A DNA stretch of 64,000 bases from Okamejei kenojei (GCA_035221665.1 CM069147.1:20522001-20586000); one strand, 5' to 3'; positions 1 through 64,000 are shown, numbered from the stretch's first letter. Notes: generated by a model not told the origin, from the letters alone. Translations and numbers: made by a program.

Positions 1-1720
1 CTTTCAGGTCAGGCGATGCCCGTGCCTATAGTTCATCGAGGGCAAATCTGAAGAGGGGCATCAAGAACGCCAAACACAGATACAAGCTGCGGACCGAGGA
101 GCACTTCGACAGCAACTCCGACCCCCAACGCATGTGGCATGGCATCCAGGCCATCACTGACTACAGAGTCACCAACTCCACCCCCACTTCCAGCGACGCA
201 TCCTTCCTCGAGGAACTCGATCACTTTTATGGCCGCTTTGAAAGGGACAACCAAGAGTTGGCCAACAAGGCTGTGCTCCCCAATGAGCACCAGCCCCTCA
301 CACTCAACCCCTACGACGTGCACGTGGCACTGAGTAGGATCAATGTACGTAAGGCTGCCGGCCCTGACGGCATCCCCGGTCGCGTCCTCAGGACCTGTGC
401 TGCACAGCTGATAGACGTCTGGACTGACATCTTCAACCTGTCACTTGCCCAGGCTGTTGTCCCCACGTGCCTTAAATCTACCTCCATCGTGCCAGTGCCA
501 AAACACTCCACTGCGGCGAGCCTCAAAGACTTCCGCCCAGTTGCACTCACCCCTATCATCGCCAAGTGCTTTGAAAGGCTGGGCATGGCACACCTCAAAT
601 GCTGCCTACCTCCCACTCTGGACCCCTACCAGTTTGCATACTGCAAGAACAGGAGCACGGAGGATGCCATCTCAACGGCTCTCCACTCCACCCTCGCCCA
701 CCTCGACAACAGAAACACTTATGTGAGAATGCTGTTCATCGACTACAGCTCAGCATTCAACACCATTATCCCCTCGAAATTGATCACCAAACTTGATGAC
801 CTGGGCATCAACCCCTCCCTCTGCAATTGGTTACTGGACTTTCTAACCAACAGACCACAGTCTGTTAGATTGGATAACCACTCCTCTTCTACGCTCACCC
901 TGAACACTGGCGTACCCCAGGGCTGCGTGCTGAGCCCCCTCCTCTACCCCCTCTTCACCTACGACTGCATACCTGTACATGGTACCAACACCATCATCAA
1001 GTATGTTGATGACACGACGGTGATTGGCCTCTTCAGCGACAATGATGAGTCGGCCTACAGTGCTCAACATCTCCGATGACTTCTCCTGGACCCACAACAC
1101 ATCCTCGCTGATCAAGAAGGCTCACCAGCGTCTCTTCTTCCTGAGGAGACTTAAGAAGGTCCACCTGTCTCCTCAGATTCTGGTGAACTTCTACCGCTGC
1201 ACCATCGAGAGCATCCTTACCAACTGCATCACAGTATGGTATGGTAACTGCTCCGTTGCCGACCGGAAAGCTCTGCAGAGGGTGGTGAAGATCGCCCGAC
1301 GCATCACAGGCTCCTCACTCCCCTCCATTGAGTCTGTCCATAGCAAACGATGCCTGTGCAGGGCGCACAGCATCGTCAGGGACAGCTCACACCCCAACCA
1401 TAGACTGTTTACCCTCCTCCCATCCGGGAGACGCTACAGGTCCCTCCGCTGCCGGACCAGCAGGCTCAAGAACAGCTTCTTCCCTGCGGCTGTCACACTT
1501 CTCAACGCTGCACCTCAATGACTGCCTGTCTCCACCCCTCACCACCCCCCCCCCCCCCCCCCCCCCCCCGGACTATCCAATCACCAGCAAATTGCATGGA
1601 TACCACTGCATATGTATATGTATTACTTGTTTATTCGTAAGTTCGCCCTTCGGAGATACCAACTGCATTTTGTTGTCTGTGTATTGTACACTGCACAATG
1701 ACAATTAAAGATTGAATTGA
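1..1720 (+). mobile_element. Rex1/Babar-clade LINE, 3' part (RT and C-terminus), internally deleted
   Basis: ORF 132-1079 has RT motifs ([47 protein letters not shown]). ORF 1024-1521 has the C-terminus (KAHQRLFFLRRL, LLPSGRRYRS). The 3' tail ends in (attga)n. It lacks the segment seen in the sister copy at about 12390-12570. Confidence 0.9.
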
Positions 1721-1729
1721 ATTGAATTC

Positions 1730-2550
1730 AAAGTAACATTAGCAAATTTGCGGATGACACAAAGCTGGGTGGCAGTGTGAACTGTGAGGAGGATGTTATG
1801 AGAATGCAGGGTGACTTGGACAGGTTGGGGGAGTGGGCAGATGCATGGCAGATGAAGTTTAATGTGGATAAATGTGAGGTTATCCACTTCGGTATCAAAA
1901 ACAGGAAGGCAGATTATTATCTAAATGACGTCAAGAGGAGTCGAATATAGGAGCAAAGAGGTCTTTCTGCAGTTGTACATAGTCCTGGTGAGACCATACG
2001 TGGAGTGTTGTGTGCAGTTTTAGTCCCCTAATTTGAGGAAGGACATTCTTGCTATTGAGGGAGTGCAGCATAGGTTTACAAGGTTAGTTCCCAGGATGGC
2101 GGGACTGTCGTATGCTGAGAAAATGGAGCGCCTCGGCTTGTACACTCTGGAGTTTAGAAGGATGAGAGGGGATCTTAATGAAGCATATATGATTGTTAAC
2201 GGTTTGGACACACTAGAGGCAGGAAACATGTTCCTGATGTTGAGGGTGTCCAGAACCAGGGGGCCACAGTTTAAGAATAAGGGGTAAACCGTTTAGAACG
2301 GAGATGAGAAAACACTTTTTCTCACAGGGAGTTGTGAGTGTGGAATTCTCTGCCTCAGAGGGCGGTTGAAGCAGGTTCACTGGATGCTTTCAAGAGAGAG
2401 CTAGATAGGGCTCTTAAAGATAGCGGAGTCAGGGGATATGGGGAGAAGGCAGGAATGGGGTACTGATTGGGGATGATCAGCCATGATCACAGAGAATGGC
2501 GGTGCTGGCTCGAAGGGCCGAATGGCCTACTACTGCAACTATTGTCTATG
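1730..2550 (+). mobile_element. CR1 LINE 3' fragment
   Basis: Starts at SKFADDTKLGG. ORF 2033-2287 (IEGVQHRFTRLVP...LEFRRMRGDL). CR1-type 3' UTR followed by a short tandem tail. Confidence 0.9.
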
Positions 2551-3899
2551 GTCTATTGTCTATTGTCTCTTCTCTATTTCTATCTCTATACATCTCTAAC
2601 TTCTTCTCTATCTCTATCTTCTCTTTTCTATCTCTATCTCACTCTCTTCTTCTTCTCTATCTCTAAAAATAGCTGAAACTGATCTTGAGCTCTTCTGGGC
2701 TGCGTGGCTTTTCTAATTGCGCAAAAAAGGAGCAGGATAGCGCTACGATTTTCGCCACCTTACTCACCATTCTCCTGTGCTGAAATGCAACAAGTTTTGT
2801 ACTGATCGATGGTATATTCTAAAAGTTATCAAGGTTTAAAAATCTTTAAAACCGCGCATGCATAGATTGGTCTCCTATCCTGTCAGGAGATTGGTCTCCT
2901 CTCCTGTCAGTCACCTGGGGTGGCGACGCCCAGGCCGGTATGGTGACGTCCCTTCCGGCGCACTATCGCTGCACTGATCGGCCGTCTCCTCTGTCACAAT
3001 AAAGCTGAAGGTGCGGAGCGAGCAGAGTTTGTGCATCACAAAGAGTGCGGAGCAGCCGGTGTGCGGAGCGGCCGAAGGGCAGAGTGGCTGGAGTGTGGAA
3101 CAGCCAGACTTCAGAGCGGCCCAGAGCCTGGCCAACTGCGAGGCCCACTGAGAGGCCCACTGCAGCAACCTCGAGATCCTGGGGAGAGTGGAGGATTGAG
3201 GGAGACGGGCACTGGTGGGGCTGGCCACTAGTGGAGCAGGGTGCAGGTGGGGCTGGGTACTGGGGGGCCATTCCTCCCTCCCCCCACAACCCCTCCCCCA
3301 CCCACACACCCCCATCCCCCTTCTTTTGCACACCCCCCAGTGGTAGGCCACGGCAGCGGCAGGCCACGGCAGTGGCAGTCCACGGCAGCGGCAGCAGTAG
3401 GCTATGGCAGAGGTAAGCCATGGCAGCGGTAGGCCGCGGCAATGCTCCCCCCGCACCGGCCCCCCCCGCCGCCCCCACCTGAAGCTGCCCCACTCCATGG
3501 GCTACAGAACACTCCTGCCGACCCCCGCCTGAAGCCATCCCCACCTGCAGGACACTTCGCCCCCCCCAGTCCACCAGCCCCCATCTGAAGCCGTCTTCTG
3601 CTGCAGGATGCTCCGCACCGGCCCCTGCCTGAATCCGGTGGGCCATTCCAGTGTTGAAAGTTGCAGAAGACGAGATTTTAAAGAATGAAGACGATGAAAT
3701 TTAAATGCCAGAAGACATGGTTCTATCAGCAAAAACCCTGGAGGATTGCATTGATTTCATCTATCCTGCATTTGACATGCTGCAGAATTATTCTCCGACA
3801 ATTGTATCTTGGTTCCGCTCACCGATACGATGAGAAGCATCAATTCTACATGTATCAGATGCTTCCCCGAAATCATTAAGAAGTATTTTTCTTTCAATG

Positions 3900-4370
3900 C
3901 TGTCACTGAGGGAACTATTGCTACTCACTTCCCAACAGAGTTCCTCGATTCACTCGAGATCTGTGGATTATCACCACAATTGTAGTTGAAAAAAGGATCT
4001 ACGATCATGTTAATGAGAAATGTGGAACTCTCAAAGCTATGCAATTAAATGAGGATGATTGTGGAAGAGCTACACTATAATCCGATTGTTGCAAGAATGG
4101 GAGCCTTCTAAGATGGCATTATTTTCATTCCTCGGATAATTCTCAATTTGACAGAAGGTAAAAACATTCCCCTTCAGCGGAGCCAATTCAGTCAAGCTTT
4201 GTTATGACGATCCATAAAGAGCAAGGACAAACCATGGAGAAAGTGTTGATATACCTTGAGAAACTGATATTTCAGCATGGATATGTGGCTCTTAGCCGAG
4301 GAAAGGTGAAGGAAAATGTCAAAGTATTCCTGAAGGATGGAACATCAACCAAGAATGTTCATTAAACGCG
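3900..4370 (+). pseudogene. Helitron RepHel helicase C-terminal fragment (stops and frameshifts)
   Basis: Helicase motif V/VI-like AFVMTIHKEQGQTMEKV and YVALSRGK. In-frame stops at about 3983 and 4047. Confidence 0.85.
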
Positions 4371-4529
4371 TGCTTGGTTGAACGATGACTTCTGAGTTAA
4401 TTCTCAGATTTTCTTCATGTTAAAGTTTGACCACTCAATAATGTCTCTATATTAAAATTGTGTATCTTTTTTCATCAACAGCAAAGCGACATTGAGACGC
4501 AGTGAGCAGCAAAATGCAACAAGACACGC

Positions 4530-5100
4530 AGCACGGAGAGTCGGTTTGTCAAGGAGGACTCTCTCTAACTTCTACAGGTGCACAGTAGAAAGCTTGCTGA
4601 CCAGTTGCATCGTGGCTTGGTTCAGCAACCTGAGTTCCCTGGAGAGGAAAAGACTACAAAAAATAGTAAGCACTACCAAGTCCATCATCGGTTCTGACCT
4701 TCCTTCCGTCGAGGGGATTTACCGCAGTTGCTGCCTCAAAAAGGCTGGCAGTATCATCAAAGACCCACACCATCCTGGCCACACACTCATCTCCCTGTTA
4801 CCTTCATGTAGAAGGTACAGGAGCCTGAAGACTGCAATGACCAGTTTCAGGAATAGCTACTTCCCCACAGCCATCAGGCTATTAAACCTGGTTCCCACAA
4901 AACTCTGAACATTAATAACCTATTATCTGTTATTTGCACTTTATCAGTTTATTTATTCATGTGTGTATATATTTATAGAATGGTATATGAACACACTGAT
5001 CTGTTTTTGTAGTCAATGCCTACTATGTTATGTTGTGCTGAAGCAAAGCAAGAATGCCATTGTCCTATCAGGGACACATGACAATAAGCTCACTTGAACT
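4530..5100 (+). mobile_element. Rex1/Babar-like LINE 3' fragment inserted in the Helitron remnant
   Basis: ORF 4492-4908 (NFYRCTVESLLT...LLPSCRRYRSL...FPTAIRLLN) is homologous to ORF 1024-1521. Confidence 0.85.
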
Positions 5101-6273
5101 TGAGCAAGAAAAAACTGAACTCAATAAATCTAATCTTTAACTTTTAAATTGTTATTATATTTTTAGAGTTATTCACATTTTAAGCATTAATAAATCCCTT
5201 TTCCACTTGCCATGCCCATCAGCTGCGCCTGCACAGTAATAACGGCGTGTTCTACGTCAATGGGAACCTTATGGGCGGGAATGGCTGCACCGTTGGAGAG
5301 CTGCTAAGAGTGGTTGGGGGATTGAGGGGCGATGGAGTGAGTGCGCGGAGGGCAGGTGAAGGGCAAGGGGCAGAGTGGGGGGGGGGGGGTGAGGGGGGTG
5401 AGAGGAGGTGGGGGATCAGGGGCATCACACCGGGAACCCGTCAGCCACGCCTGCGCAGTTGGGGGCTATGGGTGAGTGGTGGAATATTGCGTTGGGGGAC
5501 CAGGCCTCCCGTGCGACAAAGGGACTCAATGCACTCCATGGCTGGCAACATTTTTTACAAATGTTAAGCCAACTTCAATACCAAAACCTGTTCTTCCAGA
5601 ACAACAATTACACTTGATGAGCTGCCCCTGAAACTCCAAACTTTGTGGCGATTGGATAAAGACACGTGACTCCAATTTAAATCTAATCTTCCTAATCCAT
5701 ACATGCACTCCCACGTTTTTCCAAACATAATTACACTGACATCAAATTAAGTTTTATATTAATGGGGAATTGATGCACCCTCGGTTTATTCTCCTACGTT
5801 CCAGTGCAGTTGTGAAATTATGCATTTATTTCGGTGCAGCGAATTTATTTGTCCGGTTGGAGCCAATGTGTATTTCATAACAAGCATTTCATAACACATC
5901 GAGTCATTGATGGCTTTGAAAGGACAAATATTTTAGGTAAGTGAAAATATATTCAGTATTAAAATTTGCATAATTATCATTTTCTTACAAGGCATCATTT
6001 AGCGGCAACATATCACAAGCGGTCTTTGCGAAGTTTTGATCAAAACACATCAACAAGATTGTGCTTTCTTAAAAGTTGTAAAGAGCGAGGACTTCCGGTA
6101 GCGTCAATGGTGGCTTGAGAGCCACTGCTGTTTTGCTCTGCTCCCAAAGAATGCTTAATGTGCTAAAATATGAGTTGGAAGATGGGGATGTTCTAAAAAT
6201 AACTACCGGAGCTGTTATTTAATTGTGTGTTATCAGAAATCCTGCTGATAACGGAGAATAACGGCAGTTTTAA

Positions 6274-7306
6274 ATGAAAAAAATGAAACCTCGCCAGAAG
6301 CCTGCAAAAGCTGTTCCAAGACCTGCTACAAGAGCCTACTTGAAAAAACCTGGAAAGACTCCTCAATCCCCTCAAATATCAGCTGGAAGCTCAGGAAAGG
6401 AAGCTGACTCTCGAAATCCTTCTACAGAAATGACTTCAATGGAGGAACAAAGGGAACAAATGGAACAACTGGAAAAGTCAGTATCAGCTTCAGTCACTGA
6501 AATTATTTCTAAAGTGATACGAGAGGGGAATGTCGCGCTGGACAAAAGCCTCTCTGAAAAAATTAAACAAGGTAATGATACGCTGATGGGGAAAATTGAT
6601 GACTTAACCAAATGTGTGGTCGAGATTGAGGAGGATTTAAACAAAATAAATAAGCGGGTTGATAAGGACTGTAATAAAAAGCTGGATGCAATGCTTAAGT
6701 CTACTGATGTGGCGATGGAATGAATGGATAATACGATAACCGAGATGAATAAGGAGATAAAGAGACTAAAAAAGGAACAAGAAAGCACTGGGAGGGAACT
6801 TGCTAAAATGAAGAATAAATGTATGGACTTGGAAGCGAGATCGAGGAGGAAAAACCTGAGAATAGTTGGAGTAAAAGAATGAAAGGAGAGTCGACAAAAC
6901 CTTCAGGAGTTTGCTGCCAACTTACTCAAACAAGTACTTAAGCTGCCTGAAGCCCCGGGTCCGACGTAAGGCTCAAGCAAGCCCAACTGCCCCCCCAATA
7001 AAGATTATTGTGAAATTCTATGACATTTCAACCCTGGAAGGAATTATGAAACAGACTCCATATGGAGTGAATTTGATGTTTGGAGAAGATAAACTAAGAT
7101 TCTTCCGTGATTTTCCAGCTGAAGTCATGGAAAAGAGGAACAAGTTTACAAAGACGAGAAGGCTACTGAAAGAGTTTTCGGGAGTACTATATGGGATAGT
7201 ATCTCCCGCAAAATTGAGAATTACTTACAACTCTGTTGAACGTCCATTCACGGATCCAAAAAAGGCATTTAAATATGCACAAAGTATCACAGAGGAGGTC
7301 TACTGA
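6274..7306 (+). pseudogene. L1 ORF1p remnant (coiled coil and RRM/CTD)
   Basis: Coiled-coil-like ORF 6274-6723, then LEARSRRKNLRIVGV at about 6830-6875, then ORF 6911-7306 (LRFFRDFPAEV...PAKLRITY). Interrupted by stops and a frameshift. Confidence 0.85.
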
Positions 7307-9678
7307 TCATCAGGAGTCGGTCTCCCACAATAACATAGAGGAGAAGTGGCGAAGAAAGTTATGTTTTGTATGGTTTTTTTTAACATACAAAAAAGACTGC
7401 TCTGGTTAAGATGGCGAATTTTCCTCGAGGCGTTGTCTACATTATTTTATCTTTGGAATGTTAACTCAAGGTCGGATTTTATGTTTTACTTCAACAAAGG
7501 ATTGAAAAGAAGAAAAACTGTGGTATGAAAATAACAAAAAAAAAAACAAACGGAATTTTAGAATATGGAAAAATATTATCAATGGACTTGTATATAGAAA
7601 TTTATGATTTAAGAAACACACAATTACATATTAACATAAAATATAACTAATAAAATTGTGTAATATTAAGGCACAGCGTAATAATGGCTGATGTTTATTC
7701 CATTATATTAATTACTTGCTAAATATAAGAATAACGAGTTAAATATGATTGATAAGTATAAATAATATACTAACACATTTTATGGATATAGTAGATCTAG
7801 TCTAAATTGTGCGTAAAAGGGGGTAGGAGACTCAGATACTTGGAAGTTATCCAAGGGTCTGAATCGGGTTAACCCCTTGGAACCTGCTGTTGTCTGATAC
7901 AAAAGTTTGAGACTTAATTGTAATAGTTCTTGGCATATCGGTAGATATGGATATATAACTAACATAATTACTGTTATATCTAAGTATATACTTAATGTTG
8001 GAAACGCTTTTTTATTCTGTTTTTCCTCTCTGAAGATACACTCCAATAGATAGATTAGAAATGTATTATGTATATATATTTTTAACTTTGTATCGCTCTC
8101 TCTTCCAATTAATAATAATTGGTCAAGGGGGCAGAGCGAAACATATAAAAAAACCTGCGGAAGTCAATAAGAATTTTTCTACCACCTGTTGGTGGTTTGT
8201 TTTTAATTATAATATCTTTATTTTTGGATATTATAATACCACTTTTTGTTTGTTAATTATTTTTTCATGACTTTACACTTTCTGGTCTTTTTCAAGGTCT
8301 ATTCTGAAGGGGGGATGCCAACAAAACTTAACAGCTGGGGATGACCATCGCTCACCTAGAGTTATGAGGTTCTTGGCTGCACCATATGAAGTAAAGGTAT
8401 TAACATGATCCATAATGCAAGACGATAAACAAAAGAAAACTGGAGGAATCACGTTCTGTAGCTGGAATATAAGGGGCGCTAATGAACCAATTAAAAGGGG
8501 TATGATCTTTGCCCAATTAAAAGCTCTCAACAGTGATATCATGTTTTTTACAAGAAACCCATCTGAAACACCAAACACAGATAAGACTGAAGGGTAATTG
8601 GATTGGGCAAAAATACTACTCTTCATTTACTTCTAAATCTAGAGGCATGGCTATTATCATTCGTAAAGGTATACCATTTAAATTAAAGAATACCATAGCA
8701 GATAATCATAGTCATGGGAGAAATTCATTCTACTCCACTGACTTTGATAAATATTTATGCTCCTAATTTTGACAACCCCCAATTCTTTAGTAAAATTCTG
8801 GATACAATTTCAGAACTTAACTATCCAAATGTGATAATAGGGGGAGATTTGAATTGTGTTTTCGATCCATAGCTGGATAAATCAGCAAAACAAAAAAGGA
8901 TTAACATAAAATCTAAAACTAGTGAACTCCTAAATACATACATGAAAAATACCAACATAACAGATATATTGAGGATCGCTAACCCAGTAGGTAGGGAATA
9001 TTCATTTTATTCAACGGTACACAAAACATATTCACATATTGATTATTTCTTAGTGGACACGAAATTTAATCCATGCACATATAATTCTAAATATCATAAT
9101 AGTATTATTTCTGATCATTCCCTGTTAATTTTTCTGTAAAATTAGAAGCAATGCCTGATAAAAAATCGTTCTGGAGGTTTAACCCCCAAATCATAAACAA
9201 CTCTCAAGGTTGCACATATTTAAAAGAGCAGATTATATTCTTCTTTGAGACAAATGATACACCAGACACTTCACCTTCCTTATTATGGGAAACTTTTAAG
9301 GCATTTATTAGAGGAACTATAATTTCATATCAAGCTTTCCAAAATAAAAAGAATAACACTTTACAATTGCAGTTAGAACAAGAAATTAGACAATTAGATT
9401 TAGAAAATACCAAAGAACCAACTATAGATAAATATAATAAGATAACAATACTAAAATATAAATTAAATTCAATTTTATCGACCAGAATAATAAGATTATT
9501 TCAAATTACAAAACAAGAAAATTTCAAATTTGGTGATAAACCACATAAACTCTTAGCACGCCAACTGAAAAAGCGGGAAACAGAAAATACATTTACTAAA
9601 ATTAAATCAGACAAAGGGGAATTACTAACACTACCTAAAGATATTAATAAAAGATTTGCTCAATTTTATCAACATCCA

Positions 9679-11295
9679 CAATGGCTTGCAAAAGTATTCA
9701 TACCCCTTAAACTTTTCCACATTTTGTTGCGCTACAACCACAAACGTAAATGTACTTTGTTGGGATTTTAAGTGATAGACCAACACAAAGTGGTGCATAA
9801 TTGTGAAGTGGAAGGAAAATGATACATGGTTTCCAAATTTTATTACAAATAAAAAACTGAAAAGCGTGGCGTGCAAAAGTATTCAGCCCCCCAGAGTCAA
9901 TACTTTGTAGAACCACCTTTTGCTGCAATTACAGCTGCAAGTCTTTTGGGGTATGTCTCTACCAGCTTTGCACATCTAGAGACTGACATTTTTGCCCATT
10001 CTTCTTTGCAAAATAGCTCAAGCTCAGTCAGATTGGATGGAGAGCATCTGTGAACAGCAATTTTCAAGTCTTGCCAGAGGTTCTCAATTGGATTTAGGTC
10101 TGGACTTTGACTGGGCCATTCTAACACATGAATATGCTTTGATCTAAACCATTCCATTGTAGCTCTGGCTGTATGTTTAGGGTTGTTGTCGTGCTGGAAG
10201 GTGAACATCCGCCCCAGTCTCAAGTCTTTTGCAGACTCTAACAGGTTTTCTTCCAAGATTGCCCTGTATTTGGCTCCATCCATCTTCCCATCAACTGTGA
10301 CCAGCTTCCCTGTCCCTGCTGAGGAAAAGCATCCCCACAGCATGATGCTGCCACCACCATGATTCACAGTGGGGATGGTGTGGTCAGGATGATGTGCAGT
10401 GTTAGTTTTCTGCCACACATAGCGTTTTGCATTTAAGCCAAAAACTTCAATTTTGGTCTCATCAGACCAGAGCACCTTCCTCCACATGTTTGCTGTGTCC
10501 CCCACTTGGCTTGTGGCAAACTGCAAATGGGACTTCTTATGGCTTTGTTTCAACAATGGCTTTCTTCTTGCCACTCTTCCATAAAGGCCTGATTTGTGGA
10601 GTGCACAACTAATAGATGTCCTGTGGACAGATTCTCCCACCTGAGCTGTGGATCTCTGCAGCACCTTCAGAGTTACCATGGGCCTCTTGGCTGCTTCTCT
10701 GATCAATGCTCTCCTTGCCCGGCCTGTCAGTTTAAGTGGACGGCCATGTCTTGGTAGGTTTGCAGTTGTGCCATACTCTTTCCATTTTCGGATGAAGGAT
10801 TGAACAGTGCTCCATGAGATGTTCAAAGCTTGGGATATTTTTTGTTAACCTAACCTTGCTTTAAACTTCTCCACAACTTTATCCCTGATCTATCTGGTGT
10901 GTTCCTTGGGCTTCATGATGCTGTTTGTTCACTGATGTTCTCTAACAAACCTCTGAGGACTTCACAGAACATCTGTATTTATACTGAGATTAGTTTACAC
11001 ACAAGTGGACTCTATTTACTAATCAGGTGACTTCTGAAGGCAATTGGTTGTACTGGATTTTATTTAGGGGTATCAGAGTAAAGGGGGCTGAATACCTTTG
11101 CACGCCACACCTTTCAGTTTTTTATTTGTAAAAAAAATTGAAAACCATGTATCATTTTCCTTCCACTTCACAATTATGCGCCACTTTGTGTTGGTCTATC
11201 ACATAAAATCCCAATAAAATACATTTACGTTTGTGGTTGTAACGTGACAAAATGTGGAAAAGTTCAAAAGGTATGAAAACTTTTGCAAGCCACTG
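9679..11295 (-). mobile_element. Tc1-family DNA transposon, full length (1617 bp), nested in L1 ORF2
   Basis: About 210-bp TIRs (caatggcttgcaaaagtattc... and ...ttttgcaagccactg). TA follows the right end; the left TA has mutated to CA. The L1 frame FYQH-L-YTSK is restored when the element is removed. Confidence 0.97.
9897..10916 (-). pseudogene. Tc1 transposase, DD34E, two premature stops near the N-terminus
   Basis: ATG at 10916 (MKPKEHTR*...) is in frame with ORF 9897-10826. Motifs GRP, WSDETK, QHDNNPKH and SPDLNPIENLW, with 34 residues between the second D and E. Confidence 0.95.
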
Positions 11296-11521
11296 TATAT
11301 ACATCGAAAACCTCTGCAAATAATACTCAAATTACAAATTTCTTAGACAATTGTAACCTTCCAAAATTAAATATGGTGGAACAGGAGGGATTAGGAGCTC
11401 AGATTACACTTCAGGAAATAGAAGAAACAATAAATTTGTTGAAGAATGGCAAAACGCCAGGACCAGATGGCTTTAGTAATGAATTCTGTAAAAGATTCTA
11501 CGAGATCATTTCACCATTCCT

Positions 11522-13212
11522 GCAATGACCCCTCTCTACCAGATGAACTGAACGAGTTCTACGCACGGTTTTAGGTTAAAAACAGCACCCAGACACATGC
11601 ACTACTGCCATCTCCCAGTGACCAGTTGCTCAGGCTGTCCGCAGCCGGAGTTAAAAAGGCCTTTGCCAGCATCAACCCACGCAAAGCCACAGGGCCGGAC
11701 AACATTCCTGGATGCGTTCTAAAAGACTGCGCCGAGCAACGGAAAGATGTCTTCACGGGCATTTTTAACACCTCGCTCAGCCAGGCAGTAGTGCCCATCT
11801 GTCTTAAGAGTGCCACCATTGTTCCTGTCCCGAAGAAACCAAACCCAGCCAGCCATAATGACTTTCGACCAGTGGCTCTAACACCCATAGTAATGAAGTG
11901 TTTTGAGCAACTGGTTATGCAGCATATCAAAAATAGCCTACCTGCTGACCTAGACCACTACAGTTCACCTACAGAGCCAACCGATCCACAGAGGACACAG
12001 TCTCAACAACACTGAACCTCGTACTGCCAAACCTTGATCGGAAAAATACTTATGCCAGGATCCTCTTCATAGACTTCAGCTCTGCTTTTAACACAATCAT
12101 TCCGCAGCAGCTGGTGGAGAAGTTGGAGTTATTGGGGGTTGATGCTGGGACATGTAACTGGGTCCTGAACTTTCTATCGCAACGGCAGCAGACAGTCAGG
12201 GTGGGCAGTAGGACATCAAAAACCATAGCCGTGAGCACTGGCTTGCCCCAAGGCTGTGTCCTAAGCCCCCTGCTGTTTAGTCTGCTTACACCCGACTGTA
12301 CGGCTAGACTCAACAACAACTTCATCAACAAGTTCGCTGATGACACAACAGTGGTGGGTCTCATCAGTAACAATGATGAGTCGGCGTACAGGATGGAGGT
12401 GGAGCTGCTCACAGGATGGTGCAAATCCCACAACCTCATTCTCAACGTGGGAAAAATGAAGGAGATGGTGGTTGACTTCAGGAGGGCGGGAAAACAACGC
12501 CAAACACCTCTGCACATCGATGGAGCTGCTGTGGAAAGGGTCAACAGTGTGAAGTTCCTAGGACTCCACCTGTCAGATGACCTGATGTCCACGACCAACA
12601 CCACAGCACTGGTCAAGAGAGCCCAGCAGCGACTACACCCTCGGTCTACGGAAAGCAGGTCTCCCCACTGCACACCTACAAACTTTTTATAGGGGGACAA
12701 TCGAGAGCACAGTAACGTACGGCATCACTTCCTGGTTCGGGAGCTGCAAGGCGTACGAATGACACCAACTGGACAGGATTCTGAAGACCGCCAGCAGGAT
12801 TATTGGTGCTCCACTCCCTTTCCTGCTGGACATATACAGGAAGAGATGTATCAGCAGAGCCATCTCCATCATCAAAGACCCCAACCACCCATCCTGCCAT
12901 CTGGGAAGAGGTACAGGAGCATCAGCTGCAAAACCCTCAGGATGCTCCTCAGCTTCTTCTCGCAGGCTATAAGACTGATAAACGGACTTTGCCCCCTGTC
13001 AAATTATTGCGCACCAACCACCAACCTGGACACACTGAAGCAGAGCCATTGTTGTGCCACTGCCGATTGGAACTCATGATATATGTATTTTTATTTTTAT
13101 TTCTATTTATTTTTTACCGCACACTGAATGGACACTGGTTGAGCAACGTTTTTTCGTTTCCTCTGGGTATGTAAGTACTCAGGAAAAATGATAATAAAGA
13201 TATACAATACAA
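11522..13212 (+). mobile_element. 5'-truncated Rex1/Babar-clade LINE nested in L1 ORF2
   Basis: ORFs 11626-12015 and 12114-12692 ([25 protein letters not shown]). The L1 frame (EIISPFL...YIHAFKENKL) resumes after it. Confidence 0.9.
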
Positions 13213-16090
13213 GATTTATATATACACGCTTTTAAAGAAAATAAACTAACAGAAACACTAACTGAGTCAACTATTACACTTATACCAAAAAAGCTTAAAG
13301 ATCTAGAAGACCCAGGCTCATATTGAGCCATAGCACTTCTAAATACAGATCAAAAAATATTAGCAAAGACCCTAGCGAGAAGATTGAGTAAATATGTTAG
13401 CAAACTAATAAACCCGGACGAAACAGGGTTTATACCAAAGAGATACTCATTAACAATTTGAGACGGCTGTTTAATATAATGTACTCGCATAATACTGAAG
13501 AAGACCTAGCAATTATTTCATTGGATGCAGAAAAAGCTTTTGATCAAGTAGCTTGGCAATATTTATTCAAAGTATTGCAAAAATTTAACATGGGAGAAAC
13601 TTTATCTCATGGGTAAAATTATTATACGAATAAGCTGATGGCTAGAATACTGACTAATAATATATTATCCCCGAAATTCCAATTAGCAAGGGGCAATAGG
13701 CAGGGGTGCGCACTATTGCCCCTGCTATTTGCACTAGTGATAGAGCCTTTCGCAGAAAGTATCAGAAGTCATTCGAATATTCATGGAGATAATACCAAAC
13801 GCTCAAATAATAAAATCTCATTATATGCAGACCACATATTATTATATATTACAAATTCACAAATTAGAATACCAAATATACTAAATTTAATAGAGGAATT
13901 TTGTTCTTTTTCAGGATATAGAATAAACTGGAACAAAAGCGAAATTATGAAGATAAAATCTCAAGAGCCGACACATCTGTTGAAATTCCCTTTTAGAATT
14001 GCAACAGAAAAATTTAAGTATTTCGGCATCCAAATTACAAGGAAATATAAATCACTATTCAATGCAAACTATATGCCTTTATTAACTAAATTAAATGGGT
14101 TGATTAAATTTTGTAAAATCTGCCGATGTTCTTAGCAGGCAGAATAAATGCAATAAAAATGATGTTCTTACCACAAATACTGTACCTATTTCAATCAATA
14201 CCAATATACTTACCAAAAAACGTCTTTAAAAAACTAGATTCTGATATTATAAACTTCATATGGGATTATAAATCACACAGAATTCAAAGAAAACACTTGT
14301 GTAAATCTAAAGAATCAGGGGGACTGACACTCCCTAACTTATTGTATTACTATTGGGCAGTGTATATTAAAAAATATAATCTACTCGTTGGACAGTTCTG
14401 CCCAACAGGTAGATTGGATAAGAATGGAGGAAGAGGATTGTTCCCCTTATAATACAGGAGCGATCCTTCTTTCCCCGATGAAACTGAAAAATATATTATA
14501 TAAGAAGAATCCAATTATTCACAGTATAATACGAATTTGTAAAACAAATAAAATTAACTTTAAAATTAAGAAAATTATTGCTTCTTTCTCCAATAGCTAA
14601 TAATCCCTCATTCAAACCATCTATTATAGATAAAACGTTTAATCAATGGGAAAGAATAGGAATTAAATTGATGGGAAATGTGTATGAAATGGGAAAACTT
14701 TTATCATTCCAACAATTACAACTAAAATATAATTTGAAAAGTAATCAATATTTCAAATATCTCCAAATTCATGATTATTTGAAAAAATATATACAAGGAT
14801 ATCAAACTCTAACCCCAGATTTATTAGAGGAAGGAATGAATAGAAAGGCAGAATCAAGCAATTTAATATCTTACTTATATAATATAATTCTAAATATAGA
14901 AACACCAACGACAAAGGCAATTAGAAGGGACTGGGAACAAGAGTTATTGATAAAAATTCTGTACGATAGATGGGAAAAAATCTATTATATGTAGATAAAT
15001 GTTCAATTAATGTAAGACATAACCTAATTCTATTTAAAATTATACATAGATTATATTATTCGAAAACTAGACTGCATAAAATATTTTCAAATGTTTCCCC
15101 CATCTGTGATAAATGTCTAACTCAAAATGCCACTATAGCACATTCCTTTGTCTCTTGTACAAAACTGCATAAATTTTGTAATGAAATTTTTGAATTTTTA
15201 CAAAACTATTTAACACAAAATTGAACCCCAATACAGAATTGATTATCTTTGGATCAATGGAAGAGGGAAGTAAACTAACTATATTCCAAGAAGCTTTTCT
15301 TAATTACGGTTTAATAGAAGCAAAAAAACTTATACTCAAATTTTGGAAAAACGCAATCACGGCAACATTCAAAATGTGGATTTCAAATATGTCGGAAACG
15401 CTACATCTTGAAGAAATGAGATTCCTCCTACTAGGCAAAGTAGACCAATTCTTAAAGACTTGGTCTCCTTTTATCAACTTTTTACAAGCAGATGGTGCAA
15501 CATAACATAACCTTAGAAATTAAATGGTTTAGAACCGGGTGACGGATGGGCAAAAATACGAAATAGGTAGATCTCTCCTAATCTCTCTTTTCTCTACTTT
15601 CTCCTTTTCTTTCAATCTTTTTAGCTTCTCATCTCTGTCCTTTATTTCTTTTGCTATCTGTCTCTACTTGCTTGTCTATCTATTCCGACACTCTTTATTT
15701 CTTTTTTCTCTCACTGTTCTTTTATTATTAAATTAAAAATACGAAGTTGTACAAGAATGGAAATATGTGTTTATGTATTAGGTACTCAAGTACCACCCTA
15801 TTGAACGTCTAACAAAAATAAACAAAAAACAGTTGTAAAGAGCGAGAGCAGAATTTAAGTTGCAGCCTCTGAAAAAAGTTGGACAATATATGCAAAATAA
15901 TATCCTGCGATGATAATTATCATTTCACTTCCCAGGATCGTAGGTGCAATAGAGATCATCAATTCTTAAAATGGCTGCAATAAACGATTATGAACCACAC
16001 TACAAAACCTAATTCATTACTAATCTTCAGCAGCGATATGCATTTAGATTCTCCGCCTCTCACGTTTATTTGAGCTGTTTTCATCTGCAT

Positions 16091-16168
16091 TCACTGCGCC
16101 GATGTTTTCTTTGTTTTGGGAAGCTGCAGAGCGGCATATATCACATCGTAAATTCCACTAGTTATTGT
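16091..16168 (-). CDS. Putative terminal cytoplasmic exon of the minus-strand Ig receptor, with ITIM
   Basis: Acceptor ttactttccag, then TITSGIYDVIYAALQLPKTKKTSAQ*. VIYAAL fits the ITIM consensus. Same strand as the TM exon and downstream of it. Confidence 0.6.
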   Translation of the reverse strand, partial: TITSGIYDVIYAALQLPKTKKTSAQ

Positions 16169-17134
16169 CTGGAAAGTAATTAAATACCATCCGTTAATTC
16201 ATTAACACGCATGACGCAAAACAAAGTTGTCACGAATTTATCAATTACCACCTTCAGTTTTTTTAAAGGCAAATACTAATTTTGGACTCTGCGTATCACC
16301 GACTTTCCCAATATTTACCGCCATCCACAAATGCCTGTTTTAGAATTTAGACTTGGTCCGTATATGTGCAACGTAGTGGGTGAAAAGGAAGTAGTCTTTC
16401 AGTTCACCCATGCACCTGCTACACTTTGTTATTGTGCTGCTTTAAAGCGCAGGTTTCGAGGGGGGGGGGGTATGTTTTGACTAGCTTAGGAGAGTAACTA
16501 TGTTGTATTCGTCGATCGGATTCTCTGCACCCGCTGCATCTGGTGGTGGAAGAGCTGAATGTTTAGGATTTAGCATGGCCATTTTAATTGGGTGGTGATT
16601 CACTTCTTGGGAGATGCGGAAAGCGCCCTCATCCAGCCAAGTGGAAAGTACCCAAACGCACGCCAAATTCCTTAGTTTAGATGTTGGAAGGATCTTGAGA
16701 TGAGAAGTTGTTTTTAATTTGCCACAGGAATATAACCATTAGCTTGTTTTTGAAGCCATGGTATCTATTGGACGACTTCGGTTGAATATCTGGTCAGTAG
16801 TTAACCCCCAGAATATAAATCGTCAGAGGCTCGACCTGCTAAGCTATTGAATACCAAATCTTTCTTGTTGGAAATAATCATTGTCTGGCATTGTTATGAT
16901 TTGAATGAGGTCGGCACATTCAGATTGTACACCTCTGTTATTTCCCCCGTTTTCCTTTTTGATTTACAGCAAACTTTAATGATAGAAGCGACTCTTGACT
17001 AACAATAGTTCCTTATTTAAATGCAAAACAAATTTCGCGTAAATCTAGATTATACATTATTGGTGTCTCTTTTATTTAGAGACATTTATTGCAATGTAAT
17101 CACTATGAATATTTGTAGCCGATAATTAGAATCA

Positions 17135-17670
17135 TAGAAAATAGGTGCTTTCTCCTTCGAGCCTGCACCGCCATTCAATATGATCATGGCTGATCATCCA
17201 ACTCAGTATCCTGTACCTGCCTCTCTCCATACCCCCTGATCCCTTTAGCCACAAGGGCCACATCTAACTCACTCTTAAATATAGCCAATGGACTGGCCTC
17301 AACTACCTTCTGTGGCAGAGAATTCCACAGACTCACCACTCTCTGTGTGAAAAAAAGATCTTCCCATCTCGGTCCTAAAGGACTTCCCCCTTATCCTTAA
17401 ATTGTGACCCCTTGTTCTGGAGTTCCCCAACATCGGGAACAATCTTCCTGCATATAGCCTGTTCAACCCCTTAAGAATTTTGTAAGCCTCTATAAGACCC
17501 CCCCCCCCCCTCAATCTCCTAAATTCCAGCGAGTACAAGCCGAGTCTATCCAGTCTTTCTTCATATGGAAGTCCTGCCATCCCAGGAATCAGTCTGGTGA
17601 ACCTTCTCTGTACTAATCAGTCTGGTGAACCTTCTCTGTACTAATCAGTCTGGTGAACCTTCTCTGTACT
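17135..17670 (-). mobile_element. CR1 LINE 3' fragment
   Basis: ORF 17299-17580 ([23 protein letters not shown]) and a CR1 3' tail. Confidence 0.9.
17587..17670. repeat. Three exact copies of a 28-bp unit (aatcagtctggtgaaccttctctgtact)
   Basis: Units at 17587-17614, 17615-17642 and 17643-17670, at the 5' truncation point of the CR1 copy. Confidence 0.95.
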
Positions 17671-17741
17671 CTGTAAATTGACTGTTAGTTTGACCTGCTG
17701 AATACATGACAGAATTTCTAAGGCTGTATTTCTTTACCCAC

Positions 17742-17785
17742 GTGCAATTTATAGTCAGAATATGGATTGCAGAAATTTGCTGACG
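17742..17785 (-). CDS. Candidate 44-bp cytoplasmic exon of the minus-strand Ig receptor
   Basis: Acceptor tgtcattttctacag and donor cac/gtgggt. Phase 1 in, phase 0 out, which links the TM exon to the ITIM exon (ASANFCNPYSDYKLH). Supported only by splice signals and phase. Confidence 0.3.
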
Positions 17786-18276
17786 CTGTAGAAAATGACA
17801 GATAGAAACGCGGTTTTCTCAGGTTTAGTAACTACCACATGTCTGGTATTCTGTTGTATAATCTGATTTGGCACCTCGTTTGGAAATGGATGGAAATGTT
17901 TTATGTTGCTTAACTGACGGTTGCCATTGCGTCTTGCGCTCCAAAATCAGTTTCACGTTAGGCAACCTGTTTCAATCCTCTTACATCACTGATATTCATC
18001 TGACGAGATGGAAAATTCCTCAGACATGTCTTGCTCGAAAAGCATGACAATTCCAATCGGTTAATGGCCGCTCAATCCGCCCAGTTCCAATGATCAGCCA
18101 AGAGTGTAAGATATAATCGAGGTTGCTATCAAGTGGCACTTGTTCACCAATATTTTCTCAGCACCACTCAATTTCGTTTTTTCTAAAATTACGCTGCTAC
18201 ACTATTTGGTCGACAAATTGACCAGAATTTCCGCAATTACATGAAAGTAATTATATATTACACCAAGTAAGGTGAT

Positions 18277-18366
18277 AGAAACATAGAAAATAGGTGCAGG
18301 AGTAGGCGATTCGGCCCTTCGAGCCTGCACCGCCATTCAATATGATCATGGCTGATCATGGCTGAT
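18277..18366 (-). mobile_element. CR1 3'-tail fragment
   Basis: atagaaacatagaaaataggtgcaggagtagg... matches the tails at 17135 and 45857. Confidence 0.8.
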
Positions 18367-19375
18367 TTAAGGTCTTAATGCAATCTATAGGTTTGCTAAA
18401 AAATTGCGGATGCATGGGCATTTCCAAGGTTGGAACTTACCTCAAGTAATCAAACTGGTGGTCAGGCACAAATACCTCACATGCAAAATTACTGTTCCAG
18501 GCACCATTTACATTAAGGCAGCATTTGACTAACTGTGGAAATAGGAAGCCCCAGAAAAATGGAATTCACTGGGCATGAAAGTGAACAATCGATAGTTAGA
18601 GTTTACCTCACAGGAGAAAATATGGTTGTGATTGTTGGAGTTCCCAGCCTGGGACATCTCCATCGATGTTCTTCAATGCAATATCCTATGGTCAGCCATC
18701 TTCAGCTCCTTTTTCAAAACATTTCACTGCCATGCTAAGGTCATAACGGGGGATGTTAGATGATGATTGCACAAGGCTTTGTTCCATTTGGAATGTTTCA
18801 GCAGACACAGCTCAACGTACCCACGCCTCAGACTATCCTTGTCTGGTTTGCGGATCTGGTGAGCGGATTTGCTGGCTTTACCTTGCACTAAACGTTATTC
18901 CCTTATCATGTATCTATGCACTGGAAATGGATCGATTGTAATCATGCATTGTCTCTCTGTTGACTGGTGAGCATGCAACAAAAGCTTTTCACTGTACCTC
19001 AGTACACGTGACAATAAACTAAACTAAACTAAACTTGAACAGCATTTCGATCTCGGCTGATAAGTGACTTTCATATTCAGCCTTTCAAGAAGGCACCCCA
19101 CTTTCTTTGCAATTATGGCGGGATATTACGCGGTGGCCCTACCAGTAAGGCCTTCATCCAGAAAATGTGTTAAAGAAAAGTACTTAAAATTATGCTGCTT
19201 ATCGACCTAGGATAAATGCACATAATATTCCTGAGGGCGGATCTGATACGGTTAGCTGCAAATTTTTAACTGCAATTATGAATTGGATTGAGCTTGAAGC
19301 AGACACCCTACAGGCCTTGTCAAGAACGCAACTTCCACTATTCTATTCTTAAACATGCCTGGCAAACAGAGTAAC

Positions 19376-19596
19376 TAGGGTACACAAAAGGCTGGAGAAA
19401 CTCAGCGGGTGCAGCAGCATCTAAGGAGCGAAGGAGATAGGCGACGTTTCGGGTCGAGACCCTTCTTCAGACAGAAGGGTCTCGACCCGAAACGTCGCCT
19501 ATCTCCTTCGCTCCTTAGATGCTGCTGCACCCGCTGAGTTTCTCCAGCCTTTTGTGTACCCTCGATTCCCCAGCATTTGCAGTTCCTTCTTTAACA
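19376..19596. mobile_element. Short Penelope-like repeat as a perfect palindrome (90-bp arms, 6-nt loop) with a 12-bp TSD
   Basis: Arm 19377-19466 is the reverse complement of arm 19473-19562, with loop tcagac. Direct repeat aaacagagtaac at 19364-19375 and 19597-19608. The Penelope family call is inferred. Confidence 0.8.
19443..19472 (-). ncRNA. Minimal type-I hammerhead-ribozyme-like motif
   Basis: Minus strand reads GU-CUGAAGA-A-GGGUC-UC-GACCC-GAAAC-GUC: CUGANGA core, 5-bp stem II, GAAA, and a GUC cleavage triplet. Confidence 0.5.
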
Positions 19597-21098
19597 AAAC
19601 AGAGTAACCAATAGTTTTCCAGAAATTATCACTTGTTCTCATGCCTCTTCGAGGTATTCATGTCGACTCCTTGCTCGCAATCAGAACATGTGGCCCTTGG
19701 TCACTCCTTTCTTCTCACTTCCCGAAGCAGCAGCCATTGAGAGACCTAAAGTACTATTCCAACTTGATTTAGCTAAGGAACTAGATATAGGGACATAATG
19801 TCCTGGGTTATGTTAATCTGCTTGATTTGACTGGGAACAATCCAGATAAGGATTGAAACAGGAAGTACAACCGATTTGTCTTGATATAAGTAAAGGCGCG
19901 GCGTGCAGAAACAAGGAATTAATGCCAATGTTTATGTTACTAATTGAGGTCTTAGTTGATGTACTCCGCTCAAATTAGGGTAGAATAACAGCAACTTTAC
20001 GAAATCCCGTATGTTCAAGGGCAGTGTAAAACAGATGTTGTTCTTCTTGTAGCAAATAAAAAAAACAATTCACAATTGAACGTTAATTTATTTGGGGTTG
20101 TTCTGATTGAGTAAATACGGAGAATCAATTTCTTCCCGAAGATATCAACTATCTAAATGATATCTTTCAAGAACGTTGCCTGAATAAGCAGACGATAAAT
20201 TGGAATATTTTTAATTATTTTAAAGTATAACCTGGGATAATAGTACGAAATGCTGCCTTCCATGGTTCTGTGGAATATTCTTTCTTCAAACATCAGGGGC
20301 CATTGTCCGCGAGCTATCACGGGTGTTGGAAGTGCGACGTGTTGGGTCAATTGCATGCGGATCCGAAACAATTGAAGACCAGACTGTTTTTCGGTACAAG
20401 CATTACATTGCACACGACTCTAAAAAAGGTTTTAATCAAAGTCGTACACAATTTCACCAAGTACTATAAGTTTCTATAAGTTAATAATTTGTCAATATCT
20501 TCCAGCACTCGATTGCGAACCTATTGCCTAAGTTCTTTCTCTGGCATTCGGGATCACTCTACACACTTATATTTATTAGTTTCTCGCTACCTAATTACTT
20601 TTTGATTCTTCTCGCCAAAGTAAATAACCATATATGTCTCCGCTTAATACTCTACATGCCGCATTTTTTAACGCATGCGCTTAACGTTTCTGATATGGAG
20701 TGTATGACAAAGTACTATGCGGGTTTTCTCTCACAATTCCAATTAAAATCAAGATCAAACGGACGGTACCAATGGTCAATAAGTTAACTGTTACAAATCA
20801 ATAGAGATACTCAAGCTCTGAATAATTATTTTATGCCGTTTGATCTGGTGGTGAATTCATATCTACAAAGTGTAAAAGATGATTAATTTCAGGTAAAATT
20901 GCTATCTTGATGTGCGATAGATTGGTGAATAATTCGAAGGGCGAGGCGAACTGTTTTCACTAGAAGTTATAGTTTAAATTTCATAATGAATTATCAATCA
21001 GATAGACCTTTAGAAATCTCGTATATTTCTTAATGATCACAATGTTACCATTCGAATTTACAAACGTAAACACTTGTTGAAATAGGCAGCGCTCTTAC

Positions 21099-21200
21099 CA
21101 TTCAATGGCTTGTACACTAGTTCTGCAAAAATTATTAACAGAGCTATGATTGCCAATCCGCCCTGCGCACACGTGAGAATCAAGATAATGGAATTGGGAC
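21099..21200 (-). CDS. Ig receptor exon 4: transmembrane
   Basis: Acceptor ttttgttcttgtag, donor g/gtaaga, phase 1/1. Encodes GPNSIILILTCAQGGLAIIALLIIFAELVYKPLN. Confidence 0.75.
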
Positions 21201-21964
21201 CTACAAGAACAAAATATGAAAATGTAAAAAATATGCATATGTAAGTACTTTCATCAATAGTACACGAGGTAGAGCATTTCAATGGTGTCTTTAAATCCTC
21301 ACAGCACATAAAAATATACAAACAATCCCAATTGCTCGTTCATGATGGGATTTATGCAGAAAAGCAAATCCCATTCCAAAATGGCTGCTTCCACGAACGT
21401 CAGCTATTAGGATAAAAACCGTTTGCTTTTCTATTGCAATGCCACACCGAAATCAACATCAACAAGCCGCATCAGCCTTCTATATTTCTAGTTGAATACT
21501 GAATATTTGCCGCAACACGTTTTGCAGAGCGGTTAGCACAAGAAGATAACCCAAGACAGGTCACAAGACCATTATACATTTAACATATAAAATTGACACC
21601 AAATCAACGTATTATGAGATATTAGAGGGCCTGACCAAACAACAATCGATAAGAATGAATATCTCTCGCATATCAAGACATTTATAGGTATCTCTCTTGG
21701 AATCTTATCTGGATCAGAAGGTTATGACTATTTTATCTGACTATATGACTTTAGACTCAATCCACTCAATAATTTCTGGGAAAATAGCCCATTCATCTGG
21801 AAAACTGACAGCTAATTCAATGTTGAATAACTTGCACGAGAACCAATTCAACCAGGGCACCACTGCATATTCCACTGGAGCGTCTATCAAATCTGCTATG
21901 GAATTGCCATATAATGTTCTTGCTATTGCACTCACACTCGTAGCACTCACACTCGTAGCAATAC

Positions 21965-24215
21965 GAGGGTGAGTGCTACGAGGGTGGAGAGAGTCAGAAC
22001 TGGACCTAGGGTGGAGATTTTTGATTGGAGAAAGGCTAACTTTGAGGGAATGCGTAAGGATTTTAAAGGAGTGAATTGGGACACTTTGTTTCATGGGAAG
22101 GATGTAGAAGAGAAATGGAGGACATTTAAAGGGGAAATTGTAAGAGTACAGAATCTTTATGTCCCCGTTAGGTTGAAAGGAAATAGTAAAAATTGGAAAG
22201 AGCCATGGTTTTGAAGGGAAATTGGACACTTGTTTCGAAAAAGGATAGATATCTACAATAATTATAGGAGGCATGGAGTAAATGAGGTGCTAGAGGAGTA
22301 TAAAGAATGTAAAAAGAATCTTAAGAAAGAAATTAGGAAGGCTAAAAGAAGATATGAGATTGCTTTGGCAAGAAAGGTGAAAGTAAACCCAAAGGGTTTC
22401 TACAGCTATATTAATAGCAAAAGGATAACGAGGGATAAAATTGGACCATTAGAGAACCAGAATGGACAGCTATCTGCAGAGCCAAAAGAGATGGGGGAGA
22501 TATTGAACAATTTCTTTTCTTCGGTATTCACCAAGGAGAAGGGTATTGAACTCTGTGAGTTAAGGGGAAAAAGTAGAGTAGCTATGGAAACTATGAGATT
22601 GAAAGAGGAGGAAGTACTGACACTTTTGAAAAATATAAAAGTGGATAAGTCTCCAGGTCCTGACAGGATATTCCCTAGGACATTGAGGGAAGTTAGTGTA
22701 GAAATAGCAGGAGCTATGACAGAAATATTTCAAATGTCATTAGAAACGGGAATAGTGCCGGAGGATTGGCGTACTGCGCATGTTGTTCCATTGTTTTAAA
22801 AAGGGTTCAAAGAATAAACCTAGCAATTATAGACCCATTAGTTTGACGTCAGTGGTGGGCAAATTAATGGAAAGGATACTTAGAGATAATATATATAAGC
22901 ATCTGGATAAACAGGGTCTGACCAGGAACAGTCAACATGGATTTGTGCCTGGAAGGTCATGTTTGACAAACCTTCTTGAATTTTTTTGAAGTGGTAACTA
23001 GGGAAATTGATGAGGGTAAAGCAGTGGATGTTGTCTATATGGATTTCAGTAAGGCCTTTGACAAGGTTCCCCATGGAAGGTTGGTTAAGAAGGTTCAATC
23101 TTTGGGTGTTAATGGCGGAGTAGCAAGATGGATTCAACAGTGGCTGAATGGGAGATGTCAGAGAGTAATGGTGGATGGCTGTTTGTCAGGTTGGAAGCCG
23201 GTGACCAGTGGAGGTGCCTCAGGGATCTGTGTTGGGTCCACTGTTGTTTGTCATGTACATCAATGATCTGGATGATGGGGTGGAAAATTGGATAAGTAAG
23301 TATGCAGATGATACTAAGATAGGTGGTGTTGTGGATAATGAAGTAGATTTTCAAAGTCTACAGAGAGCTTTGGGCCATTTGGAAAAGTGGGCTGAAAGAT
23401 GGCAGATGGAGTTTAATGCTGTTAAGTGTGAAGGCTACATCTTGGCAGGACAAATCAAAATAGGACGTACATGGTAAATGTTAGAGGAATTGAGGAATGC
23501 TGTGGAACAGAGGGATCTAGGAATAACTGTGCATAGTTCCCTGAAGGTGGAATCGCATGTAGATAGGGTGGTAAAGAAAGCCTTTGGTGTGCTGGCCTTT
23601 ATAAATCAGAGCATTGAATATAGGAGTAGGGAAGTAATGTTAAAATTGTACAAGACATTGGTAAGACCAATTCTGGAGTGGTGTACAATTTTGGTCGCCT
23701 AGTTATAGGAAGGATGTCAACAAAATAGAGAGAGTACAGAGGAGATTTACTAGAATGTTGCCAGGGTTCCAGCAACTATGTTACAGAGAAAGGTTGAACA
23801 AGTTAGGTCTTTATTCTTTGGAGCGCAGAAGGTTAAGGGGAGACTTGATTGAGGTCTTTAAAATGATGAAAGGGATAGACAGAGTTAACGTGGATACGTT
23901 TTTCCCATTGAGGGTAGGGAAGATTCAAACAAGAGGGCATGACATGAGAATTAAGGGACAGAAGTTTCGGGGTAACGTGAGGGGGAACTTCTTTACTCAG
24001 AGCGTGGTGGCTGTGTGGAATGAGCTTCCAGCAGAAGTGGTGGAGGCAGGATTGATTTTAACATTTAAGATTAAAGTGAATAGGTATATGGACGTGAAGG
24101 GAATGGAGGGGTATGGTCTGAGTGCAGGTAGATGGGACTAGGGGAAAACAAATGGTCGGCACGGACTGGAAGGGCCGAGAGGGCCTGTTTCCGTGCTGTA
24201 ATTGTTATATTGTTA
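21965..24215 (+). mobile_element. CR1 LINE, 5'-truncated ORF2 (RT), frameshifted, intronic and antisense to the Ig gene
   Basis: ORFs 22230-24141 ([51 protein letters not shown]) and a 3' tail. Confidence 0.95.
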
Positions 24216-24439
24216 TAATACCTGCATGTACATTTTCCGGTTTTGTACAAGCACGTCGTAATTCCTTCTTACACAATCTACCATCTCAATTTTGAATTAA
24301 ATACTTATTTTCTATTCTCTCTTCTTTTCTATGGTTCTACCCAAAACAGGCACTGACTTTTAACAATGTCTTTCTCTGTGTGGCATCGACACGCCACTCC
24401 GAGCATATCATCCCATCCTTCAATACCAAATATGTATTT

Positions 24440-24725
24440 AGTTGAGTTTAGTTTAGTTTAGAGATACAGCGCGGAAAAAGGCCCACCGAGTCCGCACCGA
24501 CCAGTGATCGCGCACATTAACACTATCCTACACACACTAGGGACAATTTACACTTATACCAAGCCAATTAACCGACAAACCTGCACGTCTTTGGAATGTG
24601 GGAGGAAAGCAAAGATCTCAGACAAAAATCCACGCGGTCACGGGGAGAACGTACAAACTCCGTACAGACGGCACCCGTAGTAGGGGTCGGCGCTGGAAGC
24701 GCTGTGAAGCTGCAACTCTACGTCT
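24440..24725 (-). mobile_element. SINE fragment (same family as 40845-41135)
   Basis: Reverse complement shares the core ggagtttgtacgttctccccgtgaccgcgtgg and the (taaac)n tail. Confidence 0.75.
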
Positions 24726-25798
24726 GCGCATATGTACGTCTACGTCCACGTCTATCGAAATATGAGGAGCAGATATTTCTCCAATTACAGTTCCTGAGAT
24801 TCAACGCAATTATTTATCTTCCTTGCCAGAAATTCTGTTCTGATGACACTTTTGGACCACACGTGAATGCCTTCAATAATATTTACAATTCGGTAACATT
24901 GATGGACTGCCTATCCCCCATTTTATCTTACTTGCAAGTTCTTCATTCTGGCATTTGCCACCCAGAGACCTGGCTATTCCTGATCAGATCTCTTAATCTA
25001 CGCAACATAAGAGCGAGGTCTCGCAAAACACATCACATGCCCGAGAACAAATCCCATTTCCTATCAAATCATTGTTTTTTTGTCATGTTTATTCCGTATT
25101 AATTTGATTTTCAAATTTGTAATTTGTTCTCATATCACTGCCTGACTTTCTTGCTCCTTATGTCTACAAACTCGTTCGTCCGTGCGGCTTCTATGAGAAG
25201 GTCTCGAGCCGAGGCGGAGTTTCTTCCCACATGTCATCAGGACTGTAAACTCTGATCTCACCACGGAGTAATTACTGTTGTGTCTTTAAAAAATATATAA
25301 ATACTGTTCTGTTCTGTTCTGTTGTTTTGCACAATCCCGCAGGCATTGTCACTTGCATTTCACTGTACATCTTGTATGTGTATGTGCCAATAATGTGGAC
25401 TTGACGTGACCCGTTCCTTCTTTCCATGGATGCTGCCGTTGCCCGCTGAGTTGCTCCAGCATTTTGTGTTTACCTTCGACTTCTATGAAATGTTTTTTGG
25501 GCCTTTATCGTTTTCCAATCGACTTCCTCCCAATGCAATTATCTCCCACGCATTAAAGTGCGGCATTCTATTATTCTACTTCACGTTTCTTCTTTTAAAA
25601 TTGTCTTAAGGTAGTCATTGTGCAAGCATTTAATCATCTGCCCATTGGGATGATTAATGCTGGTACATTGAAGCGTTGGTGTAAAAATGATTCACCTTAA
25701 CCCTTTCACCCTATATGATTGCTATAGATCCAATTGTTTAATCCGCTATTCTGATCAGCTACTAACTCATTCTCAACTGCAAATATTCCCATTCTTAC

Positions 25799-26089
25799 CT
25801 GGCTCGACGATGTATGTGAAGCTGGCCGGTACCTTAAGGGAGATATGCGATACTAAACAGGTGTACACATCTTGACCCCGGGCAGGCTGCGCTATTTCCA
25901 AAAAGCTGGAAGCTTCATACAATCGGTCCGCATTCCTGTATTTCACGGTTTCAATGCCGGTTAGAATTTCCACATTATTTTTCCTCCAGAAGATTTCTAA
26001 TGTCTCTGGATAAAACGCATCTGTTTTACACACGAGTTTTGCAGCCAAACTCTCCTCAAGTGAAACAATTTTCAAAGGCGTTGGGGAAT
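25799..26089 (-). CDS. Ig receptor exon 3: C1-set Ig domain
   Basis: Acceptor ttcttctgcttaag, donor g/gtaaga, phase 1/1. LVCKTDAFYPETLEIFW...YTCLVSHISL has the C1 hallmarks (C-x4-FYP, W, YxCxVxHxSL). Confidence 0.9.
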
Positions 26090-26925
26090 CTTAAGCAGAA
26101 GAAAAAGTTATATTGCATGTTTCCATTACACTTCAGTGAACTATATTATAATTATATATCACGTTGGTTAACCATGGATTTTTTTGAACACTGGATATAA
26201 AAATTGAGCGATTTTAGACATTATACCAGGACGGTTAATATTTGGGTAATATGGGAGAAAGGCGCCAATGTTCTGAATGGAAATGACTGACTTCCTATGT
26301 TAACTTTAACCTTTGCGACATTATCGGTATTTCTTTTATTGAAAATAATGGTATTAATGTAGATGTCACAGATTTCTCGAGTCGGGGGTAGGGCGTAATT
26401 ACGTGCATTGATTACATTTCGGTGCTCAATTCGTTGGTCAATTGATTGTTCAGATCTTGGGATGGAGATTTTCAATGGTGCATACTTCACAATGGGAATG
26501 TTCAGAGTTCAATGCTACTGCTGTTACACGTTCATGCGTCGAGTCAAATATAAGATTTGGATATCGAAGCATCAGAAAGATACCTGGGCAATGAATGAGC
26601 ACGGGAAGCAGCTGTACGCTGAAATGGAATATCAGTGATGTTGCTGATATGGAATATCCCAACTTTAATGTTGCGTACAATACCTGCTCTAGGGAAAAGT
26701 TGCTAAAAATGTTCTCCATTTCTTTCCTCTGTGAAAAGAAAACGGACTTTCTACCACAGCTATTCATTTCAGTTCAAGACGCAGTTCAAGTCGTCCATTT
26801 CAGTATCTTTCTTGGGATTTATTAGCAGCGGGATTTTATCAAGTTGGAACATTTTATAAACGACGCATTTATATGTAAATGACAGAGAACAGAAAATCTC
26901 TTAATTTTTGAACATGTACACTCAC

Positions 26926-27231
26926 CGAACACAGTGAGCTGACAGCCACTTCCATTCCCGATGTGTTGATTCTGGTGCTTTGCTTGACAGTAATATATTC
27001 CAGAGTCTGCAACATTGACATTATGGAGAACAAATGTTCCCCTTCCGATACCTACATTAAATTGTTTTCTCGTATCTGGTTCCAATGATGTTCTCATGCC
27101 TTCTCTCCACCAAAAAACTGAAATAGTATCTTGCGATATGGGAAATTTGCAGAACATGGTAAAGTTTGCACCGATGGGAACATCTGCATCATTAGGAAAT
27201 TGATACACTGAGTTCGAAGAGACTTCCACAA
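26926..27231 (-). CDS. Ig receptor exon 2: V-set domain with built-in J-like G strand
   Basis: Acceptor ttttcggcag, donor g/gtgagt, phase 1/1. VYQFP...MFCKF...VFWW...DSGIYYC...IGNGSGCQLTV. Confidence 0.92.
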
Positions 27232-27420
27232 CTGCCGAAAATTAAGTAAGAAATTAGTTGCATATACTGGATAAGGAAAAGAATAGCAGATTAATACAAA
27301 ACACTCATGGAAGAAGGGCACCCAAATTGGGGCATTTTTGCTTTATATGCCGGATGTAAACAGGAAAAAAATGTAAAATATGAATTGCATTTCAGGAACA
27401 ACACAAATATCTTAACTCAC

Positions 27421-27475
27421 CTAGCCAAATTATACCACATAGCGCCATGTACCGTACAGGGAATTTCGCCAACAT
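27421..27475 (-). CDS. Ig receptor exon 1: signal peptide
   Basis: ATG at 27475, MLAKFPVRYMALCGIIWL, 55 bp, donor g/gtgagt. Phase 1 matches exon 2. Confidence 0.8.
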
Positions 27476-29189
27476 ATTAGGAAAAGTGGCTTGTCCACTC
27501 GTTGTAAATGAATGTGGTTTCTTTGCAAGTTAGTCTAGTAAATAGGATCTCTTGAGTACTTGTATGGAACATGTGATCTGACGTCCGATGCCACATGATT
27601 AACGGAGCTTTGTGTAGGTTAGTGTTTATCTGAGATACAATGCTCCCCCCCGCCACTCCCGGGGTGATTGCTTTTAAGTGATCTACATTTACATCCTTTA
27701 TCAAACAACTTCCACATTTCCTGATTCTGAATTCACCGTTTTGATCATTGTCGTGAACATTTTCCCACCCTTCATACAAGAGATAATTGTTGTTCAGTGA
27801 GCGCTGCTAAATATTAGTCACGGCCACTTGTGACTTAGAGCACTTCCAATTTTCCCCAACTTCCATAAAAAAAGGCTCTAAGCCGCTGGAGAAAGACATT
27901 TTATTATTCTCCAGCTCAGTTCTGCTGAGTCCAATTTTAATGTTATTGCTCGGTGGATTCTAAAGAGCTATTTCGAATGGCAACAATACTGCGACGTAAA
28001 ACTGTCCAGAATGACCAACGCTATACCACAATAACACGAAGTGTTTGAATAAAAGCGAGACACATTCAAAATTCAGTGTATTGCACGTTTTATTCCCGAT
28101 GTCGGCACGAGGCCAAGTTAGGTCATTTGCAACAGGAGGTGAAAATCAATCAAGAGCATTTTCCTTGTGTAATTCTTTGGTAATAGCGGGGGATGGCACG
28201 TCTGACCTTTACACCAGAAAGGATGTCACCCATCTATCCTTATTATTCATAACTGAAATACTTTTCTTTATTATTTTTGTGTTTAAGGAGAAAAACACTT
28301 GACTATTTTCTTCACTTACCAGAATTATTTCACCACCTCCTTTTACGTTCGCTCTCCACACTCACTCACTTTTCTAATTTGCAATAACAGATTGGAAAAC
28401 AACATTCCAGCAGATGCCTAACCAGGAAAGGCTTAACATAATTGAGTTCACTATAAATAAAGGATCGGGTGTGACTTTGAGAGTAATCTCGTATGCTCTA
28501 TCAACTTAAAATATTTGTGAAGTAACAATGACAGTTCTGCCTGTAATTCCGTCCCCTTTCATATTTTGTAAAGTTCGTTTGCACTGAAATGTTCCTTCCC
28601 TCTACGATCAGTGAAATGTGGTAATTGGGGTTAATATATCTTTTCTGTTCCATCTTCTATGTAACTATAGACATGACAGCAGATCTACTTATTTCGAATT
28701 GCATTCCCGAAAATCTGTAATAAAAGTTTGATTGCTTCAGTGTCGGCTGAGTTATTTTGATAACCTTCCTTTATTATTGAAGTTCAGAAATTAGCCAGAC
28801 TTTTGCTCTTTTAGTTGAGCCCGTTGTCTCCGATGATACTTTAATGCCAGCGCTGAATGAATGAGTGAGTTTAGCAATGGTTGCAATGCTTCTGGTACTG
28901 AAATAAACCTGAACTGAAATGTTGAGCGGAATAAAACTGAGTTACATTTGTCGTTACTGAATTTACCAATAGACCACTGAATGTTGGATGATCAATACAA
29001 CGCTGAGAACAAAAGAAAAACTGAAATCATTAAATTAAAAAACCTGGAAAATGAAGCTAAATATAAAATATTGTGTGCATCACGAATCAAGAGAACTTGG
29101 GAGAATCGGACTGCCAAAGCAATAATTGCACATCATTGTAGATTATATAACTCACGATCTTCGCGTGAAGGCTAACCATGAAGGAACAG

Positions 29190-30910
29190 CATCATGTGTA
29201 GTGCATTGAGTTCCTGGAGACTGCTGCAATAAGATTTAAAGACCGCATGGATGAACTCCAGAAATTGTTCATCCCTGTCTGGCGAAAAAATAAAACAGGG
29301 AAGGCGGCTCAACCGTGGCTAACGAGGGAAGTCAAGGATAGCGTTAAAGCCAAGGAAGAGACATATAAATTGGCCAGAAGAAGGGGCAAACCAGAGGACA
29401 TGGCAAAATTTAGAACTCAACAATGTTTTCCCGATGTTTGGAGAGTCCAGAAACAGGGTGTCACAGTTTAAGAAGAGGGTGGGGGGGGGGGGGGGGGGGG
29501 GGGGAGAGCTTGAAAGTAAGCTTGCGGGGCATATAAAAAATGACGAAAAGGTTTTTTAGGTATGTAAAAAGGAAAAGATTATTGAAGACGAATGTAGGTC
29601 CCTAACAGTCAGAGACAGATGAATTTATAATGGGAAACAAGGAAATGGCAGAACCGTTAAACGAGTACTTTGGTTATCTTCACTAAGAAAGACACAAACA
29701 ATCTTCCAGAAATACTAGGGGACCGAGGATCTAATCAGAGGGAGGAACTGAAGGGAATATACATCAGTCAGAAAATTGTGTTAGGTATTCTGTTGGGACT
29801 GAAGGCAGATACATCCCCAAGGCCAGATGGTCTACATCCCAGAGTCCTCAAGGAGATGGCCCTAGAAATCGTGGATGCGTTGGTGATAAATTTCCAATGT
29901 TCTCTCGACTCTGGATCAGTACCTGTGAACTAGAGTGTAGCCAATGTAACTCCACTTTTTAAGAAAGGGGGGAGAGAGAAAACGGGGAATTATAGACCAG
30001 TTCGGTAGTGGGGAAGATGGTGGAGTCGATTATTAAAGATGTTATAGCAGCGCATTTGGAAAGGAGTGACGGCATCTGTCAGTCAGCATGGATATATGAA
30101 GGGGAAATCATATTTGACTAAACAATTTTGAGGATGTAACAAGTAGACTGGATAAGGGAGAGCCAGTGGATGTGGTGTATCTGGACTTTCGACTTTCTTT
30201 CCACACAAGAGATTGGTGTGCAAAATTAGAACATCTGGTATTGGGGGTAGAGTTTTGACATGGATAGAGAACTAGTTGGCAGCCAGGAAGGAGAAAAGTG
30301 GGAATTAACGGGTCCTTTTCAGAATGTCAGGCAATGATTAGTGGGGCGTCGCAAGGCTCGGTGCAGGAACCCCTTTTGTTTACAATATATATTAACGATT
30401 TAAACGAGGGAAGTAAATGTAACATCTCTAAATTTGCGGATGACACAAGGCTGGGGGGCAATGTGAGCTGCGAGGGGGATGCTATGAGGCTGCAGGGTGA
30501 CTTTCATAGGTTGGGTGAGTGGGCAAAAAGGCAGATACAATAACATGTGGATAAACGTGAGGTTATCCACTTTGGTGGCAAGAACAGGAAGGCAGATATT
30601 TATCTGAATGGTGTCAGATTAGGAGAAGGGGAAGTGCAATGAGACCTGGGTGTGCTTGTACATCAGTCACTGAAAGTAAGCATGCAGGTATAGCAGGCAG
30701 TGAAGAAAGCCAATGGCATTTTGGCCTTCGTTGCGAGAGGATTTGCGTTTTAGGAGCAAGTGGGTATTACTGCAGTTGGACAGGGTCCTGGTGAGACCGC
30801 ACCTGGAGTATTGTGTGCAATTTTGATCTGCTAATTTGAGGAAGGATATTATTGCTATTGAGGGAGTGCTGCGTAGGTTCTCCAGGTTAATTCCCGGGAT
30901 GGCGGGAACG
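29190..30910 (+). mobile_element. Degenerate CR1 LINE ORF2 fragment
   Basis: ORFs 29247-30543 (PWLTREVK, SPRPDGLHPRVLKE, ISKFADDTRLGG) with many stops. Confidence 0.9.
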
Positions 30911-31039
30911 CTACTTTAACGCATTTTGTGCTCTCTCATTCCCATCAATGGCGCGCACACTCTCCCATTATGTCACCTGCCGTGAACTTTATTGAATGTT
31001 TCCTTTATCCAATTTGTAATCACATGCTCAGGTAGAGAT

Positions 31040-31370
31040 TAGTTTAGTTTAGTGATACTGCGCGCAAAATGGTCTTTCACTGCCAATCTCACAAAGCGCC
31101 GAGCAGCGATTAATCCGTACACCCCGCACTGTCCCTCACACTAGGCTCCGCTATAGGATCTTTGGTGGAGACAATCGGAGCACCCGGGGAAACACCACGC
31201 ATTCACAGGGAGAATACTGAGATAAACCAGATTGCAGATACTGCAAACTGCAGCAAAAAACAAACAAACTGCTGCGGGATCTCAATGGATCAAGCAGCAA
31301 AACTGGCGGGGAATAGACAGTCGAATGTTCAATCCACTCAATAGATACTCCCTGATCCGCTGAGTTCCTC
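31040..31370. repeat. Degenerate SINE and Penelope-like fragments
   Basis: The (agttt)n tail and ggagcacccgggggaaac-like core match the 24440 SINE. gctgagttcctcca matches the Penelope-like repeat. Confidence 0.5.
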
Positions 31371-32799
31371 CATTTATTTTTTCGTAAATTACTCCTCTTG
31401 CGTTTCAATTTAACCTCTAGCAGCCAGCGACCTTGAACCACGGAAACATTCCACAACGTCATCAGCAGGCTGGCAGCTGAAATGTTCTTCTCACGCTGTC
31501 TCTTACTAGTGAATCGAAATCCAAATATGTTTGCGGTATGTCTGTTTGTTAAAAAGAAAAATAACCTTGGTTCAATCTTTTTCGAGACATTCGAAAAGTT
31601 CGTACTTATCCAATGATAATTTGGAGCGAAATCTAAAGTAGTTCTCTCTTTCATGACTACGTGACCCTTCACCATAATGGAACAAAATATAAAAATACCT
31701 TTGAAAATGAACCGAGTAAACCTTAAATCGAGGCAAATAAGCATACATGCTGCATGTATTTGTGGGAAGCGTAGAGCAATAAATATGTCTATATTAAAAT
31801 ATGCGCAGGTCCATGTTTCGGTTCAAGACCCTTCATTAGGACTGAAAGAATAGCTGGTTGAAGGGTCCCGATCTGACACCTCGACTCACCATTTCCCTCC
31901 AGAGATGGTGCCTGATCTGCTGAGAGCCTCCTGCAGATGTTTTATTTTCTTTGCGCCAGATTCCAGTATCTGCAGGAATGGACCTCCACGCATTTAAATA
32001 TAATCATAGAACTGCTTTATGTTTCCCCAAAATACATACGACATCAACTTTCATTATTCAGAGCTTTTTGTGTTCTCAAATCCCCTCGGTGGTGTTTCAC
32101 AGGAATATGATGAACATTTTTTAATCCCTTTAATATTAAGTAACGTGACTGATTGTCTGAACAAAAATTGGATTCTAATTAGTGTTTGGACGAGATAATT
32201 TGAGAACAAATTTCAGAGTTAAGGTGTGACATTTTCACCTCGTGGCAGCGATATGAAAATAGGGGAAATTCAGGATGCGATGAGAGCAATAAGGATGTGG
32301 GTATGAAGTTCGACGTAGAGATAAGGTGTGGGGCCATGGAGAGATTTAGAAAATAAAACGGTACAGCAAAGAAACATGACCTTCAACCCACAATATCAGT
32401 GGCGAAAATGATTGCAAATCAAACTAATCTTCTCTGCCTATACATGATCCATATCCCTCTATTCCCTGCATATCCATTCTGAAAACCTCTTAAACTTTAC
32501 TTTTGTATGTCACCCATCAGTCCTTAAGAAATCTTGCCCAGCACACTTAGGTCCTCTCACCTCCCTTGTGGCCTCCAGTCTTTGACATATCCACCATAGG
32601 AAAAAGGTTCAGACTGTCTATCTTATATATGATCCTCAACTTGTGACATTCCAGAGAAAAGAATCCAAGTTTGCCCAAACTCACCTTCAGCTAATACCCT
32701 CTAATCAAGGCAGTATTCCGGTACGCCCTTTCTGGACCCTCTCCAAAGCCTCCATGTCTTTCAATCTAATTGCACACAATACTCCAAGTATAGCCCAAC

Positions 32800-33478
32800 T
32801 AACAGGCTGTGAAGGAAGCAAATGGTATGTTGGCATTCATAGCAAAAGGATTTGAGTACAAGAGCAGGGAGGTTCTACTGCAGTTGTACATGGTCTTGGT
32901 GAGGCCACACCTGTAGTATTGCGTACAGTTTTGGTCTCCTAATCTGAGGAAAGATATTCTTGCCATAGAGGGAGTACAGAGAAGGTTCACCAGACTGATT
33001 CCTGGGATGGCAGGACTTCCATGTGAAGAAAGACTGGATAGACTTGGCTTGTACTCGCTGGAATTTTGATGATTGAGGGGGGGGGATCTCATAGAGACTT
33101 ACAAAATTCTTAAGGGGTTGGACAGGCTAGATGCAGGAAGATTGTTCCCGATGTTGAGGAAGTCCAGGACAAGGGGTCACAGTTTAAGGATAAGGGGGAA
33201 GTCTTTCAGGACCGAGATGAGAAAATCATTTTTCACACAGAGAGTGGTGAATCTGTGGAATTCTCTGCCACAGAAGGTAGTTGAGGCCAGTTTGTTGGCT
33301 ATATTTAAGAGGGGATTAGATGTGGCCCTTGTGGCTAAAGGGATCAGGGGGTATGGAGAGAAGGCAGGTACAGGATACTGAGTTTAATGATCACCCATGA
33401 TCATATTGAATGGCGGTGCAGGCTTGAAGGGCTGAATGGCCTACTCCTGCACCTATGTTCTATGTTTCCATGTTTCTA
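32800..33478 (+). mobile_element. CR1 LINE 3' fragment
   Basis: ORF 33073-33381 ([12 protein letters not shown]...FFTQRVVNLWNSLP) and a tail. Confidence 0.9.
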
Positions 33479-35154
33479 AAGACTTATAAAACTACAAGAT
33501 AACCTCTTGACTTTTATATTCAATGTCCTGCCCGTATGGTAAGCAACCCAGTGCCATCTTCACCACTCCGTCTACTTGTGTTATCACTTTCATGGAGCTG
33601 TGGACTTGTTCCCCATAAATGCTGTTAAGGGTCATGCCATTAACTTTATATTTTCCCCTTACCTCCCAAAGCACAATATCTCACAGATTAAATTACATCT
33701 GCTCTTTATCCACCCATTTCAATTACTAATCCATAATTCAGTCAATGCGTTGACAACCTTTCATTTTAGTGTTCTCTGCAAAATTAATAACCGGTAAATA
33801 TTGTGCCATTATTTGAATATTAGGATTGTAATAAAGATCATGCTGGCTCAGAGAAAAAAGTAAATGATCAAGCACACAGACACTGGATGAACAGAGTGTG
33901 TTCTGTGTTGTGCACACATCATTGACACAGAGCAGGTGACCAAGACGTGCATACAAATGTGCAGAAAAAACACCTAAATGCTTATTATATGCATACACGA
34001 AGGACTACACGTAGATACACTGACAGGACTTTTTCTCTCAGCCATCCATCTATTTTCCCCTTACCCATTCCTGTGAATTTTCCTGAAAATGTAAAAGAAA
34101 AAGTAAAAATTGCTACTCAAATGTATTAATTGACATCAGTAATGCTGATCGGTGTATAAGTTGAATCTTCAGGCATATGGTGTTGGACTTGTATGGATGA
34201 ACAAACATTTGGGGATGTTTGTCACAATACTTGCATAATGAAAATGTCCTGTCACTGGGGTGTCTGAGATGAGGAGCCATGTTCTCAAAAGATAAGGTGA
34301 GTTGTTGAAGACAGAGATGAGAATATTTATTTTCCTGAAAGCAGTGAACCTTTGATGTTTTGTACTAAGGAGGGCTGTAAATGTTCAGTAGTAAAAATAC
34401 ATGCTAGTTTGTTGCTAATCTATATTCATGAATTTAATTTATTTTATTTTATTTTTCAGAATGTGTGTTCTGTTGTCATGTCTAACTGTCCCTTGGAGGT
34501 TGACATGTAGCTATCTTGTTGCACTAGGGCATTCATACTGCAAATGTACTTCAACATGCTGTTCAGTATTAAGTCTTTGAAGAACAATCTTCTTAGCCAA
34601 CTTGGTAACATCACTTTTTTCTGGATTTAACAGATGTAAATAAAATTGATTTTATCTGGGTACACTGGATGTTGGTAATATAATGAGTGGGCAGCCACTT
34701 GACAGTAATGCAAAACATAGTTGCACAAAATGAGGACTGGTGTGTGTATAATTGTGGCTCCCACCCTCTAAATTATTAGATAGATGGAGTGTTGTGTATA
34801 ATTACATTTTAGCTTAATTTTAGAACTAAATTTTGAACTATGCATTATTCCCTGAAATAAAAGCAGAAAAGCCTGTAAACACTCAGCAGTCAGCGAATAG
34901 TTGCTCAAAGAGGAACACAGGATATGTTTTGGGTTGTAACGTCTGTGAAATTGGGAACGTGAGTAAACAAGTTAGTTCAAGAGAAGGAGGGAGAAAGGAG
35001 CTGAGGACAATGTAGATATCTCTGAAGTGTGAGGCAGCTTTGTCCAGGCGATTCGACGTTTATGAACGTATTCGGTTGATGGTTGGAGAGAAAGAAACTA
35101 AAAGGACGATATAAGCAGTGAAATGCATGTTAATGATGCAATATGAATGAAGCA

Positions 35155-35312
35155 TAGAAACATAGAGAATAGGTGCAGAAAATAGTAGGCCCTTCGGCCC
35201 TTCGAGCCAGCACCGCCATTCAAAATTATCATGGCTGATCATCCAAAATCAGTACCCTGTTCCTGCTTTCTCCCCATGATTCCGTTAGCCATATGAGCTA
35301 TATCTAACTCTT
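35155..35312 (-). mobile_element. CR1 3'-tail fragment
   Basis: Matches the other CR1 3' UTR copies in the window. Confidence 0.8.
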
Positions 35313-36054
35313 AGTTATGAATTAGTTAGAAGGTGATGGAGAGTGGTCGCCAAAGAAAAGCCAACATTTGTCCTTATGGACTGAAATCAGATGCTCCACA
35401 AAGCAATCACGCAAACTGCATTTTGTTTCCATAAAGTAGATGAGGCATGAAATACAGTACATTAGTTTGTTAAAAGTTTAAGTGGATTTCTGATTCATCA
35501 GAAAGGGGTGCTTTGTTCACCCTTGTTTCGGGGAGAGATGAGGTAACTGGAGAGATATTGCATCACCTGTGATTACATGGAAAATTACACTGAGAGGAGA
35601 GGTTGATGGAGATGGCAGAATGGATCAGGGAGACATGACGGGAATTATTATTTTGTAATAGCGAGAAGGGAATTCAAAATTGGTAAGGTGAACCGTGTTG
35701 AATGAGGTGGCAATTGTGAAGAATGATTTGCTGAATCCTGAGAGCGGTCGGGTGGAAAATAAGGACCTAGAGCAAAAAGCATGAGATATCTGAGACCTTT
35801 TAGGATTCTAAATACAACCCTTGTTTAACTAAAGAGTTGGGTTTTCTTGCAGGGGACCTCGTTTTGAAGATTTTATAATCTTTAAGTAGGAACTGGTCAT
35901 TCAGAAGGAAACACAAGAAATATTATTTGGAAGATGGTAGAAGTCTGGAATTCTTTCCAGAAAAGCAGTCGATATTAATTCGCTTGACAGTTTAAAATCT
36001 GATATTTATGGAGTGGCATTAGAGGATATGAAAAAAATGCATAGTTCAGCTAGA

Positions 36055-36402
36055 GGGTTACACAAAAAGCTGGAGAAACTCAGCGGGTGCAGCAGCATCT
36101 GAGGAGCGAAGGAGATAGGCGACGTTTCGGGTCGAGACCCTTCTTCAGACTATTCAGGGATCAGGGAAACGAGAGATATAGACGGTGATGTGGAGAGATA
36201 AAGAACAATGAATGAAAGATATGCAAAAAAGTATCGATGATAAAGGGAACAAGCCATTGTAAGCTGTTTGTGGTGTGAAAATGAGAAGCTAGTGCGACCA
36301 AGGTGGGGGAGGGAGATAGAGATAGAGGGAATGCCAGGGCCCGAGTGCTGAGGGAGAGGTGGGAAGGGGAGGAGACAGCAAGGGTTAACAGAATTGAGAA
36401 AA
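36055..36402 (-). mobile_element. Penelope-like fragment with hammerhead-like motif (36121-36150) and 10-bp flanking direct repeat
   Basis: First ~95 bp are nearly identical to 19377-19472. Direct repeat ttcagctaga at 36045-36054 and 36403-36412. Confidence 0.7.
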
Positions 36403-36629
36403 TTCAGCTAGATCTCTCTTGTGGATTAGATTAATTATCAGTTGAAGTGACAACACTATTTGCAGTAATTTCTGTTTTGATGCAGATTTCAAGCATTTAC
36501 AATATTTTGTCATGAATCTAAATTCCGTTTTGATATAACGTTTTCTTGCTGCCTATTGTTCCTTTGTTCGCAGAATGCTTACGATTCTTATCAGAGTTTT
36601 CTTCCATTCCTTTTACTACCACTGGGAGG

Positions 36630-36887
36630 GGATTGTATCGATCCAATTGCTCGGCGATCTGCGGCGCATTTGCCATTGGCCACATGTGGGCAAAACCAGC
36701 ACAGAAGGTGCATTCTGAGTGGTTGCTCCTCTATAACCTTTGGTTGCAACAGCATCTGACCTTTCAGCGGCGCTGTTTCGGGAATATCGGACTTTGCGGC
36801 ACGGCAGGTTCTGCCGGGTAGTGTAGTTTCATTTGAAGAATAACACCCTGGAGTTATTAAGATTGAAAAAGGTGCAGCTGAACTGGG
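36630..36887 (+). promoter_or_regulatory. Probable OGFOD1 promoter and 5' UTR
   Basis: CpG-enriched stretch just upstream of the ATG, with CCAAT (about 36643) and ATTGG (about 36675) boxes. Confidence 0.4.
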
Positions 36888-37038
36888 ATGAGCTCGAAGA
36901 GGCTTCGGACTGAGTCGGAAAATGGTCTCGGAAGGAAAAGACAGCTGAAGAGGGAGATTGCGGAACTCAACCCGCTGTTGCTGGAAGCGAAGGAGCGAGT
37001 GAGCGAGGCCTGGAGCAGAGGGTTAGAGTACTCGCATG
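36888..37038 (+). CDS. OGFOD1: OGFOD1 exon 1
   Basis: MSSKRLRTE...WSRGLEYSH; donor g/gtgaga. Confidence 0.85.
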
Positions 37039-40000
37039 GTGAGAAGATGTGTATCGGGCCCGGTCTACAGCACTGGAGACCGGGCGGGGTCGTGTGTAGG
37101 AAGGAACTGCGGATGCTGGTTAACACCGTAGACAGACACAAAATGCTGGAGTAACTCAGCAGGACAGGCATTATCTCTGGAGAGAAGGAATGGGTCGAGA
37201 CCCTTATTCAGACTGAGTCAGGGGAGAGGGAAAGCAAAGGGAAACTAGAGATACGGAAGGATCAAAGAGGGGGAGCAGCGAGAGAGGGCGTTGCAGAACT
37301 CTCGTCGGAGAGAGGAGAACTTCTTAAAAGTCGACATACCTTGAGGAGATTTCGCACTGGAGCAGACTGAAGAAATGTGTAGGAAGGAACTGCAGATAGT
37401 GGTTTACACCGAAGATAGACACAAAATGCTACCCAGCGGGACTGTTGCCGGCCCTGCTGAGTTACCCCAGCATTCTGTGTCTAACTTCAGTGGGGATCGT
37501 ACCGGGTAAGGCATGGATGTTGAGATTGGAGACACAATTCAAGTGTCAATGTGACTCACTGTTGCATCAGTCGAATGCCATTAAAATATTTGAGTACTAA
37601 ATGTGGCCTGACATCAGTGCGGTGGAAAATAAACTAATATAAGAAATAGAAGCAACAGTAGACAAGACTTGTGACAGCTTCACTGAATCTTACGAGCATG
37701 GCTGATATATTCTCTGGAGACACAAGAAACAGCAGATGTTGGAATTTTCAGCAAAAGACAACGTAATGGAGGAATTCAATAGAGGGAAATTTCAGATTGA
37801 TTGGAGACAAGTAGGGGGAAGAAAGAGGTGGGGTGTGGAACAACGCTTGGCACATGGCAGGTGGATATATATTCTCTGATCGCCTTAGTGTCTAAAATTA
37901 ATCTCAAATGTTCATATGCTCGAAGACTGGACATCCCTGTTTCTCAGGGGTAGAGAATTCCAAAAGATTTATAACAGACTTAATCATGGAATAGACATAG
38001 AAAGGTACAGTACAGGGAAGACCATTCAGCCCACAATATCTGTGACAAACATAATCTGTCATCACTCAGTCCTTAACCGACAGTTCCTTATTTTGCTTGC
38101 TCCTCTACTAACTGGATTTTCAAACAAGAGGAAAGCTTCTTAGGATCTAATGTGCAAATCTATCATAGAATCTTGAGCAAAACACTGCTGGAGTAACTCA
38201 GTGGAGTTGCGGATAGTGAGGAAGGCTATTAGAAGATACAGCAAGAAATTGACTAGCGGAGAAATGGAAGATGGAATTTAACCTGAGTAAATATGAGGTG
38301 TTGAACTTTGGGAGGTTGAATATCAATATACAGTTAATGGCAAGACTCTTAACAGCTTTGATTTGCAGAGGGATCTTGGAGTCCAAGTTCATAATTAACT
38401 GAAGGTCACAACACAAGTAGATAGGGTGATAAAGAAGGCATATAGCATGCTTGCCCCCATTGCTAGGGGGATTGAATATTAGAGTTCGAAGTCATGAAGC
38501 AGCTCTATATGACTTTGGTTATGCTACATTTGGAATAACGCATACAGTTCTGGTCGCCCCATTACAGTAAAGATGTGGAGCCTTTGGAGAGGGTGCAGAG
38601 GAGGTTTACGAGAATGCTTCCTAGATTAGAGGGTTTCAGCTACAAGGAGTGATTGGAAGTTGAGGGAAAACTTGATAAAAGTATATAAAATTAGGAGAGG
38701 CAGGGATAGGGAAGACAGAACCCTTTTCCAAGGGTGGAAATATCGAACACGAGAGGGCATAACTGTAATGTGGGAGGGAGAAAGTTTAATGGAGATGTGT
38801 GGGGCAAGTTTTTTACACTGAGACTAGTGGGAGCTTGCAATGTGCTGCCAGGGGTGGTGATGGAGGCAATTAACAGTGGTGTTTAAGAAGCTTTTAGATA
38901 GGCACAAGGAAGTGCAGGGAATAGAGGGATATGGATAATGTACAGGCAAATCATCCACTTTGGTAGAAAAGATAGAAAGGTGGAATATTTTGTGGACTGA
39001 GAAATGGAAGTGTTTGGTATTTCGAGGGACTTGGTTGGCTGGATACATGATTGCAAATAGTCCGGTGCAATGTTAGCCTTTATTGCAAAATAATTTGAGG
39101 GAATGCCTTGCTATATTTATGCAGGGTCATTTGGAGGCCACAGCAGTAATGTGTATATTTCTCATGTCTTTGCTTAAGTAAGGTTATACTTGTGACAAAA
39201 GATTTGCAATAAAGGTGCACTAAATTGAAACCAGCAGGTTTGTCAGATGAGGAGTGAGTATATGGTCTGCAATTATACTCTCTTTGTTTTGGAGATATGA
39301 GGTGTGATGTCATTGAAATATGTGAAATTCTTAATTTTTGATGGCAGTGTAGGCTGTATACATGAGGTGGATGTATACAGACTTAAGCGTGAGTATATTA
39401 TGGGGAAAAGTGTAACTAGAGAGAGAATGGGGCTACTCAGAAACCAAAGTGGTCATCAATGTGTGGAAGTGCATGAGATGGGGAAAATGTTCTCCATGAA
39501 TATTTCTCTTCTGTTTTTATGCTTTCTCTTTATGGCAGAGAAAGACATAAAGACTGGGGAGCTTGGGGGAAGTTGATGGAAATATCTTGAGGATAGTCTA
39601 AGAATGTCAGAGTTGAGCAAGTACTGAAAGTCCATAGATGTACAAAGATCGATGAATCTACCGTCTCATCTAATAAATCCAGAACACTGGGAAGCTGAAG
39701 TCTTGTCATTGTTAGACACAGGTGAGGCGCCAGACGACTGGAGGGTGACTAATGTTATGAATGAATACGTTTATTGGCCAAGTACTCACATACAAGGAAT
39801 TTGCCTTGGTGCTCCGCCCGCAAGTGACAATGAAACCTGCAATGTAAGTTGAAGCAATATTGCAGTAATAAATAGTTTAGGCAGTCTACAAATATTTTCC
39901 CTTTTTTTCTATTCAGAGATTATAATCATCAGAATTCCTCTCTATTTTTGTAAATAAACTGTAAGAGAAACATGCTTGTGTCTACTTTATTGCAGCATAA

Positions 40001-43000
40001 ATGCTTCTTGACAAGTTTACCTGTGCCTTTCTGCCTTCCTTTACAGAACTGGGTCTGCAGGTCAGCACTCAGCCATTCACACACTGTGTAATACCAGACT
40101 TTATACAGAGTCAATCATTCTTGACAGGACTTCAAAATGACCTTCTGCAACTAAACTTTCATGAAAAATCCAATGATCTTTATAAATTTAAGCAGGTGAG
40201 AAGCAGTTTTGCAGATAACAAATGAAAGTGTGGGTTGGAGGAAGAACAAAATGAAATTCGTAACACCAAAAGGACAGGGCCTTTTGCTACAGTATATGCA
40301 TGCTAATGAAACTATGCTGTAGTGATACTAGTTTCCTTGCTTTGAATGAGCCCAGCATGCATATCATGAACAGCTGGATAGAATGAAAGAAAAAAAGGAG
40401 TTAAGTAATTTTCATTTACAAAATTAATTTTGCATCATTTTAGTTATTTTCAAAACCCTGCAGCCAAATTACCACGTTAATACTTTAGCCTTTGTTGTAA
40501 TTTCAGAAAATCTTTATGCAGAATTCTTGGAGTGGCAAAGCTGAGGTGATGATAGTATAATAGAAACTCTGAAATGTGGGGTGGGGTGCACAATGTAAAG
40601 TTTGCAGTGACTTGACAAAGTGGTATTTGACAATCACGGTAAATTCCAGTTACAATGTTTGCTGACATTTTAGTTTCTTAATAGAGACAAGATGTTACAG
40701 ACATTTTTAAAATATAATTTGAAAGATTGTATTAAATTATTGAAGGTAAATTGGAAAGCGTAAACCACAGCTGATCCCATACAATGGTGCCTAAAGTGGC
40801 GTTGATAGAAGTGATGAGATGAAATTTGGAATGCAAATATGTAAAGATGGTGCAGTGGTAGGGTCGCTGCCTCACAGCACCAGAGACCAAGGGTTGATCC
40901 TGGATATAGTTGCTCTCTGTATGGAGTTTGTACGTTCTCCCTGTGACCGCGTGGGTTTTCTCTGGGTGCTCTGGTTTTCTCCCACATTCCAAAGACGTGC
41001 GGGTTTGTAGGTTAATTGAAACCTGTAAATTGTCCTTCGTGTGTAAGTTAGAACTAATGTACGGGTGATCATTGGCTGATGCAGATTTGGTGGGCTGAAT
41101 GGCCTGTTTCCATGCTGTATCTCTAAACTAAATTAAGCCATTCTGATTGAGCTATTCTGACGGAATGATGTTCCAGGTGAATATTCAGAGCTAAGGTATT
41201 AATAGCGGAACATAAATGACGCTATTAAATGAACAGGTCTAGATGTAAATATATAGTTGGGAATGATGGATTTTGCTGGATGTTAATGTTGTCTTTTGTT
41301 TCCTGATAGTCAGATGACCTCAGGAGGAGGAAGGGGTACCATATCTCAGCACTAAGGCGAGTTACTATGAAACCGCAGCTTATCCTGTTGTGGACACAAC
41401 GTGATACTTTAAAAAAAAAAGCATTGCTCTTTTACAACAATTGGAGATAGTACAAACATTCATTGCTTTATTTGATTTTTGAGATTTGCCATAATGCACT
41501 TTACAATAGATATTCAACAGACCCTGGTGAGTTGAAAGGCAATGTGGGAACCAGGGCCCAAGGTATTTAAACGAAGTGTGGGAAATTTGGCCCTCTGAGA
41601 TTCATGTGAAAAGAGAAAACTGATCCCAGGTGAGTTTAAAAAGAGCACTAGAAACAGTTCCCTATGAGTTTGGAGGGACCTTGGGAAACAGATGTTGATA
41701 TTTGAGGAATTGGAACAGCAGTGTGTTTGAAGGGAAATGGACCCTGTGATACAAATACCTAACCATTGAGACCTCCGAAAAGCAGAGATAATTATTGGAA
41801 TTATAGAAAATGTCATATCATTATACAGCAGAGAAACAAACCCTTCAGCCCAACCTGACCAGGATGCCCCATCAACACTAGTCCCATCTTCCCACATTTG
41901 GCTCGTATCCCTCTGAGCCTTTCCTATCCATTTATCTGTGCAAATGTATTTTAAATGTGGTTTAAGTACTTGCCTCAACTACCTCTTCTGGCAGTTTGTT
42001 CGATGCACCCACCACCTTCTGTGTGGAAAAAAGTTGCCTCTCGGATTCCTATTGAATCTTTCTTCTCACCTTAAACCTACGTCCTCTTGTCTTGGTTCCC
42101 TTACTATAGGTAAATGACTCTGTGCATTCACCCTATCAATTCCCCTCATTATCTTGTACGCCTCTATAAGATCCAGGCACATGCCGTGAATAATTACTCA
42201 GGGTAGGCAGTCAGTCGGCTTTTAAAAAATCTCTCCGTAAGCTGTCAGTCGACTTTTATAAAGTCTTCAAAAGCCATATCTCTTAATAAAGTACCATAAT
42301 TCCCGACAAGAAGAAGCACCTGTGTCGAAGACGCACCCCCGTTTTGAGTTGCTAAACTTTGAAAGAAGGCTGGCGGGACATAGCATTTCTCACGCTCAAA
42401 AAAAGACAAAATAAAAATAAAGAAAGTAACAATTCTTGAGCTGGTCCACTCACTGTCCGGTCTACATTGAAGGACACATGCAGTGTCACCCAGTGCAGCA
42501 AGTGAGGTCATATCCTGCTCCCAGTGGCCGTTGGAATTTAAGGATTTGCGGGAAGCGGCTGATATGAGCGAGGCTGGCGAGAAGCAGGTGAGAGATGTTC
42601 AGACGGAGATCAATCACTTAGGTAGGCATAATTCTCCCGTTCCTTTACTATTTATATTTAATAATGACTATTTTATGAATTTAGTCAGGGTGAGCAGTGC
42701 CCACCTTGCCTACATTGACGGCACGTGCCTGATAAGATCACCCCTCATCGTCCTGTGAGGAATGAAGTCCTAGTCTGCTTAACCTCTCCCTATCTGCCAG
42801 AGCTAACTACTATATCTCTGCAAAGTAATACTTTAATTGCTCCAAAATTGCCTGAGTTCTGATGAAAATTGATCAATTTGTTTCTTGCACACGATCTGTG
42901 TATTTCCAGTATTCTCTTATTATTGTGCATTGAGAAATAATTTATCAGAGTTTAGGAGCTGCTAATTGTTCTCTTGTAATTTTATTTCACCTAGTCTATT

Positions 43001-46000
43001 ATAATTTGGTTGAATTCATGATCAAACCTGGGTTTAGCTGAGATTGCAAGACCAATTTCTCTCCGGGGATGAATAAAGTTTTATTGTACCGTATCGATTA
43101 AGTTGTTCAGATGATTTTCCTCTATCTCTCTCCAGGAAAATACTTTATGAAGATTTTCGTTTATGGCTCTCAGATATTGCAGGTGTAAAACTGGAAAGCA
43201 CAGTTGATATATCCTGCGCTAAGTATGAATACACAGGTATATGGTGTTAATATGGCAAATATGTGAGATATTGATTACATGTCATTGTACTGTGGGTTCC
43301 GCCTATGCTGTATTATGTGGTACATCTGGTGTTTCAGTTGCAATGTTGCATGGCATGCACATTTAATTATCTTTGTGAGATGTATAGAATGAAAATTTTT
43401 GCTTTCAGTTGCTGATATCCAAGGATTATTTTACTATGGGAATTCTATAAATGCTATTTTTACCTTCATAATTGGTGAATCAAAACAGTGATATCACTAG
43501 ATATAATGTATAATCATCATGTGTTGTGCTACACAGTGTAAATATTACATGACTCTTTTAAGGGTGGTCTTCAGGTTTTCACTGTAGTTGTATTAGAAAA
43601 TCCTAAAAGTCTCCTATGTTGAAAATGTTGATTTGGAGCATGTATTTAATATAATGGGTGTGCTTTGAAAAACACACAGCTTATGTCTAAGGTAGATAAA
43701 CAGCTTATGTCTAATATTATTTTTATGTACAACTGGCTATCTTGAGTATTGATAAGGTGAAGGATTATTGCTACATCATTTAGAAATGTTACGATTTGTG
43801 TACATTGCCTTAACTTAAAGTGCTTGAATTGTTACATAGGTAAAATTGACTTTTATGTATAATCGTGAGGTATATAACCAATTAACTTTTCATCCTTGTT
43901 GAGTGATAATTGCTGACTGGTTCACCAGAGTTTTACTCCATTGTCCACTGTAAGCTTCCTATAAGGTGATTGCCATACATAGAAGACACCTTCTGCAGAC
44001 TCGGATCATCCATGAAGAGGAATGTTAGCGGTAGACAAATGCTCATTATAAAGCAATTTTGATTGCAAAAATGCATGACAATGCAGGCAAGAATTGATTT
44101 GCAGTGTGAGCAGTGCATTGAGAAAACTGCATATATAGCATTGCACAACCAACTCTGAATAGAGATTTTGTGTGATTGTTTCTCTTAAATAATATTACTT
44201 GTGAGCCTTCAGATCAAGCAGAAACTGCTTCTTCTGCAGTAACTGGTAGCTGTCATTATTCCAACCAGTGTGGTTCAAAGTCCAGCTGACAGGATTTTCA
44301 TACTGGAAGAACAACACCAAAACGTATTCCACAAAATTCAGTGTTCCAATGTTGACATTAATAAACGCGGTAATGTAAAACATTTTTAAGGCAGCCCCTT
44401 ACGGCATTGCAGAGACAAATTTCTGATCCCTTTTTGTAAAGGCATCCTCAGAAGATATAACAGGAAAGCATTCCTTTTCCATTTTTCTGGAAAGCTATTT
44501 TCACGTGTGTTGCCTGATGTCCAAAGTTTGCACGTATTATTGTTTTCATATGAGTCTAGACTTGGTGCCTTAACACTGTATTTAATCACAAACCAATTGC
44601 AACTCTTTGTTATCAATTGATTTTATAGCAGGCACCCTTGAACTGAAAAATAAGAAACGTTGATAGACTTTCTGTTGCCAGGAGAAAACATGATGCGATC
44701 CAAGAATGGATTGAGGAAGGAGCCTGGCTTGAGTAACTTGGTATACAGAATGGTGGATGTAATCAAACCATTAATAAAAGTTATATGATTTGAAAAACAC
44801 ATTTAAAATATTCTGTAAATGTAACAGTTACATTTGTTGAACTGAAAATGAAATGCTCAGTACCCTTTCATAATTTCTGAGAAAGTCTAATTAAACACTT
44901 TTAGGTAGCAACTATATTGATGTTTTGAACCCTATGCTGTTGCAGATGTGTTGCTCTGTCATGATGATGAATTAGAAGGGCGGAGAATTGCCTTCATCTT
45001 GTATCTTGTGCCTGAGTGGCAAGGAAGTGATGGTGGTACCTTGGATCTTTATGATGCAGATGGTGAGTAGGATTTGCAACATATCACTGACTTATATCGC
45101 TTTAGCCATGATGTACTGGTGACTCCCAAAGGTGTCTAACATATATTCATCATTATGGTGCACGTAGTTTCTGCTGATGTTTTCATTCTCAGTAATTAAT
45201 GTTTTGAATACCCTGACAACATCCAATGCATAAAACCAACTGCTGAAGAATCTCGGCGAGTCAGGCAGCATTTGTGGAGGGAAATGGACAAACTATATTT
45301 CCGTTTGGGATCCTATTTTAAACTGTTTCTCGCTGAGTTCCTCCAGCAGTTTCATTTTTTTGCTCATGAGCTGCTGAGTTCCTCCAGCATGGTATAATTG
45401 GAGGGAATCTTGTGAGTCACCTGTGCCCTGAAGCTGGCTTTCACGTGGGTCCAGTTGTCATATTAATTACAGCTCGGATAGGAACAGACACAAAGAATAG
45501 TTCATAAAACAAGTCGGTTTATTCAAGGCCTTAACAGGACGAGCTGGGAAACACACTGAGCGAACCCAAAGTGTCTCAAAGATACACAGCATCCATTGCA
45601 TTTTATATTCCCACAACATAATGGTTACATGTTCATTTTATATATTTTAAATAATTCATCATTGATCAATGTCTCTGTAGTCTTATCTTGTTTTTATTCC
45701 CAGTTATCTTTAACCTTCTGACCCCTTTTAGAAAATCACTCTTCCCATTTGCAATAAAAACACTATTTCCTGATCAATTTTCTTTCCCTCAACTTAGTTT
45801 ATAGCGCCCAATGTTTCTGATAACAGGCTAGCTATGCTGTGGAATCTAAACACCTTAGAAACATAGAAACATAGAAATTAGGTGCAGGAGTAGGCCATTC
45901 AGCCCTTCGAGCCTGCACCGCCATTCAATATGATCATGGCTGATCATCCAACTCAGTATCCCGTACCTGCTTTCTCTCCATACCCTCTGATCCCCTTAGC

Positions 46001-49000
46001 CACAAGGGCCACATCCAACTCACTCTTAAATATAGCCAATGAACTGGCCTCAACTACCCTCTGTGGCAGAGAGTTCCAGAGACTCACCACTCTCTGTGTG
46101 AAGAAAGTCTTTCTCATCTCGGTCTTAAAGGATTTCCCCCTTATCCTTAAGCTGTGACCCCTTGTCCTGGACTTCCCCAACATCGGGAACAATCTTCCTG
46201 CATCTAGCCTGTCCAACCCCTTAAGAATTTTGTAAGTTTCTATAAGATCCCCTCTTAATCTCCTAAATTCCAGAGAGTATAAACCGAGTCTATCCAGTCT
46301 TTCTTCATAAGACAGTCCTGACATCCCAGGAATCAGTCTGGTGAACCTTCTCTGCACTCCCTCTATGGCAATAATGTCCTTCCTCAGATTTGGAGACCAA
46401 AACTGCACGCAATACTCCAGGTGTGGTCTCACCAAGACCCTGTACAACTGAAGTAGAACCTCCCTGCTCCTGTACATCTTATTACATCTATTTATTGCTT
46501 CTAACATATTTAAGTTCCCTTCACTCTGTTGGCCTCTTTTCCCATCATGCTTCCCCAGCATGTTAGCTCCTGAGTTACAAGTTGCTCATTTTTCTTGTAA
46601 TTTTCAGATTATCCTATATTTATAAGTGTCATTGTGAAAAATGTAGATAGAATTTTTTTATTTTTTTATTTTGTTTAAATTAGAAGTACATAATAAAAAA
46701 ACATTTTGTTTGTGGTAGTCATACATTATTAATATTGTCAATATTATCAATTATTTAATAGTCCTACTTCTATATAAAAAATATATATATATAGATAGAA
46801 CATAAGAGAGAGAGAGAAAAAAAAAAACAAAAAAAACAGAAGGTATAATAAAAGAGAATGGAATAATTAACTAATAATACATCATTGGAGATATGTCCGT
46901 AAATTATAAAATGTAACTCTTCATCTAATCCTTAATTTGGGTTTCAGTCAGGTTCTCGTGCCGAACCAGTTTGCCCCTTCAAATAGTCAAAACATGGAGA
47001 CCATGTTCTGATAAAAAGTTCTTGTTTGTCCATTAAGACAAATCTTATTCTTTCCAAATGTAGGGTCTCCGACATTTCCATAATCCACATTTTGATTGTG
47101 GGTGTTAAGGGACCTTCCCAAAATTTTAATATATACATTTTTTCCAAATTATTATACTGTAGTCGATAAAGTTTTTTTGGCTTGTTGTAAATATTTGATT
47201 TTGTTCTAATATTGCTAATATTATTAGTTTTGAGTCGGGGTCCAATTGGGTGTTGACAACTTCCGAAATTATCTTAAAAATTTCCGTCCAAAAATTATTA
47301 ATTTTTATACAATTTACAAATGTATGCGTTAGGTTAGCCTCTGAGTGCTGACATTTTTCACAGATAGGAGATATACTTGGGGAAAATTCTATTTAATTTC
47401 GTTTTTGAATAATGTAATCTATGTAATACTTTAAATTGTATTAAGGAATATCTAGCATTTAACGAACAGTGATGTATATGTTGTAAGCTTTCATCCCAAA
47501 TATCTTGCATTAAAATGTAGATAGAATTTGAGGATCTTATTTATTATGGGTTTTCAGCAGGGTAAATAGGCCTTGCAGATTTGGGCAAATTCCTTATTGT
47601 AGAATTCAGAATCAAAACGATTGCCATAACAAACAAATTTAAAATGAGGGAAAAACATTTATTTATAGAGTCCTAGAGTGTGGAAACAGGCCCTTTGGCC
47701 TAATTTGCCCACATCAGCCAACATGTCCCAGCTACACTAGTCGTGTAGCTACACTTGTTGTATGCAGTAAACTAGCTACCCTAGTTATATGCAGTAAAAT
47801 TGGGACGCAACATTTTATTATTGATCAAGGGTCTTTTTACAAGTAATACAAAAGTCTTGATTTAGATGTTGGACTGGATGGACCCATGGTCCATGATAAC
47901 ATCAGCAGATTGAGTGCCAACCAGAGAACTCTCATTAGTGTGGGTCCGACAACTCTCCAGCATTTTGACACCAGTCCGAATAAGGTGGTTCACCAATCTA
48001 CCATCATAAACATCCATTCCCTCCACCTCCAGCACACTCTCTACAATAGTCATAAGGGAACACACTTGCCTGCAGATTCAGCATCAATTTGTACACCATT
48101 ATTTTTGGAAATAAATTGTCATACCTCATTAACTAGTTCTAACACACTGAGTGACCTCCCCTACCCCACTATGGAGCACCTTCACCAATCGACTAGACTT
48201 CTGCTGTCACTTCTAGTCTTCAGTGGAAGGTCACGGCAGAAGATGAGGGTATGCAATCTTGTTTGTGAGTGTGGAAGTGGTATAGGGCAATTATATTTGA
48301 TAAGTTGCAAGAATATTAAATATATTATACTTGCTTGTTTAGAAATTGCAGACTTGCACTGATGCTTTTCAATCTAATTGTCTTCTATAGACCATTACCA
48401 GCCTCGAGAGATTGTCAAGTCATTAACTCCAACATGGAACTCATTAGTTTTCTTTGAAGTTTCTCCTGTCTCTCATCATCAGGTACAGATGTGGAAAAAG
48501 TTCATAATAAGCTAACTGTGGACAAACAGACAAAGATGTTTCAGATGAAGACTTCAGACATTTGGAACCTTTGTTCTTGTTTGACAAACTTGATTTGAAG
48601 ATGTTGTGATAGGTATACTGTCATAGGTGTGTTTTTTCATTATGCCCGTGATATTATTGGAATAGGAATGCCCTTTGTAAAAATACACATGAAAAGAAGC
48701 ATAATAGAGAATGCTAGTTAGATTTGGATACACCCGAGTCAGGCAGCAACATTCTTGCAGACAGAGTTATCCTCTAACTAGAGATAATTCTGTTAAACTG
48801 ACAACATAAACATTGGACTTAAGAAGGACGCAAGAGAAGGTGTGCCATCTGGTACGTTGATCAGCGCTAACACAAACTGTAAAAACTGGTGCTGCCAATA
48901 GCTAACTATCCTGCTGTTATGTTTGGCTCCTTCTGGCACTGCTGTCCAATTGATGTGGGACATTGAAGATTTCCATTAGAGTTTGAGCTTATTTTGCACT

Positions 49001-52000
49001 CTTTCCGGTCCCACAACCATTAAAAACGTTTGGAGTATTGCCTCACTCCTTCACTTGGTCAAGTACTCATCTCCAGGTCTCCTGGAATCCTGTCAGCCTG
49101 TGAATTTTGCCTGGTGTTTTTGTAATCCAAGCAATTATTGCAGATGTTGAGCAATGTATTAAAACTGCTGATAGGCTTTGTAATGGTGAAGGGACAATTG
49201 TATTCCCATATGACTTTCAAGATTTGGCTCATGATCAAAATGTGATTTGATAAAGTTACAAATGGCTTATTTCGGTACAACGTGTAACACAGGCGCACCA
49301 CCAATTTTCTAGCATCCTTGGTTGCAGAGCGTTGCTGGATTATCCGTTTTGCTAGAACAACCAAGGTCATCACCTCCGAGAAGAGTCGAATGGTATTGGA
49401 ATGGTCCGCCTAGGCCATCGGCGAGCCAAGACACTGGCCCACAAAGTCGGCCTTGGAAGTCAGCTATGGGAATGATCTGCTGGTTCCGGCCAGGCTGGAA
49501 TTCGATAGCCCCAGCCATTGGGGGCAAATTCGACTATCAGATTGATCACGGAAGTCAGCTATGGGAACCGATCTGCCAGGTCTGAGTTCCATTGGCCCCA
49601 CCACAGAGGGCAAATTTGACTTGCCAATTGGCCGCAGAAGTCACAATAAGATCCAGATAGGCCATGTCTTCTGGCCTACCTGCCACATTTTCGGGAAGAT
49701 TCCCGTGAGGCCTTGTAATTTTGTCTGGATTAAACCAGACCAGACCACCAGTTGCCAGAAAGTTGATTGTAGACCTGTATGAATCACTGTGTTTTAAAAT
49801 TTACTGATTAATGCTTTACCTGCTCAGGTGTCCGAAGTGGTGGTAGAGGGCAAATGCCGTCTTTCTATCAGTGGCTGGTTCTACGGGCCAATGTTGGAGA
49901 GGCCACCTCGTTACATTGAATGCCTTTCTCAAGTGCCACATATTGCGTGTGATGTAAGTTGAGATTTTTCTCACAATCTGCCTTGAATAAACATCTTCTT
50001 GTCAAATACACACAAAGTAGGTTAAAAACACGATTGAGATCCAAAGAAAAGGTTGTCAAACTCTGTCCAACAACCCATTTCAACTGCAATGAAGTGCCAA
50101 TTATATTTTCCAATCAGTTGTAGTCTTTCTAATCGGTGCCAGTTTGTGTCAGACCAATATCATGCTGATGCAGTAGTTAACACCTTATGATAGTTTTATT
50201 TATTGGTTCCTGCATCGTAGTCATTCTGTGCACCAATAATGGAATTTGTAGAATCCACGAATGGCTCGACGGCAATGTTGATACTCACAGTAGTGAATGC
50301 AAGTCATCTTCGAGTCTGAAAGGCAGCTAAAGAGGAAGCATATCCAAAGTCCATTAGAAACGTTATCTTAATAATTATAATCTTCTTTGGAATGTGCCTT
50401 TGATTGCACTACAGACTTTGTTTTTTGAACTATTATTATGGTTACCTAGTATTACTGCTATTTATTTATTATATTTTGATTATTATATATGAAGTGTGTT
50501 TACAGGACTGGTAAGATGTAGCAAGTAAGAATTGATTTTGTTCTGCCTCTGGACCTATGACAATTAAACACTTGACTCTTCTCAAGAGTGGAAATAAATA
50601 GGTATTTTTCACATAGGGGACCTGACAAGCAGGGTGATACAGGGTTAAATGCTGGCTTGATGTCAAAGATATGTTTGAGAAAATCAAATGCAAGTCTGCA
50701 ATTCCCCTGCTCATAGCTAGGTGGCAATGAGGGCTGAGATGGTAATGTCACATATGGTTGCTCTAGAGATGCAAACAGGTTAAATAAAGTTGGCAGGTAG
50801 CAAAAAATATCAAGACAGATTTTTTTACATCATGAGAGGTTCAGAAGAGTCATTGTGCACCACCGCAAGTCAGCATGCAGGCAAAGCAAGGAATTAGGAA
50901 AGCAGGTAATATTTGCCCTCGTCCAAGAGGATTTGATTTCAAGAGTAAAAATATCTTCCTGCAATTACAAAGGATCCTTGTGAAACTGTGACTGGAATAC
51001 TGTGTACAGATGAGGTTTTCTGACTTAAGGAAGGTTCTATTTGTGAAAGAGAAAGTACATTGAAAGTTTGCCATATTGATTCCTGGGCACGAATGTTTGT
51101 TTTATGAATATAGATTAAAGAAATGGGTCAATGATGTTTTGAATGTGTGTGATCCCACTGAATTATACAGCATTCTTACAAGCTTTGATAGGATAAACAA
51201 GGCTATAACAAAATCTCTGGTTGGGGTCTCTAGAGTCAAATCAGAGGTACAATATGAGAGGTTAATCATTCAACACTGGCATAACAAATTTCTTGACCAA
51301 GCATATAAATGATGAACTGAGACACTGCGTCCAAGATAACCTTGGAGGCACAGATGCTTCACATAAACAAGACAAACATGGATTGATGTTAATTAAAAGC
51401 AAGGGTTAGTGCATGAGGTTGCGGCTAAATCAAAAGATCAGAAGTGATATTGATAAGGATGTTATATCTGAAGGGATGCAATGGCCAGTTTATGTTTCTA
51501 TTTCTTCCAACTGAGCAGGAAGTTGCATATTGATCGTGACGAGACATTGATCCTCTGTGACATGCTTTGTCTTAAAATGTTTCAGGAAGAAATACTTTAT
51601 GAATGGATCAATCCAATTTACATGGATATGTCAGCTCAAGCGAACATCCAGGAGCAGTTTGAAGAAAAATCTGAAATTCTTCTAAAGAATTTTTTCAAGG
51701 TACGTGTGTGGCAGAATCTTATTTGGTTGAATTTAGAAAATGCCTCCCATACATGGATAGGAAAATTGATGTGAATCTCTCACCTTGTCCATGAAAAAGT
51801 GTTTGGATAAATTAATGTATTTGTTATAATGTCAATATATGATGTCTCTGCTTTCACTGTTAATTGTTTTGTGATAATTATCACCCACAGATGTCATGAA
51901 TTGGTGGTATCTACATCTGTTGCTTTAAGAGGCTTTTTTAAATTTCATTGAATGAATAATGTCAGGGGAAAAGTGGTTTTACTCCAGGTTCATGTGGAGA

Positions 52001-55000
52001 ATTCAGAGGCATAATCTATTTAGATTATGTTAAGGAAACAGTCTACATGGAGAAAAGTTGTGAGCTGCTGTTGTTGTAGATTTAAAGCTATGTGTTCTGT
52101 ACATCTCACCTGCTGTGCAGTTTAAAAACTTATAACCATCTTTAATTCACCTTGTTTATATCAAACCACCTGGAGAGATCAAAGAAACAAGAATTCTAAA
52201 GCCCCAGGAATCCAATCCGTATTGCAAGATTATTATTTTGTTACATCTTTTGGTTTTGTTTCAAATGGTCATTAGGGCAGCCATAAAAATAAGATCCTTG
52301 AAGTCAGGAACTATTCTGAAACCAAAGAAGTGTATTGTATCAGATTTCAAAGGTCAACAAAATTCCTTTTTGGTTTTATGTCAAGGCATTGGAGATACTT
52401 TTATTGACATTTCTGCTTCCGTGAAAGTATATTAAAAAATAAATCACATTTACACAGCACTTTTTTGGTTCTTGAGAAGTCCAAAAGTGCTTCACAGCTA
52501 GTGAAATATTATTGGAATAAATTGTGATAAGCTAAAATAAAATAGAAAATATGGAAATACTCAACGGGTCAGGCTGCAACTGGAGCTAGGCCAACTGAGA
52601 ATTTTCAGCATTTTCTGTATTCTTAGTGTTCATAAATAGATGTGTTTGCATGGTAATCTTCCAAATGGCAAGCATGATTATATAATCGCTTATAGTAATA
52701 TTATTTGATAGATTAATGTAAGCCAGTTAACCAAGAGACCTCCACAGCTCTAGTTTAAACATTGCATTGGATGTTTTGGTGTGACTTCTAGGCAGGCAGA
52801 TGGGAGAGGACTTTGATTAACAGCATCATCTGAAAAATAGAGCCTCAGAGATTGTACAGTTTCGTCAAATCAGCACTGCCCTGTCAGCCCAGATTATTTA
52901 GAGCCATAGTCAAAGAAACAGACATTTTGCATAAAACGTCAACCCACTAGTTTGTATTGACTATCAGGCTTTGAAGTTTGTTCTACACGTTGTGAAAGTC
53001 GTCATGTTGGTGGGTTAATGGCAACAGTTGGTAAGTGTAAATTAACAAAAGCTATGAAATGACAGCAATTAGAGGATGAGAATCCAAAAAAAGAAATAAA
53101 TGAAGTCTCAAAATGTAAAATATTGTTAATGCATGGATACCACAGACGATAACAGTAAAACAAACATTTTTCTGCAATTTCTGATCAGAAAGAAAAATTT
53201 CAGATGGTATGTGAGGCTATATCTAACCCAAAGATTAAATGGAAGAGAAGAGGACCAGCCAACAAAAGGTAGGTGGATCGGAAATCTGAAGGATCGGCAT
53301 TCATGAATATTAAAGATGTTGAATTTTTTTTTTTTAATGCATTTATCAATGGAATACTTAACCCAGAAGCACCTGTGCAGAATTTACAGCAGGACTTTTC
53401 TGTAACGTTGTATTACTCCAAAAATCAAGCGCACCTAAACCTGGAATGGAAGAGAATGGCAGTCACTACACTTGCACTTCATTATTTCAGAAATAGAAAA
53501 AACATTATTTGTGCTACAGCATGTATATCTAGGCTTGTAAATGTTTCATCTTTTTTATCCGTCTCATTTTCATTCCACTTCATGAGATCATAGGAATCAT
53601 GACCTGTTCACAGGCTCACTCATTATATTGCTCAGGTGATTTAATGGGCCTAGTTTGACCACTTTATCTAAAATTTCAATCTCTGCAGTAGTATGGTCTT
53701 TCAATGCTGCACAATTGTTTCCTTTTGTACAATAGAAGCTAACTTGAGCTTCTGCTCATATCAACTTGCCAGATTTGTTTAATGTATTTGTGAAATAAGT
53801 AACAAATCTTCTTATTGTTCAGAGCTCTGGTCTGTTTTTCCTGGATTTGTGGCATGCTCTCTGATAGTGCCTCTCTGTTTCTTAGATGCTATGATCAAGC
53901 AGAGGAAGATGGCTTTCCTGACATTCTTGCCGAATGTATGAAGCTCTTTTATTCTGAGGCCATGTTCCTGCTTCTGTCCAATTTTACTGGCTTAAAGCTA
54001 CATTTCCTCGCAGCCTCAGATAATGATGAAAAAGATGAGCAAGAAGATGACCTGGAGATGTCTGATGAAAATGAGCAAGCATGCTCTAGCACTGAAAAGG
54101 ATGAGAAATCAGATTCAACATTACTTAATGGCAATGATAGCAGAGGAGGCAGTGTACTTGAAACAACAGAAAAAACAATGCCAACGGACAGTCCACAAAG
54201 TAAGATTTATTTTAAAAATATTTATTTTTAGGGATTGGCAGATGCCATCACTTGGTACTATCGCAGGTAAAAAATAACTGTTCAAGTTAGATGATATTAG
54301 TGAAGCTGGATTTTAACGAAATTTGATGTAATATTGGTTTTACACTGTCCAATATCGCTCCTCTCTGAATCCAATAGTGAATACAATTGAGCGGGTTTAA
54401 AGCTATCAACATGTCCAAGCTTATCAGTTAGTCAGAAGCAGACTACATTTTTACTCCTCTTTCTTAACTATGAAATTTCAGAAATCAGTCTGATTACTGA
54501 AGGCACAGAAAAATGTTAGCAACTAAATTTGTGTTGGAGGATGCAGATATGTAGCCATTGAGGTTGATCAGAGCCACGATGAAGTTGAATAAGTTGACGG
54601 TACCCAGACATGGGGCCGACGGACGAGAGGCCAAAGCAAAGAAATCGAAGAACTGAATGGAAACGATGCCGAAACGGCAAAAAAACGAAAGAGTACGAAG
54701 ACGAAACGCCAACTAACCGAAAGGATGGGACGCCTAAAAGCGAGAGGAGAGAGAGAGAAAGGAGAGAGAGAGAAAGGAGAGAGCGAGATAAGGGAGATGG
54801 GGGAAGGGGGGAGAGAGAAGGGGGAGACGGGAGGGTGGGGATCATTTTTCCGCACAAGCCATAGGTGACTAGGCAATCTGAACCCAAGCACCAAGGTGTA
54901 AGCGACCGAAGGTGTGCATCCCTCGGGACAGCCCCCACTCTCCCACGGCCACCCTCTGCGGGCTGTGGGTCGGGTGGAGCGGAGGTGTGGGGCAATGTTC

Positions 55001-57605
55001 ATCCCTCCACAGTGATGTGATGGACGCGGGGGTCTGGACCAATCGCTGACAAGTCCCGCCCCCCGGCAACATCATGTCTGTTATTGGACTTTTCTGCTTG
55101 TAGGCGACACTGCCTTTCGGGTAGGTGGGGTTTCGACAGAGCAGCCATTTGGTGAGTTTGCTTTTAGGTGACGCATCTTTTCTGCTAGTTGGCTTTTAGG
55201 CGTCCTGCCCTTTCGGTTAGTTTGCATTTAGGCGTCCCATATTTTCGGTTAGTTGCCGTTGCGTCTACGTACTCTTTCGTTTTTTTGGCGTTTCGGCCTC
55301 GTTTCCATTCGGTTCTTTGGCTTTGACTTCTTTGCTTCGGCCTCTTGTCAGTCGGTGCCACGTCCGCACACCTTATTTTAGATTACAGGAAATATTAGCT
55401 TCAATAGGATTTGCTGCAATTAGCAGTCAATCAACATACCACACAGTTAATAAAGTCAGCACAGATGTACTCAGTTGAATGTTGTGGATATTGACTTCAT
55501 GCTACACTGTGAAATGGGAGAAGAAAGTTGTAGCTGAAGGACGTTCTGCAATAATTTAATACATTTGAGCAGCAGCGATCTTGGAGTAATGCCAGCGCAT
55601 CAATGTGTCTTTTGATGAATATTGTGTGGCAACAAAATTAAAAAATGATAAGATGGGAAAGTTAAAAATAACAATGGAGACATTGTTTGGTTCTCGACAT
55701 ACTCAATGAAAAGCAAGAGAAAGAGTTTGAAGATGCATCAATCAATTATTTTTCAGAGCCTGGTGTTCCTGTTTGCCGAGGAGAATTAAGACGCTGGAAA
55801 AATGGATACTACACACTCATCCATGACACCAATGTGGAAAACACAGAATTTGCCCTAGACCTCTTGTTAAACTGCGGTTGTGAAGGTAAATGTGCTGATT
55901 TTAATTTACAGGATATGTATTACACATCTGGTGTAATGCTGGTTCACAGCTTTGCTTTTGTTATACCATTGAGGGAAAGAGCAAAACATTGTATTGGAAA
56001 GTGCCAGCATGTGATCGGATTAGGAGAATGAACACGTGTATTTCTCTGTTCCAGGCTGGGATGAGGAATTTGGTGGTGTCACTTCATACATTGCAAAAGG
56101 GGAAGATGAAGAGGTATGAACTGAATTAATTCAAATTAATTTCCTAAGGAGATTTAAAGCTTTTGAATTAATATAGGCTTAATATTTGTTTACGCGCTGT
56201 ACCTTGGTACTTGTGACAGTAAAGGACCATTGAACCATTAAATGTTATTTAGGAATCCCAGTAACCAAGTCATGTTGCCTTTTGCATGCAAGTTCCAACA
56301 GACATTGCATTCTGTAACAAATTAGACAGATCACCGATACATCACGAGGATCAGTGTGGGACTCTCGTTATTTTTTATGTATTGGTATCGTTTTGATGGG
56401 AACCTGGGTATGATTAGTAAGTTTACAGATGGAATTTAATTTTGACAAGTGCAAGATGATGTATTTTTGGTTAGATAGATGCAGGACAATAAATGTTTGG
56501 GTGCTAAGCGATGTTGATGAACAGAGGGACCTTGTGGTTTAAGCCGATAATTTCCAGAGAGTGAAAATGCAGATAGTAAGCGTTGTACACAAGGCATGTT
56601 TGTCTTTATAAATCAGTGGATATAAAGAAGAAGGGTTTCAACCTAAAACGTCACCTGTTCCTTTTCTCCAGAGATGCTGCCTGACCTTCAGCATTTTATG
56701 TCTATCTTCCATAAAATATAAAAGTTAAAATGCTTTTGTTGCAATTTTACTAAACCCTACTTGGATCGTACTGGTCACCACACTACAGGAAGGATATGGT
56801 TATGCTGGAGAGAGTGCAAATGTTGCCTGGTTTAAAGTAGTTTAGTTATTGGAGATTAGTGATTAGATAGGCTATTTTTATTTTCTCTGAAGAAAAAGAG
56901 CCTGATAACTGACCTGCTATGCTATATAAAGTTTATGGGCATAGGTAGCTATAATTATTTTCCCGTGGTGGGAAGTATCAAACACATGTGGACATAAATT
57001 TAAGATGGCATTAAGGCATTTTTTAATGGAATTTTAGTCAAAAGTTGTTTTTCTTTACAGAATGCTGATTATTTAAATTTATGACCACAGGTAATTGTAA
57101 TTATATTTGAGAGCCATTTAGAGAGATGTTGAAATAAGCAAAGTAAATAAGGATATGCATTAAATGTAGGCCATTAGGAATGATGCAGATGGCAAACAAA
57201 GAATTGTGGGGGTGGGGGGGCTGAATGACCCATTTTGGGGCTGCGATGTTCTCTAACTTTGAATCATATTGGAAATCTCCTTGCATTGACCAGCAAGTAT
57301 CTCAGCTGGATCCTATAGTTTGCTCATGCACCCCACAACTTTTTCATAAGAAAAACATTGGGGATTGTGGAGTGATGGAGAATAAATCAGGTGTTACTTT
57401 TCTATAACAAAATTCATTTAAAATTATTTATGTTGTATTTCAGTTACTTACTCTTTGTCCAGAAGACAACGCATTGGCATTGATCTACCGAGATAAAGAA
57501 ACATTGAAATTTGTGAAACATGTTAACCACAAGAGCATCAATCAGTTTAACAAGAATAATGAGGGCTGTAGTTTCTGGGACTTTTCCTTTGTGTATTATG
57601 AGTGA
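36888..57605 (+). CDS. OGFOD1: OGFOD1 (prolyl 3-hydroxylase, Tpa1 family 2OG-Fe(II) oxygenase), 13 exons, 546 aa
   Basis: Exons: 36888-37038, 40047-40195, 41310-41356, 43136-43236, 44946-45062, 48391-48482, 49828-49953, 51586-51699, 53189-53268, 53886-54199, 55757-55885, 56055-56113, 57444-57605. Total 1641 bp, in frame. Motifs [66 protein letters not shown]. Confidence 0.96.
37095..37490. repeat. Penelope-like fragments in OGFOD1 intron 1
   Basis: aggaaggaactgc...acacaaaatgctggagtaactcagc occurs twice, plus an inverted piece. Same family as 19376. Confidence 0.6.
38200..38945 (+). mobile_element. Old CR1-like fragment
   Basis: Degenerate RT 3' region (cagttctggtcgccccattac...gagagggtgcagaggaggtttac). 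Confidence 0.75.
40047..40195 (+). CDS. OGFOD1: OGFOD1 exon 2
   Basis: [19 protein letters not shown]...[10 protein letters not shown]; AG/GT boundaries. Confidence 0.95.
40845..41135 (+). mobile_element. tRNA-derived SINE
   Basis: A-box-like tggtgcagtgg and B-box-like gggttgatcc head, conserved core, CR1-like 3' end and taaac tail. Confidence 0.75.
41310..41356 (+). CDS. OGFOD1: OGFOD1 exon 3 (GC donor)
   Basis: [15 protein letters not shown](R). Donor AG/GCGAGT is required for phase 2 into exon 4. Confidence 0.88.
41800..42795 (-). mobile_element. CR1-like 3' fragment split by a hAT MITE
   Basis: cgcctctataagatc...acccctcatc is continuous once 42174-42739 is removed. Confidence 0.7.
42174..42731. 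mobile_element. Non-autonomous hAT-type element (MITE), 558 bp
   Basis: 14-bp TIRs caggcacatgccgt and acggcacgtgcctg (13/14 match). 8-bp TSD ataagatc at 42166-42173 and 42732-42739. Confidence 0.88.
43136..43236 (+). CDS. OGFOD1: OGFOD1 exon 4
   Basis: [33 protein letters not shown]. Confidence 0.95.
44946..45062 (+). CDS. OGFOD1: OGFOD1 exon 5 (Fe-binding HxD)
   Basis: [39 protein letters not shown]. Confidence 0.97.
45857..46475 (-). mobile_element. Young CR1 LINE 3' fragment
   Basis: ORF 45953-46561 has an uninterrupted C-terminus ([14 protein letters not shown]...). (tttctatg)n tail. Confidence 0.93.
46656..47511 (-). mobile_element. 5'-truncated L1-clade fragment with 18-bp TSD
   Basis: ORF 46944-47147 resembles L1 ORF2 end 15221-15505 ([12 protein letters not shown]). 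Direct repeat aaaatgtagatagaattt at 46638-46655 and 47512-47529. T-rich tail. Confidence 0.88.
48391..48482 (+). CDS. OGFOD1: OGFOD1 exon 6
   Basis: [30 protein letters not shown] (distal Fe-binding His). Confidence 0.96.
49828..49953 (+). CDS. OGFOD1: OGFOD1 exon 7
   Basis: [21 protein letters not shown]... (2OG-binding RxS). Confidence 0.96.
51586..51699 (+). CDS. OGFOD1: OGFOD1 exon 8
   Basis: [14 protein letters not shown]...[10 protein letters not shown]. Confidence 0.96.
53189..53268 (+). CDS. OGFOD1: OGFOD1 exon 9
   Basis: [26 protein letters not shown](R). Confidence 0.95.
53886..54199 (+). CDS. OGFOD1: OGFOD1 exon 10 (acidic insert)
   Basis: CYDQ...[17 protein letters not shown] followed by an acidic low-complexity region. 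Confidence 0.95.
54599..55372. mobile_element. Non-autonomous DNA-transposon-like element with long imperfect TIRs (about 140 bp), family unassigned
   Basis: 54599 to about 54740 is the imperfect reverse complement of about 55225-55372. Internal reiterated tttaggcgtcc...ttcggttag units. No clear TSD. Confidence 0.7.
55757..55885 (+). CDS. OGFOD1: OGFOD1 exon 11
   Basis: [23 protein letters not shown]...[12 protein letters not shown]. Confidence 0.96.
56055..56113 (+). CDS. OGFOD1: OGFOD1 exon 12
   Basis: [20 protein letters not shown]. Confidence 0.96.
57444..57605 (+). CDS. OGFOD1: OGFOD1 exon 13 (stop)
   Basis: [29 protein letters not shown]...[10 protein letters not shown]. Confidence 0.96.
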
Positions 57606-58022
57606 TTGCACATCTGCCTTCTCTGCCTAAATCATTGCATCTGATATGGGATAAAGCGCAAAAGTACTCAACACCATGGTCTTCCTCATAAAGAAGATTT
57701 ATGTGGTAATATGTGCTAAGCCATTCCAAGATCAGACATATAATGGTCCCTGATCACAACTACATTTTCGATGGGATGGATAGTTGGCTTTTCCATAAGT
57801 CGAGTGAGAACTTATTTGACCTGGAAAAAGGTACTGCAAGTCTCAAAGAAGTGATTTAAATCTTTTTCGCACAAATGTGGATTTTATTCCCTATTAAAAA
57901 TGTCTGAACAAATGTGAATTACGTTTCCCTTAATTTATATTGTCTAACATTGACTACAACTTTGCAGCTAACTGTGCTCAGTGAGTGTTCTGGGTTGAGA
58001 GACCCACAGGTTTCATACTTTT

Positions 58023-58033
58023 AATAAAATAAA
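58023..58033 (+). terminator. Candidate OGFOD1 polyadenylation signal (overlapping AATAAA pair)
   Basis: aataaaataaa about 420 bp after the stop codon. Confidence 0.4.
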
Positions 58034-59229
58034 TCTCGCAATACATGTATTGATGCTTGCAGCAGATTTGTTGACGCTGCTATCAATATCTGGTTCATTT
58101 GATGGTGATGTATCCTTTTGATGGTAGACATTTTTGGAGGTATATTTTTGTTTACATTTCCTTCAGTTTATATTATTTTATATCTAACTTTGATTTATGG
58201 CTGTGCACCATTTTCTTGCAGAGATTGTAGATGGTACATTTGTCTGTCTGCTGCCCCATTAACTTGGAAGCTGGCTGCTCAACGATATGTGGGAAGCCAA
58301 TGCAAATATTATTTTATTTTCTCTCCATAATGAAATAATGTACAAAGTAATATGACTTTGATCGGGTCACTCGGAGGCAATAAAGATGATTGGGAAGCAA
58401 AATTTATACGATGTGTAAGAGGTCGTTGTCTGGAGTTTAGGAATGTGGATACATTCTCTTCATCTGACAATACTGTTGAATTATAAAAGTAAGCCTGATG
58501 CTCGCTCTTAGTGCACAAAATAAAAAAGTGATTCTAAACTTTCCACACTTTCATTGTGCAGTGAAGACTGTAGATTAACTGACTGGTGTGGTTGCCATGA
58601 TTTTGGGCAGAGAATGGTACCAATCAAAGATTGAGACAACAGTCCGGTTGATATTATAAAACTGGGAAAGGCAAATGGGATGTTAGTCTTCAGTGGAAAA
58701 GAAGTTTGGTATAACTGTTATGAAAATATTAGCAAAATAAAATCTAGCCCTTTTAGTTTAGAGATCCAACATGGAAACAGGCTCTCTGGCGCACTGAGTC
58801 CATGCCAACCAACAATTGTTCATCCGTTCACAATAGTTCTATATTGTTCTATTTTCCCATCTACTCTTTTGAGAGGTGGAATGAAGATTTGTCAAATTAC
58901 TGATTGATTCCTGAGATAAGAAAGTTCTACTGAAGGACATTGGGTCTAATGGCTCTCTGTGTTAGAATGGTCCTCAGAAGAAAGCAGACCTCCTGATTCA
59001 TCCAAGGCTTCGGGTTGGGGAACAGTCAGGTGGTTTTCATGGGAGAACACTCCACACATTTCCTTATGAAGTTGGTAACAATTGGTTTGTTAACCGGGAG
59101 AGGTTTATTGCAACTTGCTCCTTGATTTGTCTTTCAGTCCAGATCTGAGGGAGCTGCATTCCAGCTTTTCTAATTAATGATACACCAACTATTTACTTTG
59201 AATTCTGTCCTTTTATCATAGGTTATCAA

Positions 59230-59825
59230 AACTCATTGGTTTTCATCAGCCAGAGTGTTGATTATAGAAGCTGGGAGGTCATTTTGCAGTTGTATGAGAC
59301 GTTGGGTAGGCCGCATTTAGCGTACTGTGTTCATTCTGGGCACTGTGTTATAGGAAAGATGTTGTCAAGCTGGAAATTGTGCAGAAAAGATTTACAAGGA
59401 TGTTGCTAGGACTAGAGTATCTGAGCTATAGGGAGAGGTTCAGTAGGCTGGAACTCTATTTCAGGAGGTTGAGGGGTGATCTTGTCGAGATGTGTAAGAT
59501 AATGAGAGGGGAGATGCACAGTCTCTTGCCCAAAGTAGGTGAATTGAGGACATAGGCTTAAGGTGATGGGGGTAAAGATTTAATAGGAATTTGAGGGGTA
59601 ACTTTTTCACACAAAGAGTAGTGGGTGCCTGGAACATGCCAGAGGAGGTAGTTGAGGCAGGGACTATCCCAATATTTAAGAAACAGTTAGACAGGTACAT
59701 GGAGAAGACAGGTTTGGGGGGATATGGACCAAATGTGGGATGGTGAAGCTAGTGTAGTTGGGATATGTTGGATGGTGTGGGCAAGTTGGGCAAAAGGGCC
59801 TGTTTCCACACTGTATCACTCTGGG
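59230..59825 (+). mobile_element. Degenerate CR1 3' fragment
   Basis: Similar to 23600-24200 (aggaaagatgttgtcaagctgg..., aactttttcacacaaagagtagtgg). Confidence 0.8.
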
Positions 59826-60924
59826 TCAAGAGTGTTTTATTGCCATATGTCCCAGATAGAACAATTACATTCTTACTTTCTGCAGCACAACAGAATATGA
59901 AAACATGGTACATTATAAATAATTTGATATGACTAACGGGAAAAAATTGGATAACTGAAGAGCATGCTGACTCCATGTTTCATGAATTTAGTGAAGAGCT
60001 TGGATGGGATAAACATATGGAAAGCAGAGTTCTAGTCTATGAATAGAAGTCTGTAGGTGTTTCTCTTATCCAGGTGTTCCAGGGATGAGTGAAGGTCCAG
60101 GGAGATGGCATCAGCCATGGACCTGTTGTGACGGTAGGCAAACTGCAATGGGTTAAGTTTACTTGGTAGACTAGATTTAATGCATTCCATAACGAGCCAA
60201 GACCTCTGGATGGTAGTTGTTATGTCATTAGATCTTGCTTTTCTTTGGTAGTGGGATGATAATGGTCTTTTTTAAGTAGATGTGTACCTCAGAATGGAGG
60301 AGGGAGAGATTGAAGATGCCTGTGAACACTCCTGCTAGTTGGTCCATGCAGTTCCCAAGGACATAATCATGGGCTCTGGACTAATTACTTTCCATGGATT
60401 CATCCTCAGGAAGGCTGATCAAACTTCTGCAACAGTGACCCTGGGAAGAGTCGCCCATTTCATGGATTGAAATTTCTGCATTATATAAAACAACATTGTT
60501 TTCCATGCCTATCTTGAGAGAAGTTTTGAACTAAAAATTAAGTTTCAATTGACGACACTGATATATTTTCCAAAGGCAAGGGACTCTTTGGCAGTTAAGA
60601 ATTAAGAGGTTTTAGAAATAATAAGTTGCCATGAAGCCAGTCATGTTTTTTACAAGTATCTTGTACTGCTATATTTAAGAAACTTATAAAGAAGAGGAAT
60701 CATAAAATTAGAGTGTATGTAGAATTACATATATACACATATACATTAAAAATCTTTACAGCTTTTAAGGACAAGTGAATTCAAATCTTGAGCAAAGCTG
60801 TATAAAGCTCTACCCTGTTTATCCCCTTGTTGGGGAAAGTTGAATTTTTTTATAAAGTATTTTTATAGTTAACACAGATTTAAATTCTTCCAATGGTGTA
60901 TATAGAAAAAGTAATAGTAATTTA

Positions 60925-61300
60925 CAGGAAGGTAGACACAAAATACTGGAGTAACTCGGCGGGACAGGCAGCATCTCTGGGGAGAGAGAATGGGTAACGT
61001 TTCGGGTCACTGATGTCAGGGGAATGGGCGGGACATAGAGAGAACGTAGTCAGAAACAGTAAGATTGGCGGGAGAACTGGGAAGGGGGAGTGGATGAAGA
61101 GAGAGGGAAAGCAAGGGCTATTTGAAGTTAGAGAAGTCAATGTTCATACGCTGGGGTGTAAGCTACCCAAGCGATATATGAGGTGCTGGCCTCCAATATG
61201 CGCTGGGCTTCACTCTGACAATGGAGAAGGCCGAGGACAGAAAAATCAGATTGGGAATGGGAGGGGGAGTTAAAGTGCTGAGCAACCGGGAGATCACTTT
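60925..61300 (-). mobile_element. Penelope-like fragment
   Basis: acacaaaatactggagtaactcggcggg...gtaacgtttcgggtc, same family as 36055-36402. Confidence 0.65.
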
Positions 61301-62617
61301 TAGAGCACGGAATGAGAACCGTTGTGAAATGTTGTCATTTACTGGATTTTGCTACAAACTTGCTCTCTTAATCTTTGCTTGTTTCATATCTATTTTTATC
61401 TGAATTAATTTTAGAAGCGATAACGACCCAAGTTCACAATGGCTATTGTGCAACACCAGTTAAAATGGTGAAATGTGTGAAAATTTTGCATTCTGGACCT
61501 GAGATACCGCACACCTACATATTGTTGTTAAGTGTTTTGAACGTCAAAAATCGAGATATGAGAACGTACATGCATTGTAATGCTCTCAGTGTGTAAAAAG
61601 ATAACAAAGAAGTTAACTCCTGTTGATGACTTTATTTCTTTGAGTATGTTAGTTAATATTAAATTATTCTTTACCTTGCAATGACAAGTTAACTCCTTGT
61701 TATCTTAAGCACACATAAAGATTTTTGATTATATTTATACAGGTCACTAAGACTTTTTGGAATAATAAGTGCAAAGCAAGCGATCCAAAAATTCCAGGAA
61801 TGTAACTAGTTGTTTCAGATGTCAAATGACACAGCTCTTTTGACAATTTGAATGTAAAACTTTAACAATTAGAATGGTTGTTTCCCCCAAAGAAATTACA
61901 GCAAGGAGAAAGTGCAAGACGATGATCAAATCTTGCTTGGAGCAAATAAGTGAAATCAGAGGATAGAGATGGGATTGTCCTTGCTACATATCAAGGTTTA
62001 AATTTGGAAATGATACATGTGTTTGAGTTTCAGCTGCCTCTAAAATATCCCTATTGTGGGGAACATTTCCGCTCAATGTAGCAATCAGATCGACAGGAGA
62101 ATTTCGCAAGGGATATGCACAAGCCAAGCATGCTGTGTTATCTGCTGAGGGTGAATGTAGAGCCACTTGTACATTTGGCTTCCCGTGAAGTTAAAAATAT
62201 TTATTCTGCGCAGGAGCAGGAATCTGCAGATCATGGAGCGGAACAGAAAGTTGCTGAGCCACACAGCTCCCTGCCTTCACCCCTAGCAATCCTGTCAACC
62301 CCACCCTCGCCACACACAGCTTGTGATAAAAACTCTGCTTCAATGTATTTTCGAATTCTTTGAATTAGCCTCAATTTCCATTTCCAGCTGCTAGCATGTT
62401 CTTCGCAGATCTCAACTGACGTTTGACCGTACTGAAACCGCAAAGCTGCAAGTCTGACATTTAGTTTCGTTTGCACAATATACCCCGTCAAAAAAAAAGT
62501 CCCTCTACATACGGTTATTCCCACCCACCATCCCCAAACCAACGCAGCTGCGTGGCTCAGCAACTTTCTGTTGTTCGACTCCGCGGTCTCTCCTCAATTG
62601 CGAAGTCGGTACTCAGT

Positions 62618-62672
62618 ATGTATGGAAAAAATGAATTTAACCCCTTCCTCATTCTGGCCGTTATTTGCACAG
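62618..62672 (+). CDS. Second Ig-superfamily gene, exon 1 (signal peptide)
   Basis: MYGKNEFNPFLILAVICT, 55 bp, donor g/gtattc. Phase 1 matches the V exon. Confidence 0.7.
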
Positions 62673-62916
62673 GTATTCTTCAAAAACAATTGTACATGAA
62701 GCAGCAAGTTCACTTAGCAAACTAATTATCATTTGTTTTGTCGCTCTTTTGAATTCATTGTGTCTGGTCTTTGGAAGGTATCTGTTCCTGTGGTGTTTGT
62801 ACATTAAAGCAAGTCGTTATTTCCATGGATTTGTTAAAAATCAACTGAAAGATTAGATTTGTTGTTGTCCTGAGCCTTTCGTAAATATACACACTCTTTT
62901 CCGTTTATTTTTGCAG

Positions 62917-63228
62917 CATTCGCCGAGGTTACGGAGGTGCATCAAATCCCGGATAAAGTCGATGTATTAGCAAGGCAGAACGCGAGTTTGCAATGCTCGT
63001 TCGAGCTATTTAAAAATAAAAATAACATTAGGGTGTATTGGTGGAAAACTGGAGAACGGGAGTTTTTCAAAGAGGGAGAAGATCCCAGGAAAATGTTCAA
63101 GGTGGAATCTAGAGCGAGTGCCGCGCTTAAGATTCGGAACGTGAGATTCGGAGATGCCGGAGTCTATTACTGCAGGGTGGAGGGTGAATACACTGGAAAT
63201 GGAACAGGTGTAACCCTTGAAGTAAAAG
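62917..63228 (+). CDS. Second Ig-superfamily gene, exon 2: NKp30/NCR3-like VJ-type V domain (gene continues beyond window)
   Basis: Acceptor tttatttttgcag, donor g/gtgagc. EVHQIP...ASLQCSF...VYWW...AALKIRNVRFGDAGVYYCRVEGEYTGNGTGVTLEV. Confidence 0.92.
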
Positions 63229-64000
63229 GTGAGCGATCGTTCTCAGCGACATGCTGCTACTTTTGTTTATAACCCTGGCTCGGGGCAAACTTGATCCGGT
63301 GCAGTGCGACAGGAGACTGGAATAAAGGAGACTGAATTAAGGGAATAAAAAGGAGCTAAAATATCTTTCCGTACAGTTTTCATTTACGGTTCATACACTA
63401 CGGGTAAAACATTATAGCAGAGACAGGGGGTACAAGGGAATATCGGTACCGGGCATTGCGAACCACGGGAGACCATTGCATGTATAATAATGGAAGGGGG
63501 ATATTCGTAAATGAACGCGCCGAATGCACATTTTGTATCATCCATCTGCGTCCCTTTATAATTCCGTGCGGCAACCGCGGGCATCGGCTGAACAGTTATT
63601 TCGAAATCATTTGCTGAACAAAATTATACTTTTAAGGTATATGTCGCAATACGCTGCGCTCTATAGCTGCAACACATCGTGTGAAATGCATTAACATTGC
63701 CCCAGTATCCGTCTACTTCTATCCATTGAAATTGCTAACTTCCCACAAACTTGAATGTAGTTCATTAAGACGAAATATTTGACTTTAATTATCAGTTATC
63801 GTTTACCCCTAAAGAGTACCAGTATGGGGTTTCAGTTCAGCTGGGCAGCGAAGAAGCAGACCATTGATTGTATTTGTTTTACAAACAATTTTCAGGTGTT
63901 CCATCCAAGGGGAATTGCCACGTTTTCTGCAAACAGCTACTTAATAACAATTCCCGCTACTTAATAAACAATTCGGCTCCCAATTCGTTGCAGCATTCCA

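Follow-up and report, generated by a model that had tools for sequence, protein, structure and literature searches.

NKp30 (NCR3), a single V domain set directly on its transmembrane segment, is not known to carry a C1 domain and relies for signaling on a charged transmembrane residue together with adaptors; germline-joined Ig genes occur in cartilaginous fish. The variable domain of IgNAR (VNAR) is a product of RAG rearrangement and belongs to an antibody, secreted or membrane-bound, in which it is carried on five C1 domains. The UrIg proteins are homodimers, disulfide-linked in UrIg2, and UrIg2 has nine C1-type domains in the nurse shark (eleven in the model from the epaulette shark). Linkage is to the MHC for UrIg and to the Ig/TCR complex for UrIg2, and the word ITIM is absent from the UrIg2 paper (PMC12227049). 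SIRPs (SIRPα/SHPS-1, SIRPβ, and SIRPγ), described in mammals and birds, place two membrane-proximal C1-set domains (D2 and D3) beneath a V-type D1 with a J-like strand and carry paired tail tyrosines for the tandem SH2 domains of SHP-1/2; the SHP-binding peptide of SIRPα has been printed as DITYADLNLPKGKKPAPQ...HTEYASIQTS (PMC5589908).

Direct reading of the minus strand of the window (the whole 64,000-nt stretch of DNA analyzed here) revealed a six-exon gene that is open throughout and has canonical splice sites (Table 1); to judge from its sequence, the locus is a real and apparently intact cell-surface immune-receptor gene of a ray or skate, with putative expression. The summed reading frames of the six exons give 291 amino acids, matching the approximate length proposed by the first-pass annotation, and the product is apparently a type I membrane protein in which a split leader precedes a short VJ-type Ig domain, a single C1-set domain, a transmembrane (TM) helix, and a short tail; the stalk between the C1 domain and the helix is nearly absent. 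Junctions of the leader, V, C1, and TM exons are in phase 1 in 4/4 cases, as had been annotated. With a slash marking exon boundaries, the leader donor is AG/GTGAGT after 27421, the V exon follows the acceptor ...tttcggcag/ and ends in ...GNGSGCQLTVF + g at the donor /gtgagt, and the C1 exon reads ...KLVCKTDAFYPETLEIFW...YTCLVSH... up to the donor /gtaaga. Because GNGSGCQLTVF meets the splice donor, the G strand lies in the same exon without a V/J break, contiguous with the F strand, which agrees with the first-pass annotation. The positions of the cytoplasmic exon junctions also stood, with one amendment: phase 0 is required at the last junction, and the middle exon therefore ends at 17742 with the donor CAC/GTGGGT. 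Contig pile-up is very large at 17137-17709, the region of the retroelement fragment. OGFOD1 is the sole neighbor gene identified, and a second V exon, NKp30-like, lies 35 kb from the gene.

Table 1. Features of the receptor locus, in window coordinates
Feature	Position	Strand	Reading
Leader exon	27475-27421	(-)	ATG at 27475; MLAKFPVRYMALCGIIWL + 1 nt; 18 codons + 1 nt; phase 1 (split leader)
V exon	27231-26926	(-)	Short VJ-type Ig domain
C1-set exon	26089-25799	(-)	PTPLKIV...LVCKTDAFYPE...W...YTCLVSH
LINE reverse-transcriptase remnant	21969-24141	(+)	C1-TM intron, outside the gene product; ORFs with RT-like translations
TM exon	21200-21099	(-)	GPNSIILILTCAQGGLAIIALLIIFAELVYKPLN + g; donor /gtaaga
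Candidate first cytoplasmic exon, 44 nt	17785-17742	(-)	Phase 1 in, phase 0 out; (A)SANFCNPYSDYKLH
High-copy retroelement 3' fragment	17132-17580	(-)	Intron between the 44-nt and last exons; ORF translations
Last coding exon	16168-16091	(-)	TITSGIYDVIYAALQLPKTKKTSAQ-stop; carries the ITIM VIYAAL
AATAAA polyadenylation-like signal	16070-16065	(-)	About 20 nt past the stop; sequence read

Both Ig domains were recovered with Pfam models, as the first-pass annotation had expected: the C1 exon scored 45.3 bits as C1-set (PF07654; E = 1e-11; cut-off, 21 bits) and the V exon 32.7 bits as V-set (cut-off, 26 bits), with Ig_2, Ig_3, ig, and I-set scoring similarly on the latter. The V domain has a C28-C82 spacing of 54 amino acids, NFT and NGS sequons, and the G strand N-G-S-G-C-Q-L-T-V; W40, D75, G77, Y79, and C81 are invariant over 47 alignment rows. 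Its germline-joined VJ character held up, and the domain proved to be short; the predicted fold is IgNAR-V-sized and has no C' or C'' strands, its closest match being shark IgNAR V. The best single-domain PDB sequence match was a VNAR (4hgk; E = 1e-4), but TCR Valpha and the NCAM I-set domain score within 1 Z unit of VNAR, so the ranking of the three is a tie, and identity is just 21-28%; NKp30 (3noi) is also among the structural matches of the predicted V domain (TM 0.77). For the C1 exon, the best PDB matches were UrIg2 (top), Ig constant domains, and MHC II beta2. tblastn with 17 relatives placed one C1 exon between V and TM and found no second C1 anywhere in the window.

An all-against-all HMMER search retrieved single-stretch relatives of the V exon at 38-57% identity, which are V-C1-TM-tail proteins from Mobula, Hypanus, Hemitrygon, Narcine, Pristis, Heterodontus, Scyliorhinus, Chiloscyllium, Carcharodon, Mustelus, Heptranchias, and Callorhinchus. 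The gene belongs to a large multigene family known to date from cartilaginous fish alone (chimaera, sharks, and rays); no bony-vertebrate member was retrieved in a search limited by its word index. In tblastn, matches to family proteins run collinearly along one strand through the leader, V, C1, TM, and last exons. Identity is 55% between the gene's leader and those of its ray relatives (MSGKFTVSYMALLATTWL) and 35-64% over the C1 exon (about 60-64% to the closest members); V identity to ray members is 53-59%. The family RefSeq models are like the gene in exon order and phases, and the isoform ends of relatives put the TM-exon boundary at the same residue. As in the family, the gene has a split leader, a single-exon short V ending in N-G-[ST]-G-x-x-L-x-V, one C1-set exon, and a C-A-x-G-G TM exon with phase 1 in and out; common motifs are GNG[ST]G-x-L-x-V, PPTPLKI, CKTAAFYPE, YTCLVSH, CAxGG in the TM segment, and LTYAALQL. 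It departs from the family in a cysteine at the Ser/Thr position of the J motif, a change common to a 93%-identical ORF (P0002) in another public assembly, and in a tail that ends before the distal tyrosine, with the middle tyrosine exon missing and the basic anchor lost.

A tree of V domains nests the gene within the batoids (SH-aLRT, 97), in keeping with the elasmobranch host proposed by the first-pass annotation, and makes it the sister (93) of an expansion of 16 stingray/manta genes; none of the relatives proved to be a one-to-one orthologue. The suggestion that the receptor may be uncharacterized is partly right, in that we found no paper describing the family in the literature collection searched; it is not a one-off, however, as RefSeq lists members of the family from rays, sharks, and chimaera. 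The RefSeq names (tyrosine-protein phosphatase non-receptor type substrate 1-like/SIRPα-like, NCR3LG1-like, Ig lambda-1 light chain-like, tapasin-related-like, and TCR-beta-like) are automatic and mutually inconsistent and are not evidence of identity.

Full-length family tails carry four tyrosine motifs (xAYASLN, xIYSQ, LTYAALQL, and TxYADV) that are conserved in alignment from chimaera to rays, the last two arranged as LTYAALQLxDSKxT ... 23 residues ... TxYADV. Many RefSeq members are also without the tyrosine tail, so the four-tyrosine tail does not define family membership. The gene retains 1/4 of these motifs, the third only (VIYAALQL; E = 0.003); its last exon keeps the first half of the family double-tyrosine motif (VIYAALQLPKTKK), and the stop precedes the second tyrosine. 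The first two motifs, xAYASLN and xIYSQ, were not found, and the family's middle cytoplasmic exon is not recognizable at the gene. An ITIM-pattern match alone means little, because the 9 kb downstream, read in three frames, contains about 20 such matches, stop-interrupted ones excluded. The case for VIYAAL goes beyond the pattern and rests on homology to the family motif: among 442 six-frame segments, the family tail profile gives E = 2e-6 for the TM exon and 0.003 for the last, and tblastn with ray relatives matches the last exon at E = 0.007-0.04. Of the annotated ITIM tail, then, VIYAAL stands, in an exon homologous to the relatives' ITIM exon, and the tail around it is reduced to one motif with an early stop. 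The TM exon itself carries the C-A-x-G-G motif, with no charged residue in the TM segment (no Arg/Lys), and the basic anchor that follows the segment is weak (AELVYKPLN), with ELVYKPLN in place of the juxtamembrane basic cluster KLKRSH of relatives.

Taken together, we consider it probable that the gene is a batoid member of a SIRP-like family, a V-C1 receptor with a trimmed inhibitory tail. In such a receptor, the V domain would bind a ligand on a cell surface or pathogen, the tail tyrosine would become phosphorylated, an SH2 phosphatase would be recruited to the phosphotyrosine, and activation of the leukocyte bearing the receptor would be dampened. As the tail is reduced to one tyrosine of the pair (VIYAAL), signaling should be weaker than that of full-length relatives unless the product acts as a dimer. 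Sequencing runs containing locus DNA behave as low-coverage DNA and hold no exon joints; expression in NK or innate cells is conjecture.

The step from the TM exon to the ITIM is where the strongest competing account applies, namely, that this is a real gene whose transcripts stop after the TM exon or splice from it to 16168 out of frame, yielding a short-tailed, non-signaling or decoy receptor. Read-through of the TM exon would end in ...NGKSAAYFNKCLRL-stop, direct splicing to the last exon gives ...KPLN-DNN-stop, and the RefSeq isoforms P0152, P0168, and P0163 of relatives end just past the TM segment or in short unrelated tails. The linking 44-nt exon shows no sequence homology to family cytoplasmic exons (family tail profile, E = 44), and the confident exons all have stronger donors. 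Against this, it sits between the TM and last exons in non-repeated DNA, comes first of 170 open, phase-compatible candidates when splice sites are scored heuristically, and has exactly the length and phases that isoform P0160 implies for the first cytoplasmic exon of the family; the frame of the last exon, moreover, stays open over 35 codons and retains its match to the family ITIM motif. We infer that the 44-nt exon is used in the transcript, and we regard a tail without a working ITIM as unlikely, if the most serious of the alternatives.

Somewhat less likely again is that the copy is a young or incipient pseudogene, intact-looking and silent, with a decaying tail. The stop is premature relative to all full-length relatives, the middle tyrosine exon and the basic membrane anchor have been lost, and retroelements fill the introns; the stop before the distal motif and the loss of the basic cluster could be signs of decay. 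Six open exons with canonical splice sites speak against this, and P0002 keeps the V exon open, differing at 7/100 positions there versus about 6/34 in the translated intron read-through, a pattern that hints at constraint on the V exon in numbers too small for significance.

Orthology to B7-H6 (NCR3LG1), the NKp30 ligand, is very improbable. It would fit the automatic names of some relatives, the V + C1 ectodomain, and the NKp30-like second V exon, but those relatives are equally named SIRPα-like, Ig-lambda-like, tapasin-like, and TCR-beta-like, and B7-H6 is absent from the family profile's best 60 solved structures, which include Ig, UrIg2, and SIRP chains. The J-like G-x-G-x-x-L-x-V strand is conserved in the gene's family, whereas B7-family V domains are not known to have one. 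The tail, too, is SIRPα-like (PMC5589908). That the gene is a rearranging antigen-receptor chain (Ig light chain or TCR) in germline-joined form is scarcely credible: its V + C1 architecture with a J-like strand and the existence of germline-joined Ig genes in cartilaginous fish are outweighed by an uncharged TM exon with an ITIM tail, a short V lacking C'/C'' strands, V and J in one exon across the whole family from chimaera to rays, and SIRPs as the second-best named matches.

For the batoid receptor that we favor, SIRP appears from the sequence comparisons to be the nearest described kind. The first-pass annotation had described a TCR-chain shape and cited NKp30, NITR, and SIRP as germline-joined VJ domains; SIRP is a closer likeness than NKp30 or TCR, and the SHP-binding motif of SIRPα has its counterpart in the family tail. 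Like SIRP, the gene encodes a type I TM protein with an N-terminal Ig domain that has a germline J-like G strand, followed by a C1-set domain. Full-length family members share with SIRP the four tail tyrosines, and their last tyrosine pair is like that of SIRPα (Y-A-x-L-x-L-P-x-x-K ... H-T-x-Y-A), with H-T-x-Y-A in both and a Y-to-Y spacing of 23 versus 24; the gene's DVIYAALQLPKTKKTSAQ shares 10/18 positions with the start of the SIRPα peptide (PMC5589908). The nearest language-model clusters for the full-length ray relative P0020 are SHPS-1-like (0.97) and SIRP alpha (0.96). The SIRPα structure 2wng scores 105 bits over V + C1 against the family profile, with D1-D2 aligned at positions 25-215, and similarity of the ectodomain to SIRP is no greater in this comparison with solved structures than to Ig light chains or UrIg2. 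The gene differs from SIRP in having one C1 domain, not two, in a V domain that lacks C'' and has about 12 fewer residues between its cysteines, and in a tail with one tyrosine of the SHP-binding pair (1/4 motifs).

A broader proposal, which we put forward tentatively and think doubtful, is that the family is the cartilaginous-fish SIRP, a germline VJ on a single C1 with an SHP-binding double-tyrosine tail, and that, among non-rearranging domains, its short V stands closest to that of IgNAR. If true, the last ancestor shared by all jawed vertebrates already had inhibitory receptors of the SIRP type, and the family's C''-less V would exemplify the kind of cell-surface receptor from which the IgNAR V has been proposed to derive. 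The gene's V resembles VNAR in being short and without C'', whereas its germline V-J fusion on one C1 with an ITIM tail sets it apart. It shares with NKp30 a short I-like V with a J-like G-N-G-[ST] strand but has a C1 exon, an uncharged TM segment, and an ITIM. With UrIg and UrIg2, which occur in cartilaginous fish only, it has in common a germline VJ exon, a split leader, and C1-type constant-domain sequence, and it differs from both in pairing a single C1, in place of many, with an ITIM tail.

Read directly on the minus strand, the window again yielded every exon listed in the first-pass annotation, and the leader, V, C1, and TM exons join in phase 1, as had been claimed, with canonical AG/GT signals at their junctions. 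The V exon is uninterrupted from YYCQAKHQNQHI to GNGSGCQLTVF, which abuts the splice donor. V domain and J-like G strand are thus already fused in the germline, leaving no space for a recombination signal, and the earlier placement of both in a single exon was correct. Searches and folding were done exon by exon, with each exon handled separately. The C1 exon scored 45.3 bits against the Pfam C1-set profile (cut-off, 21), and the V exon scored 32.7 bits against V-set (cut-off, 26), a match covering strands E to G only, with Ig_2, Ig_3, ig, and I-set scoring close to it; both domain types proposed earlier thus exceed their cut-offs. Judged by its sequence, the VJ-C1-TM gene is real and looks intact, and its ITIM exon is homologous to that of the family. 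To that extent the earlier interpretation of a TCR-chain-shaped inhibitory receptor stood, but it needed revision in that the gene is one member of a large family and carries a tail that appears trimmed.

Features of the V-C1-TM receptor gene and of its surroundings (window positions)
Feature	Position	Strand	Basis or remark
Leader exon	27475-27421	-	ATG at 27475, donor AG/GTGAGT
V exon	27231-26926	-	direct read; G strand inside exon
C1 exon	26089-25799	-	direct read
TM exon	21200-21099	-	direct read
Linking exon, candidate, 44 nt	17785-17742	-	splice score, phase, length
Last exon, TITSGIYDVIYAALQLPKTKKTSAQ-stop	16168-16091	-	direct read
AATAAA	16070-16065	-	direct read, downstream of last exon
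High-copy dispersed repeats in introns	17137-17709, 18092-18473, 18856-19046, 19238-19619		tens of thousands of contigs
Inverted ORF pair within 19238-19619	19402-19530, 19409-19537	-, +	near-identical translation
OGFOD1 exons	51481-56031	+	between the two receptor genes
Second V exon, germline VJ type	62937-63272	+	...GVYYCRVEGEYTGNGTGVTLEV; 31-43% identical to family V domains
Transposon ORFs	9897-10826, 132-1521, 12114-12692, 45953-46561	-, +, +, -	a transposase of the Tc1/mariner type plus several fragments of LINE reverse transcriptase

The last exon is clearly, on the search results, a homolog of the ITIM exon of the family: tblastn matched it to that exon at E values of 0.007 to 0.04, and the family tail profile found it at an E value of 0.003 among 442 six-frame segments. 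Over the 9 kb that follows the TM exon, the three minus-strand frames together contain about 20 matches to the ITIM pattern, so a pattern match alone is weak evidence; the tail peptide had no match among solved structures. An alignment of the tails of 20 relatives revealed four tyrosine motifs kept from chimaera to rays, namely, x-A-Y-A-S-L-N, x-I/V-Y-S/A-Q, L-T-Y-A-A-L-Q-L-x-D-S-K-x-T, and, 23 residues past the third, T-x-Y-A-D/E-V. The exon borders of the relatives, which are deduced from RefSeq isoform differences only, fall after the TM exon (...KRSH/G), after a 44-nt exon (INTSSLDRCQNEEP), and before TK-x-x-G...LTYAAL. In our gene the tail ends at a TGA at 16093-16091, whereas the relatives run approximately 18 residues further to the fourth tyrosine; the in-frame sequence past the TGA (MQMKTAQINV...) contains no tyrosine. 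When whole-tail and part-tail profiles were run over 21098-16169, the family's middle cytoplasmic exon (motifs 1 and 2) was not detectable, and nothing significant was found for a homolog of its first cytoplasmic exon. A relic at 20045-20001, EEQHLFYTALEHTGF followed by RK, resembles AEQ...TAYASLN...GFRK; it was rejected, with poor splice scores and a profile E value of 4.9. As modeled, the tail of this gene is a trimmed version of the family tail and shows what looks like a half-way state between inhibitory and tail-less forms. Two horn shark relatives (P0154 and P0178) carry an internal duplication of a tail unit ending TVY[PS]Q / TVYAQ, which provides an extra tyrosine motif and indicates that exon-sized units are gained and lost as the tail evolves.

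A direct splice from the TM exon to 16168 would break the reading frame (...KPLN-DNN-stop), and an exon of length 3n+2 is therefore required between the two. Among 170 open, phase-compatible exons, 17785-17742 had the best heuristic splice score (12.3, versus 9.2 for the runner-up, which sits in a repeat), and its length equals that of the family's first cytoplasmic exon. In the manta isoform P0160, the first cytoplasmic exon is joined straight to the ITIM exon, the same arrangement as in our gene model, and the summed reading frames with the candidate exon give 291 aa, in agreement with the earlier estimate. The candidate had no significant homology to the family tail (E value of 44), and a tail-less product is one rival reading; the tail model containing 17785-17742 is the best available, though unproven.

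The AlphaFold2 model of the V domain, based on a 47-row family alignment (pLDDT of 92), contains strands A, A', B, C, D, E, and F and a bulged G, and residues 43 to 54 make up a loop in which C' and C'' strands are absent. The cysteine spacing is 54 residues, compared with approximately 65 in classical V domains, and a short, IgNAR-V-sized VJ domain is an accurate description of the predicted fold. The ranking of V-domain matches is a tie, with identities of only 21 to 28%. Members of the family have a conserved N-G-[ST] sequon whose Asn occupies the position of the Phe or Trp of Ig and TCR J segments. A glycan is likely at this site and, if present, would be expected to hinder classical V-V pairing. 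At the Ser/Thr position of the J motif in the V-exon G strand (26938-26952, minus strand), our gene and P0002, an ORF of 93% identity found in a different public assembly, have a Cys (GSGCQLTV) that might, speculatively, allow a disulfide-linked dimer.

A full HMMER scan of the V exon against 1.8 billion representatives found, besides giant multi-Ig proteins, relatives matching in a single stretch at 38 to 57% identity. Common to these is a layout of leader, short V ending GNG[ST]G-x-L-x-V, C1 (PPTPLKI...CKTAAFYPE...YTCLVSH), and TM carrying C-A-x-G-G, followed in many by a tyrosine-rich tail, and their hosts are mantas, stingrays, electric ray, sawfish, horn shark, catsharks, bamboo sharks, white shark, smooth-hound, sevengill shark, and elephant fish. 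A tblastn search of the window with 17 relatives found the leader, V, C1, TM, and last exons in collinear order on the minus strand. RefSeq uses at least seven namings for family members (SIRPα/SHPS-1-like, NCR3LG1-like, Ig lambda-like, tapasin-related-like, TCR beta-like, MHC class II-like, and PD-L1-like), which are automatic guesses and wrong. On these similarities, the gene does not stand alone but belongs to a large SIRP-like family of cartilaginous fish. The family is already in public annotation, misnamed, and no published study of it was found in the literature searched. When the V exon, a ray relative, and the family alignment were used in word searches for the protein of the gene, no skate protein came up, only the 93%-identical Logan ORF. 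In a V-domain tree built from family sequences, the gene and this ORF pair up (SH-aLRT 99) within a batoid clade (97), where a stingray/manta expansion of 16 genes is the sister group (93) of the pair. Its position makes the gene co-orthologous to many ray genes and not a one-to-one ortholog of a characterized gene, an outcome that the first-pass annotation would have taken as a refutation. Falling outside the stingray/manta group, the gene is also placed as expected for a skate.

Within the family's other main branch, the second V exon (62937-63272) groups with the sawfish proteins P0141 and P0189 (SH-aLRT 98); any C1 exon belonging to it would lie past the window end. An ORF at 55687-56031 matches the human OGFOD1 structure 4nhx (E value of 3e-14), and the location of OGFOD1 between the two receptor genes means that the receptor cluster lies on both sides of a conserved housekeeping gene, a possible anchor for synteny analysis. 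Outside the genes, transposon ORFs account for a large share of the window.

Three small runs of one study contained 0 to 11% of the words and, when mapped to 15800-21500, resembled low-coverage DNA, with pile-ups over the high-copy repeats only, a depth of 0 to 2 over unique parts, and no joint at an exon border; because of this DNA-like behavior, they are uninformative on expression, tissue, and cell type. The product is most likely an inhibitory, probably weakened, leukocyte receptor acting through phospho-VIYAAL, which would recruit an SH2 phosphatase; a silent, decaying copy is the other rival reading.

Non-rearranging VJ-C1 genes inform what antigen receptors were before the RAG transposon, a question active since the recent UrIg/UrIg2 papers. 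Our gene alone is one more family member. The family, widespread in chimaera, sharks, and rays, adds a simpler layout, in which a single short V and a single C1 are followed by an inhibitory tail; its tail connects to mammalian SIRPα, and its V resembles that of IgNAR. It bears on whether SIRP-type "brake" receptors predate the split between cartilaginous and bony fish and on how inhibitory tails are trimmed or lost in paired-receptor clusters.

PRARP has a single V domain. UrIg and UrIg2 are, like the family members, non-rearranging VJ genes, but they form a different family with many C domains, and the term ITIM is absent from the UrIg2 paper (PMC12227049). The family profile scored 129 bits against UrIg2 (the sum of three stretches), 105 bits against SIRPα D1-D2, and 83 to 86 bits per V-C1 unit against Ig light chains, all in one range; the language-model features of P0020, a full-length ray relative, were nearest to SIRP alpha clusters (0.96 to 0.97). 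The SIRPα peptide that engages the tandem SH2 domains of SHP-2 is DITYADLNLPKGKKPAPQAAEPNNHTEYASIQTS (PMC5589908). The family's last exon is like it in Y-A-x-L-x-L-P, in basic residues, and in H-T-x-Y-A-x-[IV]-x-T-S, with a tyrosine spacing of 23 versus 24 residues, and DVIYAALQLPKTKKTSAQ of our gene is identical to the first part of the peptide at 10 of 18 residues. With a single C1 in place of two, and with any orthology to SIRP being putative, the family is not given the name SIRP itself; we call it SIRP-like because of its tail and layout.
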